From: Bacillota bacterium
GTDB taxonomy: Bacteria > Bacillota > SHA-98 > UBA4971
Length of the DNA: 64,000 nt
Assembly: GCA_024653485.1 (NCBI GenBank)
Contig: JANLFY010000010.1
Coordinates: 54,508 to 118,507 of the forward strand
Direction of reading: 5' to 3'
Each line of letters opens with the position of its first letter. Position 1 is the stretch's first letter. Below, in pieces: positions 1-64,000 of this stretch. The position numbers and the translations under genes were made by a program. Below the pieces are notes generated by a model. That model was not told the DNA's origin and made no database searches. It was given only the letters and a program-made list of their open reading frames with translations.

Positions 1-1143
1 ATGTCCTCCAGTTTCATCCATGGCGATCCCTTCTATAGGCTTATCCAGGCATGGGACTCCGGCGGGATAGTCGTCTTGGATGTCGAGACGACGGACATCT
101 ACGCCGATGCCGTGGAAGTCATAGAGATCGCCGCAGCGCGAGTCGTGAGGGGCAAGGTGACCGGCACTTTCAGGGCCCTCCTTCGAAACACGGTGCCCGT
201 AGGCGCAAGCGAGATAATCCATCACTACAGCGACGATATGCTCCGGGAGGCCGGAGAGGAGGCCGCGGACGTTTTTCGCCGGTTCTTCCGGTTCGCTGCC
301 GACTCAGGCGGGATGCTTGCAGGCCACAATGCTCAAGCTTTCGACGTTCCGGTCATCGAGTCTCATGCACGCAGACTGGGATTATCCCCGCCCGGTTGGG
401 TATGCTACGATACGTTGGATCTGGCTCAGAGGTTCATTACGTCGCCTGGATACAGCCTCGGAGTCCTGGCCCAGACGCTTGGCCTCGAGCACGAACCTAC
501 TCACAAAGCCTTGGATGATGTCCTTTGTACCTGCGACCTGTTACGGGAGCTGATGCCGCTTATCACGAAAGGTGCCAGTGACAGACAGACTGTCGTGCTC
601 AGGCACAGCCAATACCTCGAACCATTTGCCCGGCTAGTGGACGGTTGGCGAGCCAAAGCGAGAACCGAAAGGCCACCGGACCTGCTTGATGAAATCTTGG
701 AGACTTCCGGGATAAGACGCCGGTATGCCAAGGAGCGTAACCGCCTGGATAACCTCGATACTCTGTGTCATTTCTTCCGCGTCAAGGATGAGCACGATCT
801 GGAACCGTGGGACGCGCTCCAGCACCTCACGAAGATGTGCGCGATCTCGACGAACGTCGATCTGATCGCAGACGACGACAACAGGGTTCCAGTCATCACC
901 GTTCACCAGGCCAAGGGCCTCGAGTTCGACTACGTGTTCCTTGTCAGCGCCACGGCCGATCAGTTTCCCTCCTATCTAGCCGTCAGGGACGGCAAGTTCG
1001 ACGAAGAGGCCCGGGTCTTCTATGTGGCAGTAACCCGGGCGCGCAAGCAGCTTTTCATCAGCTACCCGACCAGGCTCGGCGGATACTGGAAGAAGCCGAG
1101 CCCGTTCCTAGAGTATTTCGATCCGGAGTGCGTTTCGACGTAG
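1..1143 (+). CDS. DEDDh (DnaQ/RNase T-like) 3'-5' exonuclease fused to a UvrD-like helicase C-terminal domain (helicase motif VI region only); possibly 5'-truncated by the window edge
   Basis: Exo I motif VVLDVETTD near the N-terminus; H-x4-D region GHNAQAFDVPVIE. The C-terminus VITVHQAKGLEFDYVFLV...RVFYVAVTRARKQLFISY closely matches the UvrD/PcrA C-terminal motif (TxHxAKGLEFxxVFL ... RLxYVxxTRA). No helicase motifs I-V are present. Confidence 0.6.
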   Translation: MSSSFIHGDPFYRLIQAWDSGGIVVLDVETTDIYADAVEVIEIAAARVVRGKVTGTFRALLRNTVPVGASEIIHHYSDDMLREAGEEAADVFRRFFRFAADSGGMLAGHNAQAFDVPVIESHARRLGLSPPGWVCYDTLDLAQRFITSPGYSLGVLAQTLGLEHEPTHKALDDVLCTCDLLRELMPLITKGASDRQTVVLRHSQYLEPFARLVDGWRAKARTERPPDLLDEILETSGIRRRYAKERNRLDNLDTLCHFFRVKDEHDLEPWDALQHLTKMCAISTNVDLIADDDNRVPVITVHQAKGLEFDYVFLVSATADQFPSYLAVRDGKFDEEARVFYVAVTRARKQLFISYPTRLGGYWKKPSPFLEYFDPECVST

Positions 1144-1238
1144 ATACGCGGTAAAGGTCGCGCGCCGGCGCCAATCCCCATTCCGCCTGGGGCTCCGACG
1201 GGCCGGGCAACACGCGTATCAGGAGAGTCGGTGACGAA

Positions 1239-1997
1239 ATGCCGTCGCATGGAGGGATTGCCGTGTCACTGCGTTTTCACGAAATCGCCGAAGCGTACCA
1301 CCGCATCCTGAATCCGTTCACCGAGGACCAGTTGATGCTGTTGGGTGAGATCTGCCGGTTGCACCCTGGTCTCAGGCAGTTGGACCTGGCCTGCGGCAAG
1401 GGGGAGATGTTGTGTCGCTGGTCGCACAAGTACGGGATCAGCGGCGTGGGTGTGGACATCAGCACCGTGTTTCTTGAAGCTGCGCGAAAACGAGCCGTAG
1501 AACTGGGCGTGGCGGATAGACTGACGTTCGTCCAGGGCGACGCCGGAAAGTATCCCGGGCCGACCCATGACTTCGACGTGGTGAGCTGCATCGGCGCGAC
1601 ATGGATCGGCAACGGCCTGGTCGGCACGCTGGACTTGATGAAGCAGGCGCTCAGGCCTGGAGGGCTAGTCTTGGTCGGCGAACCCTACTGGATCGAGCCC
1701 CCGCCGGAGGCCGCCTACGCCGCCCTGGAGGTCGGCAAGGATGATTACGTGACCCTGGACGGCACGCTCGATCGGTTTGAATCGGCGGGCATGCACCTGA
1801 TCGAGATGGTTCTGGCGGATCACAACGGCTGGGATCGGTACGAAGCGCCGCGGTGGATGGCGGTGGACGACTTCCTTCGCGCCAACCCGGATGATCCCGA
1901 CGCGTCGGCCCTGCGCGATTGGAGCAGCCGCAACCGTCGGGTCTACTTGCAGTATGGCCGGCGCTATCTTGGATGGGGCGTGTTTGTCCTGAGGTAG
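1239..1997 (+). CDS. class I SAM-dependent methyltransferase (small-molecule type)
   Basis: Glycine-rich SAM-binding motif LDLACGKGEM; acidic loop VGVDIS; ~250 aa. AGGAGAG Shine-Dalgarno sequence 9 nt upstream of the ATG. Confidence 0.65.
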   Translation: MPSHGGIAVSLRFHEIAEAYHRILNPFTEDQLMLLGEICRLHPGLRQLDLACGKGEMLCRWSHKYGISGVGVDISTVFLEAARKRAVELGVADRLTFVQGDAGKYPGPTHDFDVVSCIGATWIGNGLVGTLDLMKQALRPGGLVLVGEPYWIEPPPEAAYAALEVGKDDYVTLDGTLDRFESAGMHLIEMVLADHNGWDRYEAPRWMAVDDFLRANPDDPDASALRDWSSRNRRVYLQYGRRYLGWGVFVLR

Positions 1998-2267
1998 GAG
2001 GTGCGGGCGTCGGACTGCAGTTCTCGACACGATTCGCCCAGCCGTCATGACGTCGCGCGTTTGGCCGTGGCTGCCGGCTCGCACGGGATAGCGATTTCCG
2101 GCGCTCTCAGCGCCTCGTTGATGACGGTCACCTCTCACCCACCAACAGATGGGGAAGCACCGCGGCATAGTCTCCGGTGAGGGCGGCTCGTCCGACATCG
2201 AAGGTGTGAGCATACTTGCGAGCGCACCGAGCGGACGGGTTTGACCTGGGCGGCCTCTATCCTCTGG

Positions 2268-2425
2268 CATCTGGCTAGGGCTGGCTAGGGCGCGTCGCGT
2301 CGCGCGGTCATAACGCGGCCAGCACGAGAACCGGCCGTGCGCTCTCCAGACTATGGTAAGGAGGCCGAGACATGTCGGCGCCAGCCCCCGTCCTAGATCG
2401 CGCCGGTCAGCCCTAGTCCGCCCTA
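2268..2425. repeat. long imperfect inverted repeat (tandem CTGGCTAGGG x2 on the left arm, CCCTAGTCCGCCCTAG on the right arm) enclosing a 14-codon mini-ORF with a perfect SD
   Basis: Left arm TGGCTAGGGCTGGCTAGGGCGCG at 2268-2291. Right arm CGCGCCGGTCAGCCCTAGTCCGCCCTAG at 2398-2425. Internal TAAGGAGG-N7-ATG (2371) encodes MSAPAPVLDRAGQP-stop. Lies between convergent genes. Confidence 0.4.
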
Positions 2426-2432
2426 GTGAGCA

Positions 2433-4412
2433 CTAGTCTGCGCTGCCGCCACCGCCGCCCGCGCCGCCACCGCCACCTCCCGAGAAGCCGCCTCCGCTCC
2501 CGGACGAGGACGACGCTAAGCTCGTCGCGATGGCATGCTCCAGCGACGTTGCGAGGCCTGTGAGGGCGCTCCCGAGGTCCGCGCCCGCCGAGGACACGAG
2601 CCACGCCTGTGCGAATCCCGTATGCGCGCCCGGCTGCGACAGCTCGGGGAATACCAGCTTGAGCTGGTCGATTACCTGTCTCGCGACGCCCAGCGTAATC
2701 GCGTACACGAGATAGTGCTCCCACAGCACGAGGGCCGGAACCGGGACGTCGCGCAAGGATGAGAAGTCCAGGAGGAATCGACGGAATGCCCTCCACATGG
2801 CGAACTCGGTCTGGCCCTTCCTCGACCGCCTCTTGATGGCCGCCGAGAGGATGACGATGATGACGCCGGTGACGGCCCATACGACGCTCGATACGACGAA
2901 CGCGAGCGAAAGAACCGACAGTGCCACTCCAGCCAGCACGAGGCCGAGGCCGCAGAGGACGCCAACAAGTCGCCCCGTCGAAGAGGACTTGTCGAAGAAA
3001 TCGTTGCGCTTCGCGTCGTCGCGTACCTTTGCCTGCCAGTCGCGGTAGTAGTACGCGAAGGTGCCCGGCTTCTTCTTGGCATAGGCGGTGATCTCGTCGA
3101 AGGTCACGGATTGGCCGTCGCCGATCGTGTAAAGGAGGATGTTGTACAGCGCCTTCTCATGGTCGAGAAGGCTTTCATCCTTGCCCTTGCCCGTCGCTCG
3201 AATGACGTAATCCACGTCGGTGGCCATGCGGAGCAGGCCGAGCATTCGCTTGCGCTCGGTCCTCCGCTCCTCGATGGTCAAATAGCCGCGCCTGGCGAGG
3301 TCCGTGACCGTGGCCGTGAAGTCCGCGGCGGACGGAGATCCGAAGCGCCACAACACTCCGAGCTCGGCCGGGGTGTATGTCGCAGGGAGCTCGCGATAGT
3401 AGTCGCCGCTGAACTCGGGCGTGTATTCGCGGTCGTAGCGTCGGTACAGGAACAGGAACCAGCACGCGAGCGCAAGGAGCGCCACCCCCGGCGCGAGGAA
3501 GGCGTTGTACTTGCGCAGCCGCGTCATCCGAGCCTCGCGCTCGGCTGCCCTCTGTCGCGCCAGGTTGGCCTGACGGGCGAGTTCCCCTTCCTCCTCGAGA
3601 ATGGCGGCGAGCGCATCACGCCCCGATGAGCGAGCGACGGCTGGCACGAGGGACTTGGGGAAGACTATGCGCGCCTCGACGAAGGTCTTCGCTGGGACCG
3701 GTGCTACGCTGAGCGAGACTCGCGTCGCGCTGTCTATCGACACCACACCCCAGAGCGGACCGTGCGCCCAGGCCCGTATGTCTTCCTTGGCCGCACCAGG
3801 TGGAAGGTCGATGGTGATGTGGGCGGCCTCGGACGAGACGTCCCACTCGTCGCCGATGCACTTCCAGTAGAGCTCGGCGACGTCGTTGTGAGACACGACC
3901 GCGCCCAGCATCCGATAGGCCAGCGAGAATGTGCGATCCTCGTCCTCAGCCCTGAAGTACCAGGCCACCTCGACCTGGTCGGCGGTGCGGGTCACGCGAT
4001 ACGTGCCGGGGATTCGCTCATCCGCGCCGCCTGCTCCGCCAGTCGCGGTCGACGCTGCGCCACCGGTCGACGAGACGTCGCGGTATTCTTCATCTCCCTC
4101 GAACACGCGGATGTCCTCGAGGGAGATCCCCTTATCCAGCGGGATCCACTGCCTCACTCGCGAGAACTCACCGTCGAAACGGAATGTGCGGTCCTCGCGG
4201 ACGAGCAGGGAGCCGTCGGACTGCACGGCGGCGTGGATGTTCACCTTGACGACGGAGAACTCCTTCGCCAGCGCGCTCGGCGCGGCGAGCATGATGAGGC
4301 CTGCCATCACAACGGCGGCCATGAGGAGGAGTGCCACGAGCTGGGACGCCGCCCGGGAGGCCGCGCGTGTGGACCTACGTCCGCGACGGGGACATACCAT
4401 TGCCAGCACCAC
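2433..4412 (-). CDS. DUF2207-family membrane protein with N-terminal signal/TM, central TM segments and a C-terminal glycine-rich tail
   Basis: N-terminal hydrophobic segment LVALLLMAAVVMAGLIMLAAPSALA; beta-rich ectodomain; hydrophobic helices near the C-terminus; terminal GGGFSGGGGGGAGGGGGS typical of DUF2207 proteins. Confidence 0.5.
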   Translation of the reverse strand: MVLAMVCPRRGRRSTRAASRAASQLVALLLMAAVVMAGLIMLAAPSALAKEFSVVKVNIHAAVQSDGSLLVREDRTFRFDGEFSRVRQWIPLDKGISLEDIRVFEGDEEYRDVSSTGGAASTATGGAGGADERIPGTYRVTRTADQVEVAWYFRAEDEDRTFSLAYRMLGAVVSHNDVAELYWKCIGDEWDVSSEAAHITIDLPPGAAKEDIRAWAHGPLWGVVSIDSATRVSLSVAPVPAKTFVEARIVFPKSLVPAVARSSGRDALAAILEEEGELARQANLARQRAAEREARMTRLRKYNAFLAPGVALLALACWFLFLYRRYDREYTPEFSGDYYRELPATYTPAELGVLWRFGSPSAADFTATVTDLARRGYLTIEERRTERKRMLGLLRMATDVDYVIRATGKGKDESLLDHEKALYNILLYTIGDGQSVTFDEITAYAKKKPGTFAYYYRDWQAKVRDDAKRNDFFDKSSSTGRLVGVLCGLGLVLAGVALSVLSLAFVVSSVVWAVTGVIIVILSAAIKRRSRKGQTEFAMWRAFRRFLLDFSSLRDVPVPALVLWEHYLVYAITLGVARQVIDQLKLVFPELSQPGAHTGFAQAWLVSSAGADLGSALTGLATSLEHAIATSLASSSSGSGGGFSGGGGGGAGGGGGSAD

Positions 4413-4787
4413 CTTTCACGATGCGCACGACGGGCTCGCGTGGCTCTGTGCTCCACGCTTCGCACATCGCCGTCCGCGGGTGTAGCGAAGCCTCTGCCCA
4501 TACCATCACATATGCTCCGGATTGTCGCACATACTGCGGATTATACGGATTATCGAGATCAACACTTACATTATCTGCATTCGGCACCTCGGGATGGGCT
4601 CCCGCCAACGTCCCGGTCCAGGGATGGGGCACGGGGAGACGAGGTCACTCGTGAACGCAGTTTCGAAGTCCTTTGCGGTTCTGTACGCTTTCATGTAACC
4701 CGGCGCTCCCTCTGGAGAGCCCCACGAACGCCCCATGTTTGCCAGACGGTTCGCTTCCGGTTACGTCCAAGGAACGATGGAATGGGG

Positions 4788-5117
4788 TCACGCCTTGGCC
4801 GGAGCGACCTCAGCTCGCCCCTGCTTGCTCTTGTCCCGAGTCGACGGAACGAGGTCCATCTGAAGTGAGCAGTCCAGCACGCGCGCCATGCGGTTCAGGG
4901 TGCGCAGGGTGACGTTGAGGAATTCACCCGATTCGAGCCTCGACACGACAGACTGCGATGTGCCCATGCGCTTGGCCAACTCCTTTTGTGTGATGCCGAG
5001 TCTCTTGCGCTGTTCCAGCAATTGAGAGACTACCCGGTACGCGGGAGCCAATTCGTCGTAGTGCTGTCTGACCTCGGGGTCGCTCAAGAGCCTTGTCCTG
5101 AATTCATTCCACTCCAT
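4788..5117 (-). CDS. higA: HigA-like antitoxin (XRE-family HTH)
   Basis: HTH LGITQKELAKRMGTSQSVVSRLESGE; 109 aa; lies immediately downstream of a RelE/HigB-like toxin gene, the toxin-first order typical of HigBA. Confidence 0.7.
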   Translation of the reverse strand: MEWNEFRTRLLSDPEVRQHYDELAPAYRVVSQLLEQRKRLGITQKELAKRMGTSQSVVSRLESGEFLNVTLRTLNRMARVLDCSLQMDLVPSTRDKSKQGRAEVAPAKA

Positions 5118-5159
5118 CCTTCCTCACCTCTCAGCACAGACATGAGGTGCCGCCGCCGG

Positions 5160-5531
5160 TCACTGTCGGCGCTCGCGCCTTGGACTTTCTCGGCGAGCGA
5201 CCCAGTCCCTCATGCGTGAATCTGCCACGTCCAGCTCCTTCTTCGGGGTCCTATCGCTCTGCTTTGTGTATGCATGCAGGAGCACAAACTCGCTTGGCCC
5301 AAACCTGAAGAGAAGAACCCTGTGGAGCCTTTCACCTTTGATGCGCAGCTCAAGGATCTCGCGCGTCAACCCTTTCATGTATGCGGTGCCAAGCAGGTCC
5401 AAGCCCTCCTCCTCGAGGAGATCGATCGTATGTACGATGCGAGCCTTGTCGCGGCTGGGCGCTCGCTCGATGTAATCGGCGACGGGGATTCGGCCAGATG
5501 CTGTCTCGAAAAGAAGCACACGCCATCTCAC
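5160..5531 (-). CDS. higB: HigB/RelE-family (Gp49-like) toxin
   Basis: 123 aa, basic, resembles Gp49/HigB toxins (…LLFRFGPSEFVLLHAYTKQSD…). GTG start with GAAGGAG Shine-Dalgarno sequence. Paired with the downstream XRE antitoxin. Confidence 0.65.
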   Translation of the reverse strand: MRWRVLLFETASGRIPVADYIERAPSRDKARIVHTIDLLEEEGLDLLGTAYMKGLTREILELRIKGERLHRVLLFRFGPSEFVLLHAYTKQSDRTPKKELDVADSRMRDWVARRESPRRERRQ

Positions 5532-5539
5532 AGTGCCAG

Positions 5540-5582
5540 CTCCTTCACAACAAACGATATATCATAAAAGCGATATCGTCAA
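5540..5582 (-). promoter_or_regulatory. candidate higBA promoter/operator: TTGACG -35 (minus strand) overlapping palindrome CGATATATCAtaaaagCGATATCG
   Basis: Inverted repeat ATATC-N8-GATAT at 5555-5578, directly upstream of the GAAGGAG ribosome-binding site of higB. Confidence 0.3.
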
Positions 5583-5646
5583 GAGAACTAGGCTCGTAGA
5601 GTAGGGAGACCACGCCCGCACGGCTGGCCCGGGGCGGGGGTGGGCA

Positions 5647-8600
5647 CTAGAACAATCTATGTTGGTGGAGAGGCGGCTTGCGCGTTCCGGCAAGGTCCCT
5701 GTCGCCGGTCGTGCTGACGACCTCCAGGACTTCCGCGGGTAGCTCGCGGACGAACCGGGACCGGCTGTCGGGTTGTGCCGGCCCGACGAGCACGAGAGCC
5801 TCGGCCGCCCTCGTGAGGGCGACGTAGAAGAGCCTGCGCTCCTCAGCGAGTGCCTCGCCGTCAACGGAGTCCTTCCACGGCACGACTCCGTCGGCGAGCC
5901 CGACGAGGATGACGGCCGGGAACTCGAGGCCCTTCGCTGCGTGCATGGTGAGGAGGCTCACGCCCTCGCCGTGGTGCACGCCGTGTTGCACGCCCTTGTG
6001 CGCGCCGAGGTGCACGCCGTCGTGCGCGGTGGGACGCGCGCCCGGACGCGCGAGGTCCTCGCGGCGTTCGTGGTCCGTGTCCTGTCCGGTCGTCAAGCGA
6101 AAGAGGAACTCAGAGAGTGACACGTCGCGAGCGGCCAGGGCGACCTGGCGGACGGCGCGCGATGTCGCCGCGGCCTCGGATCCAGCGGCGCGCACGAGCA
6201 GGTCGGAGGCGGGCGCCACAGGCGCGAGTGCGGCGAGCTCGGCGAGGAGATCGAGGAATGCCTGGAGTCTCGCGCGCGCTGCGGGCGTGAGACTGTCTGT
6301 GGCGGCGAGGGCTGCGGCTGTCTCAGCCAGAGGCGAGCAAGCCGAGCTGTAGGCGGCGCTGCCGGAAGCCGGGCCTGCTGCCTGCGCGCTCGCCGCGAGC
6401 AGGGCGAGGGCCTCGGTGCCCGGGTTGAAGCGCGTGTCGCGGAGCGCGATCATGAAACGCAGATCCGTCGGCCTGTCCACGCAGCGCAGGATGTCCAGGG
6501 CCTCGCGGACCGCCGGGGTGGATGTGAGCGCACGCTGGCCGAGGACGCGGTACGGAATGCCCTCCGCGAGGAGCGCCTCCTCGATGGGGTCGGCCTGGCG
6601 GCCCGTGCGGAAGAGGATGGCGATCTCCCCCAGGCTGAACGGGCGATCAGGTATTTCTCCACTCTGGCGATCCGCGGCGAGCATGCCCGTCCCGCCGACC
6701 AGGCGCTCGATCTCTCGCACCACCGCTCGCGGCTCGGCTTGTGGTGAGTCGATCGGGACGTACCGGATGAGCGCGCCACCACCCGGGCGGGAGACCGAGA
6801 CGTTCGCTTGCGTGACCGGCGTCAGCACGGCGTTCGCGGCCCGCACGATCGTGGCGGAGCTGCGGTAGTTCAGGGAGAGGCGAACGTGCGTCGCCTGCGG
6901 AAAGTCCGCGGCGAGCTGTGCGAAGAAACGGCGGTCCGCGCCACGGAAACCGTAAATGGCCTGGTCCGGGTCGCCGATCACGAAGAGATTGCTGCCGTCG
7001 CCTGCGAGCGCGCGGACCAGCTCGTACTGGACGGCATTCACGTCCTGAAACTCGTCTACCAGCAGGTGCGTCGCGCGCCTTCGGGCAGCAAGGCCCGCCA
7101 GGCTGTCGTTGCGTCGGACTATGTCGAGCGCTCCGAGGAGCAAATCGTCGTAGTCGTAGGCTTGGGCGGCGGCGAGGAGTTCTTGGTATCGCTTGTACGC
7201 GCGGGCGAGCGGGGCGGGCACCCTGGGATCGCCCGGCCGAACGCCGCGGCCTTTGAGCCGCGAGAAGGCTTCAGCGGGATTGGAAAGCGGCGGCGCCGCG
7301 CCGGCCCCGCCAGCCCCGACAGCCCGGATAGCCCCGTCAGATCCGCCAGACCCGTCAGATCCGTCAGATCCGCCAGACCCGTCAGATCCGCCGGAGCCGC
7401 CAGCTCCAGCAGCTGCGCCAGCCCCGGCAGACCCGGCAGCTCCCGCCAATTCGGCAGATCCGGCAGCCTCCACAGACCCGGCAGCCCCCGCCGATCCGGC
7501 AGACACGATGCCACCCACAGCCTCGACTGCCTCCGCAGCTAGCGCCGCTGCCTCGCGGCTGTCGAGCACCACGGGTCGCACACCGAGGCTCTCGGCGATG
7601 ACGTCCGCGCAGAAGCGGTGGAAAGTGCCCACGGTGACGCGCGAGGCCGCGTCGCCCAGCAAGGCGTTGAGGCGCGCGCGCATCTCGTCCGCCGCTCGGT
7701 GCGTAAAGGTGATGGCGGTTATCGATTCAGGAGGCACGCCCTCGCCGATGAGGAACGCCACGCGATGGACCAGCGTGCGCGTCTTGCCCGTGCCGGGCCC
7801 CGCGGCCACGATGACCGGGCCGCGGCGCGCTGTGACCGCGTGTCTCTGCGCCTCGTTGAGGCTGTCGAGGAGGCCGCCGACGGGCGAGCGTGCCGTCGCT
7901 AACGATGTGGCGAATGCCGTTGCGGCTGCGGTCCCGAATGCCGGCTTGGGCGCCGCTCCAGGCGCTGTCCCGTGTGCCGGCTCTGGTGCCGTCCCGGGTA
8001 CTGCTTCGGGTGCTGTTTCGGGCTCCGGCCGCATCTCGGTAGCTGGCGCGGACCCCGGCGCCAGCTCCGCCGAAGCCTCCGCGCTCGGGTCGGTGGCGTC
8101 CCCCTGCGGGGCGTGGGGGGCGCGCGGGGCACGCGGGACGCGGGGTACACGGGTCGCGCTCCCGGCGCCGCGGCGCGTGCCCATGGAATGCGTCCCGGGC
8201 AATGCGAAGAGAAGGGCCTGTCCCGAGAGCTCGCGCCTCTCTTCGGCGGTGAATATCGTGAGCTTCCCATACTCCCCGTCATACCCAGGCCGGTACGAGA
8301 CCTCGCCGTGCCTTACCCTGCGGACGGCCTCGGCGACCACCGGTCCCGCGAGCGCGGCGATGTCGTCGAGAGGTGCCTCACGAAGGAGCGGGATCTCCGC
8401 GCCGAGCTCATGGATGAGCTTGTCCTCGAGGTCGCGCACGCGACGGCTGGCGGGGCCCACTCCGAGCGCCTCCGCCAAGATCTCACCCAGCGACACGAGT
8501 GACCGATACGGGTTCGCGCCCGGCGGTCGAAAGCCCTCGGGCCTGTCAGCGAGCTCCGCCACGCGGTGCAGCACTCCGATGGTGACCGGACGGCCGCACA

Positions 8601-9693
8601 CCGGGCACAGGCCCCCGGCGGCCTGGGTCTCCCTCGGGTGCCAGCACACGCCGCATGCCCTGTGGCCGTCATAGTGGTACTTGCCTTCCTCCGGATAGAA
8701 CTCGATCGTCCCGGCGACGCGGGCTCCCTCGATCCTGCGGAGCGCGTCCGATATGCCCTGGTAGGAGAGGGGCGCATCGAACTCGATCGCCTCGCGACCG
8801 AGCTTGTCCGGGGAATGGGCGTCGGAGTTCGAGACGAGCGTGAGGCGGTCGAGGGCGGAGAGCCGCCAGTTCATCGGCGGGTCCGACGATAGACCCGTCT
8901 CGTACGCGACGATTTCGGCCGCGAGATCCCCGAAACACTCCTCGAGAGCGTCGAATCCGGAGTTCGCGCCGGAGAGCGAGAAGTGCGGCGTCCAGATGTG
9001 AGCGGGGATGAGCAGGGCTCGTGGCTCGACATCGAGGATGAGCGCGAGGAGAGTGCGACTATCCAGGCCGATTATCGGCCTGCCATCGGCCTCGAGGTTT
9101 GCGCCGCGCGCCTCGAGGGCGGCGCTGACACGCGCGGCCGCGTCGAGGCTCGGCAGGAGGACGACGTGGTGGATCTTGCGGGTGCGGCCGCCTTGCTTGT
9201 AGATGCAGCTGATCTCGCCGGTCACCACGAAGCGGACTACGGCCGCCATGTCAGGCGCCGAGGCTGAGTCCTCGCAGCTCTCTGCGCGCGAGCCGTCAGT
9301 GCTGGCCTGGGCTCCAGCGCCCGTCCGCGCGCCCACGCTTGCAAGCGCGCCCGCTCGCGCTTCCACGCTTGCCTGCGTTCCCGCCCGCACGCCCGCCACC
9401 GCGCCCGGGCCCGCCTGCGCGTCCGCCCGCGAGCCCGTGCCAGCCTGCGCGTCCGCGGCGTCATACTCACGCAGGCGCTCACGTAGGCGATAGAGGCCTT
9501 CCTCCTCGGCTTCGATGAGCTCGTCCCCGAGCTCTGCGCGCCACCCGGCATGGGTGAAGTCCCCCGTGCCCAAGACTGTCAGACCTTTGCGCGCCGCGGC
9601 GGCCGCGAGGGGCCGAGGCCGGCAACGGTCGCTCGTCGCGCGCGAAAAGTGTGAGTGGACGTGAAGGTCAGCGAGGTATCGCACGTGCATCAT
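5647..9693 (-). CDS. PHP-domain phosphoesterase fused to a UvrD/PcrA-type SF1 helicase (1348 aa) with low-complexity Ala/Gly/Pro/Ser-rich inserts
   Basis: N-terminus MMHVRYLADLHVHSHFSRATSD… is a PHP His-rich metal site (TIGR00375-like). Walker A VIVAAGPGTGKTRT, motif II LLVDEFQDVN, motif VI LLTMHAAKGLEFPAVILVG and RLFYVALTRA match UvrD. Confidence 0.75.
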   Translation of the reverse strand: MMHVRYLADLHVHSHFSRATSDRCRPRPLAAAAARKGLTVLGTGDFTHAGWRAELGDELIEAEEEGLYRLRERLREYDAADAQAGTGSRADAQAGPGAVAGVRAGTQASVEARAGALASVGARTGAGAQASTDGSRAESCEDSASAPDMAAVVRFVVTGEISCIYKQGGRTRKIHHVVLLPSLDAAARVSAALEARGANLEADGRPIIGLDSRTLLALILDVEPRALLIPAHIWTPHFSLSGANSGFDALEECFGDLAAEIVAYETGLSSDPPMNWRLSALDRLTLVSNSDAHSPDKLGREAIEFDAPLSYQGISDALRRIEGARVAGTIEFYPEEGKYHYDGHRACGVCWHPRETQAAGGLCPVCGRPVTIGVLHRVAELADRPEGFRPPGANPYRSLVSLGEILAEALGVGPASRRVRDLEDKLIHELGAEIPLLREAPLDDIAALAGPVVAEAVRRVRHGEVSYRPGYDGEYGKLTIFTAEERRELSGQALLFALPGTHSMGTRRGAGSATRVPRVPRAPRAPHAPQGDATDPSAEASAELAPGSAPATEMRPEPETAPEAVPGTAPEPAHGTAPGAAPKPAFGTAAATAFATSLATARSPVGGLLDSLNEAQRHAVTARRGPVIVAAGPGTGKTRTLVHRVAFLIGEGVPPESITAITFTHRAADEMRARLNALLGDAASRVTVGTFHRFCADVIAESLGVRPVVLDSREAAALAAEAVEAVGGIVSAGSAGAAGSVEAAGSAELAGAAGSAGAGAAAGAGGSGGSDGSGGSDGSDGSGGSDGAIRAVGAGGAGAAPPLSNPAEAFSRLKGRGVRPGDPRVPAPLARAYKRYQELLAAAQAYDYDDLLLGALDIVRRNDSLAGLAARRRATHLLVDEFQDVNAVQYELVRALAGDGSNLFVIGDPDQAIYGFRGADRRFFAQLAADFPQATHVRLSLNYRSSATIVRAANAVLTPVTQANVSVSRPGGGALIRYVPIDSPQAEPRAVVREIERLVGGTGMLAADRQSGEIPDRPFSLGEIAILFRTGRQADPIEEALLAEGIPYRVLGQRALTSTPAVREALDILRCVDRPTDLRFMIALRDTRFNPGTEALALLAASAQAAGPASGSAAYSSACSPLAETAAALAATDSLTPAARARLQAFLDLLAELAALAPVAPASDLLVRAAGSEAAATSRAVRQVALAARDVSLSEFLFRLTTGQDTDHERREDLARPGARPTAHDGVHLGAHKGVQHGVHHGEGVSLLTMHAAKGLEFPAVILVGLADGVVPWKDSVDGEALAEERRLFYVALTRAAEALVLVGPAQPDSRSRFVRELPAEVLEVVSTTGDRDLAGTRKPPLHQHRLF
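7320..7510. repeat. in-frame 9-bp periodic tandem repeats (CCGTCAGAT / CCGCCAGAC) inside the helicase gene, encoding a (GSD/GSG)n linker, followed by a second degenerate CCGGCAGAy periodic tract
   Basis: Direct reading: …ccgtcagatccgccagacccgtcagatccgtcagatccgccagacccgtcagatccgcc…; the protein shows GGSGGSDGSGGSDGSDGSGGSDG. Confidence 0.5.
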
Positions 9694-10105
9694 CCCTGCG
9701 TTCAGTGTGAACTTGTAAGCTGCAAGCGAGTACGACTAATGGGGAAGTATTACGCCATACGGTCGGGAGTATCCTCTAGATACGGCAATTCAGACTGCGT
9801 GGCCGCTGCGTGAACACCGAGCTCCCATTGGAGAAGTCCCCGGTCGTGGCCCCGCCGGACAAGACGAGAAGGACGAGACCGGAAGGACGAGATCCGTGAT
9901 CCTGGGTCCGGCGGCTATCATCGGCTCGGAAATGCGAGCGAGGACGACTCCCGTCGGCCCAGGAGGATCCCCCTCCTCGTGCCGGCGTATCAGAGCGCCC
10001 TGCGATCGTGGGCGCGACCCCCCGATGCAGACTTCCTGGCCGTCCGCCTCGCGTGGGAGGCGTACCGGAAGGTGGACCTGAGCTGGTCAGTCCGCATTCT
10101 GGCGG

Positions 10106-10477
10106 CTACTCCGAATCGAGCTCGTGCTCCACGATCTCCTTGATCTTGCGCTCGAGTTCCTCGAGGTCAAGCCCGGCCTCGTCCTTGATGCTCTTTCGGA
10201 GCATCGGGCCGACCTGCTGGATGTCGTCCAGGAGGTCCTGAAGAAGCTCGAGGGCGGCTGTTGCCTCCAGCACCTCGCGCGGCGTCCTGACCATGCTCGC
10301 GAGTATCGACGTCTCGGTCCTCGAGGCCACGAGCGGGCTCTGCAGCTGGTCGACATACACCCTGGTACGACGGCCCGGCCCCCGGTCGTCCTCTATGGGG
10401 TCGAGGGCGATGATCCTATCAGCGCGCACATACTTGCCGTAGCCCAGGGGGATGATGGTGCGTTCACGGATCTCCAT
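10106..10477 (-). CDS. DUF370 (RemB-like) domain protein
   Basis: Conserved N-terminal pattern IIPLGYGKYVRADRIIAL…RRTRVYV…SILAS typical of DUF370; 123 aa. Confidence 0.55.
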   Translation of the reverse strand: MEIRERTIIPLGYGKYVRADRIIALDPIEDDRGPGRRTRVYVDQLQSPLVASRTETSILASMVRTPREVLEATAALELLQDLLDDIQQVGPMLRKSIKDEAGLDLEELERKIKEIVEHELDSE

Positions 10478-10487
10478 CGCGGCTCAC

Positions 10488-10516
10488 ATCCTTAGCCCAT
10501 CTGGGCTTAGGATGTC
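10488..10516 (-). promoter_or_regulatory. 13-bp stem hairpin in the DUF370 5'UTR overlapping the putative ribosome-binding site
   Basis: CATCCTTAGCCCA-tct-TGGGCTTAGGATG (one mismatch). On the mRNA the arm containing AAGGATG lies 10 nt upstream of the ATG. Confidence 0.3.
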
Positions 10517-11153
10517 CGGACGACGCGCGGTCCATCACTATACGCTACGCTACCGCACGGTCGGTTGGTCGGTCTTTTCGCACTCAATGCTGACACTCTC
10601 TGGTGCCAAGCAAGGGGTCGAGGCGCGCTCCGCTGGTCGCAGATCGGTGGGAGCGGCGGTGGCCGTCTGCTTGATCGCGATTGGGCTCGTTCACTTGTCG
10701 GGACTGATTGATCCAGTCTTTCCGGTGCATCAGGAAGGGAATGTGGCCTTCGCGGAGGAACCAAGAGGAAGTTGGAGGCACAATTCGTGGCACTGGCGTG
10801 TGGGGGCACAAGCGCGGCCGCGTCGCCCATTGGAGTGCGGCTCGTGATCACTCCATCTTCTGATCGCTCCACTTGCAGGGAAGAGAATCATTGCAAAGGG
10901 GATTGCTCGACATCCCGAAGTCCCACGGGCGCTGGACGAAGCAACCGCTGCACGCCTTGACGGGACGATGGACGGGTACGTGGCTGAGGAGGTGCTTTGC
11001 GAGATCAGACAAGCGGCCGGATTCAGTATGAGAAGCGCGTGTCGTCCCCCGTTTCGGGGGAGGTCCTCACGGAGATTGACGCTCTGCCGCTCCCGACAGA
11101 CGCCAGGGCTGATATGATCGCGGCCGGTGACGTCCTGCTATACTAGACTGAAT

Positions 11154-11729
11154 ATGGGGGAGGTTTCGGTGTTGGACAAAGAGGAGATCATGAGACTGAC
11201 AGAGGAATACGGCGGAAAGTATGGTCTGAACCACAGCAAGCGCATACTTCACATCGTCTCTCTCATTGCAGGAGACCAAGAGTACGACCGCGATGTGGTC
11301 TGGACGTCAGCTTTCCTGCATGACTGGGGCAGTTACTCGCCATGGAAGGTCGACGGAATAGATCACGCGATGAGGTCGAAGCAGGTCGCTGAGGGGTTTC
11401 TGACGAAAGCGGGGTGCGATGAAGGCTTCATTGGACGAGTGCTTGAGTGCATTGAGCTTCATCACAGCGGGACCCCGGATAAGAGCATAGAGGCCAAACT
11501 CCTCAGTGATGCTGATGCCATCGACTACCTGGGGGTCGTTGGCGTACTCAGGGATTTCTCCACTAAGCCCAGGGATCTCAGGAAAGCATATGAAAGCGTT
11601 GAGAGCAGGAAAGAAAGGCTCAAGAGCATCCTATTCTTCGAAGAATCCAAGGCTATGGCGGCTGAGAGAATACGGAGAGCCGAGAGGATCCTGTCCGAAT
11701 TTGTAGAGGAGTCGTTCGGCTGTTTCTAG
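11154..11729 (+). CDS. HD-domain metal-dependent phosphohydrolase
   Basis: LHDWGSY…IELHHSG…DADAID motifs; GGGGAGG Shine-Dalgarno sequence upstream. Start chosen at ATG 11154; GTG 11169 is also possible. Confidence 0.6.
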   Translation: MGEVSVLDKEEIMRLTEEYGGKYGLNHSKRILHIVSLIAGDQEYDRDVVWTSAFLHDWGSYSPWKVDGIDHAMRSKQVAEGFLTKAGCDEGFIGRVLECIELHHSGTPDKSIEAKLLSDADAIDYLGVVGVLRDFSTKPRDLRKAYESVESRKERLKSILFFEESKAMAAERIRRAERILSEFVEESFGCF

Positions 11730-12068
11730 GGGGCTCTTTGGCTGGAGAAGCCCAGCTACGCCGTATGAGATGTATGCCCGCTCGTCTTGGTGTTTCATCC
11801 CCAAGTGCAAAGACGGGGAAGAGGCCAGCGTCTTGCTGGGTCTGCGCCGGACAGCGAATGGACAGGCTAGCTCAGTACGGCTGAGTACTGGGTACCAAGG
11901 ATCATGCGCGTGCGCAGTCCGCTGACCTGTAGCCCGCAGGTCCAAGGACTGATACAATGGGGGCGCAGGAACTGGAAACCGACGATATCGGCCAGAGTCT
12001 ATCTGTGAGGGATGCCGTGGGAGGCGCTGTGGAAGGTGCAGCGGGAGGTGCCGCGGGAGGTAGAGCGT

Positions 12069-12518
12069 ATGGGCAAGCAGCATGTTGTGCGCAGGCAGGA
12101 TGTTGTCAAGCGAATCAAGGAGGCAGTAGTGCCTACGCTCGCGAAGCATGACCGCGTCGTGGCAGCCTATCTCTTCGGCTCCACAGGCACAGAACACGCC
12201 ACTGCCACGAGCGATGTGGATATCGCTGTTCTCATCGATGGCGACATCTCCCTCTTGGATGAATTGTCCCTTTCTGCCGATGTTGCTGCCGCGCTTGGGA
12301 GGGACGACGTGGATCTGCTGGTTCTCAACTCCGCTCGCAATGATCTGCAGCACGCAGTCATATCAGAGGGCGAGCTCATCCTCGATCGCGATCCTGTGAA
12401 GACGTCGGACTTCATCGAGAAGGTCCTGTCAGTCCATAAAGACCATGGCATTTACATGAGGACTCTTCTCAGTGATCTGAAATCATCGTTGAAGGAGGAA
12501 TACATCCATGGTCGATGA
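12069..12518 (+). CDS. mntA: MntA-like minimal nucleotidyltransferase antitoxin
   Basis: GS-x9-SDVDIAVL motif (YLFGSTGTEHATATSDVDIAVLI); overlaps the downstream HepT gene by 11 nt. Confidence 0.7.
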   Translation: MGKQHVVRRQDVVKRIKEAVVPTLAKHDRVVAAYLFGSTGTEHATATSDVDIAVLIDGDISLLDELSLSADVAAALGRDDVDLLVLNSARNDLQHAVISEGELILDRDPVKTSDFIEKVLSVHKDHGIYMRTLLSDLKSSLKEEYIHGR

Positions 12519-12933
12519 GGCGAGGATCTTGCGCAAGCTCCAGACTATCACAGAATCGCTCTCAAAGCTCGAGGAGCTTGCACGCATGAATGAGGACGAC
12601 TTCCTCAGTGACTTCCGGAGCATTGACTCGGCCAAGTACAACTTGCACACTGCCATCGAGGCAATGATTGACATATGCAACCATATCATCTCCCGCAAGA
12701 GACTCCGGGTCCCAGCGACTAACGCAGAGTCTTTCGAGATTGTCAGTGAGATCGGACTGCTGCCGGCCGATGCCCTTCCGGTGTACAGATCAATGGCTCG
12801 ATTCCGGAATCGGATTGTCCACATGTATGATGAAGTGGATGATAGCCAGATTCATGAGATACTCCGGGAACGATTGGGTGACATCAGGGCTTTTGTGCAG
12901 TCCATCGTCAAGACGTGCTGCTCTTCGCCCTGA
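12508..12933 (+). CDS. hepT: HepT-like (DUF86) RNase toxin
   Basis: 141 aa; RFRNRIVHMYDEVD region matches the DUF86 R-x4-HxY motif; coupled to the upstream nucleotidyltransferase gene. Confidence 0.7.
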   Translation: MVDEARILRKLQTITESLSKLEELARMNEDDFLSDFRSIDSAKYNLHTAIEAMIDICNHIISRKRLRVPATNAESFEIVSEIGLLPADALPVYRSMARFRNRIVHMYDEVDDSQIHEILRERLGDIRAFVQSIVKTCCSSP

Positions 12934-13003
12934 GCAAGAGCATGCTGTCTTCATGCTCGTGAATGATATGCGTCGCTGATATGGGCGATATGGGGCGGGA
13001 TGA

Positions 13004-14026
13004 GTGTCGGAATGGAGGCCGATGATGTCCGATCAGCGGAGTTACCGCGTAATGTTGGTGGAGGACGACCCGAAGATCGCCAGGATCCTCGCGGAGGCGC
13101 TGAAGCGGTACGGTACGACCGTTACGGCGGTCGATGACTTCGCCCGGGTCAAGGAGGCCTTCTGTTCCTGCGAGCCCGACCTCGTGCTCCTCGACATCAA
13201 CCTGCCGAGGTACGACGGGTACTACTGGTGCCGTCAGATCCGAGCCCTGTCCAGGGTGCCCATCATCTTCATATCCGCCCGCCACCAGGACATTGACCAG
13301 GTGCGCGCGCTCGAGAGCGGTGGCGACGACTACATCAGCAAGCCGTTCAGCCTTGAGCTGGCGCTCACCGTCAAGCCGGATGAGGCCGGTCGTCTCGTGA
13401 ACCCGGGACGACACCTCCTGTACACCCTGGTGGTATCGGACGTCGTGTATGAGGGCTTGGCTGACAGAGTCGCACCCGGGCAGCGGATCCACATCTCCAT
13501 GTGGACCGGCAGTTGGCGAGGCAAGGCCACGCAGCAGGCGTCGTCCGAGCTGGTGGCGCTCTTCGAAGGGCAAGAGAAGAAGCTGATCTCGACGACCATT
13601 AGGCAGTACCAGACGCAAGTGACTCAGACGGGACTTGTCGTTTTCATCGAGGTCTTCGTATCGCTCGTATTTGTCGCGGCATGCTTCAGCCTTCTCTATT
13701 CCCGGCTGTTCACGGACATAGAGGAAGACCGCAGGCACGCTTGCAGGCTCCAGCAGGTGGGCGTGACGAGAAGGGAGCTGCGAGGGCAGGCATTGAGCCA
13801 GATGGCTGTGATTTTCTTCCTGCCGTTCGTCGTCGGCTTGGTCCACTCGACGGTCGCGATGCACGCTCTGGGCACGCTGACCAGGCGAACCGTGCTTCAC
13901 TATGGCTGGGGGGCGGCGTTGCTGTTCCTCTTCTTGTTCGGGGCCTTCTTCTCAGGAACGGGCCAGCTGTATTGGCGCTCTCTGCAGGACGGTCTGCGGC
14001 GTGAGGCTAGATCGGGCGAGTTCTAG
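13004..14026 (+). pseudogene. chimeric remnant: OmpR-type response-regulator receiver domain fused in-frame to the C-terminal FtsX-domain fragment of a BceB-type ABC permease (Bce-like module collapsed by deletion)
   Basis: Residues ~10-125 are a receiver domain (VMLVEDD…LVLLDINLP…DDYISKPFSLE); no winged-helix DNA-binding domain follows. Residues ~200-340 carry permease-like TM helices and an FtsX-type segment (EEDRRHACRLQQVGVTRREL…IFFLPFVVGL). Confidence 0.5.
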
Positions 14027-14415
14027 TTCGGCCCCGCTGAGGACGCCCGCCCTGCGGCTCATGGGTGTCGCCTGTGTTCACGGCGATCGATGAGGGCCGC
14101 AGCCCGGCCGCCCACACGCCCATGGATGCCGTCCCCGAGTTCCGCGCCGGCAACCCGGCAACTACCAGAAGAAGGGCGAGGATGGTGCATCCCATTCTCA
14201 CTTGTCAGGGAGTTGTCGCTGGCTGGCATCACGCTCCCTTGGAGGAGCTGAGTGTCTCTCCAACGGAGCGGCTGCGGCGTACATCTCGCTCACAGGCTTC
14301 GTTTACAGGCTCTGGCATCGCTTGCAACAGCAAGTGCTTGCGTCGAGGTGCGCTGCTCTCTTGATGATCGTCCGGTAGGCAGGGATGATCGTCCCACAGG
14401 CAGGGCATGGGCTGT

Positions 14416-15159
14416 TCATTGTGTTCCTGCTGAGTGTGATCCTGTATCCTCCTGTGACGCCGAACGGGTCGCGCTAGGTATCCCTGCCGCCTTGCTCAAC
14501 CACGTCCTTGAGAACAGACTCCACCGAGTCGAACAGGGCCTGCAGTCCGTGGTCGGATATGGTTGACAGCTTACGCTTTGAGTGGATCCCGGCGGTCCAC
14601 AGGCGTTAGGCAAGACCCCGCTGCCCAGTCCGCGTATGCGCTGTTCGGTTGCCCAGAAGACTCTCTCCGATGGTGCGTCGAGGCTCTGGCCCTCCAGCAG
14701 GGCTTCGAAACGCGCGTACTCAAGCGCATCGATGAGAGGTGAGGGCCTGTGCCTGGCACCGAGACAGTATGGATTACGGAGTTGCACCGCCGGGAACGCC
14801 CAGACAGCTCCGCACATCTGCACCAAGCCGACGAGTGAGGAACCGTCGTCAAACCTCGCGAGGAGCTGGTGCTTTGCCGGCAGCTTCCCGCCTGGGCGGT
14901 AGTAGCGTGGGCTGGTACCCTCAGCCAAGACGATCCGCACAGGACCTGCCGCTATCTCTACCATGCTTCCGAAGGCAATTGCGCTCTCGATGGTGAGCCC
15001 TTTCAGTCGGCTGTCGTATTCCCGTGGGTCGCCGGGGGACCGTGCGAACTTATGCGGCGAATGGTTTGCTATGACGCTCTCGATTCGCTTGCCTTTGAGA
15101 GTCTCATTCACTTGCCCGGCAATGACGACCGCTTCTGGCCTCTCCAGCACTGTCGGCAC
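14416..15159 (-). CDS. hypothetical protein with weak Fpg/Nei-like N-terminus (MPTVLERPEAVV… vs MPELPEVE); possibly degenerate
   Basis: ORF only. The N-terminal Pro-Glu pattern and a KH-containing beta region loosely parallel Fpg. No clear H2TH or CxxC-x16-CxxC zinc finger; the C-terminal 60 aa are low-complexity. Confidence 0.25.
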   Translation of the reverse strand: MPTVLERPEAVVIAGQVNETLKGKRIESVIANHSPHKFARSPGDPREYDSRLKGLTIESAIAFGSMVEIAAGPVRIVLAEGTSPRYYRPGGKLPAKHQLLARFDDGSSLVGLVQMCGAVWAFPAVQLRNPYCLGARHRPSPLIDALEYARFEALLEGQSLDAPSERVFWATEQRIRGLGSGVLPNACGPPGSTQSVSCQPYPTTDCRPCSTRWSLFSRTWLSKAAGIPSATRSASQEDTGSHSAGTQ

Positions 15160-15580
15160 GCTCCTATCGTTTCATTGCGACCGGATCGGTCGGCGAATTA
15201 CCCGCTTGGGACCCTCCGGAGTCGATGGTCTAGAGTCACCGGGGTGGATTGCGCGGCCGCTTCGAGACAGCGGGGCTCAAACGGTCTGCTGCCCAAGCGC
15301 CGGCGGCCGTGAGTTCTCATCAGCTGAGATGGGAGAACGGTCCGGCCGCCAACGAGACCCGCAGACAGCGCGGGGGCTTTCCGGCGGACGACGCCGTAAC
15401 CCTCCTGGCAAGCAACGTGTCCGAGTGGTTGGGACATGCGAGATCCATCGACCTCAACCGGCGTTGCCTTCCCACTCAACCAGCAAGAGCAAGCCAAGGG
15501 GCTTGGGGTATCCGAGCCTCTCTTCACCCTTTTTCGTGGCTGGCGACGGAGAAAACCTTGCTCTGCGCACAAGTACTCAG

Positions 15581-15649
15581 GAAGGAATTCTCCACAGCAT
15601 GTCGAAAATCTCCCATGACTGAAAAGCAATCGTGAAGGAATTCTACACG
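15581..15649 (+). promoter_or_regulatory. two direct repeats GAAGGAATTCTCCACA / GAAGGAATTCTACACG spaced 53 bp apart, upstream of the RpiR-family regulator gene
   Basis: 14 of 16 nt identical; ~5 helical turns apart; 150-210 bp upstream of the regulator start. Confidence 0.2.
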
Positions 15650-15795
15650 CCTTGTAATGTGGGAGCCACTGCAGAGCCGTTGGCCGCCCACGATGCGGAA
15701 AGCGAGGTGCGTCAGCGTTGTCTCAAGTATCTCAGCGGACACCTGTGGTCGAGAACGCTGTGCCATTTGCGGGTTGTCTTCCCAAACTAAGGAAG

Positions 15796-16608
15796 ATGTT
15801 CGGAACGTTCCGACCGTCCGAGAAGAAGGTTGCATCCTACATCCTCAATAACGCGGCGCAGGTGATCTACCAGTCAATCACCGAGCTTTCCGTCAACTCG
15901 GGTGCCAGCGATGCCACAGTGATACGTCTGTGCAACCGCCTTGGCTACAGCGGTTACCAAGAGCTCAAGATCGCTCTTGCTCGGGAGCTCGTATCGCCAA
16001 ACAAGAACATTCACGAAGATATCGGCCCCAGTGACGACCTAGCAACGGCTGTCAGGAAGGCTTTTCAAGCAAACGCCCAGGCAATCAATGACACCCTGGA
16101 CCTCCTCAATATGGAGTATCTGGCCAAGGCGGTCGACGCTGTCTCTGGCGCCCGGCAAGTATACCTCTACGGGGTCGGCACCTCCGCCTTGGCGGCGCAG
16201 GACGCGTACTACAAGCTGATAAGGGTCGGGATCCCGGCCAACTTTTTCGCAGACCCTCACATGCAGGCCATGTCTACCGTCCTCATGGGAGACAAAGACG
16301 TGGCTATCGGCTTCTCGCACTCGGGCAGCACGAAGGACGTCGTGGACGCGTTGTCCCTTGCCAAAGCGCAGGGCGCGCGCGTCATATGCATAACTAACCG
16401 CGGCAGGTCTCCGGCGGCAAAGATTTCGGACATCCTACTGCTCACCGCGTCAGAGGAGACCCCTTTCGGCAGCGGTGGCATGCCGTCCGTGATGGCGCAG
16501 CTCAGTATCGTAGACGCTCTATTCGTTGGGGTCGCTCTCAAGATCTACGACCGCGCGGTCCGCTTCATCGAGCGGACCGGTGAAGCTGTCAAGGGAAAGA
16601 AGTACTGA
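15796..16608 (+). CDS. RpiR/MurR-family transcriptional regulator (HTH_6 + SIS domain)
   Basis: N-terminal HTH SVNSGASDATVIRLCNRLGYSGYQELK; SIS motifs GVGTSALAAQDAYYKL and GFSHSGST. An upstream in-frame ATG at 15718 is a possible alternative start. Confidence 0.75.
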   Translation: MFGTFRPSEKKVASYILNNAAQVIYQSITELSVNSGASDATVIRLCNRLGYSGYQELKIALARELVSPNKNIHEDIGPSDDLATAVRKAFQANAQAINDTLDLLNMEYLAKAVDAVSGARQVYLYGVGTSALAAQDAYYKLIRVGIPANFFADPHMQAMSTVLMGDKDVAIGFSHSGSTKDVVDALSLAKAQGARVICITNRGRSPAAKISDILLLTASEETPFGSGGMPSVMAQLSIVDALFVGVALKIYDRAVRFIERTGEAVKGKKY

Positions 16609-16686
16609 CGATCGGCAACTGAGTGATCGGCAACTGAGTGGATGACTGCCGGTCCAGTTCATATGCGATAGCCGGTCGGTTCTGAG

Positions 16687-18126
16687 GTGGGCTTCGATAT
16701 GCTCTATGTCGGCGCAGCCAAAACGGAGATAACGCCTGCTCTCGGGATTCCTATGGCAGGCTATCGGGCACGGGCTGGAGTGGCCGAAGGCGTCCACGAC
16801 CCCCTGTTTGTGCGGGTGGTCACGCTTGACGATGGCGGGCGCGGGCTTGTGTTGGTCGCTCTAGACTTGTTTGCGGCGGGCGAAGCCCTTGTCGCCTCCA
16901 TAAGACGGGAGACTATGTCGCGCCTTCGCGAGCTGCCTGGAGGCGGTGCAGACGTGGTCGTTTGCGCCACGCACACGCACGCGGGGCCGGCGGGGATTCT
17001 CTCCAATTCCGAAAACCACGACCGTGAGCTCGTGGGCGCGATCGTGTGCAAGGCCGCGGAGGCTGCGGCTGTCGCCTGGGAGACTCGCCGCCTAGGGCGC
17101 ATCGGATTCGGCTCGTGCAGGGTTCAAGGGGTTGCGTGCAACAGGACGGATTCATCGTCCAGCTTCGACCCACTAGTGAGGGTGATGAAGCTCGAGGACG
17201 TGAGCGGGAGCCCTATTGCGTGCGTCATCAATTACGGGTGCCATCCGACGGTCCTGGGCCCGGAGAACCTTCTCTTCTCTCGCGACTGGCCTGGGTACAC
17301 CCAAGACATGATGGAGGCCTCACGCGACCCCATCGGCATGGTGATGTTCCTCAACGGTGCGTCTGCCGACGTGAGCACTCGCTACACGAGACGCGCCTCG
17401 AGTTTTGACGAAGCGGAACGGCTCGGCCGGATCGTGGCCGACGGCGCACTTGGTGCCGCCCGCCAGGTCGAGTACGTACCGACGCAGCGGATATGCGTGT
17501 TGCGCAAGAGGGTCACGTTGCCTTGTAAACCGCCCGTATCGCCTGAATCCGCTTCTCAGGCGCTCAGAAAAGCCGAGGAGGAACTGGCGGAACTCAAGGC
17601 CAGCGCTGACGCGTCACCTGGCGAGGTGAGGCGTGCGGAATCGGCTGTACTGGCGTGGCAGATAGTCCTGGAGAGAAGCCGGGACCCTGGGGGGAAGAAA
17701 GAAGGGCTCCAGGCATCCGGGCTCGCAGACCGTCCGGACCCCGTGGGCTCCGCGGAGCCTGCAGACTCCGCGGAGAGCGAAGCTGTCAAGGTCGTTGAAA
17801 GCGTGAGAGAAGGTCTTACATGCGAGGTGTGTTTGCTGGATCTAGAGTCTGCCGTTATGGCTTTCGTCCCCGGGGAGGCGACCGCACGAACTGGAAGCCG
17901 CGTAGCGCGGAGGATCGCCGAGATCAGAGGACTTGCGACAGACCGGGTCTGGTTTATCGGCTATTCCAACGGCCATCTCGGGTACATCACGGACGCCGAG
18001 GAGGCACAGGGGGCTACCTCCTTCTCATACGAAGCGCTCATGAGCCGTGTCACGTCTGAGGCAGCAGGCCTGATCGAAGAAGAGATCGCGAATGAGGTGA
18101 TAAAGGGGATGTCGGATAGGTGTTAG
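16687..18126 (+). CDS. neutral/alkaline ceramidase-family amidohydrolase
   Basis: N-terminal pattern MLYVGAAKTEITPALGIPMAGY…GVHDPLFVRVV…VVCATHTHAGPAGI parallels the ceramidase N-domain consensus (GxGKADITP…MMGY…G.H.RL…ATHTHSGP). Confidence 0.55.
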   Translation: MGFDMLYVGAAKTEITPALGIPMAGYRARAGVAEGVHDPLFVRVVTLDDGGRGLVLVALDLFAAGEALVASIRRETMSRLRELPGGGADVVVCATHTHAGPAGILSNSENHDRELVGAIVCKAAEAAAVAWETRRLGRIGFGSCRVQGVACNRTDSSSSFDPLVRVMKLEDVSGSPIACVINYGCHPTVLGPENLLFSRDWPGYTQDMMEASRDPIGMVMFLNGASADVSTRYTRRASSFDEAERLGRIVADGALGAARQVEYVPTQRICVLRKRVTLPCKPPVSPESASQALRKAEEELAELKASADASPGEVRRAESAVLAWQIVLERSRDPGGKKEGLQASGLADRPDPVGSAEPADSAESEAVKVVESVREGLTCEVCLLDLESAVMAFVPGEATARTGSRVARRIAEIRGLATDRVWFIGYSNGHLGYITDAEEAQGATSFSYEALMSRVTSEAAGLIEEEIANEVIKGMSDRC

Positions 18127-18857
18127 GTAGGAGATACTTCGAAAGCATCCGTGAACTCCTGGACGCTATAGAGAAGACGCAGTACGAGGCCATATGCAAG
18201 GCTGCCGATGCCGTGGCCGAGTCGATCCGCAAGGGCAAGACATTTCACCTGTTCGGCACAGGCCATTCGCACATGATGGCTGAAGAGGCTTTTTGCCGGG
18301 CCGGAGGACTTGTGCCAGTCAATGCGATCCTGGAACCTGCGCTAATGCTGCACGAAGGGCCCTTTAAGGCGACTGCGATGGAGCGACTCGAGGGTTACGC
18401 AGAGATCATCGTTGAACACGCGGGTATCGAAGAGGGCGACACGGTCATGGTGATCTCCAACTCCGGGAGAAACGTCGTGCCTGTGGAAGTGGCGCTTACC
18501 TCGAAGGGCCGCGGTGCACTGGTTATTGCCCTCACGTCGCTGGCTCACTCGAGCAAGGTTGCGTCGCGCCACAGCAGCGGTAAGCGGATATTCGAGATCG
18601 CCGACATAGTCATCGACAACTGCGGGGTGTTCGGGGACGCCATCCTTGAGGTGGATGGACTTTCGACCAAGGTAAGTCCCACATCAACCGTCACGGGAGC
18701 TGCGATCATCAATATGCTTGTTGCGGAAGTTATGGAGAGGCTGCTCCGGGCGGGGATAAAGCCGCCTGTCTTCATAAGCTCCAACGTGGAAGGCGGAGAC
18801 GAGCACAACCAGCAGTGGGAGCCGAGGTTTGCGGGCGGATACGGGACCAGAAGGTAA
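18120..18857 (+). CDS. SIS-domain sugar-phosphate isomerase-like protein (UPF0309-type single SIS)
   Basis: FHLFGTGHSHMMAEEAF…VMVISNSGRN Rossmann-like SIS signature; 245 aa. Confidence 0.55.
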   Translation: MLGRRYFESIRELLDAIEKTQYEAICKAADAVAESIRKGKTFHLFGTGHSHMMAEEAFCRAGGLVPVNAILEPALMLHEGPFKATAMERLEGYAEIIVEHAGIEEGDTVMVISNSGRNVVPVEVALTSKGRGALVIALTSLAHSSKVASRHSSGKRIFEIADIVIDNCGVFGDAILEVDGLSTKVSPTSTVTGAAIINMLVAEVMERLLRAGIKPPVFISSNVEGGDEHNQQWEPRFAGGYGTRR

Positions 18858-18935
18858 GAACCAGGCATAGGTCAGCCCGCGTAGGACCGAGCGGGCAGGC
18901 GCATGAACGGCTAAGGATGGGAAGGGCTGAGGACA

Positions 18936-20705
18936 TTGACCAGTGTACACAATACCGACCGGGCCCATATTCATAGGACATGCGTTATTGTAGTGGATTC
19001 CCTTGAGCGGAAGCGCTCCGCGGCCGTCCGAGACCTTCAGGAGTTCCTGCGGATGGCCTTCGGGGTGGATATCCCTGTAACGCTTGATTGCCCTGACCGC
19101 CTCCAAGGTGCCCCCGCCGAGAGAGACGAGGGAGATACAATCTCGCTGGATTTGAATCCTGAGGCGCTCGGGGAGGCGTCGGAGGAAGGCTACCGTTTGA
19201 CCATCTCACCGAGAAGCGAGGGGCCGCACGTCGAGGCCAGGCTCGTTGCGGGGTCGCCAGCCGGCCTGCTCTATGGCGTCCAGGAACTGAAGCTGCGGTC
19301 AAGGTTCGAAAACGGCGTGCTTGAGGTTCCGGCGCTCGACATCTCGTCCTCTCCCGCCATGGCGGTGCGCGGGATAAAAGGGCTGCGGTGGAACCCATCG
19401 GATTACCTATCGATCATAGATTTCCTGCCTGCGTGTCGGTTCAATTTCCTGATGCTGTGCTACGGAATGGTGCCAGAGCACTGCCGCGAGTGGCGGAAGC
19501 CGTATTCAGACGAACATCTGCAGGCGGTTTCAGAAATAGTGCAGCGGTGCAACGAGAGGTACATTCGTGTATGCGTTGCTGTCAATCCTTCCCTTCGAAG
19601 TGACCCTCCAATGTGTTACTCAAGCGAACAGGACCTGGCGCTCCTTGTTGCGAAATTCCGGGCTTCATACAACCTCGGCGTGAGGACCTTCGCGCTTGCC
19701 CTTGATGACATCAACTTCGAGATGACACACCCGGAGGACAGGCGCGCATATGCGGGGCTGGGCCACGCGCATGTAGATCTCGTAAGGCGCCTCGACGATG
19801 CCTTGAGGAGTCTCGACTCTGAGAACAAGCTCATATTCTGTCCGACTACGTATTTCACCCGCTATGCACTTGAAAGGAAGGATTACACAGAAGCATTGGT
19901 GCACGGTCTGCCCGAGGATGTGGATGTCTTTTGGACGGGTCCCGAGTGGAACTCAACGATCGTCACCGGGGAAGATGCGCGGCTCCTCTGCTCCTTAGTT
20001 GGCAGGAAGCCGTTTCTCTGGCTGAACTACCCGGTGAATGACTATCTCGCACCACACCCCTGGCGTTTGTTGCTCGAGCCCGTGAAGCTATCGTGCACGG
20101 AGCTGCCCCGTTGGATCAAGGGTCTAGTATCTAACCCGATGCGGCAGGTGGAGGCGTCCAAGATTCCTCTGTGGACCATCGGAAGGTACTGTTGGGACCC
20201 TGCCTCGTACCGGCCTGAAGCGGCGCTGCAAGAGGCCGTTGCAATCGTCGCGGGGGCTGAGGCACGGGAGCCGCTCCAGTTGTTGGTGGAGGCCTACACG
20301 AGGTGCTATGACGCGCTTAGAGATACTCGTGACTACGCTGGTGATGTGGCGGCGAACCCCAGCTCACAGCGAGCTTCCGAAGACCTTCTCATGGCCGCAG
20401 CCATCATAAGAACCCTCATACCTGTCGTCAAGAAGCTGTTGCAAGACCAGCGCCTTGCCTCGGAGTTAGAAGAGGGCTTCAACAGGTTCTTGGCGTTCTG
20501 CGAGGCATACAACGCCTGGCGCTACTGCTGCGGACGGCGCCTTTCAGAAGCAGCCACGCAAGGCCACGATACCTGTGATGCCCGTGCTCTGGACGCCCTG
20601 AAAAGGTTCCTTCGCGCGGCAGACCTCGCAAGGCGCGGTTGGGATGACGGCACGCTTTCGGACGCCGCGTGGTACCTGCAAGAGATCAAGGCCATGGTTG
20701 GGTAG
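18936..20705 (+). CDS. GH84-family beta-N-acetylglucosaminidase (O-GlcNAcase-like)
   Basis: Tandem catalytic Asp pair in FALALDDINFE and a WLNYPVNDY motif, similar to OGA/NagJ DD and YxWDNxxxND motifs. TIM-barrel-length core of ~330 aa plus C-terminal helical domain. Confidence 0.55.
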   Translation: MTSVHNTDRAHIHRTCVIVVDSLERKRSAAVRDLQEFLRMAFGVDIPVTLDCPDRLQGAPAERDEGDTISLDLNPEALGEASEEGYRLTISPRSEGPHVEARLVAGSPAGLLYGVQELKLRSRFENGVLEVPALDISSSPAMAVRGIKGLRWNPSDYLSIIDFLPACRFNFLMLCYGMVPEHCREWRKPYSDEHLQAVSEIVQRCNERYIRVCVAVNPSLRSDPPMCYSSEQDLALLVAKFRASYNLGVRTFALALDDINFEMTHPEDRRAYAGLGHAHVDLVRRLDDALRSLDSENKLIFCPTTYFTRYALERKDYTEALVHGLPEDVDVFWTGPEWNSTIVTGEDARLLCSLVGRKPFLWLNYPVNDYLAPHPWRLLLEPVKLSCTELPRWIKGLVSNPMRQVEASKIPLWTIGRYCWDPASYRPEAALQEAVAIVAGAEAREPLQLLVEAYTRCYDALRDTRDYAGDVAANPSSQRASEDLLMAAAIIRTLIPVVKKLLQDQRLASELEEGFNRFLAFCEAYNAWRYCCGRRLSEAATQGHDTCDARALDALKRFLRAADLARRGWDDGTLSDAAWYLQEIKAMVG

Positions 20706-20880
20706 ACTAAGCCTTCCGTTAACTTGCGCCAAATAGTAGGGGATGGGAGGTGGTGATCACAGGGTCGGATCGATGGGACGGACGCGGGTGACTCAAGCGA
20801 GGTAGGAGAGGTAGGAGACGGGTTTGTCAGAGCGCTGTTCTTGCCGAGACCTAATCGGAAATACGAGGAGGTAAGAGGAG

Positions 20881-22164
20881 ATGCCACGGTTTTCGAGAGT
20901 ACTGAAGCGGTTTGCCTTGGTCTCCGTTGCGTGTCTGGCGGTCATGCTGATAGCCGTTCCGCTGGCGAGCGCCGCCAAGAAGGTTACCATCACCTTCTGG
21001 CAGGCTGGTGGCAGCCCTGAAACCAGCGCGCTTGTGCGCCAGCTCATCGACGAGTTCGAAGCTGCGAACCCGGACATACAGGTGAATTTCCAGGCGATCC
21101 CGTGGGCCGAAGACCCACACACCAAGTTCCAGGCTGCCATAGTAGGTGGCACTATTGCGGATGTCTTCACCGTCGGTGACCCGTTTGAGCTCGTGCTTGC
21201 AGCGGCGGGCGGGCTGGAACCACTTGATGCATATATACCGCAGGCGACGAAGAACGACTTCTTGCCCCAGTTCATTGAGAGGGCCACGTACAATGGAAAG
21301 CTCTACGCTCTCCCGTGGTTTGGCACTGTACGCGCGATGTTCTACCGAAAGGACCTCTTGGCGGCCGCTGGCGTCCCTGAGCCGACGACCAGCTGGACCT
21401 GGGAAGAGTTCTTGACATATGCGAAGAAGCTGACACGCGACCTCAACGGCGACGGGGTGATCGATCAGTACGGGTTCGGGACCTCGGGGCGTTATGTCTC
21501 ACAGTATCAGCCCTTCGTGCGTCAGAATGGTGTCGACTTCGTGGACGAGAAGCGGAACGTGGCTACCGCCAATGACGCTGCTGTCATTGAGGCTATGCAG
21601 TTCTACATCGATCTCGTTCGAACCCATAAGGTCACGCCGCCAGGCATAACCACGATAAACCTGCAAGAGATCCAGAAGATGTTCGCTGAAGGCAAGGTGG
21701 CCATGTTCTTCGACTGTGAGGACACTGCTGCGATGTTCTCCAAAGAGCCTGCGCTTACAGGGAAGTTCGGGATCGGCATGCTGCCGCACAAGAAGGGTCA
21801 CGCGGCTTACGCGGGGACTGACGTGCTCGTCATGTCGAAGCAGTCAAAGAACAAGGAAGCTGCATGGAAGTTCATAGAGTTCTTCCTCTCGCCGAAGTGT
21901 ATGGCTGAGTACTGCAAGCTCACCGGTTTCTCCCCGGCGAGGAAGTCTCTAGCAGAACACGGGTACTTCAAGGATCCCATCAGGCAGGCGTTTGCCAAGC
22001 AGCTCGAGGTCGGCGGGTACTTCTACTTCAAACATCCCAAAGCTTCGAGCTTCTCAAGCGCGATACGCGCAGAGGTTCAGGAGGCTATGGAAGGCAAGAA
22101 GACGGTCAAACAGGCCATGGATGACCTCCAGAAGAAGCTGGAAGAGATACTGAAACAGCCCTGA
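20881..22164 (+). CDS. ABC transporter extracellular solute-binding protein, family 1 (carbohydrate)
   Basis: Signal peptide MPRFSRVLKRFALVSVACLAVMLIAVPLASA; typical SBP_bac_1 length and composition; followed by two permease genes. Confidence 0.8.
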   Translation: MPRFSRVLKRFALVSVACLAVMLIAVPLASAAKKVTITFWQAGGSPETSALVRQLIDEFEAANPDIQVNFQAIPWAEDPHTKFQAAIVGGTIADVFTVGDPFELVLAAAGGLEPLDAYIPQATKNDFLPQFIERATYNGKLYALPWFGTVRAMFYRKDLLAAAGVPEPTTSWTWEEFLTYAKKLTRDLNGDGVIDQYGFGTSGRYVSQYQPFVRQNGVDFVDEKRNVATANDAAVIEAMQFYIDLVRTHKVTPPGITTINLQEIQKMFAEGKVAMFFDCEDTAAMFSKEPALTGKFGIGMLPHKKGHAAYAGTDVLVMSKQSKNKEAAWKFIEFFLSPKCMAEYCKLTGFSPARKSLAEHGYFKDPIRQAFAKQLEVGGYFYFKHPKASSFSSAIRAEVQEAMEGKKTVKQAMDDLQKKLEEILKQP

Positions 22165-22197
22165 GATTCGATAGGGCGAATGACCGTTGGTGTGATG

Positions 22198-22230
22198 GAG
22201 CCTCCGCCGGGCTTGAGCCCGGCGGAGGCG
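22198..22230 (+). promoter_or_regulatory. perfect 12-13 bp GC-rich intercistronic hairpin after the binding-protein gene (mRNA stabiliser / partial terminator candidate)
   Basis: GCCTCCGCCGGGC-ttga-GCCCGGCGGAGGC; no U-tract; the permease ribosome-binding site GGGGGA follows. Confidence 0.45.
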
Positions 22231-22256
22231 GTAGCCTAGAAAGCGGGGGATACCGG

Positions 22257-23231
22257 ATGAAGCACACGGTGACAACGCCAGGTGGCAGCGTTCAGACGAC
22301 GGTGGCCCATGATGTCGCTAAGCCAAAGAGAAGAGCTCGGGCACTGGTGTACAGAGTTGGCGAGCTTCTGGAGTCGTACTCCATGATCGCTCCCGCCTAC
22401 ATGGTCTTCCTTGTGTTCATATTCATACCAGTGGCGTGGAGCTTCTACCTGAGCTTGTTCAACTACAGCATCTTGTCTCTTAGGCAGCCCCAATTCACCG
22501 GGCTCGCCAATTTCATCAAAATGTTCAAAGACAGCGTTTTCAGGGTCGCAATCTGGAACACCCTGCGTTACAGCCTGGGCACCGTGCCCGCACGCCTGGT
22601 GTTGGGTCTCGCGCTTGCGCTTCTGCTCGATCAGAAGCATTTGTCCGGCAAGAATCTCCTCCGGACTGTTTACTTCCTGCCCGTTGTCACCTCGATGGTT
22701 GCGGCTTCGATCGTGTGGACGCTGGTCTTCAACGCAAGCGAGGCCGGCCTCGCAAACCAGATGCTCAAGGCGTTGGGCTTCCCCCCGAAGGGGTGGCTTG
22801 CAGATTCCAGACTTGCAATGCTCTCCGTATGCATAATGAGCGTGTGGAAGGAACTAGGTTACGTCATGACCATCTTCCTTGCGGGCCTTCAGGGGATCCC
22901 GCCAGAATTGCATGAGGCCGCGGCGATCGACGGCGCAACAGGGTGGCAGAGGATCCGGTTCATAACCATCCCCCTGCTCAAACCAACGACTTTCTTCATC
23001 CTGGTCACCGAGGTCATCGGTTCTTTCCAGGTGTTTACACAAACGTATGTCATGACGGGCGGCGGGCCAGGCTACAGCACCACAACGCTGATCAACCTCT
23101 TGTACACAAAAGGGTTCTTCGAATTCGATATGGGGTACGCGAGCGGGCTCGCGGTTACGTTGTTCCTCGGTTTGTTGCTGTTGAGCTGGGTGATGCGCCG
23201 AGCCTTCCGGGCGGAGGAGATCGTCTACTAA
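22257..23231 (+). CDS. carbohydrate ABC transporter permease (MalF/UgpA-like)
   Basis: Six predicted TM segments and an EAA-like loop (IDGATGWQRIRFITIPLLKP). Confidence 0.8.
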   Translation: MKHTVTTPGGSVQTTVAHDVAKPKRRARALVYRVGELLESYSMIAPAYMVFLVFIFIPVAWSFYLSLFNYSILSLRQPQFTGLANFIKMFKDSVFRVAIWNTLRYSLGTVPARLVLGLALALLLDQKHLSGKNLLRTVYFLPVVTSMVAASIVWTLVFNASEAGLANQMLKALGFPPKGWLADSRLAMLSVCIMSVWKELGYVMTIFLAGLQGIPPELHEAAAIDGATGWQRIRFITIPLLKPTTFFILVTEVIGSFQVFTQTYVMTGGGPGYSTTTLINLLYTKGFFEFDMGYASGLAVTLFLGLLLLSWVMRRAFRAEEIVY

Positions 23232-23262
23232 CTTTCCGGTAATAGGTTGGAGGTGAAATGCT

Positions 23263-24123
23263 TTGACTGGAGGACGCAGCGGACGCATTCAGGCATACAT
23301 CTTGGAGGCACTCAAGTGTGCAGCCTTGATACTCGGCGCACTTGTGATGGCGGCACCGTTTCTTTGGATGATTTCGACTTCACTTGCTCCTGATTCGGTC
23401 ATCATATCATACCGGCTGATCCCGACAGATGTCACGTTGGCCAATTACGTGAAGGCATGGAACTTCTCCCGCAGCTTCGATGAATCCGTAAGCCTTGGCA
23501 CGTTCTTCTTGAACAGCCTCATAGTAAGCGTGCTCATCACGGGACCGGCGCTGATAATCGACTCTCTCGCAGGCTACGTCCTGGCTAGAAGGAGGGTCCC
23601 GGGGAAAAATCTTCTGTTCTACCTTGCCCTGGGAACCATGATGGTCCCGTTTTACGTGATCGCCATCCCGCTGTACCTGGTCGTACGGAGATTGGGGTGG
23701 TTGGATTCATATCAAGGCATGATCGTGCCGTTCCTGGCCAGCGGTTTCGGCATCTTCATGTTCAAGCAGTTCTTTCAGACGATTCCTCAAGACCTCGAGG
23801 ATGCGGCGCGAGTGGACGGCTGCTCTGCGTTTCGCACATACATGTCCATAATGCTTCCTCTCGCGAAGCCGGTCACGGCCACCATGGCGATATTCAAGGC
23901 AATGTGGTCATGGAACCTCTTCTTCTGGCCTCTTCTCATCATCAACAACATCAGGCTCAAGACGCTTCCGCTGGCTCTCACGATGTTCAGGGGCCTGAAC
24001 GTGACGCAGTGGGGGACGCTGTGTGCCGGGATGACTCTTGCAACTTTGCCGATAGTCATCGTGTACCTGTCGATGCAGAACCTGTTCCAAAAGGGCATTA
24101 TGATCGGCTCGATAAAGGGTTGA
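23263..24123 (+). CDS. carbohydrate ABC transporter permease (MalG/UgpE-like)
   Basis: EAA motif region DLEDAARVDGCSAFRTYMSIMLPLAKP; six TM segments. Confidence 0.8.
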   Translation: MTGGRSGRIQAYILEALKCAALILGALVMAAPFLWMISTSLAPDSVIISYRLIPTDVTLANYVKAWNFSRSFDESVSLGTFFLNSLIVSVLITGPALIIDSLAGYVLARRRVPGKNLLFYLALGTMMVPFYVIAIPLYLVVRRLGWLDSYQGMIVPFLASGFGIFMFKQFFQTIPQDLEDAARVDGCSAFRTYMSIMLPLAKPVTATMAIFKAMWSWNLFFWPLLIINNIRLKTLPLALTMFRGLNVTQWGTLCAGMTLATLPIVIVYLSMQNLFQKGIMIGSIKG

Positions 24124-24152
24124 GTCTTCTGGTCTGTCCATGACGGCCGCCC

Positions 24153-25904
24153 ATGGCGAGGCCGCTGACGCCTATGCTGAGGCGTGCGATAAGCGTGCGG
24201 GAAAGGTGGGAGCTGAGATCTGTGGAGAGCGCAAGCAATTGCACAAGCATTGAGTCGGTCCTGGACTCTATGAACCTCAAGCAGAAAGTCGGCCAGATGA
24301 TGATGGTAGGCTTCCCGGAGCCCTTTCACGGAGAGCTGCCGCCGGGGGTCAGCGAACTCCTTCGGGATCCCGGCATAGGCGGGGTTGCGGTCCTTGCAAG
24401 AAACGCAAGGACCCCGGAGTCGATGAGAGGTCTCACTACTGAGCTGCAAAGAGCAGCTCGTGCCGCAGGAGCTGCTGCGCCTCTATTCATCCACGGGGAC
24501 AGCGAAGGCGGCATAGTCATGCAGGTGACTGAGGGCACTTGCACATTTCCAGGTGCCATGGCTATCGGGGCGACGGGCAGCACGCGGTATGCCTATGAAG
24601 CGGCATACGCAATGGGCTGCGAGGCTCTCGCCATGGGCATGAACATTGTGTCTGCGCCTGTTGCAGACGTGAACGCGGAACCCGACAACCCGATAATCGG
24701 GGTCCGGTCGTTCGGGGATGATCCCGACGAGGTGTCGCGGCTCGCCGAGGCCATGATCCGAGGATTCCGCGACGCGGGTGTGGTCTGTGAGGCCAAGCAC
24801 TTTCCAGGTCACGGAAGGACGAGGTACGACACCCACGAGGACCTGCCGACGATAGATTTCCCCGGCGAAGACCTGGCAAGAGTGGAGCTCGCGCCATTCG
24901 CCGCAGCCATCAAGGCCGGCGTGCCGGCCATAATGACTGCCCACATCGCATACCCGGCACTCGGCGCCCCTCGCGGTGTGCCTGCGACGCTGTCGTGGGA
25001 CATCCTGACAGGGCTTCTCCGCCGCAAGCTCTTGTTTGACGGGATCGTCATTACAGACTGCTTGGAGATGCGGGCGATCAAAGACAACTACGGCCCTGGG
25101 CAGGCTGCCGTGGCGGCTGTGAACGCCGGTGCCGACATCGTCTTGATGTGTCACACGTTGGCTCTTCAGAAACAGGCAATTGATGCCCTCATGACAGCCG
25201 TCGAAGATGGTACCATCCCGAGGGCGCGGATCGACGAGTCCGTGCGCAGGATCCTCCGTGCCAAGGCGACCTGGCTCGGCGATTTCGAGAGGGCCCAGGT
25301 CGGGTACAGCAAGGGGCTGGAGATAGTAGGTTGCGGGGAACACAGGCTCATAGAGCAGGAAATTGCTCGGGCCTCCATCACGGTTGTCAGGGACCACCGG
25401 GGCATACTGCCTCTGGCTCCGTCCACCAGTGATGCGTACGCGGTCGTGTACCCCTCAACCATGCCTCTCTTACGCGCAGAAGACGCTCGGGACAAGGTAA
25501 GCGTGCTTGGGGAAGCTGTCAGAACCCGTTGTCCTCGGACGAGAGAAGTGGACGTCCCTCTACGGCCTGCCGCCGAGGATATCCGTCACGCTGTGGGTAC
25601 GGCACTTGAGGCTGACGTGGTCATCGTGGTAACGTCGTGCAAGACTCCGGCGGACGAGAAAGCTCAGGGCGCTTTGGTGAAGGCTCTGATGGAGACCGGT
25701 AAACCTATCGTGACTCTCGCCATCAGAAATCCATACGATTTACGAGCATACCCCGAGGTGGAGACCTATCTCGTCACGTATGGGTATCGCGATTGCTCGA
25801 TACGGGCAGCGGCGGAAGTCATGTTCGGTGAGATACGTCCCCAGGGCAGGCTTCCGGTGGCAATCCCGGGGCTGTACCCAAGGGGGCATGGAATCCGGTT
25901 CTGA
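24153..25904 (+). CDS. nagZ: GH3-family beta-N-acetylhexosaminidase (NagZ-like, two-domain)
   Basis: KHFPGHGRTRYDTHEDLP signature of NagZ; GQMMMVGF N-terminal motif. Real start probably ATG ~24270 (MNLKQKVGQ). Confidence 0.8.
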   Translation: MARPLTPMLRRAISVRERWELRSVESASNCTSIESVLDSMNLKQKVGQMMMVGFPEPFHGELPPGVSELLRDPGIGGVAVLARNARTPESMRGLTTELQRAARAAGAAAPLFIHGDSEGGIVMQVTEGTCTFPGAMAIGATGSTRYAYEAAYAMGCEALAMGMNIVSAPVADVNAEPDNPIIGVRSFGDDPDEVSRLAEAMIRGFRDAGVVCEAKHFPGHGRTRYDTHEDLPTIDFPGEDLARVELAPFAAAIKAGVPAIMTAHIAYPALGAPRGVPATLSWDILTGLLRRKLLFDGIVITDCLEMRAIKDNYGPGQAAVAAVNAGADIVLMCHTLALQKQAIDALMTAVEDGTIPRARIDESVRRILRAKATWLGDFERAQVGYSKGLEIVGCGEHRLIEQEIARASITVVRDHRGILPLAPSTSDAYAVVYPSTMPLLRAEDARDKVSVLGEAVRTRCPRTREVDVPLRPAAEDIRHAVGTALEADVVIVVTSCKTPADEKAQGALVKALMETGKPIVTLAIRNPYDLRAYPEVETYLVTYGYRDCSIRAAAEVMFGEIRPQGRLPVAIPGLYPRGHGIRF

Positions 25905-26152
25905 TGCGTTCGTCGTCCGGACGGGACCATGTTCGCAAGGGAGAGAAGGAGGAAGGAAGGTAGCGGCAGTTTCTGAGTTCGAACTTGGGTTTCTGTGAGA
26001 CGGTAGCCATGTTCTTGTGGGCAGGCAGTCAGGCGTGGTCTCGGGATGAGGCGCGAGTCTGAGGGTAGTGTAGAAGCCAGGTTCCTCCACGCAAGATTGC
26101 GCGTGGCGCACATTCATCGACACCATGCTTCTGAAAGGGAGGGTACCGTGCT

Positions 26153-27364
26153 ATGACAGGAGCTCTTCGGAGAGGCTCTGTAGTCCTCGTTGCGGCTTTC
26201 TTGCTTGTGGTATTGGGCGGGGGCATTACCGTATCTGCTGCCGGAGGCCATCAGGAATATGGGGTCAGAGGGGTGTGGCTGTGGGGAAGCACTGTGCGAG
26301 ACGTGGGTGCTGAGGCGATAGCGAAGGATTTGGAAGCAAACTACGTGAACGTGGTGTTCCTGCTGGTGAGAGGGACCGCTGGGACGGCGGGTTATAGTAG
26401 CAGCCTTGCCCCGGTGGTTGATCCCTCTAGAGATGTGCTTGCGGAGATGATAGCTGCCTGCCATCCCAGAGGGATCGAGGTCCACGCATGGTTTGTCTTC
26501 AACCAGGATAAGGCATACACAGATGCGCATCCCGAGGACCGCGTTTGGCACCGGGGAAAACCTGATTCAGGGGATAAGCCCTATGAGATCACCGATGGGA
26601 GAGTGTGTCCCGATTCTCAAGCTCACCTCGAATACACCAACGCGATGATCCGGGAAGTGCTCGAGAAGTACGATGTGGACGGCATTCATTTGGACTACAT
26701 ACGGTATGGGCACGCCGTGTACTGTTTCTGCCCCCACCACTATGAGAAGGCCGCCGAGCTGGGCATCGACATCGAGCGCGTGAGAGAAGCTCTAGGCAAG
26801 ACGTTTTATAGCGGTTCATGGGGGGCGGCCGATCCTCAGTACGTATTCGACGCATACGAAAACGAGGCTTACCCGGAGCATCGCGACGTCAAGGCATGGG
26901 TGGACATGCGCGCTGACGAGGTGAGAGCAGCGATAGAAAGCATGCGGAGTGTCGTGAAGCAGCTGAAGCCGAACGTCGCGTTCTCGGCAAGCCTCATGCC
27001 TGAAGGCGCGCTTGCTGATTCCAAGACGTTTGCGCTGTGCCACTACGGGCAGCGGTACTGCGACGCGGACCTCTACGATTTCATTTGTCCCATGGCCTAT
27101 CACGCTGACTACGGCAAGACACCTGCCTGGGTGGGGACCGTGACTCAGGGAGCCATTGCGGAGAGCGACGGAAAACCGAGAGTCTATGCCGGTGTTCAGG
27201 CCTACGGTAAGGTCACGCCTCAGGATCTGGCTGATGCCGTGAACACCGCCCGCGTGTCGGGGGCAGACGGCTTCGTTCTCTTCAAGTATGGGGATATCAG
27301 CAGCGAAGAATGGAGCGCGGTCAATCAAGCTTCTTGCGACATCGCTGAGGGCCCTCCCAGATGA
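26153..27364 (+). CDS. glycoside hydrolase-like family 10 (GHL10/DUF187-type) secreted protein
   Basis: Signal peptide/TM, then the DGIHLDYIRY motif typical of GHL10 TIM-barrel proteins. Confidence 0.5.
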   Translation: MTGALRRGSVVLVAAFLLVVLGGGITVSAAGGHQEYGVRGVWLWGSTVRDVGAEAIAKDLEANYVNVVFLLVRGTAGTAGYSSSLAPVVDPSRDVLAEMIAACHPRGIEVHAWFVFNQDKAYTDAHPEDRVWHRGKPDSGDKPYEITDGRVCPDSQAHLEYTNAMIREVLEKYDVDGIHLDYIRYGHAVYCFCPHHYEKAAELGIDIERVREALGKTFYSGSWGAADPQYVFDAYENEAYPEHRDVKAWVDMRADEVRAAIESMRSVVKQLKPNVAFSASLMPEGALADSKTFALCHYGQRYCDADLYDFICPMAYHADYGKTPAWVGTVTQGAIAESDGKPRVYAGVQAYGKVTPQDLADAVNTARVSGADGFVLFKYGDISSEEWSAVNQASCDIAEGPPR

Positions 27365-27463
27365 ACTGCCAACAATGGAGTTCGCTACGCCCGGGCGGAT
27401 TTGCAGAATGTCCTAGCCAAGTTGCGTGCACAAGCTGCGTGCATATGAGGGAGTGATGAGTCC

Positions 27464-28714
27464 GTGGCAGGCGCTTGGGCTTCGGAAGGCGGCATCCCAA
27501 GGCTCGACGGCCCTCGGAGCCTTGCGGTCGAGGAGTTGGCGCAAGCAGTTGAGCTCTCAACCGAGGTCTTCGACCCGGGTGGCACAAGCATGAGGCTCCA
27601 GTTCCCGCTGCTGTTTGTGCCGGACAGCGTCGGGCAGCTGCGGGTGTTTTCCGAGGGTGGAAGGCTTGTCTCGCTCGTCGGGTGCCTACACCAGACGATC
27701 CTCGCGGAGGGTCATGACTTGCCGGTCGGGTCAATAGGGTCCGTATGCACGAGGCCCGAGTACCGGGGTCAGGGACTAGCGCGGAGGCTGGTCTCTGACG
27801 TGTTTGGGCGGCTTCGAGAGGCAGGGATCCCCGTGGCGTTGATATCCGGGGATCGAGGGCTTTACAAGCAGCTTGGATGCGTCGAGGCAGGGTGCTTCGA
27901 GCGGTTCGAGTTCACCGGCGACGACTGGGCCAGATTCCTGACGAATCGTGAGCGCAGAAGGACATCGCGGGATGGGGTATCGTGCCGTCCCTTTGAGGAA
28001 CGTGACTTGCCCGTCCTGCATGAGCTGTACCGCAGAGAGCCCGTGAGGTTTTTCCGCAGCCTAGAACAGTTCGACAAGCTTATCTGGAAACACCCTCGAT
28101 TGAAGCGGCTGCTCGGAGATGAGCGGATCGCTGTAGCATACAAAGAGCGTCCGGAGCGGGTGTCAGCCTACGTCATTTCGCGGGTGCGGGCTGTCCAAGC
28201 CGGCCTTACCAGGCTGCACATCGTCGAGTACGCTGGCGTCCGCGACGCGGTGATTGACACGATCGGCACTATCATTGGCGAGACCTCTCCTTCGGTCATC
28301 ACGTTTACTCTACCCGCGCACGACGGGCAGTTGCTCGATCTGCTGACCGCGGACGGGCTTTCCGGGACGCGATGCACGCTGCCCGGACACACGCTCTACA
28401 TAACCGACCCGGGGACCATCCTGGCAAAGCTGTCCTCATACATCCAAGAGCGAACTGGCATGGAGGTCGGCAAGGAAGTATTCATCGTGGAGGCCCCCGA
28501 TGTGTCCGAGGGGCAGGAAGCGCGGTGGACCCTCCACGTGGGCGACGAAGCAGTCGAGATACCGAGCCGCCAGCACCTCACCCGGCTGGTTTTCGGCGGG
28601 ATCACACCGGAAGACCTCGAGAGCATTGTCCCGCGCGGGGGAACGACGGCAAGGCGTTTGCTGGAGCGAGCCTTCCCCATACCGCTCCCGGTGCCCGGGT
28701 TGAACTACGTCTAG
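27464..28714 (+). CDS. GNAT-family N-acetyltransferase, Eis-like (two-lobed, ~400 aa)
   Basis: Acetyl-CoA binding pattern VCTRPEYRGQGLARRLV; overall length and second lobe consistent with Eis-type enzymes. Confidence 0.5.
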   Translation: MAGAWASEGGIPRLDGPRSLAVEELAQAVELSTEVFDPGGTSMRLQFPLLFVPDSVGQLRVFSEGGRLVSLVGCLHQTILAEGHDLPVGSIGSVCTRPEYRGQGLARRLVSDVFGRLREAGIPVALISGDRGLYKQLGCVEAGCFERFEFTGDDWARFLTNRERRRTSRDGVSCRPFEERDLPVLHELYRREPVRFFRSLEQFDKLIWKHPRLKRLLGDERIAVAYKERPERVSAYVISRVRAVQAGLTRLHIVEYAGVRDAVIDTIGTIIGETSPSVITFTLPAHDGQLLDLLTADGLSGTRCTLPGHTLYITDPGTILAKLSSYIQERTGMEVGKEVFIVEAPDVSEGQEARWTLHVGDEAVEIPSRQHLTRLVFGGITPEDLESIVPRGGTTARRLLERAFPIPLPVPGLNYV

Positions 28715-28763
28715 GTATGTCGCCAAGAGGTGGCGCCATCTTTCGGCGGAGGAGTCCTGCCCA

Positions 28764-28850
28764 GGGTTGCCGGTGCTTGCGCAACGGGGCATGGAGAATT
28801 CGGCTTTCCCACGCGCCGAATTCGAACGATGCGCGCCGCAAGCGCGCCAC
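28764..28850 (-). repeat. copy 1 (inverted orientation) of an ~85-bp intergenic repeat with internal GAATTCGGC…GCCGAATTC hairpin
   Basis: The reverse complement aligns at ~85% with 44858-44950 and 33478-33560; lies between the GNAT and kinase genes. Confidence 0.6.
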
Positions 28851-28908
28851 CTTCTTCTGTGGTCCCGCCTGGGCGGAGGTCGCGCTTGGCACCTGGGCGG
28901 AATGAGTC

Positions 28909-29952
28909 GTGGGCATGGGGGCTGCAGATATGCGCTTCTTCCTTGGACTGGATGGCGGGGGCACGAAAACCGCGTGCGCGCTGTGCGATGAGGATGGTCG
29001 CATCCTCGGCTTTTCCGTTGGGGGGCCGTCAAATCATCTTTCACTTGCGCGCGGCGAGGAGGCTCTCCGAGAGACCCTTATGGACGTGGTGGAAGACGCT
29101 TTTTCGCGGGCAGGGATCAGCCGCCCGAGGCTGAGTGCGGCGTGTCTCGCGTTGGCGGGAGTCGGGCTTGACGGGCGGAGCCCGGTCGCCGCGGGGGTGG
29201 CATGCGAGGTCGTGCCGGCGGCCGACATCGTGCTCGAAAACGACGCGGTTGCTGCGCTGGTCGGCGCCACCGCGAAAGACTGGGGAGTAGTCGTCATATC
29301 CGGGACAGGGAGCATTGCGGTGGGGATCGATCGGACGGGGCGAAGGGCAAGAGCGGGAGGCTGGGGCTACCTCATAGGGGACGAGGGCAGCGGCTATGAC
29401 ATCGGAAGGAGAGGGCTCACAGCGGTTGCGAGGGCACGCGACGGGCGGGGGAACTACACCATCCTCGTGGAGAAGGCGCTCGCCCACTATCGCCTGGACA
29501 CGCCCGACGGACTCAGAAGCGTGCTGTGTCGCTCTGAGACGAAGGCGAAGGACATAGCGTCTTTCGCGCCACTTGTGGTCGCGGCAGCATGTGAAGGTGA
29601 CGCTGAGTCGGTGGACATCCTCCAGACTGCTGGGAGGGAACTCGGCCTATCTGCCGTTGCCGTGGTGAAGGCGCTTGGATTGGAAGACGAGGAATTCGAC
29701 GTGGCGCCCTGCGGGAGCGTCTTCAAGGCAGGCCAACTCGTGGTCGGTCCCTTTAGGTCTGAGCTACTCCGGGCAGCTCCGTCGGCGAGGATAGTGAGCC
29801 CACGCTTTCCGGCGGTGATAGGGGCCTTGATGATCGCGCTTCGGAGGTACGGCCGCGTCGTGGACGATGCGGTGCTGTCGAACATGGCAAGGGGCTGCCT
29901 CGAATGCGGGCTCCCAGTGAGGGATGCAACGTGCAACGGGAAGGATCAATGA
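28909..29952 (+). CDS. BadF/BadG/BcrA/BcrD-type ATPase family sugar kinase (N-acetylglucosamine/MurNAc kinase-like)
   Basis: FLGLDGGGTKTACALCDEDGRILG N-terminal ASKHA motif; start could be ATG 28930. Confidence 0.7.
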   Translation: MGMGAADMRFFLGLDGGGTKTACALCDEDGRILGFSVGGPSNHLSLARGEEALRETLMDVVEDAFSRAGISRPRLSAACLALAGVGLDGRSPVAAGVACEVVPAADIVLENDAVAALVGATAKDWGVVVISGTGSIAVGIDRTGRRARAGGWGYLIGDEGSGYDIGRRGLTAVARARDGRGNYTILVEKALAHYRLDTPDGLRSVLCRSETKAKDIASFAPLVVAAACEGDAESVDILQTAGRELGLSAVAVVKALGLEDEEFDVAPCGSVFKAGQLVVGPFRSELLRAAPSARIVSPRFPAVIGALMIALRRYGRVVDDAVLSNMARGCLECGLPVRDATCNGKDQ

Positions 29953-31100
29953 CGGACGAAAGCAGGATCCTCGAGGAGATCCGGGCGTGCGAAAGCGAGA
30001 TCGTGGAAACGTATCGAACTCTCCATTCCATGCCCGAGGGGCCGTTCGAGGAGCACAGGACTTCCGCGTACATAGCCGACAGGCTTGTCGCTGCCGGCTT
30101 TCGGGTGGAGTCTGGCGTCGCGGAAACCGGTGTCGTGGCTACGCTGGGCCGACTCACGCAGCCCGTAGTCGCTCTGCGGGCTGACATGGATGCGCTGGAA
30201 CACGAAGTCGACGGCAAGAAGGTTTTCATCCACTCGTGTGGACACGACGCGCACTCGACGATGGTCCTGTGGGCGGGCGAAATCCTTGCCAGGTGCTATC
30301 CGCGAGCCCGGGAACACCTGAAACTCATATTCCAGCCCGCCGAGGAGACGGGACTCGGGGCCAGAAGGATGGCCGAGGCCGGCGCGGTGGACGACGTGGC
30401 GGTGTTGCTGGGGATACACCTGCGGCCCGCGGCGGAGTGCCCCTTGGGCAAGGCGACCCCGTGCCTGCAGCACTCGGCAAGCCTTACCGTTCGATACAAG
30501 GTGACGGGCAAGGCCGCTCACAGCGGGAGGCCGCATTTCGGCGTGAACGCGGCAGATGCTGTCGCGGCGTCGGTCCTCGCGGTCAACAGCATCAAGCCAG
30601 ACCCGTTGTTGTGTGCCACCGTAAACGTCGTGAGTCTCGAGGCAGGACTCGGCCCGGCGGGGATAATCCCGGAGTCCGGGACGATGGTCGTAAACATAAG
30701 GGCTGAGAATGACGGTGTAGCGTTCGAGCTGCTAAAAAGGGTGGACAGCGCTGTGTTGCACGCGGCTTCGGCTAACGGAGCCGTGGCGAAGAAGGTGTCA
30801 GTCAAGCATACCCCTGGGGCTGCCTACGACCCGGGAACCGTGGCAGCGGTGAAGAGAGCGATCTCCAAAGTCTTGGGCGAGCCCGGGGCGATCGATCGAA
30901 TAACCACGCCCGGAGCTGAGGACTTCCATTCATACAGGCAGTACAAGCCTCAACTCAAGACGGCCTACGTCGGCCTCGGGGCCGATCTCACCCCTGGTCT
31001 TCACGATCCCCGGTGTGACTTCAACCTGAAGGCTCTTGCACTCGGGGTCGCCGTGCTGGGACTATCAGTCATAGAGCTTGCGTGCGGGCCAGGAGCCTGA
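29949..31100 (+). CDS. M20-family metallo-amidohydrolase (M20D, N-acyl amino acid / peptidoglycan-fragment deacylase-like)
   Basis: HSCGHDAHSTM metal-binding motif; ALRADMDAL; ~385 aa; the ATG overlaps the upstream stop codon. Confidence 0.7.
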   Translation: MTDESRILEEIRACESEIVETYRTLHSMPEGPFEEHRTSAYIADRLVAAGFRVESGVAETGVVATLGRLTQPVVALRADMDALEHEVDGKKVFIHSCGHDAHSTMVLWAGEILARCYPRAREHLKLIFQPAEETGLGARRMAEAGAVDDVAVLLGIHLRPAAECPLGKATPCLQHSASLTVRYKVTGKAAHSGRPHFGVNAADAVAASVLAVNSIKPDPLLCATVNVVSLEAGLGPAGIIPESGTMVVNIRAENDGVAFELLKRVDSAVLHAASANGAVAKKVSVKHTPGAAYDPGTVAAVKRAISKVLGEPGAIDRITTPGAEDFHSYRQYKPQLKTAYVGLGADLTPGLHDPRCDFNLKALALGVAVLGLSVIELACGPGA

Positions 31101-31472
31101 GCCGGGAGCATGATCCGCCCGAGTCTTGCGAGCAGCGTTCCGCGAAGACGAAAGAGGATGCCGGCGAACAAGCAGACCGTCGTGCCCTTTGGGACTCGGG
31201 AGGAGCTTTGCAACCTAATTGAGGAAGAAGTTTGTAAGCTAGGGTCTCCAGGAGGGGCTGGAGTTCATGGTGGGAATCTATCCTCCAACGCCCCCCGAGG
31301 ATATTGACGCGCTGCTGTGCGCCTTCGAAGAATTCCACACGTATTGGTGGGATGGACGGGCCAAGAGATCGGTGCCCTGAAGCTTTGGCCATTTCGAGCC
31401 TACCTAGCTTCAGGGTACCGCGTGTTGCGTAGGTGCAACGGTCCGAGAACCACCTGTCTGCTCTGCGGGGCA

Positions 31473-32486
31473 TTACATGCCCACTACATCACCAGTCTCC
31501 AGGGAACGGATGGCCGCAAGCACGATCTCTAGTGAGAGCCTTGCATCCGCCGGGGTTGTTGTCTCCGGTCGTCTGCCATCCTCGACGCACCGGACGAAGT
31601 ACGCGAGCTCCGCTTCATATGCGTCTTGCCGCGCCGTGTCCGGACGGAGCACCGTGCCGTCCTTGCGGTACACCGTAAGCGTCTTTCCGGCCCCCTCGCG
31701 GGCTTCGATGTTCACGCCCGCCCTCGATATGAACTCTGCCGTCCCGTTCTCGCAAACAGCCCGGAACATCATTGTGAACGGGAAGCCCGACGGGACGAGG
31801 AAGGTTGCCTCTGCGAACGCCGCGACGCCATCTCCGTAGTCCAGTGTGGTGAACACGTGGTTCCAGCCCCCATTGGCTGAGCGTTTTCCTCGGGCCACGA
31901 CCGCTTTGGGACGCCCAAGGAGCCACGCGATGTAGTCGATATCGTGGATGTGGAGGTCCGGGACCGCCCCTCCGCCACGCCCGGGGTCCAGAAGCCATCC
32001 GTCCCACGAATACATCGGCTGTGTTCCAAGGCGCGCAGCCGAGAGTGCGACGGGTCGTCCCAGCTCACCCCGACGTATGAGATCCCATATCGTGACGTAC
32101 TCTGGCCAGAACCGGAGCGTGTGGCCCACCATGAACGCGACGTCCGCACGCTCGGCGGCCTCTATCATGGCGTCGGCCTCCTCGAGGTTCATAGCCATTG
32201 GTTTCTCGCAGAGCACGTGCTTTCCGGCTCGAGCCGCGGCGATCACGTGACGAGCGTGGAGGTAAGTGGGAAGACACACATCCACCATATCGATGTCTTG
32301 CCTATGCAGGACATCATCCGCGGTCGCGACCACCTCAGCGCCGAGCCCGTCTGCCACTTCCCTCGCGCGGCCGCTGTCGTGATCCGCCACCGCTACGACT
32401 TTCGCGTTGGGTATGTGTGCGAATGCTTTGGCATGGACCTTGCCGATGAAACCGCATCCCAGGATCCCAATCCGTACCAAGTTCAA
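31473..32486 (-). CDS. Gfo/Idh/MocA-family NAD(P)-dependent oxidoreductase
   Basis: Rossmann motif GILGCGFIGKVHAKAF; EKPMA motif; C-terminal alpha/beta domain. Confidence 0.8.
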   Translation of the reverse strand: MNLVRIGILGCGFIGKVHAKAFAHIPNAKVVAVADHDSGRAREVADGLGAEVVATADDVLHRQDIDMVDVCLPTYLHARHVIAAARAGKHVLCEKPMAMNLEEADAMIEAAERADVAFMVGHTLRFWPEYVTIWDLIRRGELGRPVALSAARLGTQPMYSWDGWLLDPGRGGGAVPDLHIHDIDYIAWLLGRPKAVVARGKRSANGGWNHVFTTLDYGDGVAAFAEATFLVPSGFPFTMMFRAVCENGTAEFISRAGVNIEAREGAGKTLTVYRKDGTVLRPDTARQDAYEAELAYFVRCVEDGRRPETTTPADARLSLEIVLAAIRSLETGDVVGM

Positions 32487-32556
32487 CCCTCCCTTGTATG
32501 CTTAGCATGTGGACCCAAAAGGGCTCCAGGTAGACCGCCACGAATCTCCGATACTT

Positions 32557-33432
32557 TCACTTTTCAGCGCGAGTCCGGTGCGAGGTCGCCGGGCCTTTGG
32601 CCATGATCCTGTCCAGGCTCGACGAGATGTCGTAGATCATCTTCTCGGCATAATAGCGGTACGGCGGCATGATCTCGGCAATGAGATAACCGTCGTACCC
32701 GACGTCCCTGAGCGCCGAGATGACTCCAGGCCAGTTGACATCGCCGCGGAGGAGGTCGGTGAACCCTTGGATGTTGCCGATCTCAAGCTTGAAGTCCTTC
32801 ACGTGGACCTTGCGTATCCTTGGGCCGAGGATCCTGATCCAATGCTCCGGGTAGCCCGAAACGAGCACGTTCCCCACGTCCATGTAAGAGCCCACCCTTG
32901 GGTGGTTGACCTCGTCGATGAAGGCTCGCATTTCCAAGGGCGAGAGGAGGAACTTGTTCCAAACGTTCTCAACTGCAATAGTCACTCCCGCTCTCTCCGC
33001 GTGTTCCACCAGGCACAGCAGCGACTCCTTTGCTCGCAGGTACGCGGTCTCGTAATCAACGGTCTCTGAACCTGGATCCCACGGCACGTTCACCGCGCCC
33101 GGGACGTACAAGATCGTGTCCGCCCCGAGCAGCGAAGCGAATTCGAGTTGCTTTCTTGCTATCTCTTGCGCCTTCGAGCGGACGGACGGATCCGAAGCCG
33201 TGGGTGAGTACTTCCAATAAAGCCCGGTGGCAAGCGACGGTATCTCGAGCCCGGCCTGCTTCGCTGCCTGTGCGATTCTGGAGACGTCTTGGATTGATGA
33301 GTCGAGAGAGAGCTCGCCCGTTTCTGAAAGACACAGTTCGATGCCATCGAAACCCGCGGCGGACGCCAGTCTCACGCACTCCTTGACCGTGTACGAAGAC
33401 GGAAAAGACCACTGGTTTATGCCTTTTTTCAC
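32557..33432 (-). CDS. sugar phosphate isomerase/epimerase (xylose-isomerase-like TIM barrel)
   Basis: Start set at GTG 33432 (VKKGINQWSFP…) with AGGAGGG Shine-Dalgarno sequence 7 nt upstream. The longer track ORF (to 33543) reads through the intergenic repeat. Confidence 0.7.
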   Translation of the reverse strand: MKKGINQWSFPSSYTVKECVRLASAAGFDGIELCLSETGELSLDSSIQDVSRIAQAAKQAGLEIPSLATGLYWKYSPTASDPSVRSKAQEIARKQLEFASLLGADTILYVPGAVNVPWDPGSETVDYETAYLRAKESLLCLVEHAERAGVTIAVENVWNKFLLSPLEMRAFIDEVNHPRVGSYMDVGNVLVSGYPEHWIRILGPRIRKVHVKDFKLEIGNIQGFTDLLRGDVNWPGVISALRDVGYDGYLIAEIMPPYRYYAEKMIYDISSSLDRIMAKGPATSHRTRAEK

Positions 33433-33477
33433 CTTAAACCCTCCTAACTTTCGGAGAATCAAGCAGAATGTGCCCCG

Positions 33478-33560
33478 GTTTTGCTCGGATTCGGCGCGCG
33501 AGACAGCCGGATCCTCCGCGCCCCGTCGTGCAAGCACCGGCAACCCTAGCGCCGTCAGGA
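33478..33560 (+). repeat. copy 2 of the ~85-bp intergenic repeat
   Basis: …GGATTCGGCGCG-N8-GCCGGATCCTCCGCGCCCCGTCGTGCAAGCACCGGCAACCCTAGCGCCGTCAGGA, near-identical core to copy 3. Confidence 0.6.
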
Positions 33561-33712
33561 CCGGATTTCACCAACGCGCCCCGGTCGGGTCGCCATCCCC
33601 GAGTCCCCATCCCCGGGTGGAGCACTAGGAGCCCGCGGCCTCGGAAAACGAGAGAACGCTGACGACCTCGTGCTCAGCCGCCCCAATTGTGCCGCGCCGT
33701 CGCGGGGCGCGG

Positions 33713-34918
33713 TCACAGGGTGCGAAGCAGCTCGCGCCAGACCAAGGCTGCTGCTCCTATCAGTCCTGCGTCCTGCCCGAAGCTAGCCATGGTTATCGTC
33801 ACACTGTTGGCGGGTTCCGAGAGGGCACGACGCTTTGCCGTCTCGATGGCCGCATCAACGAATTCCTTATCTTCCTGCGTGATCTGGCCGCCGATGATTA
33901 TGCGCTCGGGATTGAACAAGTTGATGAGGTTGGCTATGCCGACGCCGAGGTATGTCCCTGCTTCCCTCACTGTCTCGCGCGCTCGCGGGTCACCTGCGCG
34001 CGCGGCGTCATGCGTAGCCTCGTCCTCACCGGGGGAAACCCGGGAGGAGACCTTGCTGGCTATCGCCTCGAGGCTTGCGAGACCCTCCAGGCAGCCCTGA
34101 TTCCCGCACGTGCAGGGAGTGCCGTTGCACTCTATGCTCGTGTGGCCGAGCTCGCCAGCCATACCGGTGGCACCCGTGTAGACTCGCCCGTCGACGAGGA
34201 GCCCCACGGCGATTCCTGTGCCCACCCACACATAGATCAGGTTGTTGGCGTCTCTTGCGGTGCCGTACCATTGCTCGCCGAGGAGTGCCGAAGTCGTGTC
34301 CTTACCCACGAACACCGGGACTTCGAAGTGTCGCTGAAGGAGCGATTTGAGCGGGACCTGGTACCATCCGAGCCTCACGGATTTGACGATAGTCCCGGCC
34401 GCGTGATCGATGAGCCCCGGTGCGGTCACGCCTATCCCGACTATCGAAGCCCCGCCGACTTCGGGGCAGCCCATCATCTCCCGGATGGCGTCCACCATTC
34501 GCGTTATCATCAGGTCAACATCAGTCGCGATCTCCCTCTTGGACCGCCGCAGTACCTCGCCCTTCACGTTAGTCAAGGCGACCATGAGGTCCGTAGCGGC
34601 AAGGTCGACTGCGATCGCAAGACGCGAGGTCCGTTCGAGCTGCAATAGTCCTGGCTTTCGACCGCCCGTCGACCGGCCGGACCCCACCTCCTCTACGAGG
34701 TGGTCCCTCTGGAGTTTGCCCACGATGTTTGCTATGGTCGCCGTTGTGAGGCCGGTGAGCCTTGCTAGTTCAGGGCGGGAGATGGGCTCATGAACGCGAA
34801 CGGCGCCCAGCACGAGACACCGGTTGCGCCTGCCGATCTCGATCGCGTTGCGTCCGTGTGTCGATGCAGAATCCATACCCACCACTTTTCTAAGTACTAT
34901 GTTAAAGCGATTGATCAA
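33713..34918 (-). CDS. ROK-family transcriptional repressor (NagC/XylR-like)
   Basis: N-terminal HTH ISRPELARLTGLTTATIANIV; ROK zinc motif GHTSIECNGTPCTCGNQGCLE. Confidence 0.75.
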   Translation of the reverse strand: MINRFNIVLRKVVGMDSASTHGRNAIEIGRRNRCLVLGAVRVHEPISRPELARLTGLTTATIANIVGKLQRDHLVEEVGSGRSTGGRKPGLLQLERTSRLAIAVDLAATDLMVALTNVKGEVLRRSKREIATDVDLMITRMVDAIREMMGCPEVGGASIVGIGVTAPGLIDHAAGTIVKSVRLGWYQVPLKSLLQRHFEVPVFVGKDTTSALLGEQWYGTARDANNLIYVWVGTGIAVGLLVDGRVYTGATGMAGELGHTSIECNGTPCTCGNQGCLEGLASLEAIASKVSSRVSPGEDEATHDAARAGDPRARETVREAGTYLGVGIANLINLFNPERIIIGGQITQEDKEFVDAAIETAKRRALSEPANSVTITMASFGQDAGLIGAAALVWRELLRTL

Positions 34919-35033
34919 GTCATCAGTTTGACGTTGACGGAGGAATTCCTTCTGTCCTCACGCCGAAAAAAGTACGTTCTCTTGCCATTCAGACGAGTAG
35001 GCTCATGCGGCCGTCGCGGCCGCCGCGTGCGAC

Positions 35034-35459
35034 GTGGACGCGAGTGACGTACCCATGAAGACGTCGGGACTTCGGGTCGTATGTCTGGCGTGCGCGGCGT
35101 TTCTGGCCATCATCCTTGGTTCGGTCGCGGGAGCGGCTGAGAAGGCCGAGCTCACGTTTTGGAGCTGGCGGACCGAGGACATCGATGCTTACGCGAAGTC
35201 CATCAGGGCGTTCCAGACGAGCAATCCTGACATCAGCATGAAGTTCATGTCCTTCAAGAACACGGAGTACAACACGATACTCGCCACCGCACTCCAAGGT
35301 GGCACGGGCCCGGACATCATCCAGCTCAGGTCATACGGCGGCATGGAAGCCCTCGCAAACGCGGGGTATCTCGTTCCGCTTGGCACCGCGAGCGTCCCGG
35401 GGGGCTCGCGAAGTTTCCGGAGGACCTTCTCAAGCCCAACTTCGACACCTGCGGAGTAA
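35034..35459 (+). pseudogene. 5' fragment (first ~140 aa) of a family-1 sugar ABC solute-binding protein, truncated at the IS insertion
   Basis: Signal peptide plus AEKAELTFWSWRT…NPDISMKF… parallels the N-terminus of the 20881 binding protein. The ORF ends in out-of-frame sequence where the IS element begins. Confidence 0.55.
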
Positions 35460-35477
35460 CGTCGCAGTTAGACGGCA

Positions 35478-37090
35478 TATAGGTCGTTCATTTCGCCACT
35501 ATGGATTCAAAGGCTCTGATTCGCTCGGGTATCGGTACCCCCAACACGTTCAGGATGGCCCGCTGCCGGTCAGTAGGAGTGGTGGTTGTAATCCACCGCC
35601 CCCGACCGATGGCGGTCTCGCAAGCGCGAATCTGGCTAAGTTCCTCTAGGGCTGTCTGTGCGGTGATGCCCAAGTTCGCCTTCTCGAGCGCTACATCGAT
35701 AACACCCTCAAGGAGGTACGCCAAGACGCACAGGCTCAAGTGCGCCCGCACACGCTCATCCTTCCAGTGGTAGATCGGCCTTGCCTCCAGGGGGTTCTTG
35801 ATGGTACGGAACGCATCCTCTACCTTCCATAGTCCCTTGTAAGACAGCGCCAGCTCCGCGGGTGAAAGTGCGGTGTTCGTCGTAAGCACCCACTTGCCGT
35901 CGTAGCGGGCGTCTTCACGAATGCGCGACTCGTTAAGCTCCACCTTGGCCCCATGGATGGTAAGATAACGCCGAGCTACGCTGTTCTTAAGAAGCGGGCC
36001 CACTCCCTTTGAAATCTCGGCCTTGAGGTATGTCACCATCGCCTCGCGCTCTTCTCTATCGCGAAGCTCCTCCTCGGGGTTGTAGCACACCACATACCGC
36101 TCGTCCTCCGGCATCCGTACCTCCTTGACGTGAAGGTTACGATCCACCACATGACAACGGCCGGCCGGCCCGTGATAGGACATCTCTTGTGGTAAGATGG
36201 CGCATCCGTGTCCCCGCGATATACCCGATGCCAGCGCTGCGTAACGCCGCAAGATTCGCCTCGCTCACCATCCTCCGGTCCACTACCACGGTGATCTCAC
36301 CGACCGGAAGCCTCGAGCGAAGCTCATCCATGGCTTGCCTGAAGGCATAGACATCACTCGTGTTACCGGGGAGGATCATGTGAAACAGGGGATACCCCTC
36401 AGGCGTCACGAACAGCCCCAGGACCACCTGGGGACGGTCAGACCGCTTGTCTCGCGAGTGCCCAAACCGCGCAAGACCCAAAGGCCCGTCACCTTCGAAG
36501 TACACGCTCGTCGTGTCAAAGAGCACAAGCCGGAGGTCACTTACAAGGCGTGCGGTCACCCGCTCAAGAAGCCCAACCTGCACATCCTCCAGCACCTCAT
36601 ACACAAAGTCCAAGGTGCGATAGAGTTGATGAAGCTCCAGGCCTTCAAGGTCCGGGGCATAAACCCTGTCGAGCCACCGGATGGTGGCCCTCTCAGAACA
36701 CGGATCCATTACCCTGCTGAAGACAATCGCACGAACACCGGCCTCCACATCGAATCCCAGGCGACGTCGGGCGGCAAGACCGCGGAACAGTCCGTCAAAG
36801 CCGAGGTGAGACCAGAGGTGCGAAAGCACGTAAACCGTCCCATACTCTCTCGCCTTAAGGATCTCCAGATCCTCGGCACTCGCCACCTTTGCCCGGCCGT
36901 AAGGGGCCAGCGATGCTATGAGCCGGTCTACCTGCCCAGGGTCGAGGAGATCCTCCCGGCCGAGGTTTGCCACTACTCGATGCCTGGGGCGGCCATCGCG
37001 CCAGACGCTCTCCACGAGCTGAATATAGATGCAGGTTTTGCCTCCAGACTTAGCCACTAGGCTTTCTCTGCATATATGGCCTTACACTGG
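35478..37090 (-). mobile_element. IS1634-family (IS4 superfamily) insertion sequence with frameshifted DDE transposase
   Basis: The transposase is split into 36137-37057 (N-terminal 306 aa) and 35488-36252 (C-terminal 254 aa), overlapping by ~115 bp in different frames; together ~540 aa, typical for IS1634. Weak terminal inverted-repeat similarity (GGCATATAGG… / …CCATATATGC). Confidence 0.6.
35488..37057 (-). pseudogene. IS1634-family transposase, interrupted by a frameshift near 36140-36250
   Basis: The two overlapping ORFs carry contiguous N- and C-terminal transposase homology. Confidence 0.6.
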
Positions 37091-37130
37091 GCAAACGCCA
37101 CCGGACACATGCAAAGTGTCGAAGTTCGGT

Positions 37131-37225
37131 CTGGCAGGCTGGTGGCAACCCTGAAACCAGCGCGCTTGTGCGCCAGCTCATCGACGAGTTCGAAGCTGCG
37201 AACCCGGATATACAGGTGAATTTCA
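37131..37225 (+). repeat. 95-bp near-identical duplicate (2 mismatches) of an internal segment of the binding-protein gene (20996-21090), adjacent to the IS right end
   Basis: tctggcaggctggtggcaaccctgaaaccagcgcgcttgtgcgccagctcatcgacgagttcgaagctgcgaacccggatatacaggtgaatttc compared with 20997-21090. Confidence 0.75.
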
Positions 37226-37654
37226 TGATTGGCGACAACAACCGGCCGCGCCGCACTCTCGCCACAGTCTCAACCAGGCGCAGAGGCCCAATCACAAGTC
37301 TTGCGGATGCGTTGACGAAATGTTGGCAGTGATGTGGCAGGATTAAGTGAATCGGTGGCGAACACAAAATGTTAGAGCTAGATGAACGTGGCACGGAGAT
37401 AGGGAGAGGGCCACTCATGGAGCATTTGCGCTTCATTTGTGCGCCCTCGTTCTCTGTCATGCCCGGTTTGGATGGAGGTGATGTCTTGGCGATACTAGGC
37501 CGGCTGCAGCCTGCGGCCGACAGGTCAGCCGGCCACATTGTGCAAGCTAGACGGATTCTGCTTGAAGGGGAACGCCACGATCGTCGCGGTTGTATCATGG
37601 CAGTTGGCCATCATCGAGCGGTAGAAGCGATATTCTGTGCAAGGAGGTAGTCTG

Positions 37655-38782
37655 ATGAAAAGGCTTCTGGTGCTGGTCTTGGCGGTCATAATGATGGCGT
37701 CTGCGACGCTTTCAGCCGCTCCGGCGAGGATCGAGCCTGAGCTGAGCGTAATTACCCCCGTTGCCAGTTTTGTCAGCGTAGCTGCACTCGATGCTTTTAA
37801 AGTGTGGGCCAAGGAGAAGTACGGTGTCGACGTAAAGACCAACTATACCGCCAAAGGCACTCAGGTGGCGGTAGGCTTGATCCGCGAGTGGGGTGCGAAC
37901 CCCCAGGCCGACATAGTGTGGGGCGGCGAGACGGTACTCTACGACATGTTGGCAGCTGATGGATTTCTGATCAAGCACGAGGCTCCTAAGCAACTGCTGG
38001 ACCGTATACCCGGTACTATGGGCACACCCAAGCCCATGCCTCTGAAGGACCCCAAAGGCTTCTGGGTCGGCACTGCGCTTGAACCCTACGGTATCGTGTA
38101 CAACGAAGGCCTTGTCACAAGGCGGCTGCGAGCCACACCGCCCAAGACGTGGGAGGACATGCTGGCCAATCCTAAGTTCAAGGGCCAGATAGCTCAGTGC
38201 ACGCCTGACAACTCCAGTTCGAACCATGCGACCTACGAGGTCATTCTGCAGAAGTACGGCTGGGAGAAGGGCTGGGAGTGGCTTTCGAAGTTGGCCGCCT
38301 ACACCGGACAGTTCGTCGCAAGGTCAGTCGATGTTCCCGGCGTGGTAGCCAAGGGCGAATATGCGCTAGGCTTTGCAGTCCCGAGCTACATGGCGTTTGA
38401 GAACTTCCTCAACGGAGCCGACATCAGGTTCATTGCCCCTCCGGGAGCATATGTCACACCTGAGCCGATAGCCATAATCAAGAACTGCAAGAACCCCAAT
38501 GCCGCCAAGGCTTTCATCGAGTTCCTGCTCACGGACGAAGGTCAGAGGTTGTTCATCGACCGCGGTCTCTTCCCGGTGGTGCCTGAGCTGCGCGTGGAAG
38601 GCCCTCCCGGATCCACTGCTGAGCTTGCGGTCACGTTCTATGGCGGTCGGAGGAGCTACTTTGAGGGCACCGTGGAGAACACTTACGACAACGCATTGTC
38701 GCAGAGCAGAGAGAGCGAAGTCAACAAGTACTTTAGAGAGAACATCTTTGCCAAGCTAGATGCTCTGAAAGCCAAGTACTGA
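37655..38782 (+). CDS. ABC transporter periplasmic binding protein, Fe(III)/thiamine/polyamine-type
   Basis: Signal peptide MKRLLVLVLAVIMMASATLSAAPA; AAGGAGG ribosome-binding site; gene order binding protein, ATPase, fused permease typical of FbpABC-like systems. Confidence 0.7.
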   Translation: MKRLLVLVLAVIMMASATLSAAPARIEPELSVITPVASFVSVAALDAFKVWAKEKYGVDVKTNYTAKGTQVAVGLIREWGANPQADIVWGGETVLYDMLAADGFLIKHEAPKQLLDRIPGTMGTPKPMPLKDPKGFWVGTALEPYGIVYNEGLVTRRLRATPPKTWEDMLANPKFKGQIAQCTPDNSSSNHATYEVILQKYGWEKGWEWLSKLAAYTGQFVARSVDVPGVVAKGEYALGFAVPSYMAFENFLNGADIRFIAPPGAYVTPEPIAIIKNCKNPNAAKAFIEFLLTDEGQRLFIDRGLFPVVPELRVEGPPGSTAELAVTFYGGRRSYFEGTVENTYDNALSQSRESEVNKYFRENIFAKLDALKAKY

Positions 38783-38878
38783 TCAGCTTGATATTGTGGA
38801 TTTCGGAGAGAACCTACGGGCGAGTTCGTCTCGCCCGTGGGTTTACTCTGGGCAGTTGCTTGACTTGAGGTGAAGTGC

Positions 38879-39955
38879 ATGGATATTAGGCTCACTGGGG
38901 TCACGAAGAGGTTCAAGAATGTTGAGGCGCTGAGCCGAGTGGACCTGCACATAAAACACGGCGAGCTCTTCACCTTGCTTGGACCTTCGGGCTGCGGAAA
39001 GACAACTACCCTACGCCTTATCGCCGGTTTCTATACACCTGACGAGGGCAAGATCTTGTTCGGCGACCGTGAGGTCCAGGCCATCCCAACATCCAAGCGG
39101 AACATCGGCATGGTGTTCCAAAACTACGCCCTATGGCCTCATATGACGGTGTACAGGAATGTGGCATACGGTCTGCAGTTCAAGAAGGTCCCCAAGTCCG
39201 AATGGCCTGAAATTGTCAATGAGGCCCTCACCAAGGTGGGGCTGGTGGGTTTCGAGACTCGTTATCCAGGGCAGTTGTCTGGAGGCCAGCAACAGCGTGT
39301 GGCGCTGGCAAGAGCACTCGCGCTCAACCCGGACGTCCTGCTCCTCGACGAACCTCTGTCCAACTTGGATGCCAAGATCCGAGGATCAGTGCGCGCGGAA
39401 ATCCGTAAACTGCAGCAGTCATTGGGCATCACTACGCTGTATGTCACTCACGATCAGGAAGAAGCCCTCACGCTTTCGGACCGCATCGGCATAATGTGCG
39501 ACGGCAGATTGGTTCAGGTCGGCACGCCACACGATCTGTACGAGAGACCGGCGACACGCTTTGTGGCTGATTTTATCGGCACTAACAATCTTGTAGCCGG
39601 CACTGTGGAGGCTGTTGGCGAAGACATCACAGTCGTCACGGAGCTAGGCACAATCATAGGGTACAGCCACTTGACGGTCAAGCCTGGAGACAAATGCACT
39701 GTGGCATTCAGACCCGAAAACGTGGTAGTCCACACTGCACAACCTTCTGGGCAGGCTGGGCAGGACAACATCATACGCGGCAAGATAGGTTTTGCCAGCT
39801 ACATGGGGAATACCCTGCGTTACGAAATGGAGCATGCGACCGGCCTCGTACTCAAGGCGGACATCAGGAACCCTCTCCATCGTCAGGAACTGGGTTGGGG
39901 CACCGATGTGTACTTCGCCTTTCCGAAATCTGCGGCACTTGTCATACCGGACTAG
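38879..39955 (+). CDS. ABC transporter ATP-binding protein (FbpC/PotA-like with C-terminal TOBE domain)
   Basis: Walker A GPSGCGKTT, signature LSGGQQQRVALARAL, Walker B LLLDEPLSNLD, H-loop. Confidence 0.85.
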   Translation: MDIRLTGVTKRFKNVEALSRVDLHIKHGELFTLLGPSGCGKTTTLRLIAGFYTPDEGKILFGDREVQAIPTSKRNIGMVFQNYALWPHMTVYRNVAYGLQFKKVPKSEWPEIVNEALTKVGLVGFETRYPGQLSGGQQQRVALARALALNPDVLLLDEPLSNLDAKIRGSVRAEIRKLQQSLGITTLYVTHDQEEALTLSDRIGIMCDGRLVQVGTPHDLYERPATRFVADFIGTNNLVAGTVEAVGEDITVVTELGTIIGYSHLTVKPGDKCTVAFRPENVVVHTAQPSGQAGQDNIIRGKIGFASYMGNTLRYEMEHATGLVLKADIRNPLHRQELGWGTDVYFAFPKSAALVIPD

Positions 39956-39994
39956 CGTGTTGGCCTTGACCATGGACAGGCAGGTGGTTGTCTG

Positions 39995-42061
39995 ATGTCT
40001 CCAGGCAAGACGATGACCGGTTTGGGGAGATGGCTGAGGACGTCCAGACCATGGGTATGGCCCATATACCTGTTTCTGCTCGTATTTGTCATATTCCCTC
40101 TCGTGAAGCTATTTGTCGACTCGTTTTCCACGGCCGACATACCGCTTTCTGCACTCAACGAAGTGGTTCTCACAACCGATCTTCTTGAGGAGAGGGTGCA
40201 CGCCGGCGAAATGGAAGGCGCTTCGGCGGCTGCCCATGACATAGCGCTTCAGCTAAGCAGGTCTGTTGACACCATCGACCGCGTGATAGGAGCGCTTGAC
40301 AGGGCAACTTTCCCTCAAGATGAGTTGATAGCGAAATGGCAGGATGCCAGGGACCGTGTGGCGCAGAAGGCGTCATCGATGGCCGAAGTTCAGCATGATC
40401 CGGAGGCCGCCTTGGCCGAAGCCAAGGAAGCCAGGGCTTTGGTCCAGGAGGTTCTGCGCTTGCCGCGGCAGACGTTCTCGCTCAACTATTTCCTGGACGT
40501 GTTCAGAGACAAGCAGTATATGAAGGCCTTGGCCAACTCCATGCTACTGGGGTTCGCCACGGTGATCACCACATCGATCATTGGCTTTGCAGTGGCTTAT
40601 CTGCTTGTCAGGTATGACTTCCCCGGCAGGAGGGCCCTCAGTTTCCTAACTACCGTGCCTATAGTCATGCCCCCTCTAGTAGGTGTGTTGGGCTTCATCT
40701 TCATCCTGGGCAGAGGGGGCACTGTGAACGAGCTCCTCTACCAACTGGCGGCAGCGCTGGAGCAGTCGTGGCCCACGTTGTCTAGTTGGCTGTACGACCA
40801 CTTGCCGTTCAACTTCGTCTATGGATGGCATGGACTATTGCTGGTGGAGACGTGTCACCTGTTCCCGCTGATTACGCTGAACGTCTTGGATTCCCTGAGC
40901 AAGATCGACGCCTCACTGGAGGAGGCGGCAGAGAGTGTTGGGTCCATCGGCCTTAAACGCCTGTTTGACGTGACCATTCCGCTTACCGTACCGGGTTTCG
41001 TCACCGGAGCGTTCTTGGTGTTCATCGGAGCTTTCGCAGACTTTGCTGCCCCCATGGTGGTAGGGTTGACCAACTTCATCGCGCCGCTGGCATACATGGA
41101 TATTCAGCAGTTCACGGACAGACACCTGTTCAAGATGGGCATCACAGTGGGTGCCGTCATGGTGGTTCTGTCGATAGTGTTCCTACTGATAGCCAAGAAG
41201 TACGTGACGCTGAAAGACTACAGCACTCTCTCGTACAGGGCAGTGGAGAGGAAACCGCTCAAAGGCAAGTGGGCGATGCTGGCTCTGGCATTCCTGAGCC
41301 TGCTCCTCTTCGTGAGCTTCATGCCTTATGTAGGCGTCGGCCTAGCCTCATTTGCGCGGAGTTGGTCCATGTCTCCTCTGCCTTCGTCGTGGACCACGGT
41401 CCACTACAAGAAAGTGTTGTTGTACGCGCCGGGCTACATCATCAACACGTTCCAGTTCTGCATATTGGCCATCATCATGTGCATCCTGATCGGGGTGCCA
41501 GTATCGTGGATCATGGCCAGGACTCAGATGCGCACCCGCGGCGCGTTGGACGTCCTGACAATGCTGGTGCTGGCCCTGCCCGGCACCGCGCTAGGGATCG
41601 CGTACATCAGGGCCTTCAATACCCCGATACTCTTCAAGATACCTCTGGCGAACATATGGATCATACTGCCAATAGTGTTGGCCGTGAGGCGACTTCCTTA
41701 CACGGTGCGGTCGTCGTATAGCTCTCTGCTGGTAGTGCACCGTTCGATGGAGGAGGCGGCCGAATGCGTGGGGGCGAGTGGACTGAAGATCTTCAAGGAC
41801 ATTACGTTCCCACTTATCTGGAAGGGAGTACTGGCAGGGGCGCTGTTCTCCTTCATGACATCGATACAGGAGAGCGCGGCTTCAATCCTGCTTTCGATAC
41901 CAGGATGGGAGACCATGACTATGGGGATATTCACCTTCTATACGGGGGGCACTCACGGAGACGCAGCAGCGCTGGGCTTCATCCTCATAGTGGCGGGCGT
42001 AATCACCCTATTCGCAGTGAACAGACTGAGCAGCGCCGCGAAGGGCGGGTTGTTCGGCTAA
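39995..42061 (+). CDS. fused two-domain ABC permease (FbpB-like, 12 TM)
   Basis: Two tandem permease modules, each with an EAA-type loop (EEAAESVGSIGLKR… and EEAAECVGASGLK…). Confidence 0.8.
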   Translation: MSPGKTMTGLGRWLRTSRPWVWPIYLFLLVFVIFPLVKLFVDSFSTADIPLSALNEVVLTTDLLEERVHAGEMEGASAAAHDIALQLSRSVDTIDRVIGALDRATFPQDELIAKWQDARDRVAQKASSMAEVQHDPEAALAEAKEARALVQEVLRLPRQTFSLNYFLDVFRDKQYMKALANSMLLGFATVITTSIIGFAVAYLLVRYDFPGRRALSFLTTVPIVMPPLVGVLGFIFILGRGGTVNELLYQLAAALEQSWPTLSSWLYDHLPFNFVYGWHGLLLVETCHLFPLITLNVLDSLSKIDASLEEAAESVGSIGLKRLFDVTIPLTVPGFVTGAFLVFIGAFADFAAPMVVGLTNFIAPLAYMDIQQFTDRHLFKMGITVGAVMVVLSIVFLLIAKKYVTLKDYSTLSYRAVERKPLKGKWAMLALAFLSLLLFVSFMPYVGVGLASFARSWSMSPLPSSWTTVHYKKVLLYAPGYIINTFQFCILAIIMCILIGVPVSWIMARTQMRTRGALDVLTMLVLALPGTALGIAYIRAFNTPILFKIPLANIWIILPIVLAVRRLPYTVRSSYSSLLVVHRSMEEAAECVGASGLKIFKDITFPLIWKGVLAGALFSFMTSIQESAASILLSIPGWETMTMGIFTFYTGGTHGDAAALGFILIVAGVITLFAVNRLSSAAKGGLFG

Positions 42062-42550
42062 GGCCTTCGGACACTGCTGGGCCGCGAGGTGAGGGGGACC
42101 CGGCAGACGCCGGGTCCCCATGAACAATCGTGACAGAACTGTTCGACCATCCTCCCGGCGCGTGTACCGCCGTATGCTGCGCCATCTTTCGCCGTGCACG
42201 GTCCCGCTCCGGGCCAGGGCAGCTACAGACATCTCTAGACCAAGTCATGAAGGCAGCAACACCGTGAGCGCACATTCCACGCTCCGACCGGGGACAGTTC
42301 ACTGCCACGGATGACGGCCACGGAAAGCTGTCCAGAGAAGACGCAGGCCGGGGTAGTTGGCGAGCACAGCGAGGCAAGTGCCTTGTGAGGGTATAGGCTG
42401 GTGAGTGGAAAAAACCGATAACCGATGCTGGTGTCAGGCAGGACTCTACTCCATTACGTAGAATACTCCTTCAAACAGTATAAAGAGGAAAACAGGTACG
42501 CTATCGAGCGGCTTGTCTCGGTTTCGGCTCGGAGATGAGGAGAAGGCTGA

Positions 42551-42595
42551 ACCAGAAGTCGGTTGCTTCTGGCTCTTCGCTTCTCTTTGTTTTGT
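42551..42595 (+). terminator. hairpin CCAGAAG-tcggttg-CTTCTGG followed by a pyrimidine/T-rich tract in the glpP leader (candidate GlpP-responsive or intrinsic terminator)
   Basis: 7-bp perfect stem, then ctcttcgcttctctttgttttgtg. Confidence 0.3.
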
Positions 42596-42764
42596 GACCG
42601 TCTAGCCACGTATGCGGTCGCTTGCCGTTTTGGCTCGACTTGGCTCTTGTGAGGTGGATAGGTGCGCCTGGTGTTCGGTTCAGTTAACGTTCACTACGTC
42701 ATAGGCAGATTGGGGCGCAGGGTAGGTGAGGTTGCTTGGCCTGCGCACCGAGGAGGCGAAGACC

Positions 42765-43373
42765 ATGAGAGAAAAGGGCAGCCGACAGACTCTCATGGGG
42801 ACGGCACCCTTGCAGCACCTGGCGGAGCATCCCGTAATTCCAGCAATCAGGCAGGCGGCGGAGATAGATGAAGCTGCAAGCTGCGGCGCACGGTTAGTGT
42901 TTTTCTTGACCGGATCCATCTATGACGTGCGTGACGTCGTGCAGAGGGCTGCAGCGCACGGTCAGCAGGTCTTTTGTCACGTGGACTTGGTACAAGGCAT
43001 CGGGAAAGACCCCGTCGGGATGAAGTGGCTTGCCAGGGAGATTGGCGTGAGAGGGATTCTGACGACAAGGAGTTCGCTCATCAGGGCCGCCAAAGATGAG
43101 GGGCTCATTGCAGTGCAGCGTCTTTTCGTCCTCGACTCGGAATCGCTTAGGACAGGTTTATCAGTCGTTGCGTCGTCCCAGCCGGATGCCGTAGAGATCC
43201 TACCTGCACTCGTCCTTCCGAACATCATTCATAGGTTGCCCGTGGACGAGATCTCACCGTTCATCGCGGGCGGCCTGGTGGAGAGCATGTCGGAAGTGGA
43301 GGCAGTGCTCGCTACTGGGGCTCTTGGAGTCTCGACTAGCAAGAGGGAGTTGTGGCGCTATGCTCGCGCGTAG
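42765..43373 (+). CDS. glpP: glycerol-3-phosphate-responsive antiterminator GlpP
   Basis: Colinear similarity to Bacillus GlpP: …FCHVDLVQGIGKDPVGMKWL…GILTTRSSLIRAAKDEGLIAVQRLFVLDSESL…IAGGLV…ATGALGVSTSKRELW. Confidence 0.75.
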   Translation: MREKGSRQTLMGTAPLQHLAEHPVIPAIRQAAEIDEAASCGARLVFFLTGSIYDVRDVVQRAAAHGQQVFCHVDLVQGIGKDPVGMKWLAREIGVRGILTTRSSLIRAAKDEGLIAVQRLFVLDSESLRTGLSVVASSQPDAVEILPALVLPNIIHRLPVDEISPFIAGGLVESMSEVEAVLATGALGVSTSKRELWRYARA

Positions 43374-44826
43374 GTCCGCCGCGCTATCTTCACTGCCGAA
43401 AGTCCTAGGTCTGATTGTCAGCGTTGTGTGCTGTCTTGCAGTGTCGGTGGGCGTGGGCCCGGCCTCGCTTGGGCCGGACGGCTCTCGAGCTCTGGCTGTC
43501 GCGGCGACTGTCGTCTCCTTGTGGGCGGCGGGCACTCTGTACCCTGCAGTGACGGCCCTGGCGGGGTTGTTCTTGCTTCTGGCGATGCTGCCGCGTCTCG
43601 GCCCTTTGGCTCTTCTTGCAGGCTTCTCTGAGCCGGTGTTGTGGTTCCTTGTCGGCGTTCTCGCGCTCGGCTCGGCGGTTGCATCAAGCGGCCTAGCGCA
43701 CCGTATGGCGAGGTTCATGGTAGCCCTCTGCAAAGGGAACAGCTTTCGTCTCATGCTACAGTCGGTCGCGTTTCTACCGTTGATGACGCTCATTGTCCCT
43801 TCTGCTTTGACTAGGAATGCGATTCTGATGGCCCCCTACAAGAGTGTATTGGAACATCCTGCATTCCGAGGGTCGAAGAACCTCGCAAAGGCTGTGGCCC
43901 TCATTCTCGGAATGTTGAATCCCATGGCTTCGTCGATGATCCTCACGGGTGGGATTGCACCTGCCCTGGCAGCGAGTCTGCTCGGAGGCGGATTCACGTG
44001 GTTCCGCTGGCTTGTCTTGATGGCTGTCCCGTATGCTATGGCGATCCTATCGGGCTCTGTCCTCATTCTGTTTCTTTGCCAGTTCCACAAAGGTAGTGAA
44101 AGCGCCCTTGTGAATAAGCCGGTGTGGTTGGGACACGCCCCGGATGTCAAGATAGGCGAACTCCTTCCCTCCGACGAGCGGCCAGGTGTGGTATCAGTTC
44201 AAGAGAGGAAGGTCATGGTCGCTCTTGGCCTTGCGTGCGTTCTCTGGCTTACTGACTACATACACCATTGGAATCCAGCAGCCCCAGCACTGCTGGGTGC
44301 GGTTCTCGTGCTGAGTCCCTGGTGCGGCACCATGTCATGGCACGAGTTCGCCTCAAACGTGTCTTGGTCGCTGTTCGTGGTGACTGGTGCCTCTCTCTGC
44401 ATAGCGCACGTCCTTGAGTCGACAGGGGCATGCGCCTGGCTGGGCAACGTGTTGACTATGGGTATCCTTCGCTGTCGCGTACCTTCTTACATGATGGTCT
44501 CGTCAACGGTGCTAGTGTCGGTTCTTGTTCATGCGGCAATCCCCAGCATCCCGGCATGTTTGGCACTGCTTTTGCCTATAGTAACGGGGTTTGCGCGACA
44601 GGCTGGTTTAAACCCACTTGTACACGGCCTGGTTGCTTTGATATCAGTGGATTCTGTGGCGCTATACCCTGAGCAGAGTGCAACCGCACTCATGGTGTAC
44701 GAGCAGCACGGGAATTTGACTCGCTCTGATGTCTTGAAGTTCGGCCTTGGGATGCTTTTCGCTACGTTGCTTGTAGTAAACTTCATTGCTGTCCCGTGGT
44801 GGGCGATCCTCGGACTCGTACCTTGA
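43357..44826 (+). CDS. multi-TM anion permease (ArsB/NhaD/DASS-superfamily), putative G3P/organic-anion transporter
   Basis: ~12 hydrophobic helices; directly downstream of glpP in the operon. Confidence 0.45.
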   Translation, partial: AMLARRSAALSSLPKVLGLIVSVVCCLAVSVGVGPASLGPDGSRALAVAATVVSLWAAGTLYPAVTALAGLFLLLAMLPRLGPLALLAGFSEPVLWFLVGVLALGSAVASSGLAHRMARFMVALCKGNSFRLMLQSVAFLPLMTLIVPSALTRNAILMAPYKSVLEHPAFRGSKNLAKAVALILGMLNPMASSMILTGGIAPALAASLLGGGFTWFRWLVLMAVPYAMAILSGSVLILFLCQFHKGSESALVNKPVWLGHAPDVKIGELLPSDERPGVVSVQERKVMVALGLACVLWLTDYIHHWNPAAPALLGAVLVLSPWCGTMSWHEFASNVSWSLFVVTGASLCIAHVLESTGACAWLGNVLTMGILRCRVPSYMMVSSTVLVSVLVHAAIPSIPACLALLLPIVTGFARQAGLNPLVHGLVALISVDSVALYPEQSATALMVYEQHGNLTRSDVLKFGLGMLFATLLVVNFIAVPWWAILGLVP

Positions 44827-44857
44827 ATGGGGCCACTGCTCCGTCGGGTCGCGGAGA

Positions 44858-44950
44858 CGGCGCGGTTGCGGCGCGCCTCGTTCGAATTCGGCGCTCAAGG
44901 CAGCCGAATTCTCCGCGCCCCGTCGTGCAAGCACCGGCAATCCTAACGCC
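44858..44950 (+). repeat. copy 3 of the ~85-bp intergenic repeat
   Basis: GGCGCGGTTGCGGCGCGCCTCGTTCGAATTCGGCGCtcaaggcaGCCGAATTCTCCGCGCCCCGTCGTGCAAGCACCGGCAATCC; internal 9-bp perfect stem. Confidence 0.6.
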
Positions 44951-45116
44951 GTCAAGAAGGGAGACGACGACTTATGGCGCCATGCCCAGTGCTTCGCGAA
45001 TCGTTGGAGAAGGCCGCGCGAACCGTTGGTGCGCGAGGCGTCAGGCTATTCGCCGCCAACAAGCTGGGCGGAGCCAGAATGGGTGGATTCTATGCTTAGC
45101 CTGAACTCAAGACCAA

Positions 45117-45997
45117 TGTATTCGAAAGCAGTTTCCAACTCAGACCCTGGCACGGAGCGCTCTTGCCCTTCCGTCGAGGACTTCGAGGGGTACATTCTCG
45201 ACCTGGATGGCACCGTGTATCTCGGTGACAAACTGATTCCCGGCGCGCGAGAGACGATAATGGGCCTCCGGGCGATGGGCAAGCGCATAGTCTTTCTCTC
45301 CAACAAGCCCATTCAGAGCAGGCAAGAGTACGCCGCCAAGCTCACGAAACTCGGCATACCTACGCCAGAGGATGATGTCATAAACTCATCTCTGGTGATG
45401 GCACGCTATCTGGCGGACTGTGCACCAGGCTGTCGAGCGTTCGTCATCGGGGAAATGGCGCTTGTTCACGAGCTTCGGGCGGCCGGCGTGGACGTTGTGG
45501 AAGACCCGACAACACTCGGCGCCCATGTGGACTACGTCGTCATCGCGTTCGACCGGACGTTCACCTATGCAAAACTGAACCACGCTCTCCAGGCCGTGAG
45601 GTGTGGGGCTCGGCTGGTGGCTACGAATGCTGACAGAACCTGCCCGGTGGAAGGGGGGGAGATTCCTGACGCCGCAGCGATGATTGGGGCAATCGAAGGT
45701 ACGACCGGACTCAAGGTTGAGTTGGTTGTAGGTAAACCGAACCCCATGATGCTTCAGACTGCACTCGGCCGCCTCGGCCTTGGGCGAGACCAGTGTCTCG
45801 TAGTGGGTGATCGCCTGGAGACCGATATATTGATGGGGAAAAAGGCGCAAATGGCCACGGCTCTAGTGCTGACTGGAGTAACTCGTCGGGAGGACCTGTC
45901 CAGGTCAGCGATTCAACCTGATTATGTACTGGACTCCATAGCAGCCTTGCCATGCCGGCGGCGCGAGTGGAAGGAAGGGTTTTGCTCCAGAGGCTGA
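45117..45997 (+). CDS. HAD-superfamily subfamily IIA hydrolase (NagD-like sugar-phosphate phosphatase)
   Basis: Motif I ILDLDGTVY, motif II FLSNK, C-terminal VVGDRLETDI(L) motif. The start is uncertain; the track ORF begins at 44786 but reads through the repeat. Confidence 0.65.
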
Positions 45998-46211
45998 GAG
46001 TCAGGCGGAGCGGACGGGAGACTTTGAGAGAGTCCTATCTGCCAAGCTCGTTGCTCGACAGCGCGCTAAGCTGCCCTTGCTTGCTGCGTGCGCAACGGGG
46101 CTTGTTGCAGGCTGGACTTTTCTTTATGGCACGGGGGCACGGAAGACGGAAAGACGCGCATCACGGGGGGATGTTGGGTTGCACGGTACACGGTCCACGC
46201 AGTCGACGATA

Positions 46212-47735
46212 ATGAAAGCTGACGTAGCAATCGTCGGAGCTGGCGTGATCGGCGCCGCAATTGCGAGGGAGATGGCTCGATACGATCTGGCCGTGGTCCT
46301 CCTCGAGCGCGAGGTGGAGCCAGCCTTCGGCACGAGCAAGGCCAACAGCGGTGTTGTGCATGCGGGGTTCCACTCGGATCCCGGGACGCTGGGAGCCTCG
46401 TTGTGCGTTGAGGGGAATGCCATGTTCGATGAGATCGCCGAGGAGCTGTCCGTGCCGTTCAGGCGCAACGGGTGCCTCATGGTCGCCATGTCTCCGGAGG
46501 AGGTCGACGTGTTGCGCGAATACCTCGACCGGGGGCGCCGCAACGGCGTGCCGGGCCTTCGCCTCCTTGATGCCGGTGAAGTCCGCGCACTGGAGCCCGG
46601 GCTCGCCCCGGAAGTCGTGGGTGCGCTCCACGCTCCGACCGGCGGGATCGTATGCCCGTACCAGCTCACCTTCGCCCTGGTTGAGAACGCCGTGGCCAAC
46701 GGCGTCCGCTTCATGGCGGGCTCGCCGGTCACCTCGCTTCACGTGAGAGAAGGCCGGATCGCTGCTGTCGAGACGGCCGAAGCGATCATCGAGACCACAT
46801 GGGTGGTGAATGCCGCGGGGCTATTTGCAGACCAAATAGCGGCCATGGCAGGGGACGAGTCCTTCGAGATACGCCCGAGGAAAGGCGAGGAGTACTTGCT
46901 GGACAAACGCGTCGGGAGCCTCGTGCGGTCGACGGTGTTTCCGGTGCCGACCCCGGTGTCCAAGGGGATCCTAGTGATCCCCACGGCGGACGGGAACATC
47001 ATGGTCGGACCCACCGCTGAAGATGTCAGCGACCGCCTAGACCTCGCTACGACGAGAGCGGGGTTTGAAGCAGTGTTCGCCGCCGCTCGTCGCATGGTGC
47101 CGGCCGTCTCCCCTCGCGACGTCATAGCGTCCTTCGCGGGCCTGCGCGCGGCGTCTTCCGAACGCGATTTCATCATAAGGCCGTCCGGGGTGACTAGGGG
47201 CATTGTGCACGTGGCTGGGATAGAGTCACCCGGTCTCACCGCAGCGCCCGCCATCGCGCGCATGGTGGTCGGGATCCTGCGCGACGAGGGGCTCGAGGCG
47301 CGTGCCCGCCGCGGGTTCAACCCCATCCGTCCCGCGCCTGTGCGGTTCTCGCAGCTTTCCCACGCCGAGCAGGCCCGGCTTGTGGAATCAGACCCTTCGT
47401 TCGGTCGCATCGTGTGCAGGTGTGAGACGGTGACCGAGGCCGAGGTGCTGGACGCCATCCGCAGGGGCGCGAGGACGGTGGACGGGGTCAAGCTTCGAAC
47501 GCGCGCAGGAATGGGAAGGTGCCAGGGCGGGTTCTGCATGCCAAGGGTGATGAAGATACTCAGCCGGGAGCTTGGGGTTCCCCTGGAGGCGATCACGAAG
47601 CGAGGCCCAAGCTCGCCCATCGCGCCGTACCCGGCGAAAGCCCTCCTGCGCGAAGCCCAGGAGGAAGCCGACGATGGCCCGGGGCCGGCCGTGGCCCATG
47701 TGTCGCATCATATGTCACCAGCAACAGGGAGGTAG
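46212..47735 (+). CDS. glpA: FAD-dependent glycerol-3-phosphate dehydrogenase-like oxidoreductase (GlpA-like) with C-terminal BFD-like [2Fe-2S] domain
   Basis: FAD motif DVAIVGAGVIGAAIAREMA; C-terminal CRCETVTEAEV…RAGMGRCQGGFC cysteine cluster. Confidence 0.7.
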   Translation: MKADVAIVGAGVIGAAIAREMARYDLAVVLLEREVEPAFGTSKANSGVVHAGFHSDPGTLGASLCVEGNAMFDEIAEELSVPFRRNGCLMVAMSPEEVDVLREYLDRGRRNGVPGLRLLDAGEVRALEPGLAPEVVGALHAPTGGIVCPYQLTFALVENAVANGVRFMAGSPVTSLHVREGRIAAVETAEAIIETTWVVNAAGLFADQIAAMAGDESFEIRPRKGEEYLLDKRVGSLVRSTVFPVPTPVSKGILVIPTADGNIMVGPTAEDVSDRLDLATTRAGFEAVFAAARRMVPAVSPRDVIASFAGLRAASSERDFIIRPSGVTRGIVHVAGIESPGLTAAPAIARMVVGILRDEGLEARARRGFNPIRPAPVRFSQLSHAEQARLVESDPSFGRIVCRCETVTEAEVLDAIRRGARTVDGVKLRTRAGMGRCQGGFCMPRVMKILSRELGVPLEAITKRGPSSPIAPYPAKALLREAQEEADDGPGPAVAHVSHHMSPATGR

Positions 47736-47740
47736 GTTCT

Positions 47741-49117
47741 TTGAAGGCGTTTCCAGGACTGAAGGGAAAGGATCTGCGCAAAGATCTTCGCGCGGACGTG
47801 GCGGTGATCGGCGGTGGCCCCGCCGGGCTTGCCGCTGCTGTCGCCGCGAAGCGGGCTGGGGCGGAGCGGGTCGTGGTCATCGAACGCGACGTTCGTCTGG
47901 GCGGAATCCTTCCTCAGTGCATACACACGGGGTTTGGGCTGAAGTGGTTCGGCGAGGAGCTCACAGGCCCCGAATACGCTGCTCGGTTCGTCGACGAGGC
48001 GGCCTCGGTGGGCGTCGAGTTCATGCTCGAGACCATGGTCCTCGAAGTCACGCAAGAACGTCGTGTGGCGGCCGTGTCGCCCCGCCATGGCTTAATAGTG
48101 CTCCAGTGCGGTGCCATAATCCTCGCCATGGGGTGCCGGGAGCGCCCGCGCGGGGCGCTCGTGCTTCCCGGCACGAGGCCGGCGGGGATATTCACCGCAG
48201 GCACCGCCCAGAGGCTCGTGAACATCGAGGGCGTCCTGCCGGGGCGACAGGCGGTCATTCTGGGATCGGGCGATGTCGGCCTCATCATGGCCCGGCGACT
48301 CACCCTTGAAGGGGTGAAAGTCCAGGCCGTCGTGGAGATCATGACGTATCCGGGCGGGCTTGCCCGGAACGTACAGCAGTGCCTCCGCGACTTCGATATT
48401 CCGCTGTACCTGGGCCATACCATCTCCCGTATCCACGGCCGCGACAGGCTGGAAGGGGTGAGCGTCGCTCCCGTGGACGACGCGAGGATGCCCATCGCGA
48501 GCGAGGAGTGGTTCATCCCCTGCGATACGCTGCTCTTCTCGGTGGGCCTCATCCCTGAGAACGAGCTTTCAGCTGCGTGCGGCATCGAGATCGATCCCGC
48601 CACGGGAGGGCCTGTCGTGACCGACGAGATGGAGACGAGCGTGCCTGGCATCTTCGCCTGCGGAAATGTGGTTCACGTGCACGACCTCGTGGACCACGTG
48701 ACCGAGGACGGCATGGTGGCAGGCGCTGCCGCCGCCGCTAGAGCGAGGGTGGAAGCGCGGACCCCGGTCCTTGGCGAGGTGGGCAAAGATGCGGGACTTG
48801 AGTCACTCCAAGTGCTCTGCACCACGGGGGAGATCCGGCCCGGCCGAAACGTCCGGTACGTGGTCCCGCAACGATTCGTCCGGCACGGTGATGCACCTGC
48901 AGCGGCGGCCGCCGCCGCGAGGACCCTCACCATATCCCTGCGTCCAAGCGAGCCTGCGGAGAACGTGGTGCTCGAGGTGTCGATCGCCGGAAGGGTGTTG
49001 CGGCGTCAGAGAAAGCAGAAGGTTCGTCCTGGCGAGATGATACAGGTGAACGTGGACAGGCTTGCGATCCCGTCCGAGAAGGGTGACACACTGACCGTGT
49101 CCATAGTGGAAAGATAG
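47741..49117 (+). CDS. FAD/NAD(P)-binding pyridine nucleotide-disulfide-type oxidoreductase (partner subunit of the GlpA-like enzyme)
   Basis: DVAVIGGGPAGLAAAVAA dinucleotide fold and a second Rossmann fold AVILGSGDVGL. Probable TTG start after a GGGAGG Shine-Dalgarno sequence; the track ORF begins upstream at 47519. Confidence 0.6.
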   Translation: MKAFPGLKGKDLRKDLRADVAVIGGGPAGLAAAVAAKRAGAERVVVIERDVRLGGILPQCIHTGFGLKWFGEELTGPEYAARFVDEAASVGVEFMLETMVLEVTQERRVAAVSPRHGLIVLQCGAIILAMGCRERPRGALVLPGTRPAGIFTAGTAQRLVNIEGVLPGRQAVILGSGDVGLIMARRLTLEGVKVQAVVEIMTYPGGLARNVQQCLRDFDIPLYLGHTISRIHGRDRLEGVSVAPVDDARMPIASEEWFIPCDTLLFSVGLIPENELSAACGIEIDPATGGPVVTDEMETSVPGIFACGNVVHVHDLVDHVTEDGMVAGAAAAARARVEARTPVLGEVGKDAGLESLQVLCTTGEIRPGRNVRYVVPQRFVRHGDAPAAAAAAARTLTISLRPSEPAENVVLEVSIAGRVLRRQRKQKVRPGEMIQVNVDRLAIPSEKGDTLTVSIVER

Positions 49118-49159
49118 TCGCATAGTAGAGAGATAGTCGAAAGGGAGGCGTGACTCTGC

Positions 49160-49594
49160 GTGCGCGGGGATTCGAGCGAGTTCACGGTGACGTGCGTCGT
49201 CTGTCCTGTTGGGTGCGAAGTCACTGTCCTGGACGCGGCGGAGGTAAGGGGCAACAAGTGCGACCGGGGACGAGAGTATGCGCTGCTCGAGCGGTACGAC
49301 CCGAGGCGGGTCTTGACATTCACTGTGCGCACAACGTGTCCCGATCACCCGCTCCTTCCGGTGAAGACCGACCGGCCGATTCCCAAGCACCTCCTTCTGA
49401 AGACTGCGAGGCTGCTGGCTGAAAAGTGCGTCAGCCCGCCGGTGAAGGCCGGCGACGTGGTGGTCCGCGACGTCTTGGGCACCGGTGCGGATGTCGTGGC
49501 CACGAACGACCTCAGTGGCTCCCTCCATCTCTCTTGCAGCTCCGTTCTACCGCAAGAGAGCAGGGAGCCGCAACCTCAAATTCCACGGACTTAG
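49160..49594 (+). CDS. DUF1667 domain protein (small Cys-rich partner of the oxidoreductase pair)
   Basis: CVVCPVGCEVTV motif typical of DUF1667; gene order conserved in Firmicutes glycerol loci. Confidence 0.65.
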   Translation: MRGDSSEFTVTCVVCPVGCEVTVLDAAEVRGNKCDRGREYALLERYDPRRVLTFTVRTTCPDHPLLPVKTDRPIPKHLLLKTARLLAEKCVSPPVKAGDVVVRDVLGTGADVVATNDLSGSLHLSCSSVLPQESREPQPQIPRT

Positions 49595-50267
49595 GGACAT
49601 CCGCTTGTTCGGACGGCCCAAGGGGTTAGCTAAGTAGTCCTACCGCCAGTGCTCGTACGGAAGCGCATGTATGCAAGGATGTCATCTCGAACATCCCTCA
49701 ACAGCTCTGCAGCCCTCGGAAGACGCTTCCAGAGGCGCTCCGCACCAAGGGCTCCGGCCACTTGCAGCCTCCGTCTCCTCACCCACTTCCTCACGCCTCG
49801 CTGCTGCGTCTGCCGATTCTACACCACTACCTGGACTGTAACTTCTCATGCGTGTTGTGTCTTCACAACGCGCATGGAACACCAGAGTGGTCACATTCGC
49901 ACATCCGTACAAGATCGTGCCAGCTTGACGAATGGGCTCACGAGACGATAACTCAGGACCATGACCAATACGCGAAGTTCGAGAGGAAGCCGGTCATGTT
50001 TCTCATCGTCTGCCTCCGGCATTCCAAGTGTGCCCGCCGTGGGATTCCCTGGGGGCGGGCGCTAGACGGACGCCAGACGGTTCCTGCACGCGAGGTCACA
50101 GAACCTCATCTCACGTGGCGCCGTGGTCGAGTTGTGGTCGAGTTGAGGACCCCCTTTCAGTCCCTCCTTTTCCCACCTCGAGTGGCCTAAGAGGTGTCGA
50201 GAACCGGGGTCACTCCGGACCTTGCACATCAGTCTTGGCAAGAGCTTCACTTGATGGAAATTCATTC

Positions 50268-50296
50268 TTGACCTCATTGCTATCAAATGATAGCAT
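50268..50296 (+). promoter_or_regulatory. promoter with perfect palindromic operator GCTATCA-aat-TGATAGC overlapping the -10 region, upstream of the MqsR-like toxin gene
   Basis: TTGACC-N17-TAGCAT; the palindrome spans 50279-50294 and lies ~25 nt upstream of the start codon. Confidence 0.45.
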
Positions 50297-50317
50297 ATCG
50301 GCAGAGCCGATGATACA

Positions 50318-50725
50318 ATGAAGGGGAGATGGACACCTGTGTCCAGATCCGCGAGACCCAATCATGGCGGCGTAGCCCTCATTCGACAGATAGACGAGTT
50401 CCTGGAACGGGTTAGGGACGCGATACTCATCCAGCACAAGTTTGATTTCATTCCTCGCACAGAGAACCTTGACGGCCTAGCAGAGCTAGGAATCACGATA
50501 GGCGCTGCGAAGCAGGAAATCCTGGCCCTCACGTATCAGGACTACTACAGGGGTCCGTCACCAGATCAGTCGCGAGAGCACGTTCGAGGTGGTGCGATAT
50601 GGGAGTTCATCAGGGATATGGACGGAAGGCCTGTGTACATAAAGCTTAAGCTGGACAACTGCCGCGGTTGCGTGTGCATGTCGTTCCACGAGGCTGACCG
50701 TGCTCCCAGGTTGCCCTACCGGTAG
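50318..50725 (+). CDS. MqsR-like toxin (RNase, RelE-fold superfamily)
   Basis: Colinear pattern with E. coli MqsR: …LTYQDYYRGPSPDQ…IWEFIRDMDGRPVYIKLKL… versus …SDFYKSMTTYSDHTIWQDVYRPRLVTGQVYLKITVI…. Confidence 0.5.
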   Translation: MKGRWTPVSRSARPNHGGVALIRQIDEFLERVRDAILIQHKFDFIPRTENLDGLAELGITIGAAKQEILALTYQDYYRGPSPDQSREHVRGGAIWEFIRDMDGRPVYIKLKLDNCRGCVCMSFHEADRAPRLPYR

Positions 50726-50787
50726 AGCGGTCGGGGAGTTCGCCTCAACGGACCAGTCGAGGAATCATGCACGAAGGAGGACAAACC

Positions 50788-51798
50788 ATGAAAGGCTTCT
50801 GTCCAAAGTGCGACGCAGAAAGGGAACTCATCAAGACCCAGAGGGAGGAGACATATCCAGTAAAGGGCGAGGCCATCACCATCATGTCCAACGTTTTGAC
50901 GTGCGGGACTTGTGGGACCGATGTGTTTGATGAGACTCTGGACAGTGAAAACCTATCCCTGGCCTATTCTCAGTATCGTAAGCAAAAGGGTCTATTGGGA
51001 CCAGAAGAGATCAAAAGGATTAGGGAGAGGTACGGTCTCTCACAGCGCGGTCTGGCTGCCCTCCTGGGATGGAGCCCTGCCACGATAGCAAGATACGAAC
51101 TTGGGTCGATCCCCAGCGTCGCCCATAATGATCAGCTTTGTCGATTCAGCAAGGATGTGGCTTACGCGCGCAGTCTCTTTGAAGCGTCTGCGTCTAGGCT
51201 AGGAAACCTTGAGAGAAAGCGAGTGGAGAAGGCACTTGGTTCCCGCCGGGCAGATAGTGTGCCGGAGAAGATCTCGCGGATCTTGCTAGGCCTGTACTCG
51301 CGGCATGGAGAGTTACTGCGGGGAAGGCGTAGACCCGATCTGAACAGACTCGCCGAAATGGCGGTCTTCTTTGCGGCCAAGTGCCCCGGCATCGCGAAAT
51401 CGAAGTTGCTCAAGATGCTGTGGTATTCGGATTTCGTCTGCTATAGACGGACGCTTTGCTCCATGAGCGGCGCGGTATACTGCCACAACTACTTTGGGCC
51501 CATTCCGCTAGCCCACGACTTGGTCATGGCCTACATGGAGCGGATGCAGTTCATTGCCCTCAAGCCGCAGAGCTACGGCGAGGTCGAAGGAGAGCGGGTC
51601 GAACCTCTCGTGGAGTTCGAGACCGATTTGTTCAGCCCTGAGGAGCTGAAGGTTCTCGAAGACGTCCTACGGAGGTTCAAGGCTTGCAGCGCCACCGCGC
51701 TCGGAAAGATGAGTCACGAGGAGAGGGGTTACACGGAGACGCAGCTCGGTGAGCCGATATCTTACGAGTACGCCATGACCCTGAAAGCTATCGAGTAG
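50788..51798 (+). CDS. antitoxin with MqsA-like zinc ribbon + XRE HTH N-terminal half fused to a Panacea (DUF4065) C-terminal domain
   Basis: CPKCDAERE…CGTCGT zinc ribbon. HTH IKRIRERYGLSQRGLAALLGWSPATIARYELG. C-terminal KLLKMLWYSDFVCYRRTLCSMSGAVYCHNYFGPIP matches the DUF4065 consensus (KLLYxAD…G.P.…Y.A.…GPV). GAAGGAGG Shine-Dalgarno sequence. Confidence 0.6.
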   Translation: MKGFCPKCDAERELIKTQREETYPVKGEAITIMSNVLTCGTCGTDVFDETLDSENLSLAYSQYRKQKGLLGPEEIKRIRERYGLSQRGLAALLGWSPATIARYELGSIPSVAHNDQLCRFSKDVAYARSLFEASASRLGNLERKRVEKALGSRRADSVPEKISRILLGLYSRHGELLRGRRRPDLNRLAEMAVFFAAKCPGIAKSKLLKMLWYSDFVCYRRTLCSMSGAVYCHNYFGPIPLAHDLVMAYMERMQFIALKPQSYGEVEGERVEPLVEFETDLFSPEELKVLEDVLRRFKACSATALGKMSHEERGYTETQLGEPISYEYAMTLKAIE

Positions 51799-52215
51799 GC
51801 TGCGGATGCCAATGCGCTCTCCAAGAGCCGGTATACTCAGTGGACGGGCGTGAGCCAACGGGCTTGGAATTTGAGGTGGCGGCTTCCAGCTCCGTTGCGG
51901 TAAAGCGCACGTGTCGGGGGAAAGGAGTCGGAGACGGCGAGGCGAGCGCCGGGGTATATCGTGATGAGCGACCGTCAATCAGGAAAGGCATGACAAGCTG
52001 GACGTAGACAAGGTGAGCCGGTAATCTCGGCACATCACTGCAACTACAAGGGCGGACATAGACGAAGGAGGAGAGACCCGGAGGAACACAGATCGCTGTC
52101 ATTGGAGGTCTCGCGTCCGATGTGCATGGAGACCGGACGCCGTGATGGTTGTTGGCGAATCGTGCAGAACGACGCAGGATGGGCAGGATAGCTAGTGCCA
52201 TTTGTCTAATACTTA

Positions 52216-55200
52216 TTGGCAAGTCTGGGAGTCTCAGGCCATACGGGCTCCTGCCGGGGGGTGGCTACTTTGGCCGATTCTCCATCTGCCCATGCTGACC
52301 AGCGCACAGGGTTGAGGCCGCCCGACGGCGCGACCGAGAGGGTGTCCGTCGATGCCGCGGACTCGCAGGCTCCGACTGTGCCAACCGTGCCGCCCGCGCC
52401 AACCTCACCGGCAATGTCGACCACCGCACCGGGCGGCATGCCTTCCTCTGCATCGGGGCCGCCGCGCGTTGGTATGCTTGCCACGGTGCGAAATCGCCGA
52501 GGTCTTGTCTCGGCGGTTGAGCCTTTCGATGTATCCACTGAAGGGCGATTCCACTTGATTACCGTGGAGTACCTGGACGGCGGCTCACCCCAGGAAGACC
52601 ACCTCATCTGGGAACGCGAGCCTGGAGCGCGTCTGCTCGAGCCCACAGCGCTGCCGGACGTGGAACGCGACGCCGCTATGGCGCCGGATGAGTTCGACGC
52701 CCTTGTCCGAGCCGCACGGTGGACGGCGCTCGCGCCGTACACCGGCCTAGACAGCCTGGACAGCGTGGATAGCCTCGAGGGCGCCAACCCTAGCCCCGAC
52801 TCTTCCGGCTCCGAAAGGTCCCTGGCATCAAGTCCTCTCACCGCGCCTTTTCACAGCGCGGTGCAGATTGAGGATTTCCAGCTTGTCCCTCTCCTGAAAG
52901 CCCTGCGCATGCCGCGGGCGGCATTGCTCCTGGCGGACGACGTGGGTCTGGGCAAGACGATAGAGGCTGGGCTCATCCTTCGCGAGCTGCTTACCAGGCG
53001 CCGGGTGCGGCGGGTCCTCGTGCTGTGTCCTGCGTCGCTGCGTCTTCAGTGGAAACAAGAGATGCGAGACAAGTTCGCGCTGCCGTTTGACATTGTCGAC
53101 CGCGCCTCCACCCACGCGCTTCAGAAGCGCTTGGGTATGGATGCCAATCCCTGGCGCACCTTTCCGCGCATCATCACCTCATATGACTATCTCAAGCAGC
53201 CCGACGTCCTCGAGCAGTTCCGGTCGGCGTGTCGCGTGCCAGAGGGCTCACCCCATCTTCCTTGGGACCTCCTGATAGTAGATGAGGTCCACAATCTCGC
53301 GCCCGCGCCGCTCGGGGAAGAAAGCGACCTCACGCGAATGCTGAGGATACTCGCTCCCTACTTTGAACACAAACTCTTTCTCACAGCAACGCCGCACAAC
53401 GGACATACGCGAAGCTTTACGGGCCTCCTCGAGTGCCTCGATCCCGCTCGATTCACCGAGAAGGGTGAGCCACTGACAGAGGCAGACAAGCGGCGCGTAT
53501 CGCAAGTCGTTGTCAGACGCTTGAAGAGCGAGATAAACGCAAGGACGAGCCCGCCGAAGTTCTGCGAGCGCAAGCTGGTTGCGCTGCCGCTTTCCTTGAG
53601 CCGTGAAGAGCAAGCTTTGTCGCGAGCCTTCGCAGCTTTTCGACTCAAGGTGAGGTCGCTCGTAGCCTCGGCCCGCGGGACTGAGCAGGTGGCGGGGTCG
53701 TTTGCAGTTGAGGTCCTGGGAAAGCGCCTCCTATCGTGTCCGGTGGCTTTTGCCGACTCGTGGCGTCGCTACTGCGAGGGCCTGGCAGACGCGCAGCCCG
53801 CTGATGTGGACGAGGTCCAGGCAGCGAGGCGATCGATGCGTGAGGAGACCGGGGACGACATGGAGGCGGAAGCGCGCGGGGCGCATGCTGCGCACACTAT
53901 CGGTGCCTGGCTGAAGCCGTTTGCTGAACGCCTTGATCCCGAGATCAAGGCGATCGATCGTGCCCTCCAGGACTTGGGGCTTTACATCACGCACAGCCCA
54001 GCAGGCGATCGGGCGGCCGAAATGACGCCGCGCAGCGATGCCCGCTTCGATGCGCTCTGCAGCTTAATCGAGAGGGCCCTGCGGGGCCATAGGGATGAGC
54101 GTCTGGTGGTCTTCACGGAATACAAGACCACCCTTGAGTATCTTGTACGCAGGCTGAAGGCTGTGTGCCCCGAGGAAGGATCCGTGAGAGTGCTCTTGGG
54201 CGGGATGGACGAGGACGAGCGCGAGCTCATCAAGGCGGCCTTCAACGATCCCGCGGACCCCGTGCGAATCCTCGTAGCGACCGACGCCGCTGCGGAAGGT
54301 TTGAACCTGCAGGAGACGGCGCGGTATATACTGCACTATGACGTGCCCTGGAATCCTGCCCGCCTTGAACAACGGAACGGCCGCCTTGACAGACACGGAC
54401 AGGCCCGGGACGTCGTTGTGTACCACTTCACTGCAGACGACGATGCCGATGTGGCGTTCCTGGCCTATGTGATCCGAAAGGTACACACGATTCGTGAAGA
54501 CTTGGGCTCGACCGGGCAGGTATTCGATTCTGCCATTGAGCGGAGACTCATCGTCGGTGATGACGTAGACCAAGTTCGTGCGGACCTGGACGAGCGACTC
54601 GCCTTTGCGAAAGGGCGGGCGGAATTGCCGAGCGCCGCTGACGATGTCCAGTCGGGCGCTGATGGCCTTGCATACCTGCGTCAGCTCGCGAACGAGGTGG
54701 ATCTTGATGCCGACAGCCTGCGCGAGACCCTCGACGTGGCTCTCGGCCTCAGGGCTGGCCGGCCGCGACTCGACGGTCCCGACGAGCGGGGTCGCTTCCG
54801 CCTGAGGGCTCCGATTCCGGCCGAGTGGAACGCCCTTGTTGATGATTCCTTGCGGTTGGATCGTGGCCGGTTCGGCTTACGTGCATCACCCAAGGGGGCG
54901 CTTCCCGCGATTTTCTTCGACGCGTCGAAACTAGTCCGCGAAGTGGGTGGTCGTCCCGTCTTCAGGCCGGAGAAAGACTCCGTGCTGCTTCATCTCGGTC
55001 ACCCACTCGTAAGCCGCGCTCTCATTACCCTCGCCCAGGCGCGCTTCCCTGCGGCCACGGGAAGGGCCACCCGGTGGACTGTGAAGCGTGGCCCAGTGCC
55101 GCCGGGCGCGGACGCCCTCGTGCTCCTGACCGTGGAGGAACTTGCCGTAAACGAGTTAAGGGAGACGTTTCATCACTGGGTTCGGACGCTGAGGATGCCC

Positions 55201-55761
55201 GTTTTCAGAGGGAGCATTGGTGAGCTCCTTCCCCACGTGCCAGCTAGAGACCTTCGGATAGCGTGCGGCCCGCCCGCGCCGGAGGACGTCGATAGAGCGA
55301 GGCAGGTCTGGGACGAGATCGCGTCAGATGTCCAGGCTTTGGTGAGGGACCTTGCGAGAAGGCTAACAGAAAGACTCGCAAGCACGTTGGATGCCGAGCG
55401 AGTGTCCGCGCTGCGCGTCGAGAACGATCGCTTCATGAGCAGGCAAGGCGAGATCTCTTCTCTCATCGAGGGCACGACGATAGCTCGGCTGGAGAAGGAG
55501 ATCGAAGAACTCAAGCGCGAGCGCAATCAGGGAGTATTGTACGATCAGGACCGCCGGCTCGAGGAAATCGACCGCTCCATCGCAGACAAGGAGGAAGAGA
55601 TCCGGCGACGTCGCGCGCACTATGAGGAGCTTCGCCAGCAGTTACAGCGGGAACGCGAGAGAGTGCTCAAGTACACAATCCCCAGGAGATACACGATGCG
55701 CGGCAGGGCATCGGTTTTCCCAGTTGCTGTTGAGATAAGGCTGCCTGACGACGGGAGGTGA
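52216..55761 (+). CDS. drmD: SNF2-family helicase (DISARM DrmD-like) with Pro/Ser-rich N-terminal extension
   Basis: Motif I LLADDVGLGKTIEAG, DEXH LLIVDEVHNL, motif III FLTATPHNG, motifs V/VI GLNLQETARYILHYDVPWNPARLEQRNGRLDRHGQ. The true start may be an internal ATG (~52414 or 52474). Confidence 0.8.
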   Translation: MASLGVSGHTGSCRGVATLADSPSAHADQRTGLRPPDGATERVSVDAADSQAPTVPTVPPAPTSPAMSTTAPGGMPSSASGPPRVGMLATVRNRRGLVSAVEPFDVSTEGRFHLITVEYLDGGSPQEDHLIWEREPGARLLEPTALPDVERDAAMAPDEFDALVRAARWTALAPYTGLDSLDSVDSLEGANPSPDSSGSERSLASSPLTAPFHSAVQIEDFQLVPLLKALRMPRAALLLADDVGLGKTIEAGLILRELLTRRRVRRVLVLCPASLRLQWKQEMRDKFALPFDIVDRASTHALQKRLGMDANPWRTFPRIITSYDYLKQPDVLEQFRSACRVPEGSPHLPWDLLIVDEVHNLAPAPLGEESDLTRMLRILAPYFEHKLFLTATPHNGHTRSFTGLLECLDPARFTEKGEPLTEADKRRVSQVVVRRLKSEINARTSPPKFCERKLVALPLSLSREEQALSRAFAAFRLKVRSLVASARGTEQVAGSFAVEVLGKRLLSCPVAFADSWRRYCEGLADAQPADVDEVQAARRSMREETGDDMEAEARGAHAAHTIGAWLKPFAERLDPEIKAIDRALQDLGLYITHSPAGDRAAEMTPRSDARFDALCSLIERALRGHRDERLVVFTEYKTTLEYLVRRLKAVCPEEGSVRVLLGGMDEDERELIKAAFNDPADPVRILVATDAAAEGLNLQETARYILHYDVPWNPARLEQRNGRLDRHGQARDVVVYHFTADDDADVAFLAYVIRKVHTIREDLGSTGQVFDSAIERRLIVGDDVDQVRADLDERLAFAKGRAELPSAADDVQSGADGLAYLRQLANEVDLDADSLRETLDVALGLRAGRPRLDGPDERGRFRLRAPIPAEWNALVDDSLRLDRGRFGLRASPKGALPAIFFDASKLVREVGGRPVFRPEKDSVLLHLGHPLVSRALITLAQARFPAATGRATRWTVKRGPVPPGADALVLLTVEELAVNELRETFHHWVRTLRMPVFRGSIGELLPHVPARDLRIACGPPAPEDVDRARQVWDEIASDVQALVRDLARRLTERLASTLDAERVSALRVENDRFMSRQGEISSLIEGTTIARLEKEIEELKRERNQGVLYDQDRRLEEIDRSIADKEEEIRRRRAHYEELRQQLQRERERVLKYTIPRRYTMRGRASVFPVAVEIRLPDDGR

Positions 55762-55766
55762 GGGCC

Positions 55767-58700
55767 ATGGCGGCGAGCGAGGCTGCGGCCTTGAGATACA
55801 CTGCTGACGAAAGCTATGCGTGGTGGGCATCGCTCAGGCACGGAGGGCTGCTCATAGCACCCTCGCACCTAGCCCAGAACTTCCCCCCGGACCTCTCGCC
55901 GTTGCCGCGCCACCTTGAGGACCGCCTCCGCCGCGACATAATGCGCGCGTCGGACGGTCGCACCGAGTCCCTGGCGAGCCTTCTCGACACCGTGCTTGAG
56001 GACGTGCTCGGTTTGGAGAACGACACCTCCGGCGCGGCCACGAAGGGGCGCTGGTTCAAAGGCGGGGACGTCCCGTCTGAATGGTCGAGCCAGGGGATGA
56101 CAGGGGAGATTATCAAGCCTCGACGTCTTTGGAAGGGACCGCACGGGGCGCTTCTCCCTGTATTTGTGGAGTCGGAAAGGGCGGCTCGACTCGGGACAGG
56201 CCGAGGTCGACGCACGACTTCCAGGGTGATCGAGTGGCTCCGGCATAAGGGCGAGAGGATCGCGCTCCTCACAAACGGACGACAATGGCGCCTAGTCTAT
56301 GCCGGGCTCGACCACGATGCCTTCGCCGAATGGGATACCGCCCTATGGTTCGAGGAAGGCAGGACGGGGCTTCAGGTCACCGCCCTCAGGGCGCTCCTGG
56401 GCCGGGATGCCCTCGTGCCGAGTGCGGACGGACAGCCTTGCGCACTTCTCGCTGCCATCGTCGCTTCCCGTAAAGGTCAGGCGGAACTCTCGACTGCGCT
56501 GGGCGAGCGCGTCCGGCAGGCCGTAGAACTCCTCATCCGCGAGCATTCACTTGCTCTTGAAAACGCCGACTTGAGCGTAAAGTCTGCCGACATCTACCAC
56601 GCGGCTACTCGTGTCGTCATGCGTATGGTCGTCGCGCTCTTCGCTGAGGCTAGAGACCTCCTGCCCCGGGACAATCCAATCTATCACGGCTCATATGGGC
56701 TTGGCGGCCTGCGTGAAATGCTCGACCGCTCCGGAGGGGGTGCAGGTTCCGACAGGCTGCGCCATCAGTTTACCGCGTGGCCGAGGATTCTCGCTCTCTT
56801 CAGGCTCGTTTACGAGGGATCTCCTCACGAGGCGTTGCCTGTCCCGCGCTATGCAGGTAATCTGTTCGAGCAGGGCGATCCGTGCTCCGACGATCCTGTC
56901 CGAAGGGCGTTGAGCGTTTTCGAAGACCCAGAGAACTCTCCGAACGACGCAGCGGTCCACGAGATGCTCACCCTTCTCTGTCACAGCCGCGTCAAGATCC
57001 GCCAGGGCAGGAACTCTATGTGGATAGATGCTCCCGTGGATTTCTCGGATCTCTCGTCCGAATACGTAGGAATGCTCTACGAGGGGCTTCTCGACTTCGA
57101 GCTGCGCCGCGCCTCCGACGGCGACCCAATTGTCTTCTTGAACCTCGGCGACCAGCCGGCGCTGCCTCTCTCTCGTCTTGAGGCTCTCGATGACAAGGCC
57201 GTCGCCAGGCTGGTTGAGAAGTCGAAGGAAAGAACCAGGCGCATCGTGAGCGAGGAGAGCGGGGAGGAGAACGAGGACGAGGAGACGGCGGGGGACGAAG
57301 ACACCGATGAGGCCGAACCCGATGACGATGGCGCCGAACCCGAGGACGACGGCTCGGAGGAGAGCGGGGAACCTGCCGATGGCGAGGAAACTCCCGGGGC
57401 CTCGCCGAGTGGTGGTGGCGCTGGCGACGATGCCCGGCGTGCCGCTACTGAGCGGGCGTGGCGATGGGCGTTGCGGGCGGTGAAAGTAGGCAGGCTCGTC
57501 CACAGGCCGCGGTCCTCGAGCCCGGCCGCCCTTCGGGAGTACGAGGCGCTTTGCGGGCAGGCCGCGAAACGTCTTGTGGCGCGTGTGGTACTTCCGGGCG
57601 AATGGTACCTCGTCCGATGGGGAGGTACCCGTAAGGGTGCGGGAACTTTCTATACTCGCCCGCAGCTTGCAGTTCCAACAATCCACCGGACCCTGCGGCC
57701 TCTTGCGTACGAGACCCCGATCGGCCCAGACGGACCTGCCGACGATAGCGGGAACGCTTCAGCCTCCCGATGGATTCCGAGAAGACCTGAAGAGATCCTT
57801 GCCCTCAAGGTGTGCGACCCGGCGTGCGGGTCAGGGTCGTTCCTCACAGCCGCCCTCAGATTCCTCACAGATGCGCTGGTGGAAAGCCTTCACTATCACG
57901 GACGCATCCGCAACCAAGGTGAGAGGGCCGTTGTGACGCTGGCAGAAGGGCGGCCTGAGTCCGGACGCCTTTCGGATGAACTCCTGCCGTGCCGCCCTGA
58001 TTCGGACGGCTTCGAGGCGCAGCTGCGGGCGCGTCTCAAGCGATATGTAGTGGAGCGCTGCATCTACGGAGTAGACATAGATCCGCTCGCCGTCGAGCTT
58101 GCGCGGGTAGCCTTGTGGATCGAGACAATGGACCCTGCACTCCCATTCAGCTTCCTCGACCATAAGGTAAAGGTGGGCAACTCCCTTGTGGGTTGCTGGT
58201 TCGACCGATTCCGGGATTACCCCGTGCTCGCCTGGGAGCGAGAAGGCGGCGACAGCAACCATACGCGTGGTGTCCGTTTTGAGAAGGGGACCTGGACGAA
58301 AGCCATCAAGAAGTTCCGCAACGAACGCATAAGGGGGGAACTCAAGACATGGCTTGAGGGCCGCGGCTACCAGCTGATGCTTCCGCTTCCCGAGCTCAAC
58401 GTGGCTCCTGAGGCGGTGCACGATGAGGCGACGGCTCTTCTGGAAAGAATGCACGATTTTGCGGTGCACGAGTCGGAGGAACGCGCGGTCTTCTACCGTG
58501 ACAGGATCCTGGGCAACCCCGCGTTCCAGCGCCTCAAGGAGGCCTTCGATACTTGGTGCGCCATCTGGTTCTGGCCGGCGGAACGTCTGGAGGACGCCCC
58601 GACGCCACTCAACTTCACCGATCCGCCCAGGGTGACACGCGACCTTGCAAGGCAACTTGCCAGCGAGCACCGATTCTTTCACTGGGAACTCGAGTTCCCC

Positions 58701-60836
58701 GATGTCTTCGCGCGTCCAGGCAGCGGGTTCGATGCCGTGGTCGGGAATCCGCCGTGGGAGATCCAGAAGCCGAACTCCAAGGAGTTCTTTTCGAACATCG
58801 ACCCGCTTTACCGAACCTACGGCAAACAGGAGGCCCTCGATAAGCAGTCAGAGTACTTCCAGCGCAGCGCTGACGACGAGCGAAACTGGCTGGCGTATTG
58901 TGCCAGGCTCAAAGCTCTCTCGAACTGGGTAAAGAACGCGGGCCTCCCTTTCGGTGATGGGGAGGAAGGGAGCGCGACTTTCGGTCTGGGCAGAAGCGAC
59001 AGCCGCTTGCTCGACGAATGGCGGGCGCGACGCGCTGCGCGAAGGGGCTACGCTGACCCAGAGCACGCGTTCAGATACCAAGGTTCAGCGGACATCAACA
59101 CGTACAAGATGTTCCTGGAACAGGCACATGCTCTCCTTCGCGAGGGAGGTCGGATGGGCATTGTGGTGCCTTCCGGGGTGTACACGGACAAGGGTGCCTC
59201 TGACCTCAGGAAGCTCCTTCTTGCCCGTTGCCGATGGGAGTGGCTGTTCGGGTTTGAGAACAGGGACAAGGTCTTTGACATCGATAGCCGTTTTAAGTTC
59301 TGCCCGATCGTTGTGCAGAAAGGCGGAGAGACAGAGTCCATCCAGACCGCCTTCATGCGCAGGAACCTCGCCGACTGGGAGGAGGGAGAGCGGTACGCCA
59401 TTCCTTACGCGCGGGTACAGGTGGAACGCTTCAGCCCCAACAGCCGGGCCATACTCGAGATACGCAACAGACGCGACCTGGAGATCCTCGAAAAGATCTA
59501 CGCAAACTCTGTTCTTCTCGGAGACGTGGGCCCCAGGGGGTGGCAGATCAAGTATGCCCGCGAGTTCGATATGACGACCGATTCGGAGTTGTTTCCCCCA
59601 CGCCCCTGGTGGGAGGCCCAGGGTTATCGGCCCGATGAGTACGGCCGCTGGCTCAAAGGCCGCTGGCACGAAGGCCGGCCTGCCGGACCTCGATGGGAGA
59701 TGGAGCCTGGCGTCATCCTGTCCGTGGACGGCACCGCGTGGATCCACGAAGACGAGATCGACGATATCGCACTGCCGTTGTATGAGGGCCGGATGATTGG
59801 GCAGTTTGACTTCAGCCAGAAGGGCTGGGTGCGCGGGAAGGGCCGCGGCGCGGTGTGGCGGGAGATGAGCTGGGCGGCAAAAGTGTTTGAGCCCCAATAC
59901 TTGATGGCTCTTGAGACATGCAGGATGAGTGAGTGCCCAGTCCTAGGTTGCAAGATGCCCGTAATGAACATAAGTAGCGCAACAAACTCACGTACTGTCG
60001 TTGGAGCGTTCGCAAAGGATTTCCCGTGCAATCATTCGTTGAATCCGATACGCTCGGGCTCTCTCCAAAGACTACTCGCTGGAGTTGCTATCTTCAACTC
60101 GTGGGTCTTCGACTTTGCAGTGAGAGCGCGAATGGGTGGGGTAAACCTGAGCTACTTCGTCCTCGATGAAGTTCCCATGGTTCAACCCGGTGCTGCTGAC
60201 TGCCTTCCACTAATCGCTGCGTCAACATCGCTTTCGCTGGCGCATAGATGGTTCTCACCAGAGTGGCTCAAGGTTGCGTCCTACGTTAAGCCCTGTGTAA
60301 AAACTGATGGACAGAGCATACAGGCGGCGTGGGAACAACGGTGGGCCCTGACAGCTCAGGAACGCCTGCGCCTCCGGTGCATCATCGATGCCATAGCCGC
60401 GGAGCTCTACGGGCTTGATTGGGACGACTTGGCCTGGATACTGCGTGAGTGCGATTATCCTGCTGAGAGGCTCCAAGACAAGACCTTCACACGAATGCTT
60501 GACCCGAAGGGCTTTTGGCGCGTGGACAAGGACAAGGATCCGGAGTTAAGACACACGGTGCTGACCTTGGCGGCGTTTAGGGACTTGAAGGAGATTATCG
60601 CCTCTGAAGGCGACAGGGATAAAGGCATCGAGGTATTCTGCAGCATGAACGGCGGCGAGGGCTGGATGCTCCCCGAGACGGTGAGGCTCGCTGATCTCGG
60701 CCTTGGACATGATGAACGGGCGAAGCGGGCGCAGCCCGTTCGCGAGCGTCTGGGGGGCGGTTCCTGCCTTGGCAGTTGGAGGCCTCTCCAGAAAAGTCCT
60801 GGAAGGAGTGCCGGCTGCACGCCCGCAACCTCCTAG
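55767..60836 (+). CDS. drmMI: giant (1692 aa) N6-adenine DNA methyltransferase, Eco57I/PglX/DrmMI-like (gamma-class motif order)
   Basis: Motif I KVCDPACGSGSFL; motif IV VVGNPPWEI (NPPW); long flanking N- and C-terminal regions with an acidic low-complexity insert (EESGEENEDEETAGDEDTDEAEPDDDGAEPEDDGSEE). GGGAGGTGA ribosome-binding site; the start overlaps the upstream stop codon. Confidence 0.8.
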   Translation: MAASEAAALRYTADESYAWWASLRHGGLLIAPSHLAQNFPPDLSPLPRHLEDRLRRDIMRASDGRTESLASLLDTVLEDVLGLENDTSGAATKGRWFKGGDVPSEWSSQGMTGEIIKPRRLWKGPHGALLPVFVESERAARLGTGRGRRTTSRVIEWLRHKGERIALLTNGRQWRLVYAGLDHDAFAEWDTALWFEEGRTGLQVTALRALLGRDALVPSADGQPCALLAAIVASRKGQAELSTALGERVRQAVELLIREHSLALENADLSVKSADIYHAATRVVMRMVVALFAEARDLLPRDNPIYHGSYGLGGLREMLDRSGGGAGSDRLRHQFTAWPRILALFRLVYEGSPHEALPVPRYAGNLFEQGDPCSDDPVRRALSVFEDPENSPNDAAVHEMLTLLCHSRVKIRQGRNSMWIDAPVDFSDLSSEYVGMLYEGLLDFELRRASDGDPIVFLNLGDQPALPLSRLEALDDKAVARLVEKSKERTRRIVSEESGEENEDEETAGDEDTDEAEPDDDGAEPEDDGSEESGEPADGEETPGASPSGGGAGDDARRAATERAWRWALRAVKVGRLVHRPRSSSPAALREYEALCGQAAKRLVARVVLPGEWYLVRWGGTRKGAGTFYTRPQLAVPTIHRTLRPLAYETPIGPDGPADDSGNASASRWIPRRPEEILALKVCDPACGSGSFLTAALRFLTDALVESLHYHGRIRNQGERAVVTLAEGRPESGRLSDELLPCRPDSDGFEAQLRARLKRYVVERCIYGVDIDPLAVELARVALWIETMDPALPFSFLDHKVKVGNSLVGCWFDRFRDYPVLAWEREGGDSNHTRGVRFEKGTWTKAIKKFRNERIRGELKTWLEGRGYQLMLPLPELNVAPEAVHDEATALLERMHDFAVHESEERAVFYRDRILGNPAFQRLKEAFDTWCAIWFWPAERLEDAPTPLNFTDPPRVTRDLARQLASEHRFFHWELEFPDVFARPGSGFDAVVGNPPWEIQKPNSKEFFSNIDPLYRTYGKQEALDKQSEYFQRSADDERNWLAYCARLKALSNWVKNAGLPFGDGEEGSATFGLGRSDSRLLDEWRARRAARRGYADPEHAFRYQGSADINTYKMFLEQAHALLREGGRMGIVVPSGVYTDKGASDLRKLLLARCRWEWLFGFENRDKVFDIDSRFKFCPIVVQKGGETESIQTAFMRRNLADWEEGERYAIPYARVQVERFSPNSRAILEIRNRRDLEILEKIYANSVLLGDVGPRGWQIKYAREFDMTTDSELFPPRPWWEAQGYRPDEYGRWLKGRWHEGRPAGPRWEMEPGVILSVDGTAWIHEDEIDDIALPLYEGRMIGQFDFSQKGWVRGKGRGAVWREMSWAAKVFEPQYLMALETCRMSECPVLGCKMPVMNISSATNSRTVVGAFAKDFPCNHSLNPIRSGSLQRLLAGVAIFNSWVFDFAVRARMGGVNLSYFVLDEVPMVQPGAADCLPLIAASTSLSLAHRWFSPEWLKVASYVKPCVKTDGQSIQAAWEQRWALTAQERLRLRCIIDAIAAELYGLDWDDLAWILRECDYPAERLQDKTFTRMLDPKGFWRVDKDKDPELRHTVLTLAAFRDLKEIIASEGDRDKGIEVFCSMNGGEGWMLPETVRLADLGLGHDERAKRAQPVRERLGGGSCLGSWRPLQKSPGRSAGCTPATS

Positions 60837-61146
60837 GAGAGGAAGGCTACAAGAAGCTGATGGAAGAGCTTGATGCCGCGCAAGGCCATAAGGCCGGCGG
60901 GCTTTCAACAACTCCCACGGAGGAAGCCCGCTCCGAAGCCTCCGAAGTCTCTGGGGAGGCAGAGTGGCCAGCACTTGCTGCTGAGTCGCATCCTCCCTAC
61001 GGAGCAGGCACAGTCGTGGGGCGCACCCAGCTTACGTTGTTTCCCTCGGGTCAGAAGAACCTGTTTGGTGAGAACTCGGCCAGCATTCGGCCGAATAAAA
61101 GACGAACGCGCCGCTAGAAAACCGAGACAGGCTGGTGAGTTATGAG

Positions 61147-64000
61147 GTGGCTATCAACCCTGTCAGCTTCACCGAGAAGGTCGTGGGGGATTTCCTTCGC
61201 TACCAGTTGACCACCTATGCGTTTGCCGATCCGCTTCTCCACCGCCAGCTACGGGAGCTGCTCTCACTAGAGAGAACGAGACAGACGCCTCTTCTCAAAG
61301 GCCCCTACGTCAGCCTATCGCGCTCCTTCCGCATGGGAGCAAGCGTGTCAAGCCTAATCTCCGAAGGCCTTCTTCATCCGTTCATGGCGAACCTCATCCC
61401 GTACCAGCGCCTCTACGGCCATCAGGAGAAGGCTATCAGATCCATTCGTGCCGGGAAGACGACGCTCATCTCCACTGGCACCGGGTCGGGCAAGACGGAG
61501 TGTTTCCTCTATCCCATCATCAGCCGGTGTCTTGAACTTCGAGACGAAGGGGCCGCGCCCGGGATCGTCGCCGTCATTGTATATCCGATGAACGCTCTTG
61601 CTGAGGACCAGCTGGGGCGCTTGCGCGGGATACTGGCAGGCACGGGGATCCCCTTCGGGATGTATGTGGGCAAGACCCCAGAACGCGCAGCCGACGTTTC
61701 GGGGGAACAGCTACCTCCTGGTTCTTCCCGGGAAGCTTACCTCGCAAAGCTTGCTCAGGTGAGGGAGGAGCGCCGAAACGTCCCCGTGCGCCCGCCCGAG
61801 GAGCGCGCTTCCCGCGAGGAAATGCGCACGCCTGGAATGCAGCCGCGCATCCTGCTCACCAACGTGAAGCAACTAGAGCTGCTTCTGACCCGTCACGCTG
61901 ATGTGGAGCTGTTCGATGGCGCGCGTTTTGAGTTTCTGGTGTTCGATGAAGCACACACGTACGGGGGTGCGGCGGGCGCGGAGACAGCGTGCCTCGTCCG
62001 GCGGCTCCGTGCGTTTTGCGGCAAGAGTGCCGGTGAAGTGGCCCACGTTGCCACATCAGCAACCTTGGCGGACCCTGTCCACGGTTGCGAGGGTGCAAAG
62101 GCGTTCGCGGCGCGGTTCTTCGGCGTTCCCAGCGAGGACGTATCCCTTGTGGGGGAAGAGTATGAGCCGGATGAATGGGCGGCCGTGAGGCATCTGCCCT
62201 CCCCGCTGCCCGGGGATCCGTCCGTCCAGCTCAAGAACATCATTGATGCGATAGATGCTGGCGACGATGCCGGTCGCATGGTGCGCACACTGGTCCAAGC
62301 CATGACGGGAGCAAGGATCGACGCGGCGCACTGGCAGGAAGATCTCTACACCCTCCTTGCCCAGAACGAACTATGCTACCAGATCAGCGAGGCTCTGTCT
62401 CGCCCGAGAGCGCTCACGGATCTTGTAACAGAACTCCAGGATCGCGTGGGACGGCCTGTGCCTGAAGAGGAGGTGCTTGCCTGGCTTGCCCTCGGCGCCG
62501 CGTCCAGTAAGGAGGGTCGGCCGCTGCTCAGGCCGGTGATCCATGCCTTTGTTCGCGGCGTGGGCGGTGCGGTGGTCACGTTTCCGGAGGGGGAGCCCGG
62601 CCCACGGCTGTGGCTTTCCGCCGAAGACGAGCTCGCCACTCAAGGGGAGGACAGCCTCTTCCGCCTGCCGGTCATGACCTGCAACACCTGCGGCCAGCAC
62701 TACTTCGTCCACCACGTGAAGGACCTCGTCATAGCCCCGAACGGGCTGGGGGGTGGAGACGCGGTGGATAGCCGCAGAGTCTGGCCTGCGCTTGGACCCG
62801 AGCAGGAAGGCACGCGGGTGGTGCTCCTGGACCGTCTCGCGCTCTCAGACGAAGAGGACGGTGAGGTGCCACGCACACACAAGGTCTTCATGTGTCGCCG
62901 CTGCGGGGCGCTTCATCCCGAAGCCCTTGACCGCTGCGACGCGTGCGGGCGCGAGGGGGAGCTCGTGCCCCTGTTTGCCGTAGACCAGGACGAAAGGCGT
63001 AGGGGCTATCTGGTGTCCTGCCTTGCCTGCAGGACACTGGGCCGTGAGAGACCGGGCGGTTACAGAGAACCGGCTCGCCCGGTGCGCGCGGTGAGCGTGT
63101 CCGACGTGCACGTCCTGGCCCAGAACATGATCCATCACGCTGATCGACGCCGCCTGCTGGTCTTCGCAGACAATCGCCAGGAGGCAGCTTTCCAGGCCGG
63201 CTGGATGAAGGATCACGCGCGTCGTTTCCGGCTTCGCAGCCTGATGGCAGAGAAGATCTCGGAGGGTCCCATATCAGTCGGCGACCTAACAGCCCATCTG
63301 GACGAGAAGCTCAATGACGACGATGAGCTATCAAGGGGCCTCATTCCAGAGGTATGGCAGGTGGCCAGGAAGGAAGCCGAGGGAGTCCGACACGCCCAAG
63401 AACGCAGGTACTTCCTGCGTATCGCGGTGTTGAGAGAGGCCTCCACTGGTATTAGGCAGAGAGTCGGCCTCGAGCCCTGGGGCAGGATCAAGATAGACTA
63501 CCATGGCCTTACACCCGAACTCGCTTTCATCGGGGAATGGGCGAGCAGGCTCGGTATAGAGCCTGCGGAGCTCGTGGAAGGCATCAGCGCTCTTCTCGAC
63601 AACTATCGCCGTCAGATGTATCTCCTGGACCGTGACGGTCAGATCTTCTCACGTTTCTGGAAGGATGGAGACCGTGAGATCCAACAGGGGTACTTGCCCC
63701 TTCTGCAGGGAGTCCCGAGGGGCATGAAGCTTTTCAGGGAGGCGGACGACGACCGTGGGCGCGTAGCGCAGTGGCTCAGCCCGGTCGGCGATACGATCGT
63801 CAAACAAGCGGCGCGGGCCTGGGGCGTGCCCAATGACGACGTAGAGGACTTCGTGAAGGGATTATGGGACCTGCTGACCAAGGAACTTCAGATCTTGGCA
63901 CCGGTGACGCTAGCCGATGCCAGAGGGAATGCGTTGAGACACTGCGCCGGTGTGCGCCAGATCGATGCCGACCTCCTCAGGATCTCGCCCCACGATGGAG
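61147..64000 (+). CDS. drmA: DEAD/DEAH-box superfamily-2 helicase, DrmA-like (5' portion; ORF continues beyond the window end; absent from the supplied ORF track)
   Basis: Manual translation from GTG 61147 gives an uninterrupted ~950-codon frame. Q-motif/motif I LIPYQRLYGHQEKAIRSIRAGKTTLISTGTGSGKTE; motif II LVFDEAHTYGG (DEAH-like); later Cys clusters MTCNTCGQHY and CRRCG…CDACGRE (zinc ribbons). Confidence 0.7.
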   Translation, partial: MAINPVSFTEKVVGDFLRYQLTTYAFADPLLHRQLRELLSLERTRQTPLLKGPYVSLSRSFRMGASVSSLISEGLLHPFMANLIPYQRLYGHQEKAIRSIRAGKTTLISTGTGSGKTECFLYPIISRCLELRDEGAAPGIVAVIVYPMNALAEDQLGRLRGILAGTGIPFGMYVGKTPERAADVSGEQLPPGSSREAYLAKLAQVREERRNVPVRPPEERASREEMRTPGMQPRILLTNVKQLELLLTRHADVELFDGARFEFLVFDEAHTYGGAAGAETACLVRRLRAFCGKSAGEVAHVATSATLADPVHGCEGAKAFAARFFGVPSEDVSLVGEEYEPDEWAAVRHLPSPLPGDPSVQLKNIIDAIDAGDDAGRMVRTLVQAMTGARIDAAHWQEDLYTLLAQNELCYQISEALSRPRALTDLVTELQDRVGRPVPEEEVLAWLALGAASSKEGRPLLRPVIHAFVRGVGGAVVTFPEGEPGPRLWLSAEDELATQGEDSLFRLPVMTCNTCGQHYFVHHVKDLVIAPNGLGGGDAVDSRRVWPALGPEQEGTRVVLLDRLALSDEEDGEVPRTHKVFMCRRCGALHPEALDRCDACGREGELVPLFAVDQDERRRGYLVSCLACRTLGRERPGGYREPARPVRAVSVSDVHVLAQNMIHHADRRRLLVFADNRQEAAFQAGWMKDHARRFRLRSLMAEKISEGPISVGDLTAHLDEKLNDDDELSRGLIPEVWQVARKEAEGVRHAQERRYFLRIAVLREASTGIRQRVGLEPWGRIKIDYHGLTPELAFIGEWASRLGIEPAELVEGISALLDNYRRQMYLLDRDGQIFSRFWKDGDREIQQGYLPLLQGVPRGMKLFREADDDRGRVAQWLSPVGDTIVKQAARAWGVPNDDVEDFVKGLWDLLTKELQILAPVTLADARGNALRHCAGVRQIDADLLRISPHDG

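Follow-up and report, generated by a model that had tools for sequence, protein, structure and literature searches.

The three-gene locus at the end of the window, by which we mean the whole stretch of 64,000 nt that was analysed, is very probably an ARMADA type I anti-phage system with the gene order armA-armB-armC. All three genes are on the + strand and encode, in order, an SNF2 helicase, an NPPW N6-adenine methyltransferase and a second helicase whose frame is still open at the window end. ARMADA is a recently described relative of DISARM and Druantia (Bell et al. 2025, bioRxiv 10.1101/2025.09.15.676423; PMC12458937), defined by the trio of an SNF2 helicase, a PglX-like methyltransferase and a YprA helicase with a fused DUF1998 (Bell et al. 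2025, PMC12458937). We document here the family assignment of the locus, its gene content and domain architecture, the conserved synteny of its relatives and the hypervariability of one cassette within ArmB. The locus is a real and ordinary further member of an already catalogued family.

An operon nearly identical to that of the window (93-97%), differing from it almost only in the ArmB cassette, is found on contig JAAYXB010000001.1, referred to below as L001. The helicase of this contig (NLG78226.1) is entered as 'ARMADA Type I helicase' in Table S1 of the ARMADA publication, which likewise names the contigs DUMQ01000065.1 (L002) and JAAZKF010000027.1 (L003) (Bell et al. 2025, PMC12458937). 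Placement of the window locus in the type I clade was taken from these three listings. The order armA-armB-armC is the 'reversed' one, reported for archaea and cyanobacteria, type I usually being armC-first (Bell et al. 2025, PMC12458937). Among the loci collected here the reversed order occurs in MAGs labelled Bacillota, Acidobacteriota, Planctomycetota, Binatia, Spirochaetia and Actinomycetota, among others. Coordinates of the features are given in Table 1.

Table 1. Features of the armA-armB-armC locus and of the region upstream (positions in the window; amino acid positions refer to the encoded protein)
Feature	Position	Strand	Size, protein position or basis
MqsR-like toxin candidate, weak match	50318-50725		domain search
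MqsA/HTH/Panacea antitoxin	50767-51798		domain search
Block directly 5' of the armA ORF	52156..52215	+	60 bp, zero substitutions relative to L001
armA, SNF2 (BrxHII/RapA/DrmD-like) helicase	52216..55761	+	1181 aa ORF; PADLOC, NCBIfam, Pfam
armA Walker A GLGKT	52945-52959	+	sequence motif
armA DEVH box	53281-53292	+	sequence motif
armB, PglX/DrmMI-like N6-adenine DNA methyltransferase	55758..61117	+	1786 aa with one base restored
ArmB N-terminal restriction-endonuclease-like fold	56040..56342	+	about aa 95-195; fold matches
ArmB acidic linker, N-terminal module to methyltransferase domain	57252..57437	+	aa 499-560
ArmB SAM-binding motif I DPACGSG	57816..57836	+	aa 687-693
ArmB catalytic motif IV NPPW	58746..58757	+	aa 997-1000
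ArmB hypervariable cassette	59910..60377	+	aa 1385-1540; sharply bounded
G6 run with one base missing (A in L001), armB frameshift	60752..60757	+	alignment with L001
armC 5' half, YprA-family DEAH helicase, ARMADA/Druantia lineage	61147..64000	+	951 of about 1800 codons
armC Walker A GSGKT	61483-61497	+	sequence motif
armC DEAH box	61945-61956	+	sequence motif
ArmC six-helix insert right after RecA1	62218..62502	+	aa 358-452; AF2 model, pLDDT 85.4
ArmC beta-rich zinc-binding module	62533..63081	+	aa 463-645; AF2 model, four CxxC pairs
ArmC CxxC pairs	62680-62691, 62893-62904, 62935-62946, 63019-63030	+	sequence motif

The two helicase genes and the upstream region

A preliminary description of this DNA had noted three co-directional genes for an SNF2 helicase, an NPPW-type adenine methyltransferase and a DEAD/DEAH helicase with zinc-ribbon cysteines, and had read them as a class 1 DISARM-like operon. 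The gene arrangement and the three protein types were borne out by open reading frames, domains and motifs. ArmA contains the Pfam domains SNF2-rel_dom and Helicase_C in addition to its Walker A and DEVH motifs. Its PADLOC matches are DrmD (9.1e-207) and BrxHII (1.4e-76), and it passes the NCBIfam DISARM_DrmD equivalog NF038317 with 692.6 bits, the cutoff being 610. The closest solved structure by sequence is RapA (5e-31, top match of the PDB sequence search). Where armA starts is uncertain between 52216 and 52474. Candidates are TTG 52216, GTG 52261, which is the start called in L001, and ATG 52474 as the latest, and in the alignment of window and L001 a strong third-position substitution bias is seen only from 52474 on.

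Directly 5' of the armA ORF lies the 60-bp block that is free of substitutions, which may be a promoter or leader. A sigma-70 consensus was not found in the block, and the scan for promoters and terminators upstream of armA found nothing. The spacer at 51.8-52.15 kb is about 18% diverged from L001 and has no codon-position bias. A minus-strand ORF at 51788-52222 is not counted as a gene, since in none of the frames do its substitutions relative to L001 favour a codon position. Further upstream are metabolic genes and a TA-like pair, in agreement with the earlier statement that the locus follows a TA module. The region at 49.6-50.3 kb, correctly noted before as gene-poor, contains no recognisable domain and no recognisable pseudogene. 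The suggestion that the locus belongs to an acquired island stays unproven, since the window contains no tRNA, a search for att-like repeats shared by the left edge and the DNA past the operon in L001 was negative, and no pseudogene could be recognised at 49.6-50.3 kb.

The 5' half of armC, for which GTG 61135 is an alternative start, encodes a protein 97% identical to L001 ArmC over the 955 residues they share. L001 ArmC is a single polypeptide of 1801 aa comprising DEAD, Helicase_C, DUF1998/MZB (PF09369, 1.9e-11) and a Vsr-like tail, and from it the DUF1998 and nuclease parts of the window protein, which fall beyond the window end, are inferred. Two traits of the lineage, a helical insert after RecA1 followed by a zinc-binding beta-module with at least two CxxC pairs, are both present in the window ArmC. 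The insert, which has been described in the literature for this lineage of helicases, is located where a BrxA-like domain is found, the likeness being one of position. The cysteines of the zinc module are invariant or nearly so in 66 homologs. In a Foldseek search with the ArmC fragment MrfA (6znp) was the best match (1.9e-11), followed mostly by generic SF2 cores; the large helicases 9tu7 (2108 aa) and 9wae (1970 aa), which together with YprA/MrfA are the closest solved relatives of ArmC, were outside the top 50 fold matches.

The C-terminal tail, off the window, has a pattern (PD...YLDG.S..H.G...D..R) that is invariant in 30 homologs. Alignment of the tail with the Vsr region of E. coli ArmC by hhalign gave an E of 8e-4 with a probability of 24%, and further weak matches were obtained with Pfam MTES_1575 (E 0.029, in 4 of 30 members) and with PDB 3r3p (E 0.3). 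The tail is thus a putative Vsr-type PD-(D/E)xK nuclease, the match being weak at the level of sequence (E 0.03-0.3).

It is in the third gene that the locus departs from DISARM. Were it class 1 DISARM, the genes would be drmD, drmMI and drmA, followed by drmB and drmC outside the window, and the score of the first gene above the NCBIfam DrmD cutoff, the match of the second to DrmMI models and the similar gene order all agree with this. The model searches that the preliminary description had proposed thus upheld its first assignment, gave for the second a DrmMI match that is outscored by a Type IIG model, and failed the third. Gene 3 has neither a DrmA nor a DrmB match in NCBIfam, and its PADLOC score was 366 bits with DruE (DruE3 1.1e-109) as opposed to 46 bits with DrmA, the latter confined to the generic Helicase_C region; the window part by itself matches DruE3 at 1.4e-55 with no DrmA match. 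There was no DrmA structure among the sequence or fold matches of ArmC, and neither the EVE-like domain nor the trigger loop, both published as N-terminal features specific to DrmA, is evident in it. The DISARM branch consistently keeps DUF1998 as a separate gene, yet in gene 3 this domain is fused. Finally, the separate DUF1998 (DrmB) and PLD (DrmC) genes by which the preliminary description expected DISARM membership to be decided are found after armC neither in L001 nor in any of the 80 related loci. We consider class 1 DISARM to be a highly improbable reading; a defence operon related to DISARM, with a DrmD-like and a DrmMI-like gene, is what remains of it.

With DruE models making up all the best PADLOC matches of gene 3, a Druantia system, or a new type of it, with a DruE helicase at its core would be another reading. 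DruE of types I-III resembles ArmC in size, in the fused DUF1998, in the helical insert after RecA1 and in a zinc beta-barrel module, and it provides the best HMM and PDB sequence matches of ArmC; the structures 9tu7 and 9wae are of DruE-like size, both being deposited simply as helicases. In the literature the Druantia helicases form the sister clade to those of ARMADA. However, DruA-D, DruM/F/G and DruH are all missing, and the partner genes are DrmD-like and DrmMI-like instead. The C-terminal nuclease of Druantia is PLD in type III, types I and II having a Vsr that is inactivated, whereas the Vsr-like tail of ArmC retains invariant residues of catalytic type and has no PLD pair. Because the published phylogeny also puts the ortholog in ARMADA type I, we regard Druantia as most improbable as well.

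The methyltransferase gene and its variable cassette

As sequenced, armB is an ORF of 1692 aa at 55758-60836 (+), its frame being broken after aa 1667. At the G-run the window reads CTGGGGG-GCGG and L001 reads CTGGGGGAGCGG, so that the window has a 1-bp deletion. With the base restored the stop is at 61115-61117, 17-29 nt 5' of armC. Both the 1692 aa length and the gap of about 300 bp that had been reported before the third gene result from this deletion relative to L001, and the gap is a frameshift artefact. The size of the methyltransferase, formerly called unusual, is normal for the family, since full-length homolog ORFs have about 1650-1815 aa. As to the start, GTG 55758 is the mechanical reading and produces the stop/start overlap of armA and armB previously described. 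ATG 55767 has GGGAGG upstream of it at a spacing of 8 nt and is in this sequence context the more likely start; with it the overlap disappears. An exact-protein lookup with gene 2 gave no match, likely because of the shifted frame and another choice of start.

The frameshift deprives ArmB of a C-terminal stretch of about 120 residues, which begins with some 35 residues of a conserved block. The deletion may have impaired the window copy of armB; alternatively, it may stem from a sequencing error. If it is real, the locus would be a decaying ARMADA operon that no longer defends the cell, and the position of the break within the block 1545-1700, which is 57-72% identical to most homologs, agrees with such decay. 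Over about 12 kb the reading frames are nonetheless intact apart from this one lesion, which is found at a G-run, a typical site of sequencing or assembly error. The greater part of what is lost, residues 1700-1786, shows little conservation, and the catalytic motifs and the TRD are upstream of the break. Decay is thus possible, but we consider it unlikely.

ArmB has Pfam matches to Eco57I, MmeI_Mtase and N6_Mtase. In PADLOC the scores were 1506 bits for REase_MTase_IIG (PDLC03622) and 447 bits for DrmMI, and no NCBIfam methyltransferase model reached its cutoff. The NPPW motif corresponds to residue 971 of the E. coli type II reference (plasmid NZ_CP080067.1, obtained through a tblastn match), and N971 of E. 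coli ArmB is necessary for defence. As phmmer gave no match of ArmB to PDB sequences, a fold search was needed. By fold the N-terminal part resembles MmeI, BpuSI, DrdV and PglX; the canonical PD...(D/E)xK residues are unconserved in it, and judging from these residues the nuclease-like fold is probably catalytically dead. The N-terminal module is joined to the methyltransferase domain by an acidic linker that is probably disordered. The preliminary description was correct that such an insert is present, but it is not peculiar to this locus. The equivalent segment holds 21-35 D/E residues in 22 of 23 ArmB homologs, with no conservation of sequence, and acidity is therefore a compositional trait of the ArmB clade.

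The cassette towards the C-terminus is 37% identical to that of L001, in contrast to 93-96% in the flanking regions of ArmB, and the alignment of window and L001 DNA is interrupted at 59910-60340. Across the family it is the least conserved block of ArmB. From this pattern of variation the cassette is a probable target-recognition (specificity) domain.

A TRD-like variable cassette, an N-terminal fold like that of BpuSI, DrdV and MmeI, and REase_MTase_IIG as the best PADLOC match would all suit a solitary Type IIG restriction-modification enzyme that happens to be located beside unrelated helicases. Against this, the association of ArmB with these SNF2 and YprA helicases is kept across phyla, and in type II ARMADA defence needs the methyltransferase together with the helicases. 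The canonical residues are unconserved in the nuclease-like fold, and this fold is also matched by the BREX PglX, which has no nuclease. A solitary enzyme is accordingly very unlikely, and ArmB is treated below as part of ARMADA. In layout ArmB agrees with BREX PglX and with the Type IIG/IIL enzymes MmeI, BpuSI and DrdV (REase-like fold, helical connector, gamma-class N6A methyltransferase, variable TRD), from which it differs in lacking conserved nuclease catalytic residues and in forming an operon with two helicases. No PglZ-, BrxC- or BrxL-type domain was found in any neighbour scanned, upstream in the window or downstream in L001.

Relatives and comparison with known systems

The order armA-armB-armC, with 0-7 kb between armB and armC, is kept across many phyla among the 80 related loci. 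ArmB is upstream of ArmC in 48 of them, and many of the remaining loci are truncated contigs. In relatives, defence or TA cargo was observed between armB and armC. No conserved gene is found downstream of armC among the 80 loci. In L001 the downstream ORFs scanned encode a 628-aa protein, two products with no matches and a nitroreductase. The 628-aa gene, next after armC, has no match in Pfam, PADLOC, NCBIfam or PHROGs and no BLAST match to E. coli ArmD, so that the hallmark of type II is absent. Being unconserved in the other loci, this gene was left out of the system.

The features shared with ARMADA type I are the BrxHII/RapA-like SNF2 helicase, the PglX-like NPPW methyltransferase and the YprA helicase with fused DUF1998 and a putative Vsr-like tail, and ArmD is likewise lacking. 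The window locus differs from the usual type I in its reversed order, in the frameshift of armB and in a cassette unlike that of L001. Members of type II are known from E. coli NCTC 12900, ATCC 8739 and EDL933 (z5899-z5902). With these it has in common the armA-armB-armC order, the NPPW methyltransferase, helicases with Walker A/B motifs and an ArmC with the PD...LDG core of a Vsr-type nuclease. In type II, however, armC is directly followed by armD (RelE-GajB/UvrD helicase), ArmC has 2113 aa as opposed to 1801 aa in L001, with an additional EEP and a second Vsr that are absent here, and ArmB has no acidic linker.

The resemblance to class 1 DISARM extends to a DrmD-like SNF2 helicase, a DrmMI-like methyltransferase and a helicase of the YprA superfamily with a DUF1998 module. 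The DISARM helicase belongs to the DrmA branch and ArmC to the Druantia/ARMADA branch; DISARM has a separate DrmB and a PLD DrmC, whereas here the DUF1998 and the putative Vsr-type domain are both fused. Standard resources mislabel the locus, as DrmD in NCBIfam and as a Type IIG restriction enzyme and DruE in PADLOC v2. Going by these labels, pipelines or careful readers would report 'DISARM-like', 'Druantia' or 'Type IIG R-M'.

Proposed mode of action

ARMADA type I is phylogenetically widespread, and experimental proof of defence so far comes from type II, for which alone anti-phage activity and a non-abortive outcome have been published; no experimental validation of type I was found in the published literature. 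In type II none of the genes is dispensable for defence, and the Walker motifs and NPPW are needed as well. The window proteins are 24-29% identical to the validated type II proteins of E. coli, and the anti-phage activity predicted for the window locus is for that reason an extrapolation from them. From the genetics of type II ARMADA, together with DISARM and BREX, we infer type I activity, the discrimination of self from non-self and, as the likeliest mechanism, the following steps.

ArmB would be a sequence-specific N6-adenine methyltransferase of Type IIG/PglX build with a swappable specificity cassette. The cassette would determine the motif at which ArmB marks host DNA, and ArmB may double as the recognition module. 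ArmA is an SNF2 translocase. ArmC is a YprA-family DEAH helicase to which an OB-CON-DUF1998 canopy is fused and which ends in a putative Vsr-type PD-(D/E)xK nuclease. ArmA and ArmC would load on invading DNA that is unmarked or structurally aberrant and translocate along it using ATP, and the nuclease of ArmC would then degrade this DNA directly, the cell not being killed. In the ARMADA literature consulted, no demonstration of methylation or of a self-marking role was found for any ARMADA system.

A bolder reading, which we hold to be improbable though conceivable, is that type I ARMADA is a programmable methylation-guided helicase-nuclease, in which the freely exchanged cassette (aa 1385-1540) would set the motif, the acidic linker would gate the recognition module as an intramolecular mimic of DNA and the G-run deletion could be a true ON/OFF lesion and no sequencing error. 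The ideas of a programmable cassette, a DNA-mimic linker and ON/OFF switching are not described in the ARMADA literature consulted. Should this reading be true, the window and L001 systems would methylate different motifs. Either way, the window and L001 operons as a pair offer a natural experiment on self-discrimination by methylated motif.

Assignment of the operon to ARMADA type I

The three genes form a real defence operon belonging to ARMADA type I, and are hereafter armA, armB and armC. Like class 1 DISARM, ARMADA operons encode a PglX-like methyltransferase and a BrxHII/RapA-like helicase, but their YprA helicase is nearest that of Druantia; the OB-CON-DUF1998 module that is a separate gene in DISARM is fused in ARMADA, and ArmC bears a C-terminal Vsr-type nuclease (Bell et al. 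2025, PMC12458937). In type II a fourth gene encodes ArmD, a RelE-GajB/UvrD helicase, and the order is strictly A-B-C-D; type I is without ArmD and is mostly ordered C-A-B, the A-B-C order being that of ‘many archaea and cyanobacteria’ (Bell et al. 2025, PMC12458937). The assignment is settled by Table S1 of that study, in which the YprA helicases on the contigs of three related loci, the near-identical ortholog locus L001 (NLG78226.1), L002 and L003, are each named ‘ARMADA Type I helicase’ (Bell et al. 2025, PMC12458937). Because type I was catalogued in 2025, the locus is ordinary as a discovery.

The preliminary description had called the locus class 1 DISARM-like. A defence operon it is, but the family was misjudged, gene 3 being DruE-like with a fused DUF1998. 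Of the DISARM models suggested as a check, DrmD matched gene 1 and DrmMI gene 2 (447 bits), while DrmA reached only 46 bits on gene 3, on the generic Helicase_C region (PADLOC). Gene 3 is the decisive gene for the family. It matched DruE-type models only (PADLOC; DruE3 scored 1.4e-55 with the part of gene 3 in the window, 1.1e-109 with the whole L001 protein), and NCBIfam gave no DrmA or DrmB match in it. The full-length L001 protein carries DEAD, Helicase_C and MZB (formerly DUF1998) domains within one polypeptide, unlike the split-off gene of DISARM, and the predicted downstream DUF1998 (drmB) and PLD (drmC) genes were sought in L001, where neither a PLD gene nor a separate DUF1998 gene is present. 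Druantia differs in its companions, which are here an SNF2 helicase and a PglX/DrmMI-like methyltransferase. The type II reference was an E. coli plasmid operon (NZ_CP080067.1; its ArmA is WP_001041505.1, an accession that also stands in Bell Table S2). Against it identity was 24-29% for ArmA and ArmC (29% and 24-25%, respectively), ArmB similarity was confined to the surroundings of the methyltransferase motifs, and the fourth gene of L001 had no similarity to ArmD.

The NCBIfam DrmD ‘equivalog’ fires on ArmA above its curated cutoff (692.6 bits vs 610), and PADLOC v2 names ArmB ‘REase_MTase_IIG’ and ArmC ‘DruE’ (52216-61117). Because these labels misfire, pipelines will report ARMADA loci as DISARM, Type IIG R-M or Druantia fragments. 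Residual interest lies in this mislabelling of type I by HMM libraries, in experimental defence data that, per the ARMADA literature, cover type II only, and in family-level features new with respect to the ARMADA papers, in which we found no mention of the ArmB cassette, the acidic linker, the cargo slot or the S24 peptidase of long-form ArmC described below.

Gene boundaries and upstream region

Features of the window and of related loci (window coordinates unless a locus is named)
Feature	Position	Strand	Remark
TA-like pair	50318-51798		
Spacer before armA	51799-52215		
ORF, rejected	51788-52222	-	144 aa
Invariant block	52156-52215		60 bp
armA (gene 1)	52216-55761	+	ORF, 1181 aa
armB (gene 2), as sequenced	55758-60836	+	ORF, 1692 aa
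ArmB acidic linker	57252-57437		aa 499-560
ArmB cassette	59910-60377		aa 1385-1540
G-run with missing base	60752-60757		
armC (gene 3), 5' part	61147-window end	+	open frame, 951 codons
L001 gene 1			1157 aa
L001 gene 2			1782 aa
L001 gene 3			1801 aa
L001 gene after gene 3, unrelated to operon	15488-17374		628 aa
L003, variant layout	23-8853		
L004, variant layout	71-4737		
L022 GmrSD gene	15403-17184		
L072 ArmC extension	~15400-15955		
L081 operon relative	17342-44255		

The layout of two long co-directional ORFs and a third open frame reaching the window end was as first described. However, the gap of about 300 bp before gene 3 is a frameshift artefact: in alignment with L001 a single base is missing from a G-run (window CTGGGGG-GCGG, L001 CTGGGGGAGCGG). 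With the base restored, gene 2 encodes 1786 aa and stops at 61117, 17-29 nt short of gene 3. In the sequence as it stands, ArmB goes out of frame after aa 1667, within a block (aa 1545-1700) holding 57-72% identity to most homologs and ahead of a poorly conserved extreme C-terminal tail. The deletion is either a sequencing or assembly error or a real lesion, which in the latter case might impair the window copy. The stop/start overlap of genes 1 and 2 holds for the mechanical GTG start at 55758, yet armB probably starts at ATG 55767, with GGGAGG 8 nt before it (region 55753-55769). In gene 1, clear third-position substitution bias between the window and L001 begins only at 52474. For 52216-52473, a 9-bp indel that keeps the frame and a depletion at the second codon position nonetheless suggest an N-terminus that is coding but evolves fast, and the start of the gene is uncertain.

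Upstream, a glycerol-3-phosphate-dehydrogenase-like metabolic cluster extends to ~49.6 kb and is followed, as reported earlier, by ~700 bp without recognisable genes and then a TA-like pair. The latter consists of a weak MqsR-like ORF (23.7 bits, under the Pfam cutoff) and a gene for a 343-aa protein with MqsA_antitoxin, HTH_3 and SocA/Panacea domains. Between the window and L001 the noncoding spacer ahead of armA has diverged by ~18%, and the substitutions favour no codon position, for which reason the minus-strand ORF across it was rejected as spurious. Its last 60 bp have no substitutions, which suggests a regulatory element, and no sigma-70 consensus was found. As no tRNA, integrase or att-like repeat was found at the locus, the proposed acquired island is only plausible.

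Protein architecture and proposed mechanism

ArmA is an SNF2 helicase, as the preliminary description had it (Pfam SNF2-rel_dom and Helicase_C, Walker A GLGKT, DEVH box), scoring 9e-207 with DrmD and 1e-76 with BrxHII in PADLOC; its closest solved relative is RapA. ArmB is likewise an NPPW-type adenine methyltransferase (Eco57I, MmeI_Mtase and N6_Mtase matches; motif I DPACGSG at aa 687, NPPW at aa 997) with ‘Type IIG REase-MTase’ as best PADLOC model (1506 bits). In its cassette the window and L001 share 37% identity, against 93-96% in the flanks, and a second pair, L033 and L062, repeats the pattern (28% vs 85%). Across the family the segment is hypervariable, at 20-40% in most pairs whatever their overall relatedness. 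With its sharp boundaries it behaves as swappable target-recognition domains do, and is probably one. The acidic linker keeps its composition but not its sequence in 22 of 23 homologs of the clade, and is not present in E. coli type II ArmB; speculatively, it might mimic DNA or act in autoinhibition.

The DEAD/DEAH domain (Pfam), GSGKT and DEAH motifs and four CxxC pairs agree with the first reading of ArmC as a helicase with zinc-ribbon cysteines. By sequence, its closest solved relatives are B. subtilis YprA/MrfA and a pair of large helicases, 9tu7 (2108 aa) and 9wae (1970 aa). When the part in the window was modelled with AF2 (pLDDT 85.4), MrfA was the top fold match and no DrmA was among the best 50; in the model RecA1 is followed by a six-helix insert (aa 358-452) and a beta-rich module (aa 463-645), whose four CxxC pairs vary little or not at all across 66 homologs. 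As modelled, insert and module are the lineage-specific inserts published for the ARMADA helicase lineage. The C-terminal 145 residues of the homologs hold an invariant PD...YLDG.S..H.G...D..R and align to the ‘active Vsr’ region of E. coli ArmC (hhalign E 8e-4), with marginal Pfam/PDB profile matches (MTES_1575 0.029, 3r3p 0.3), consistent with assignment as a putative Vsr-type nuclease. A long form of ArmC (~1980 aa) with a ~180-aa C-terminal extension occurs in 47 of 66 full-length relatives (~70%), for instance L072. All 13 extensions scanned are LexA/UmuD-type Peptidase_S24 domains (GxSMEP...K; Pfam best E 1.4e-9), of which Bell et al. (PMC12458937) make no mention, and the lineage of the window and L001 has the short form.

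Published for type II only are broad, non-abortive protection, the need for all four genes, and the need for the ArmA and ArmC Walker A/B motifs and ArmB NPPW. In the type I locus, ArmB would mark or recognise a DNA motif, ArmA and ArmC would translocate along unmarked or aberrant foreign DNA, and the ArmC nuclease would then degrade it. The hypervariable cassette gives this scheme new support; we found no demonstration of methylation for any ARMADA system in the ARMADA literature.

Related loci and embedded cargo

An exact-product lookup of the gene 2 protein gave no match. With gene 3 as query and one genome per species scanned, 248 relatives were detected and 80 loci from many phyla retrieved. 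L001 belongs to a Bacillota MAG (JAAYXB010000001.1) and runs collinear to the window over 51110-64000 at ~90-96% DNA identity, its proteins being 91%, 89% and 97% identical for genes 1 to 3. By tblastn and ORF clustering across the 80 loci, the common core order is SNF2, methyltransferase, 0-7 kb, YprA helicase, found in MAGs labelled Bacillota, Acidobacteriota, Planctomycetota, Binatia, Spirochaetia, Actinomycetota, Chlorobiota and others, with no conserved gene 3' of the helicase.

The 628-aa ORF of L001 begins 94 bp after armC; even L002, with a 76% identical ArmC, shows no conservation of it. It had no match in Pfam, PADLOC, NCBIfam or PHROGs and no counterpart in other ARMADA loci; by eye it holds a degenerate HD-like motif (HSRWDF...LLSNIGH) and a C-terminal PD-ExK-like motif (EFDG...LETK). 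A counterpart probably sits just past the window end. In L003 and L004 a shorter ArmA (899 aa) follows a 2044-aa protein without a Pfam match, which stands where a recognisable ArmB would be; the L003 helicase is still ‘ARMADA type I’ in the authors' list (Bell et al. 2025, PMC12458937).

The armB-armC junction, empty in the window, is a hotspot for defence and TA genes in relatives (L004, L006, L009, L013, L015, L025, L026, L029, L030, L042 and L044), and in L016 the insertion lies between armA and armB instead. Cargo comprises Schlafen AlbA_2 with HATPase_c_4, AAA_15/AAA_21 with DUF3696, OLD-family ATPase-TOPRIM, AbiEii, Fic, HTH with Peptidase_M78 and a 1250-aa AAA_30/UvrD_C_2 helicase, and in L022 a GmrSD gene lies immediately 3' of armC. 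A type I relative on a 70.8 kb plasmid of Synechocystis sp. B12 (L081, CP101713.1), 54% identical to the window ArmC fragment, has an IS701 insertion and a PIN-domain gene immediately 5' of armC, and, given its annotation as many short CDS, is either fragmented or frameshifted.
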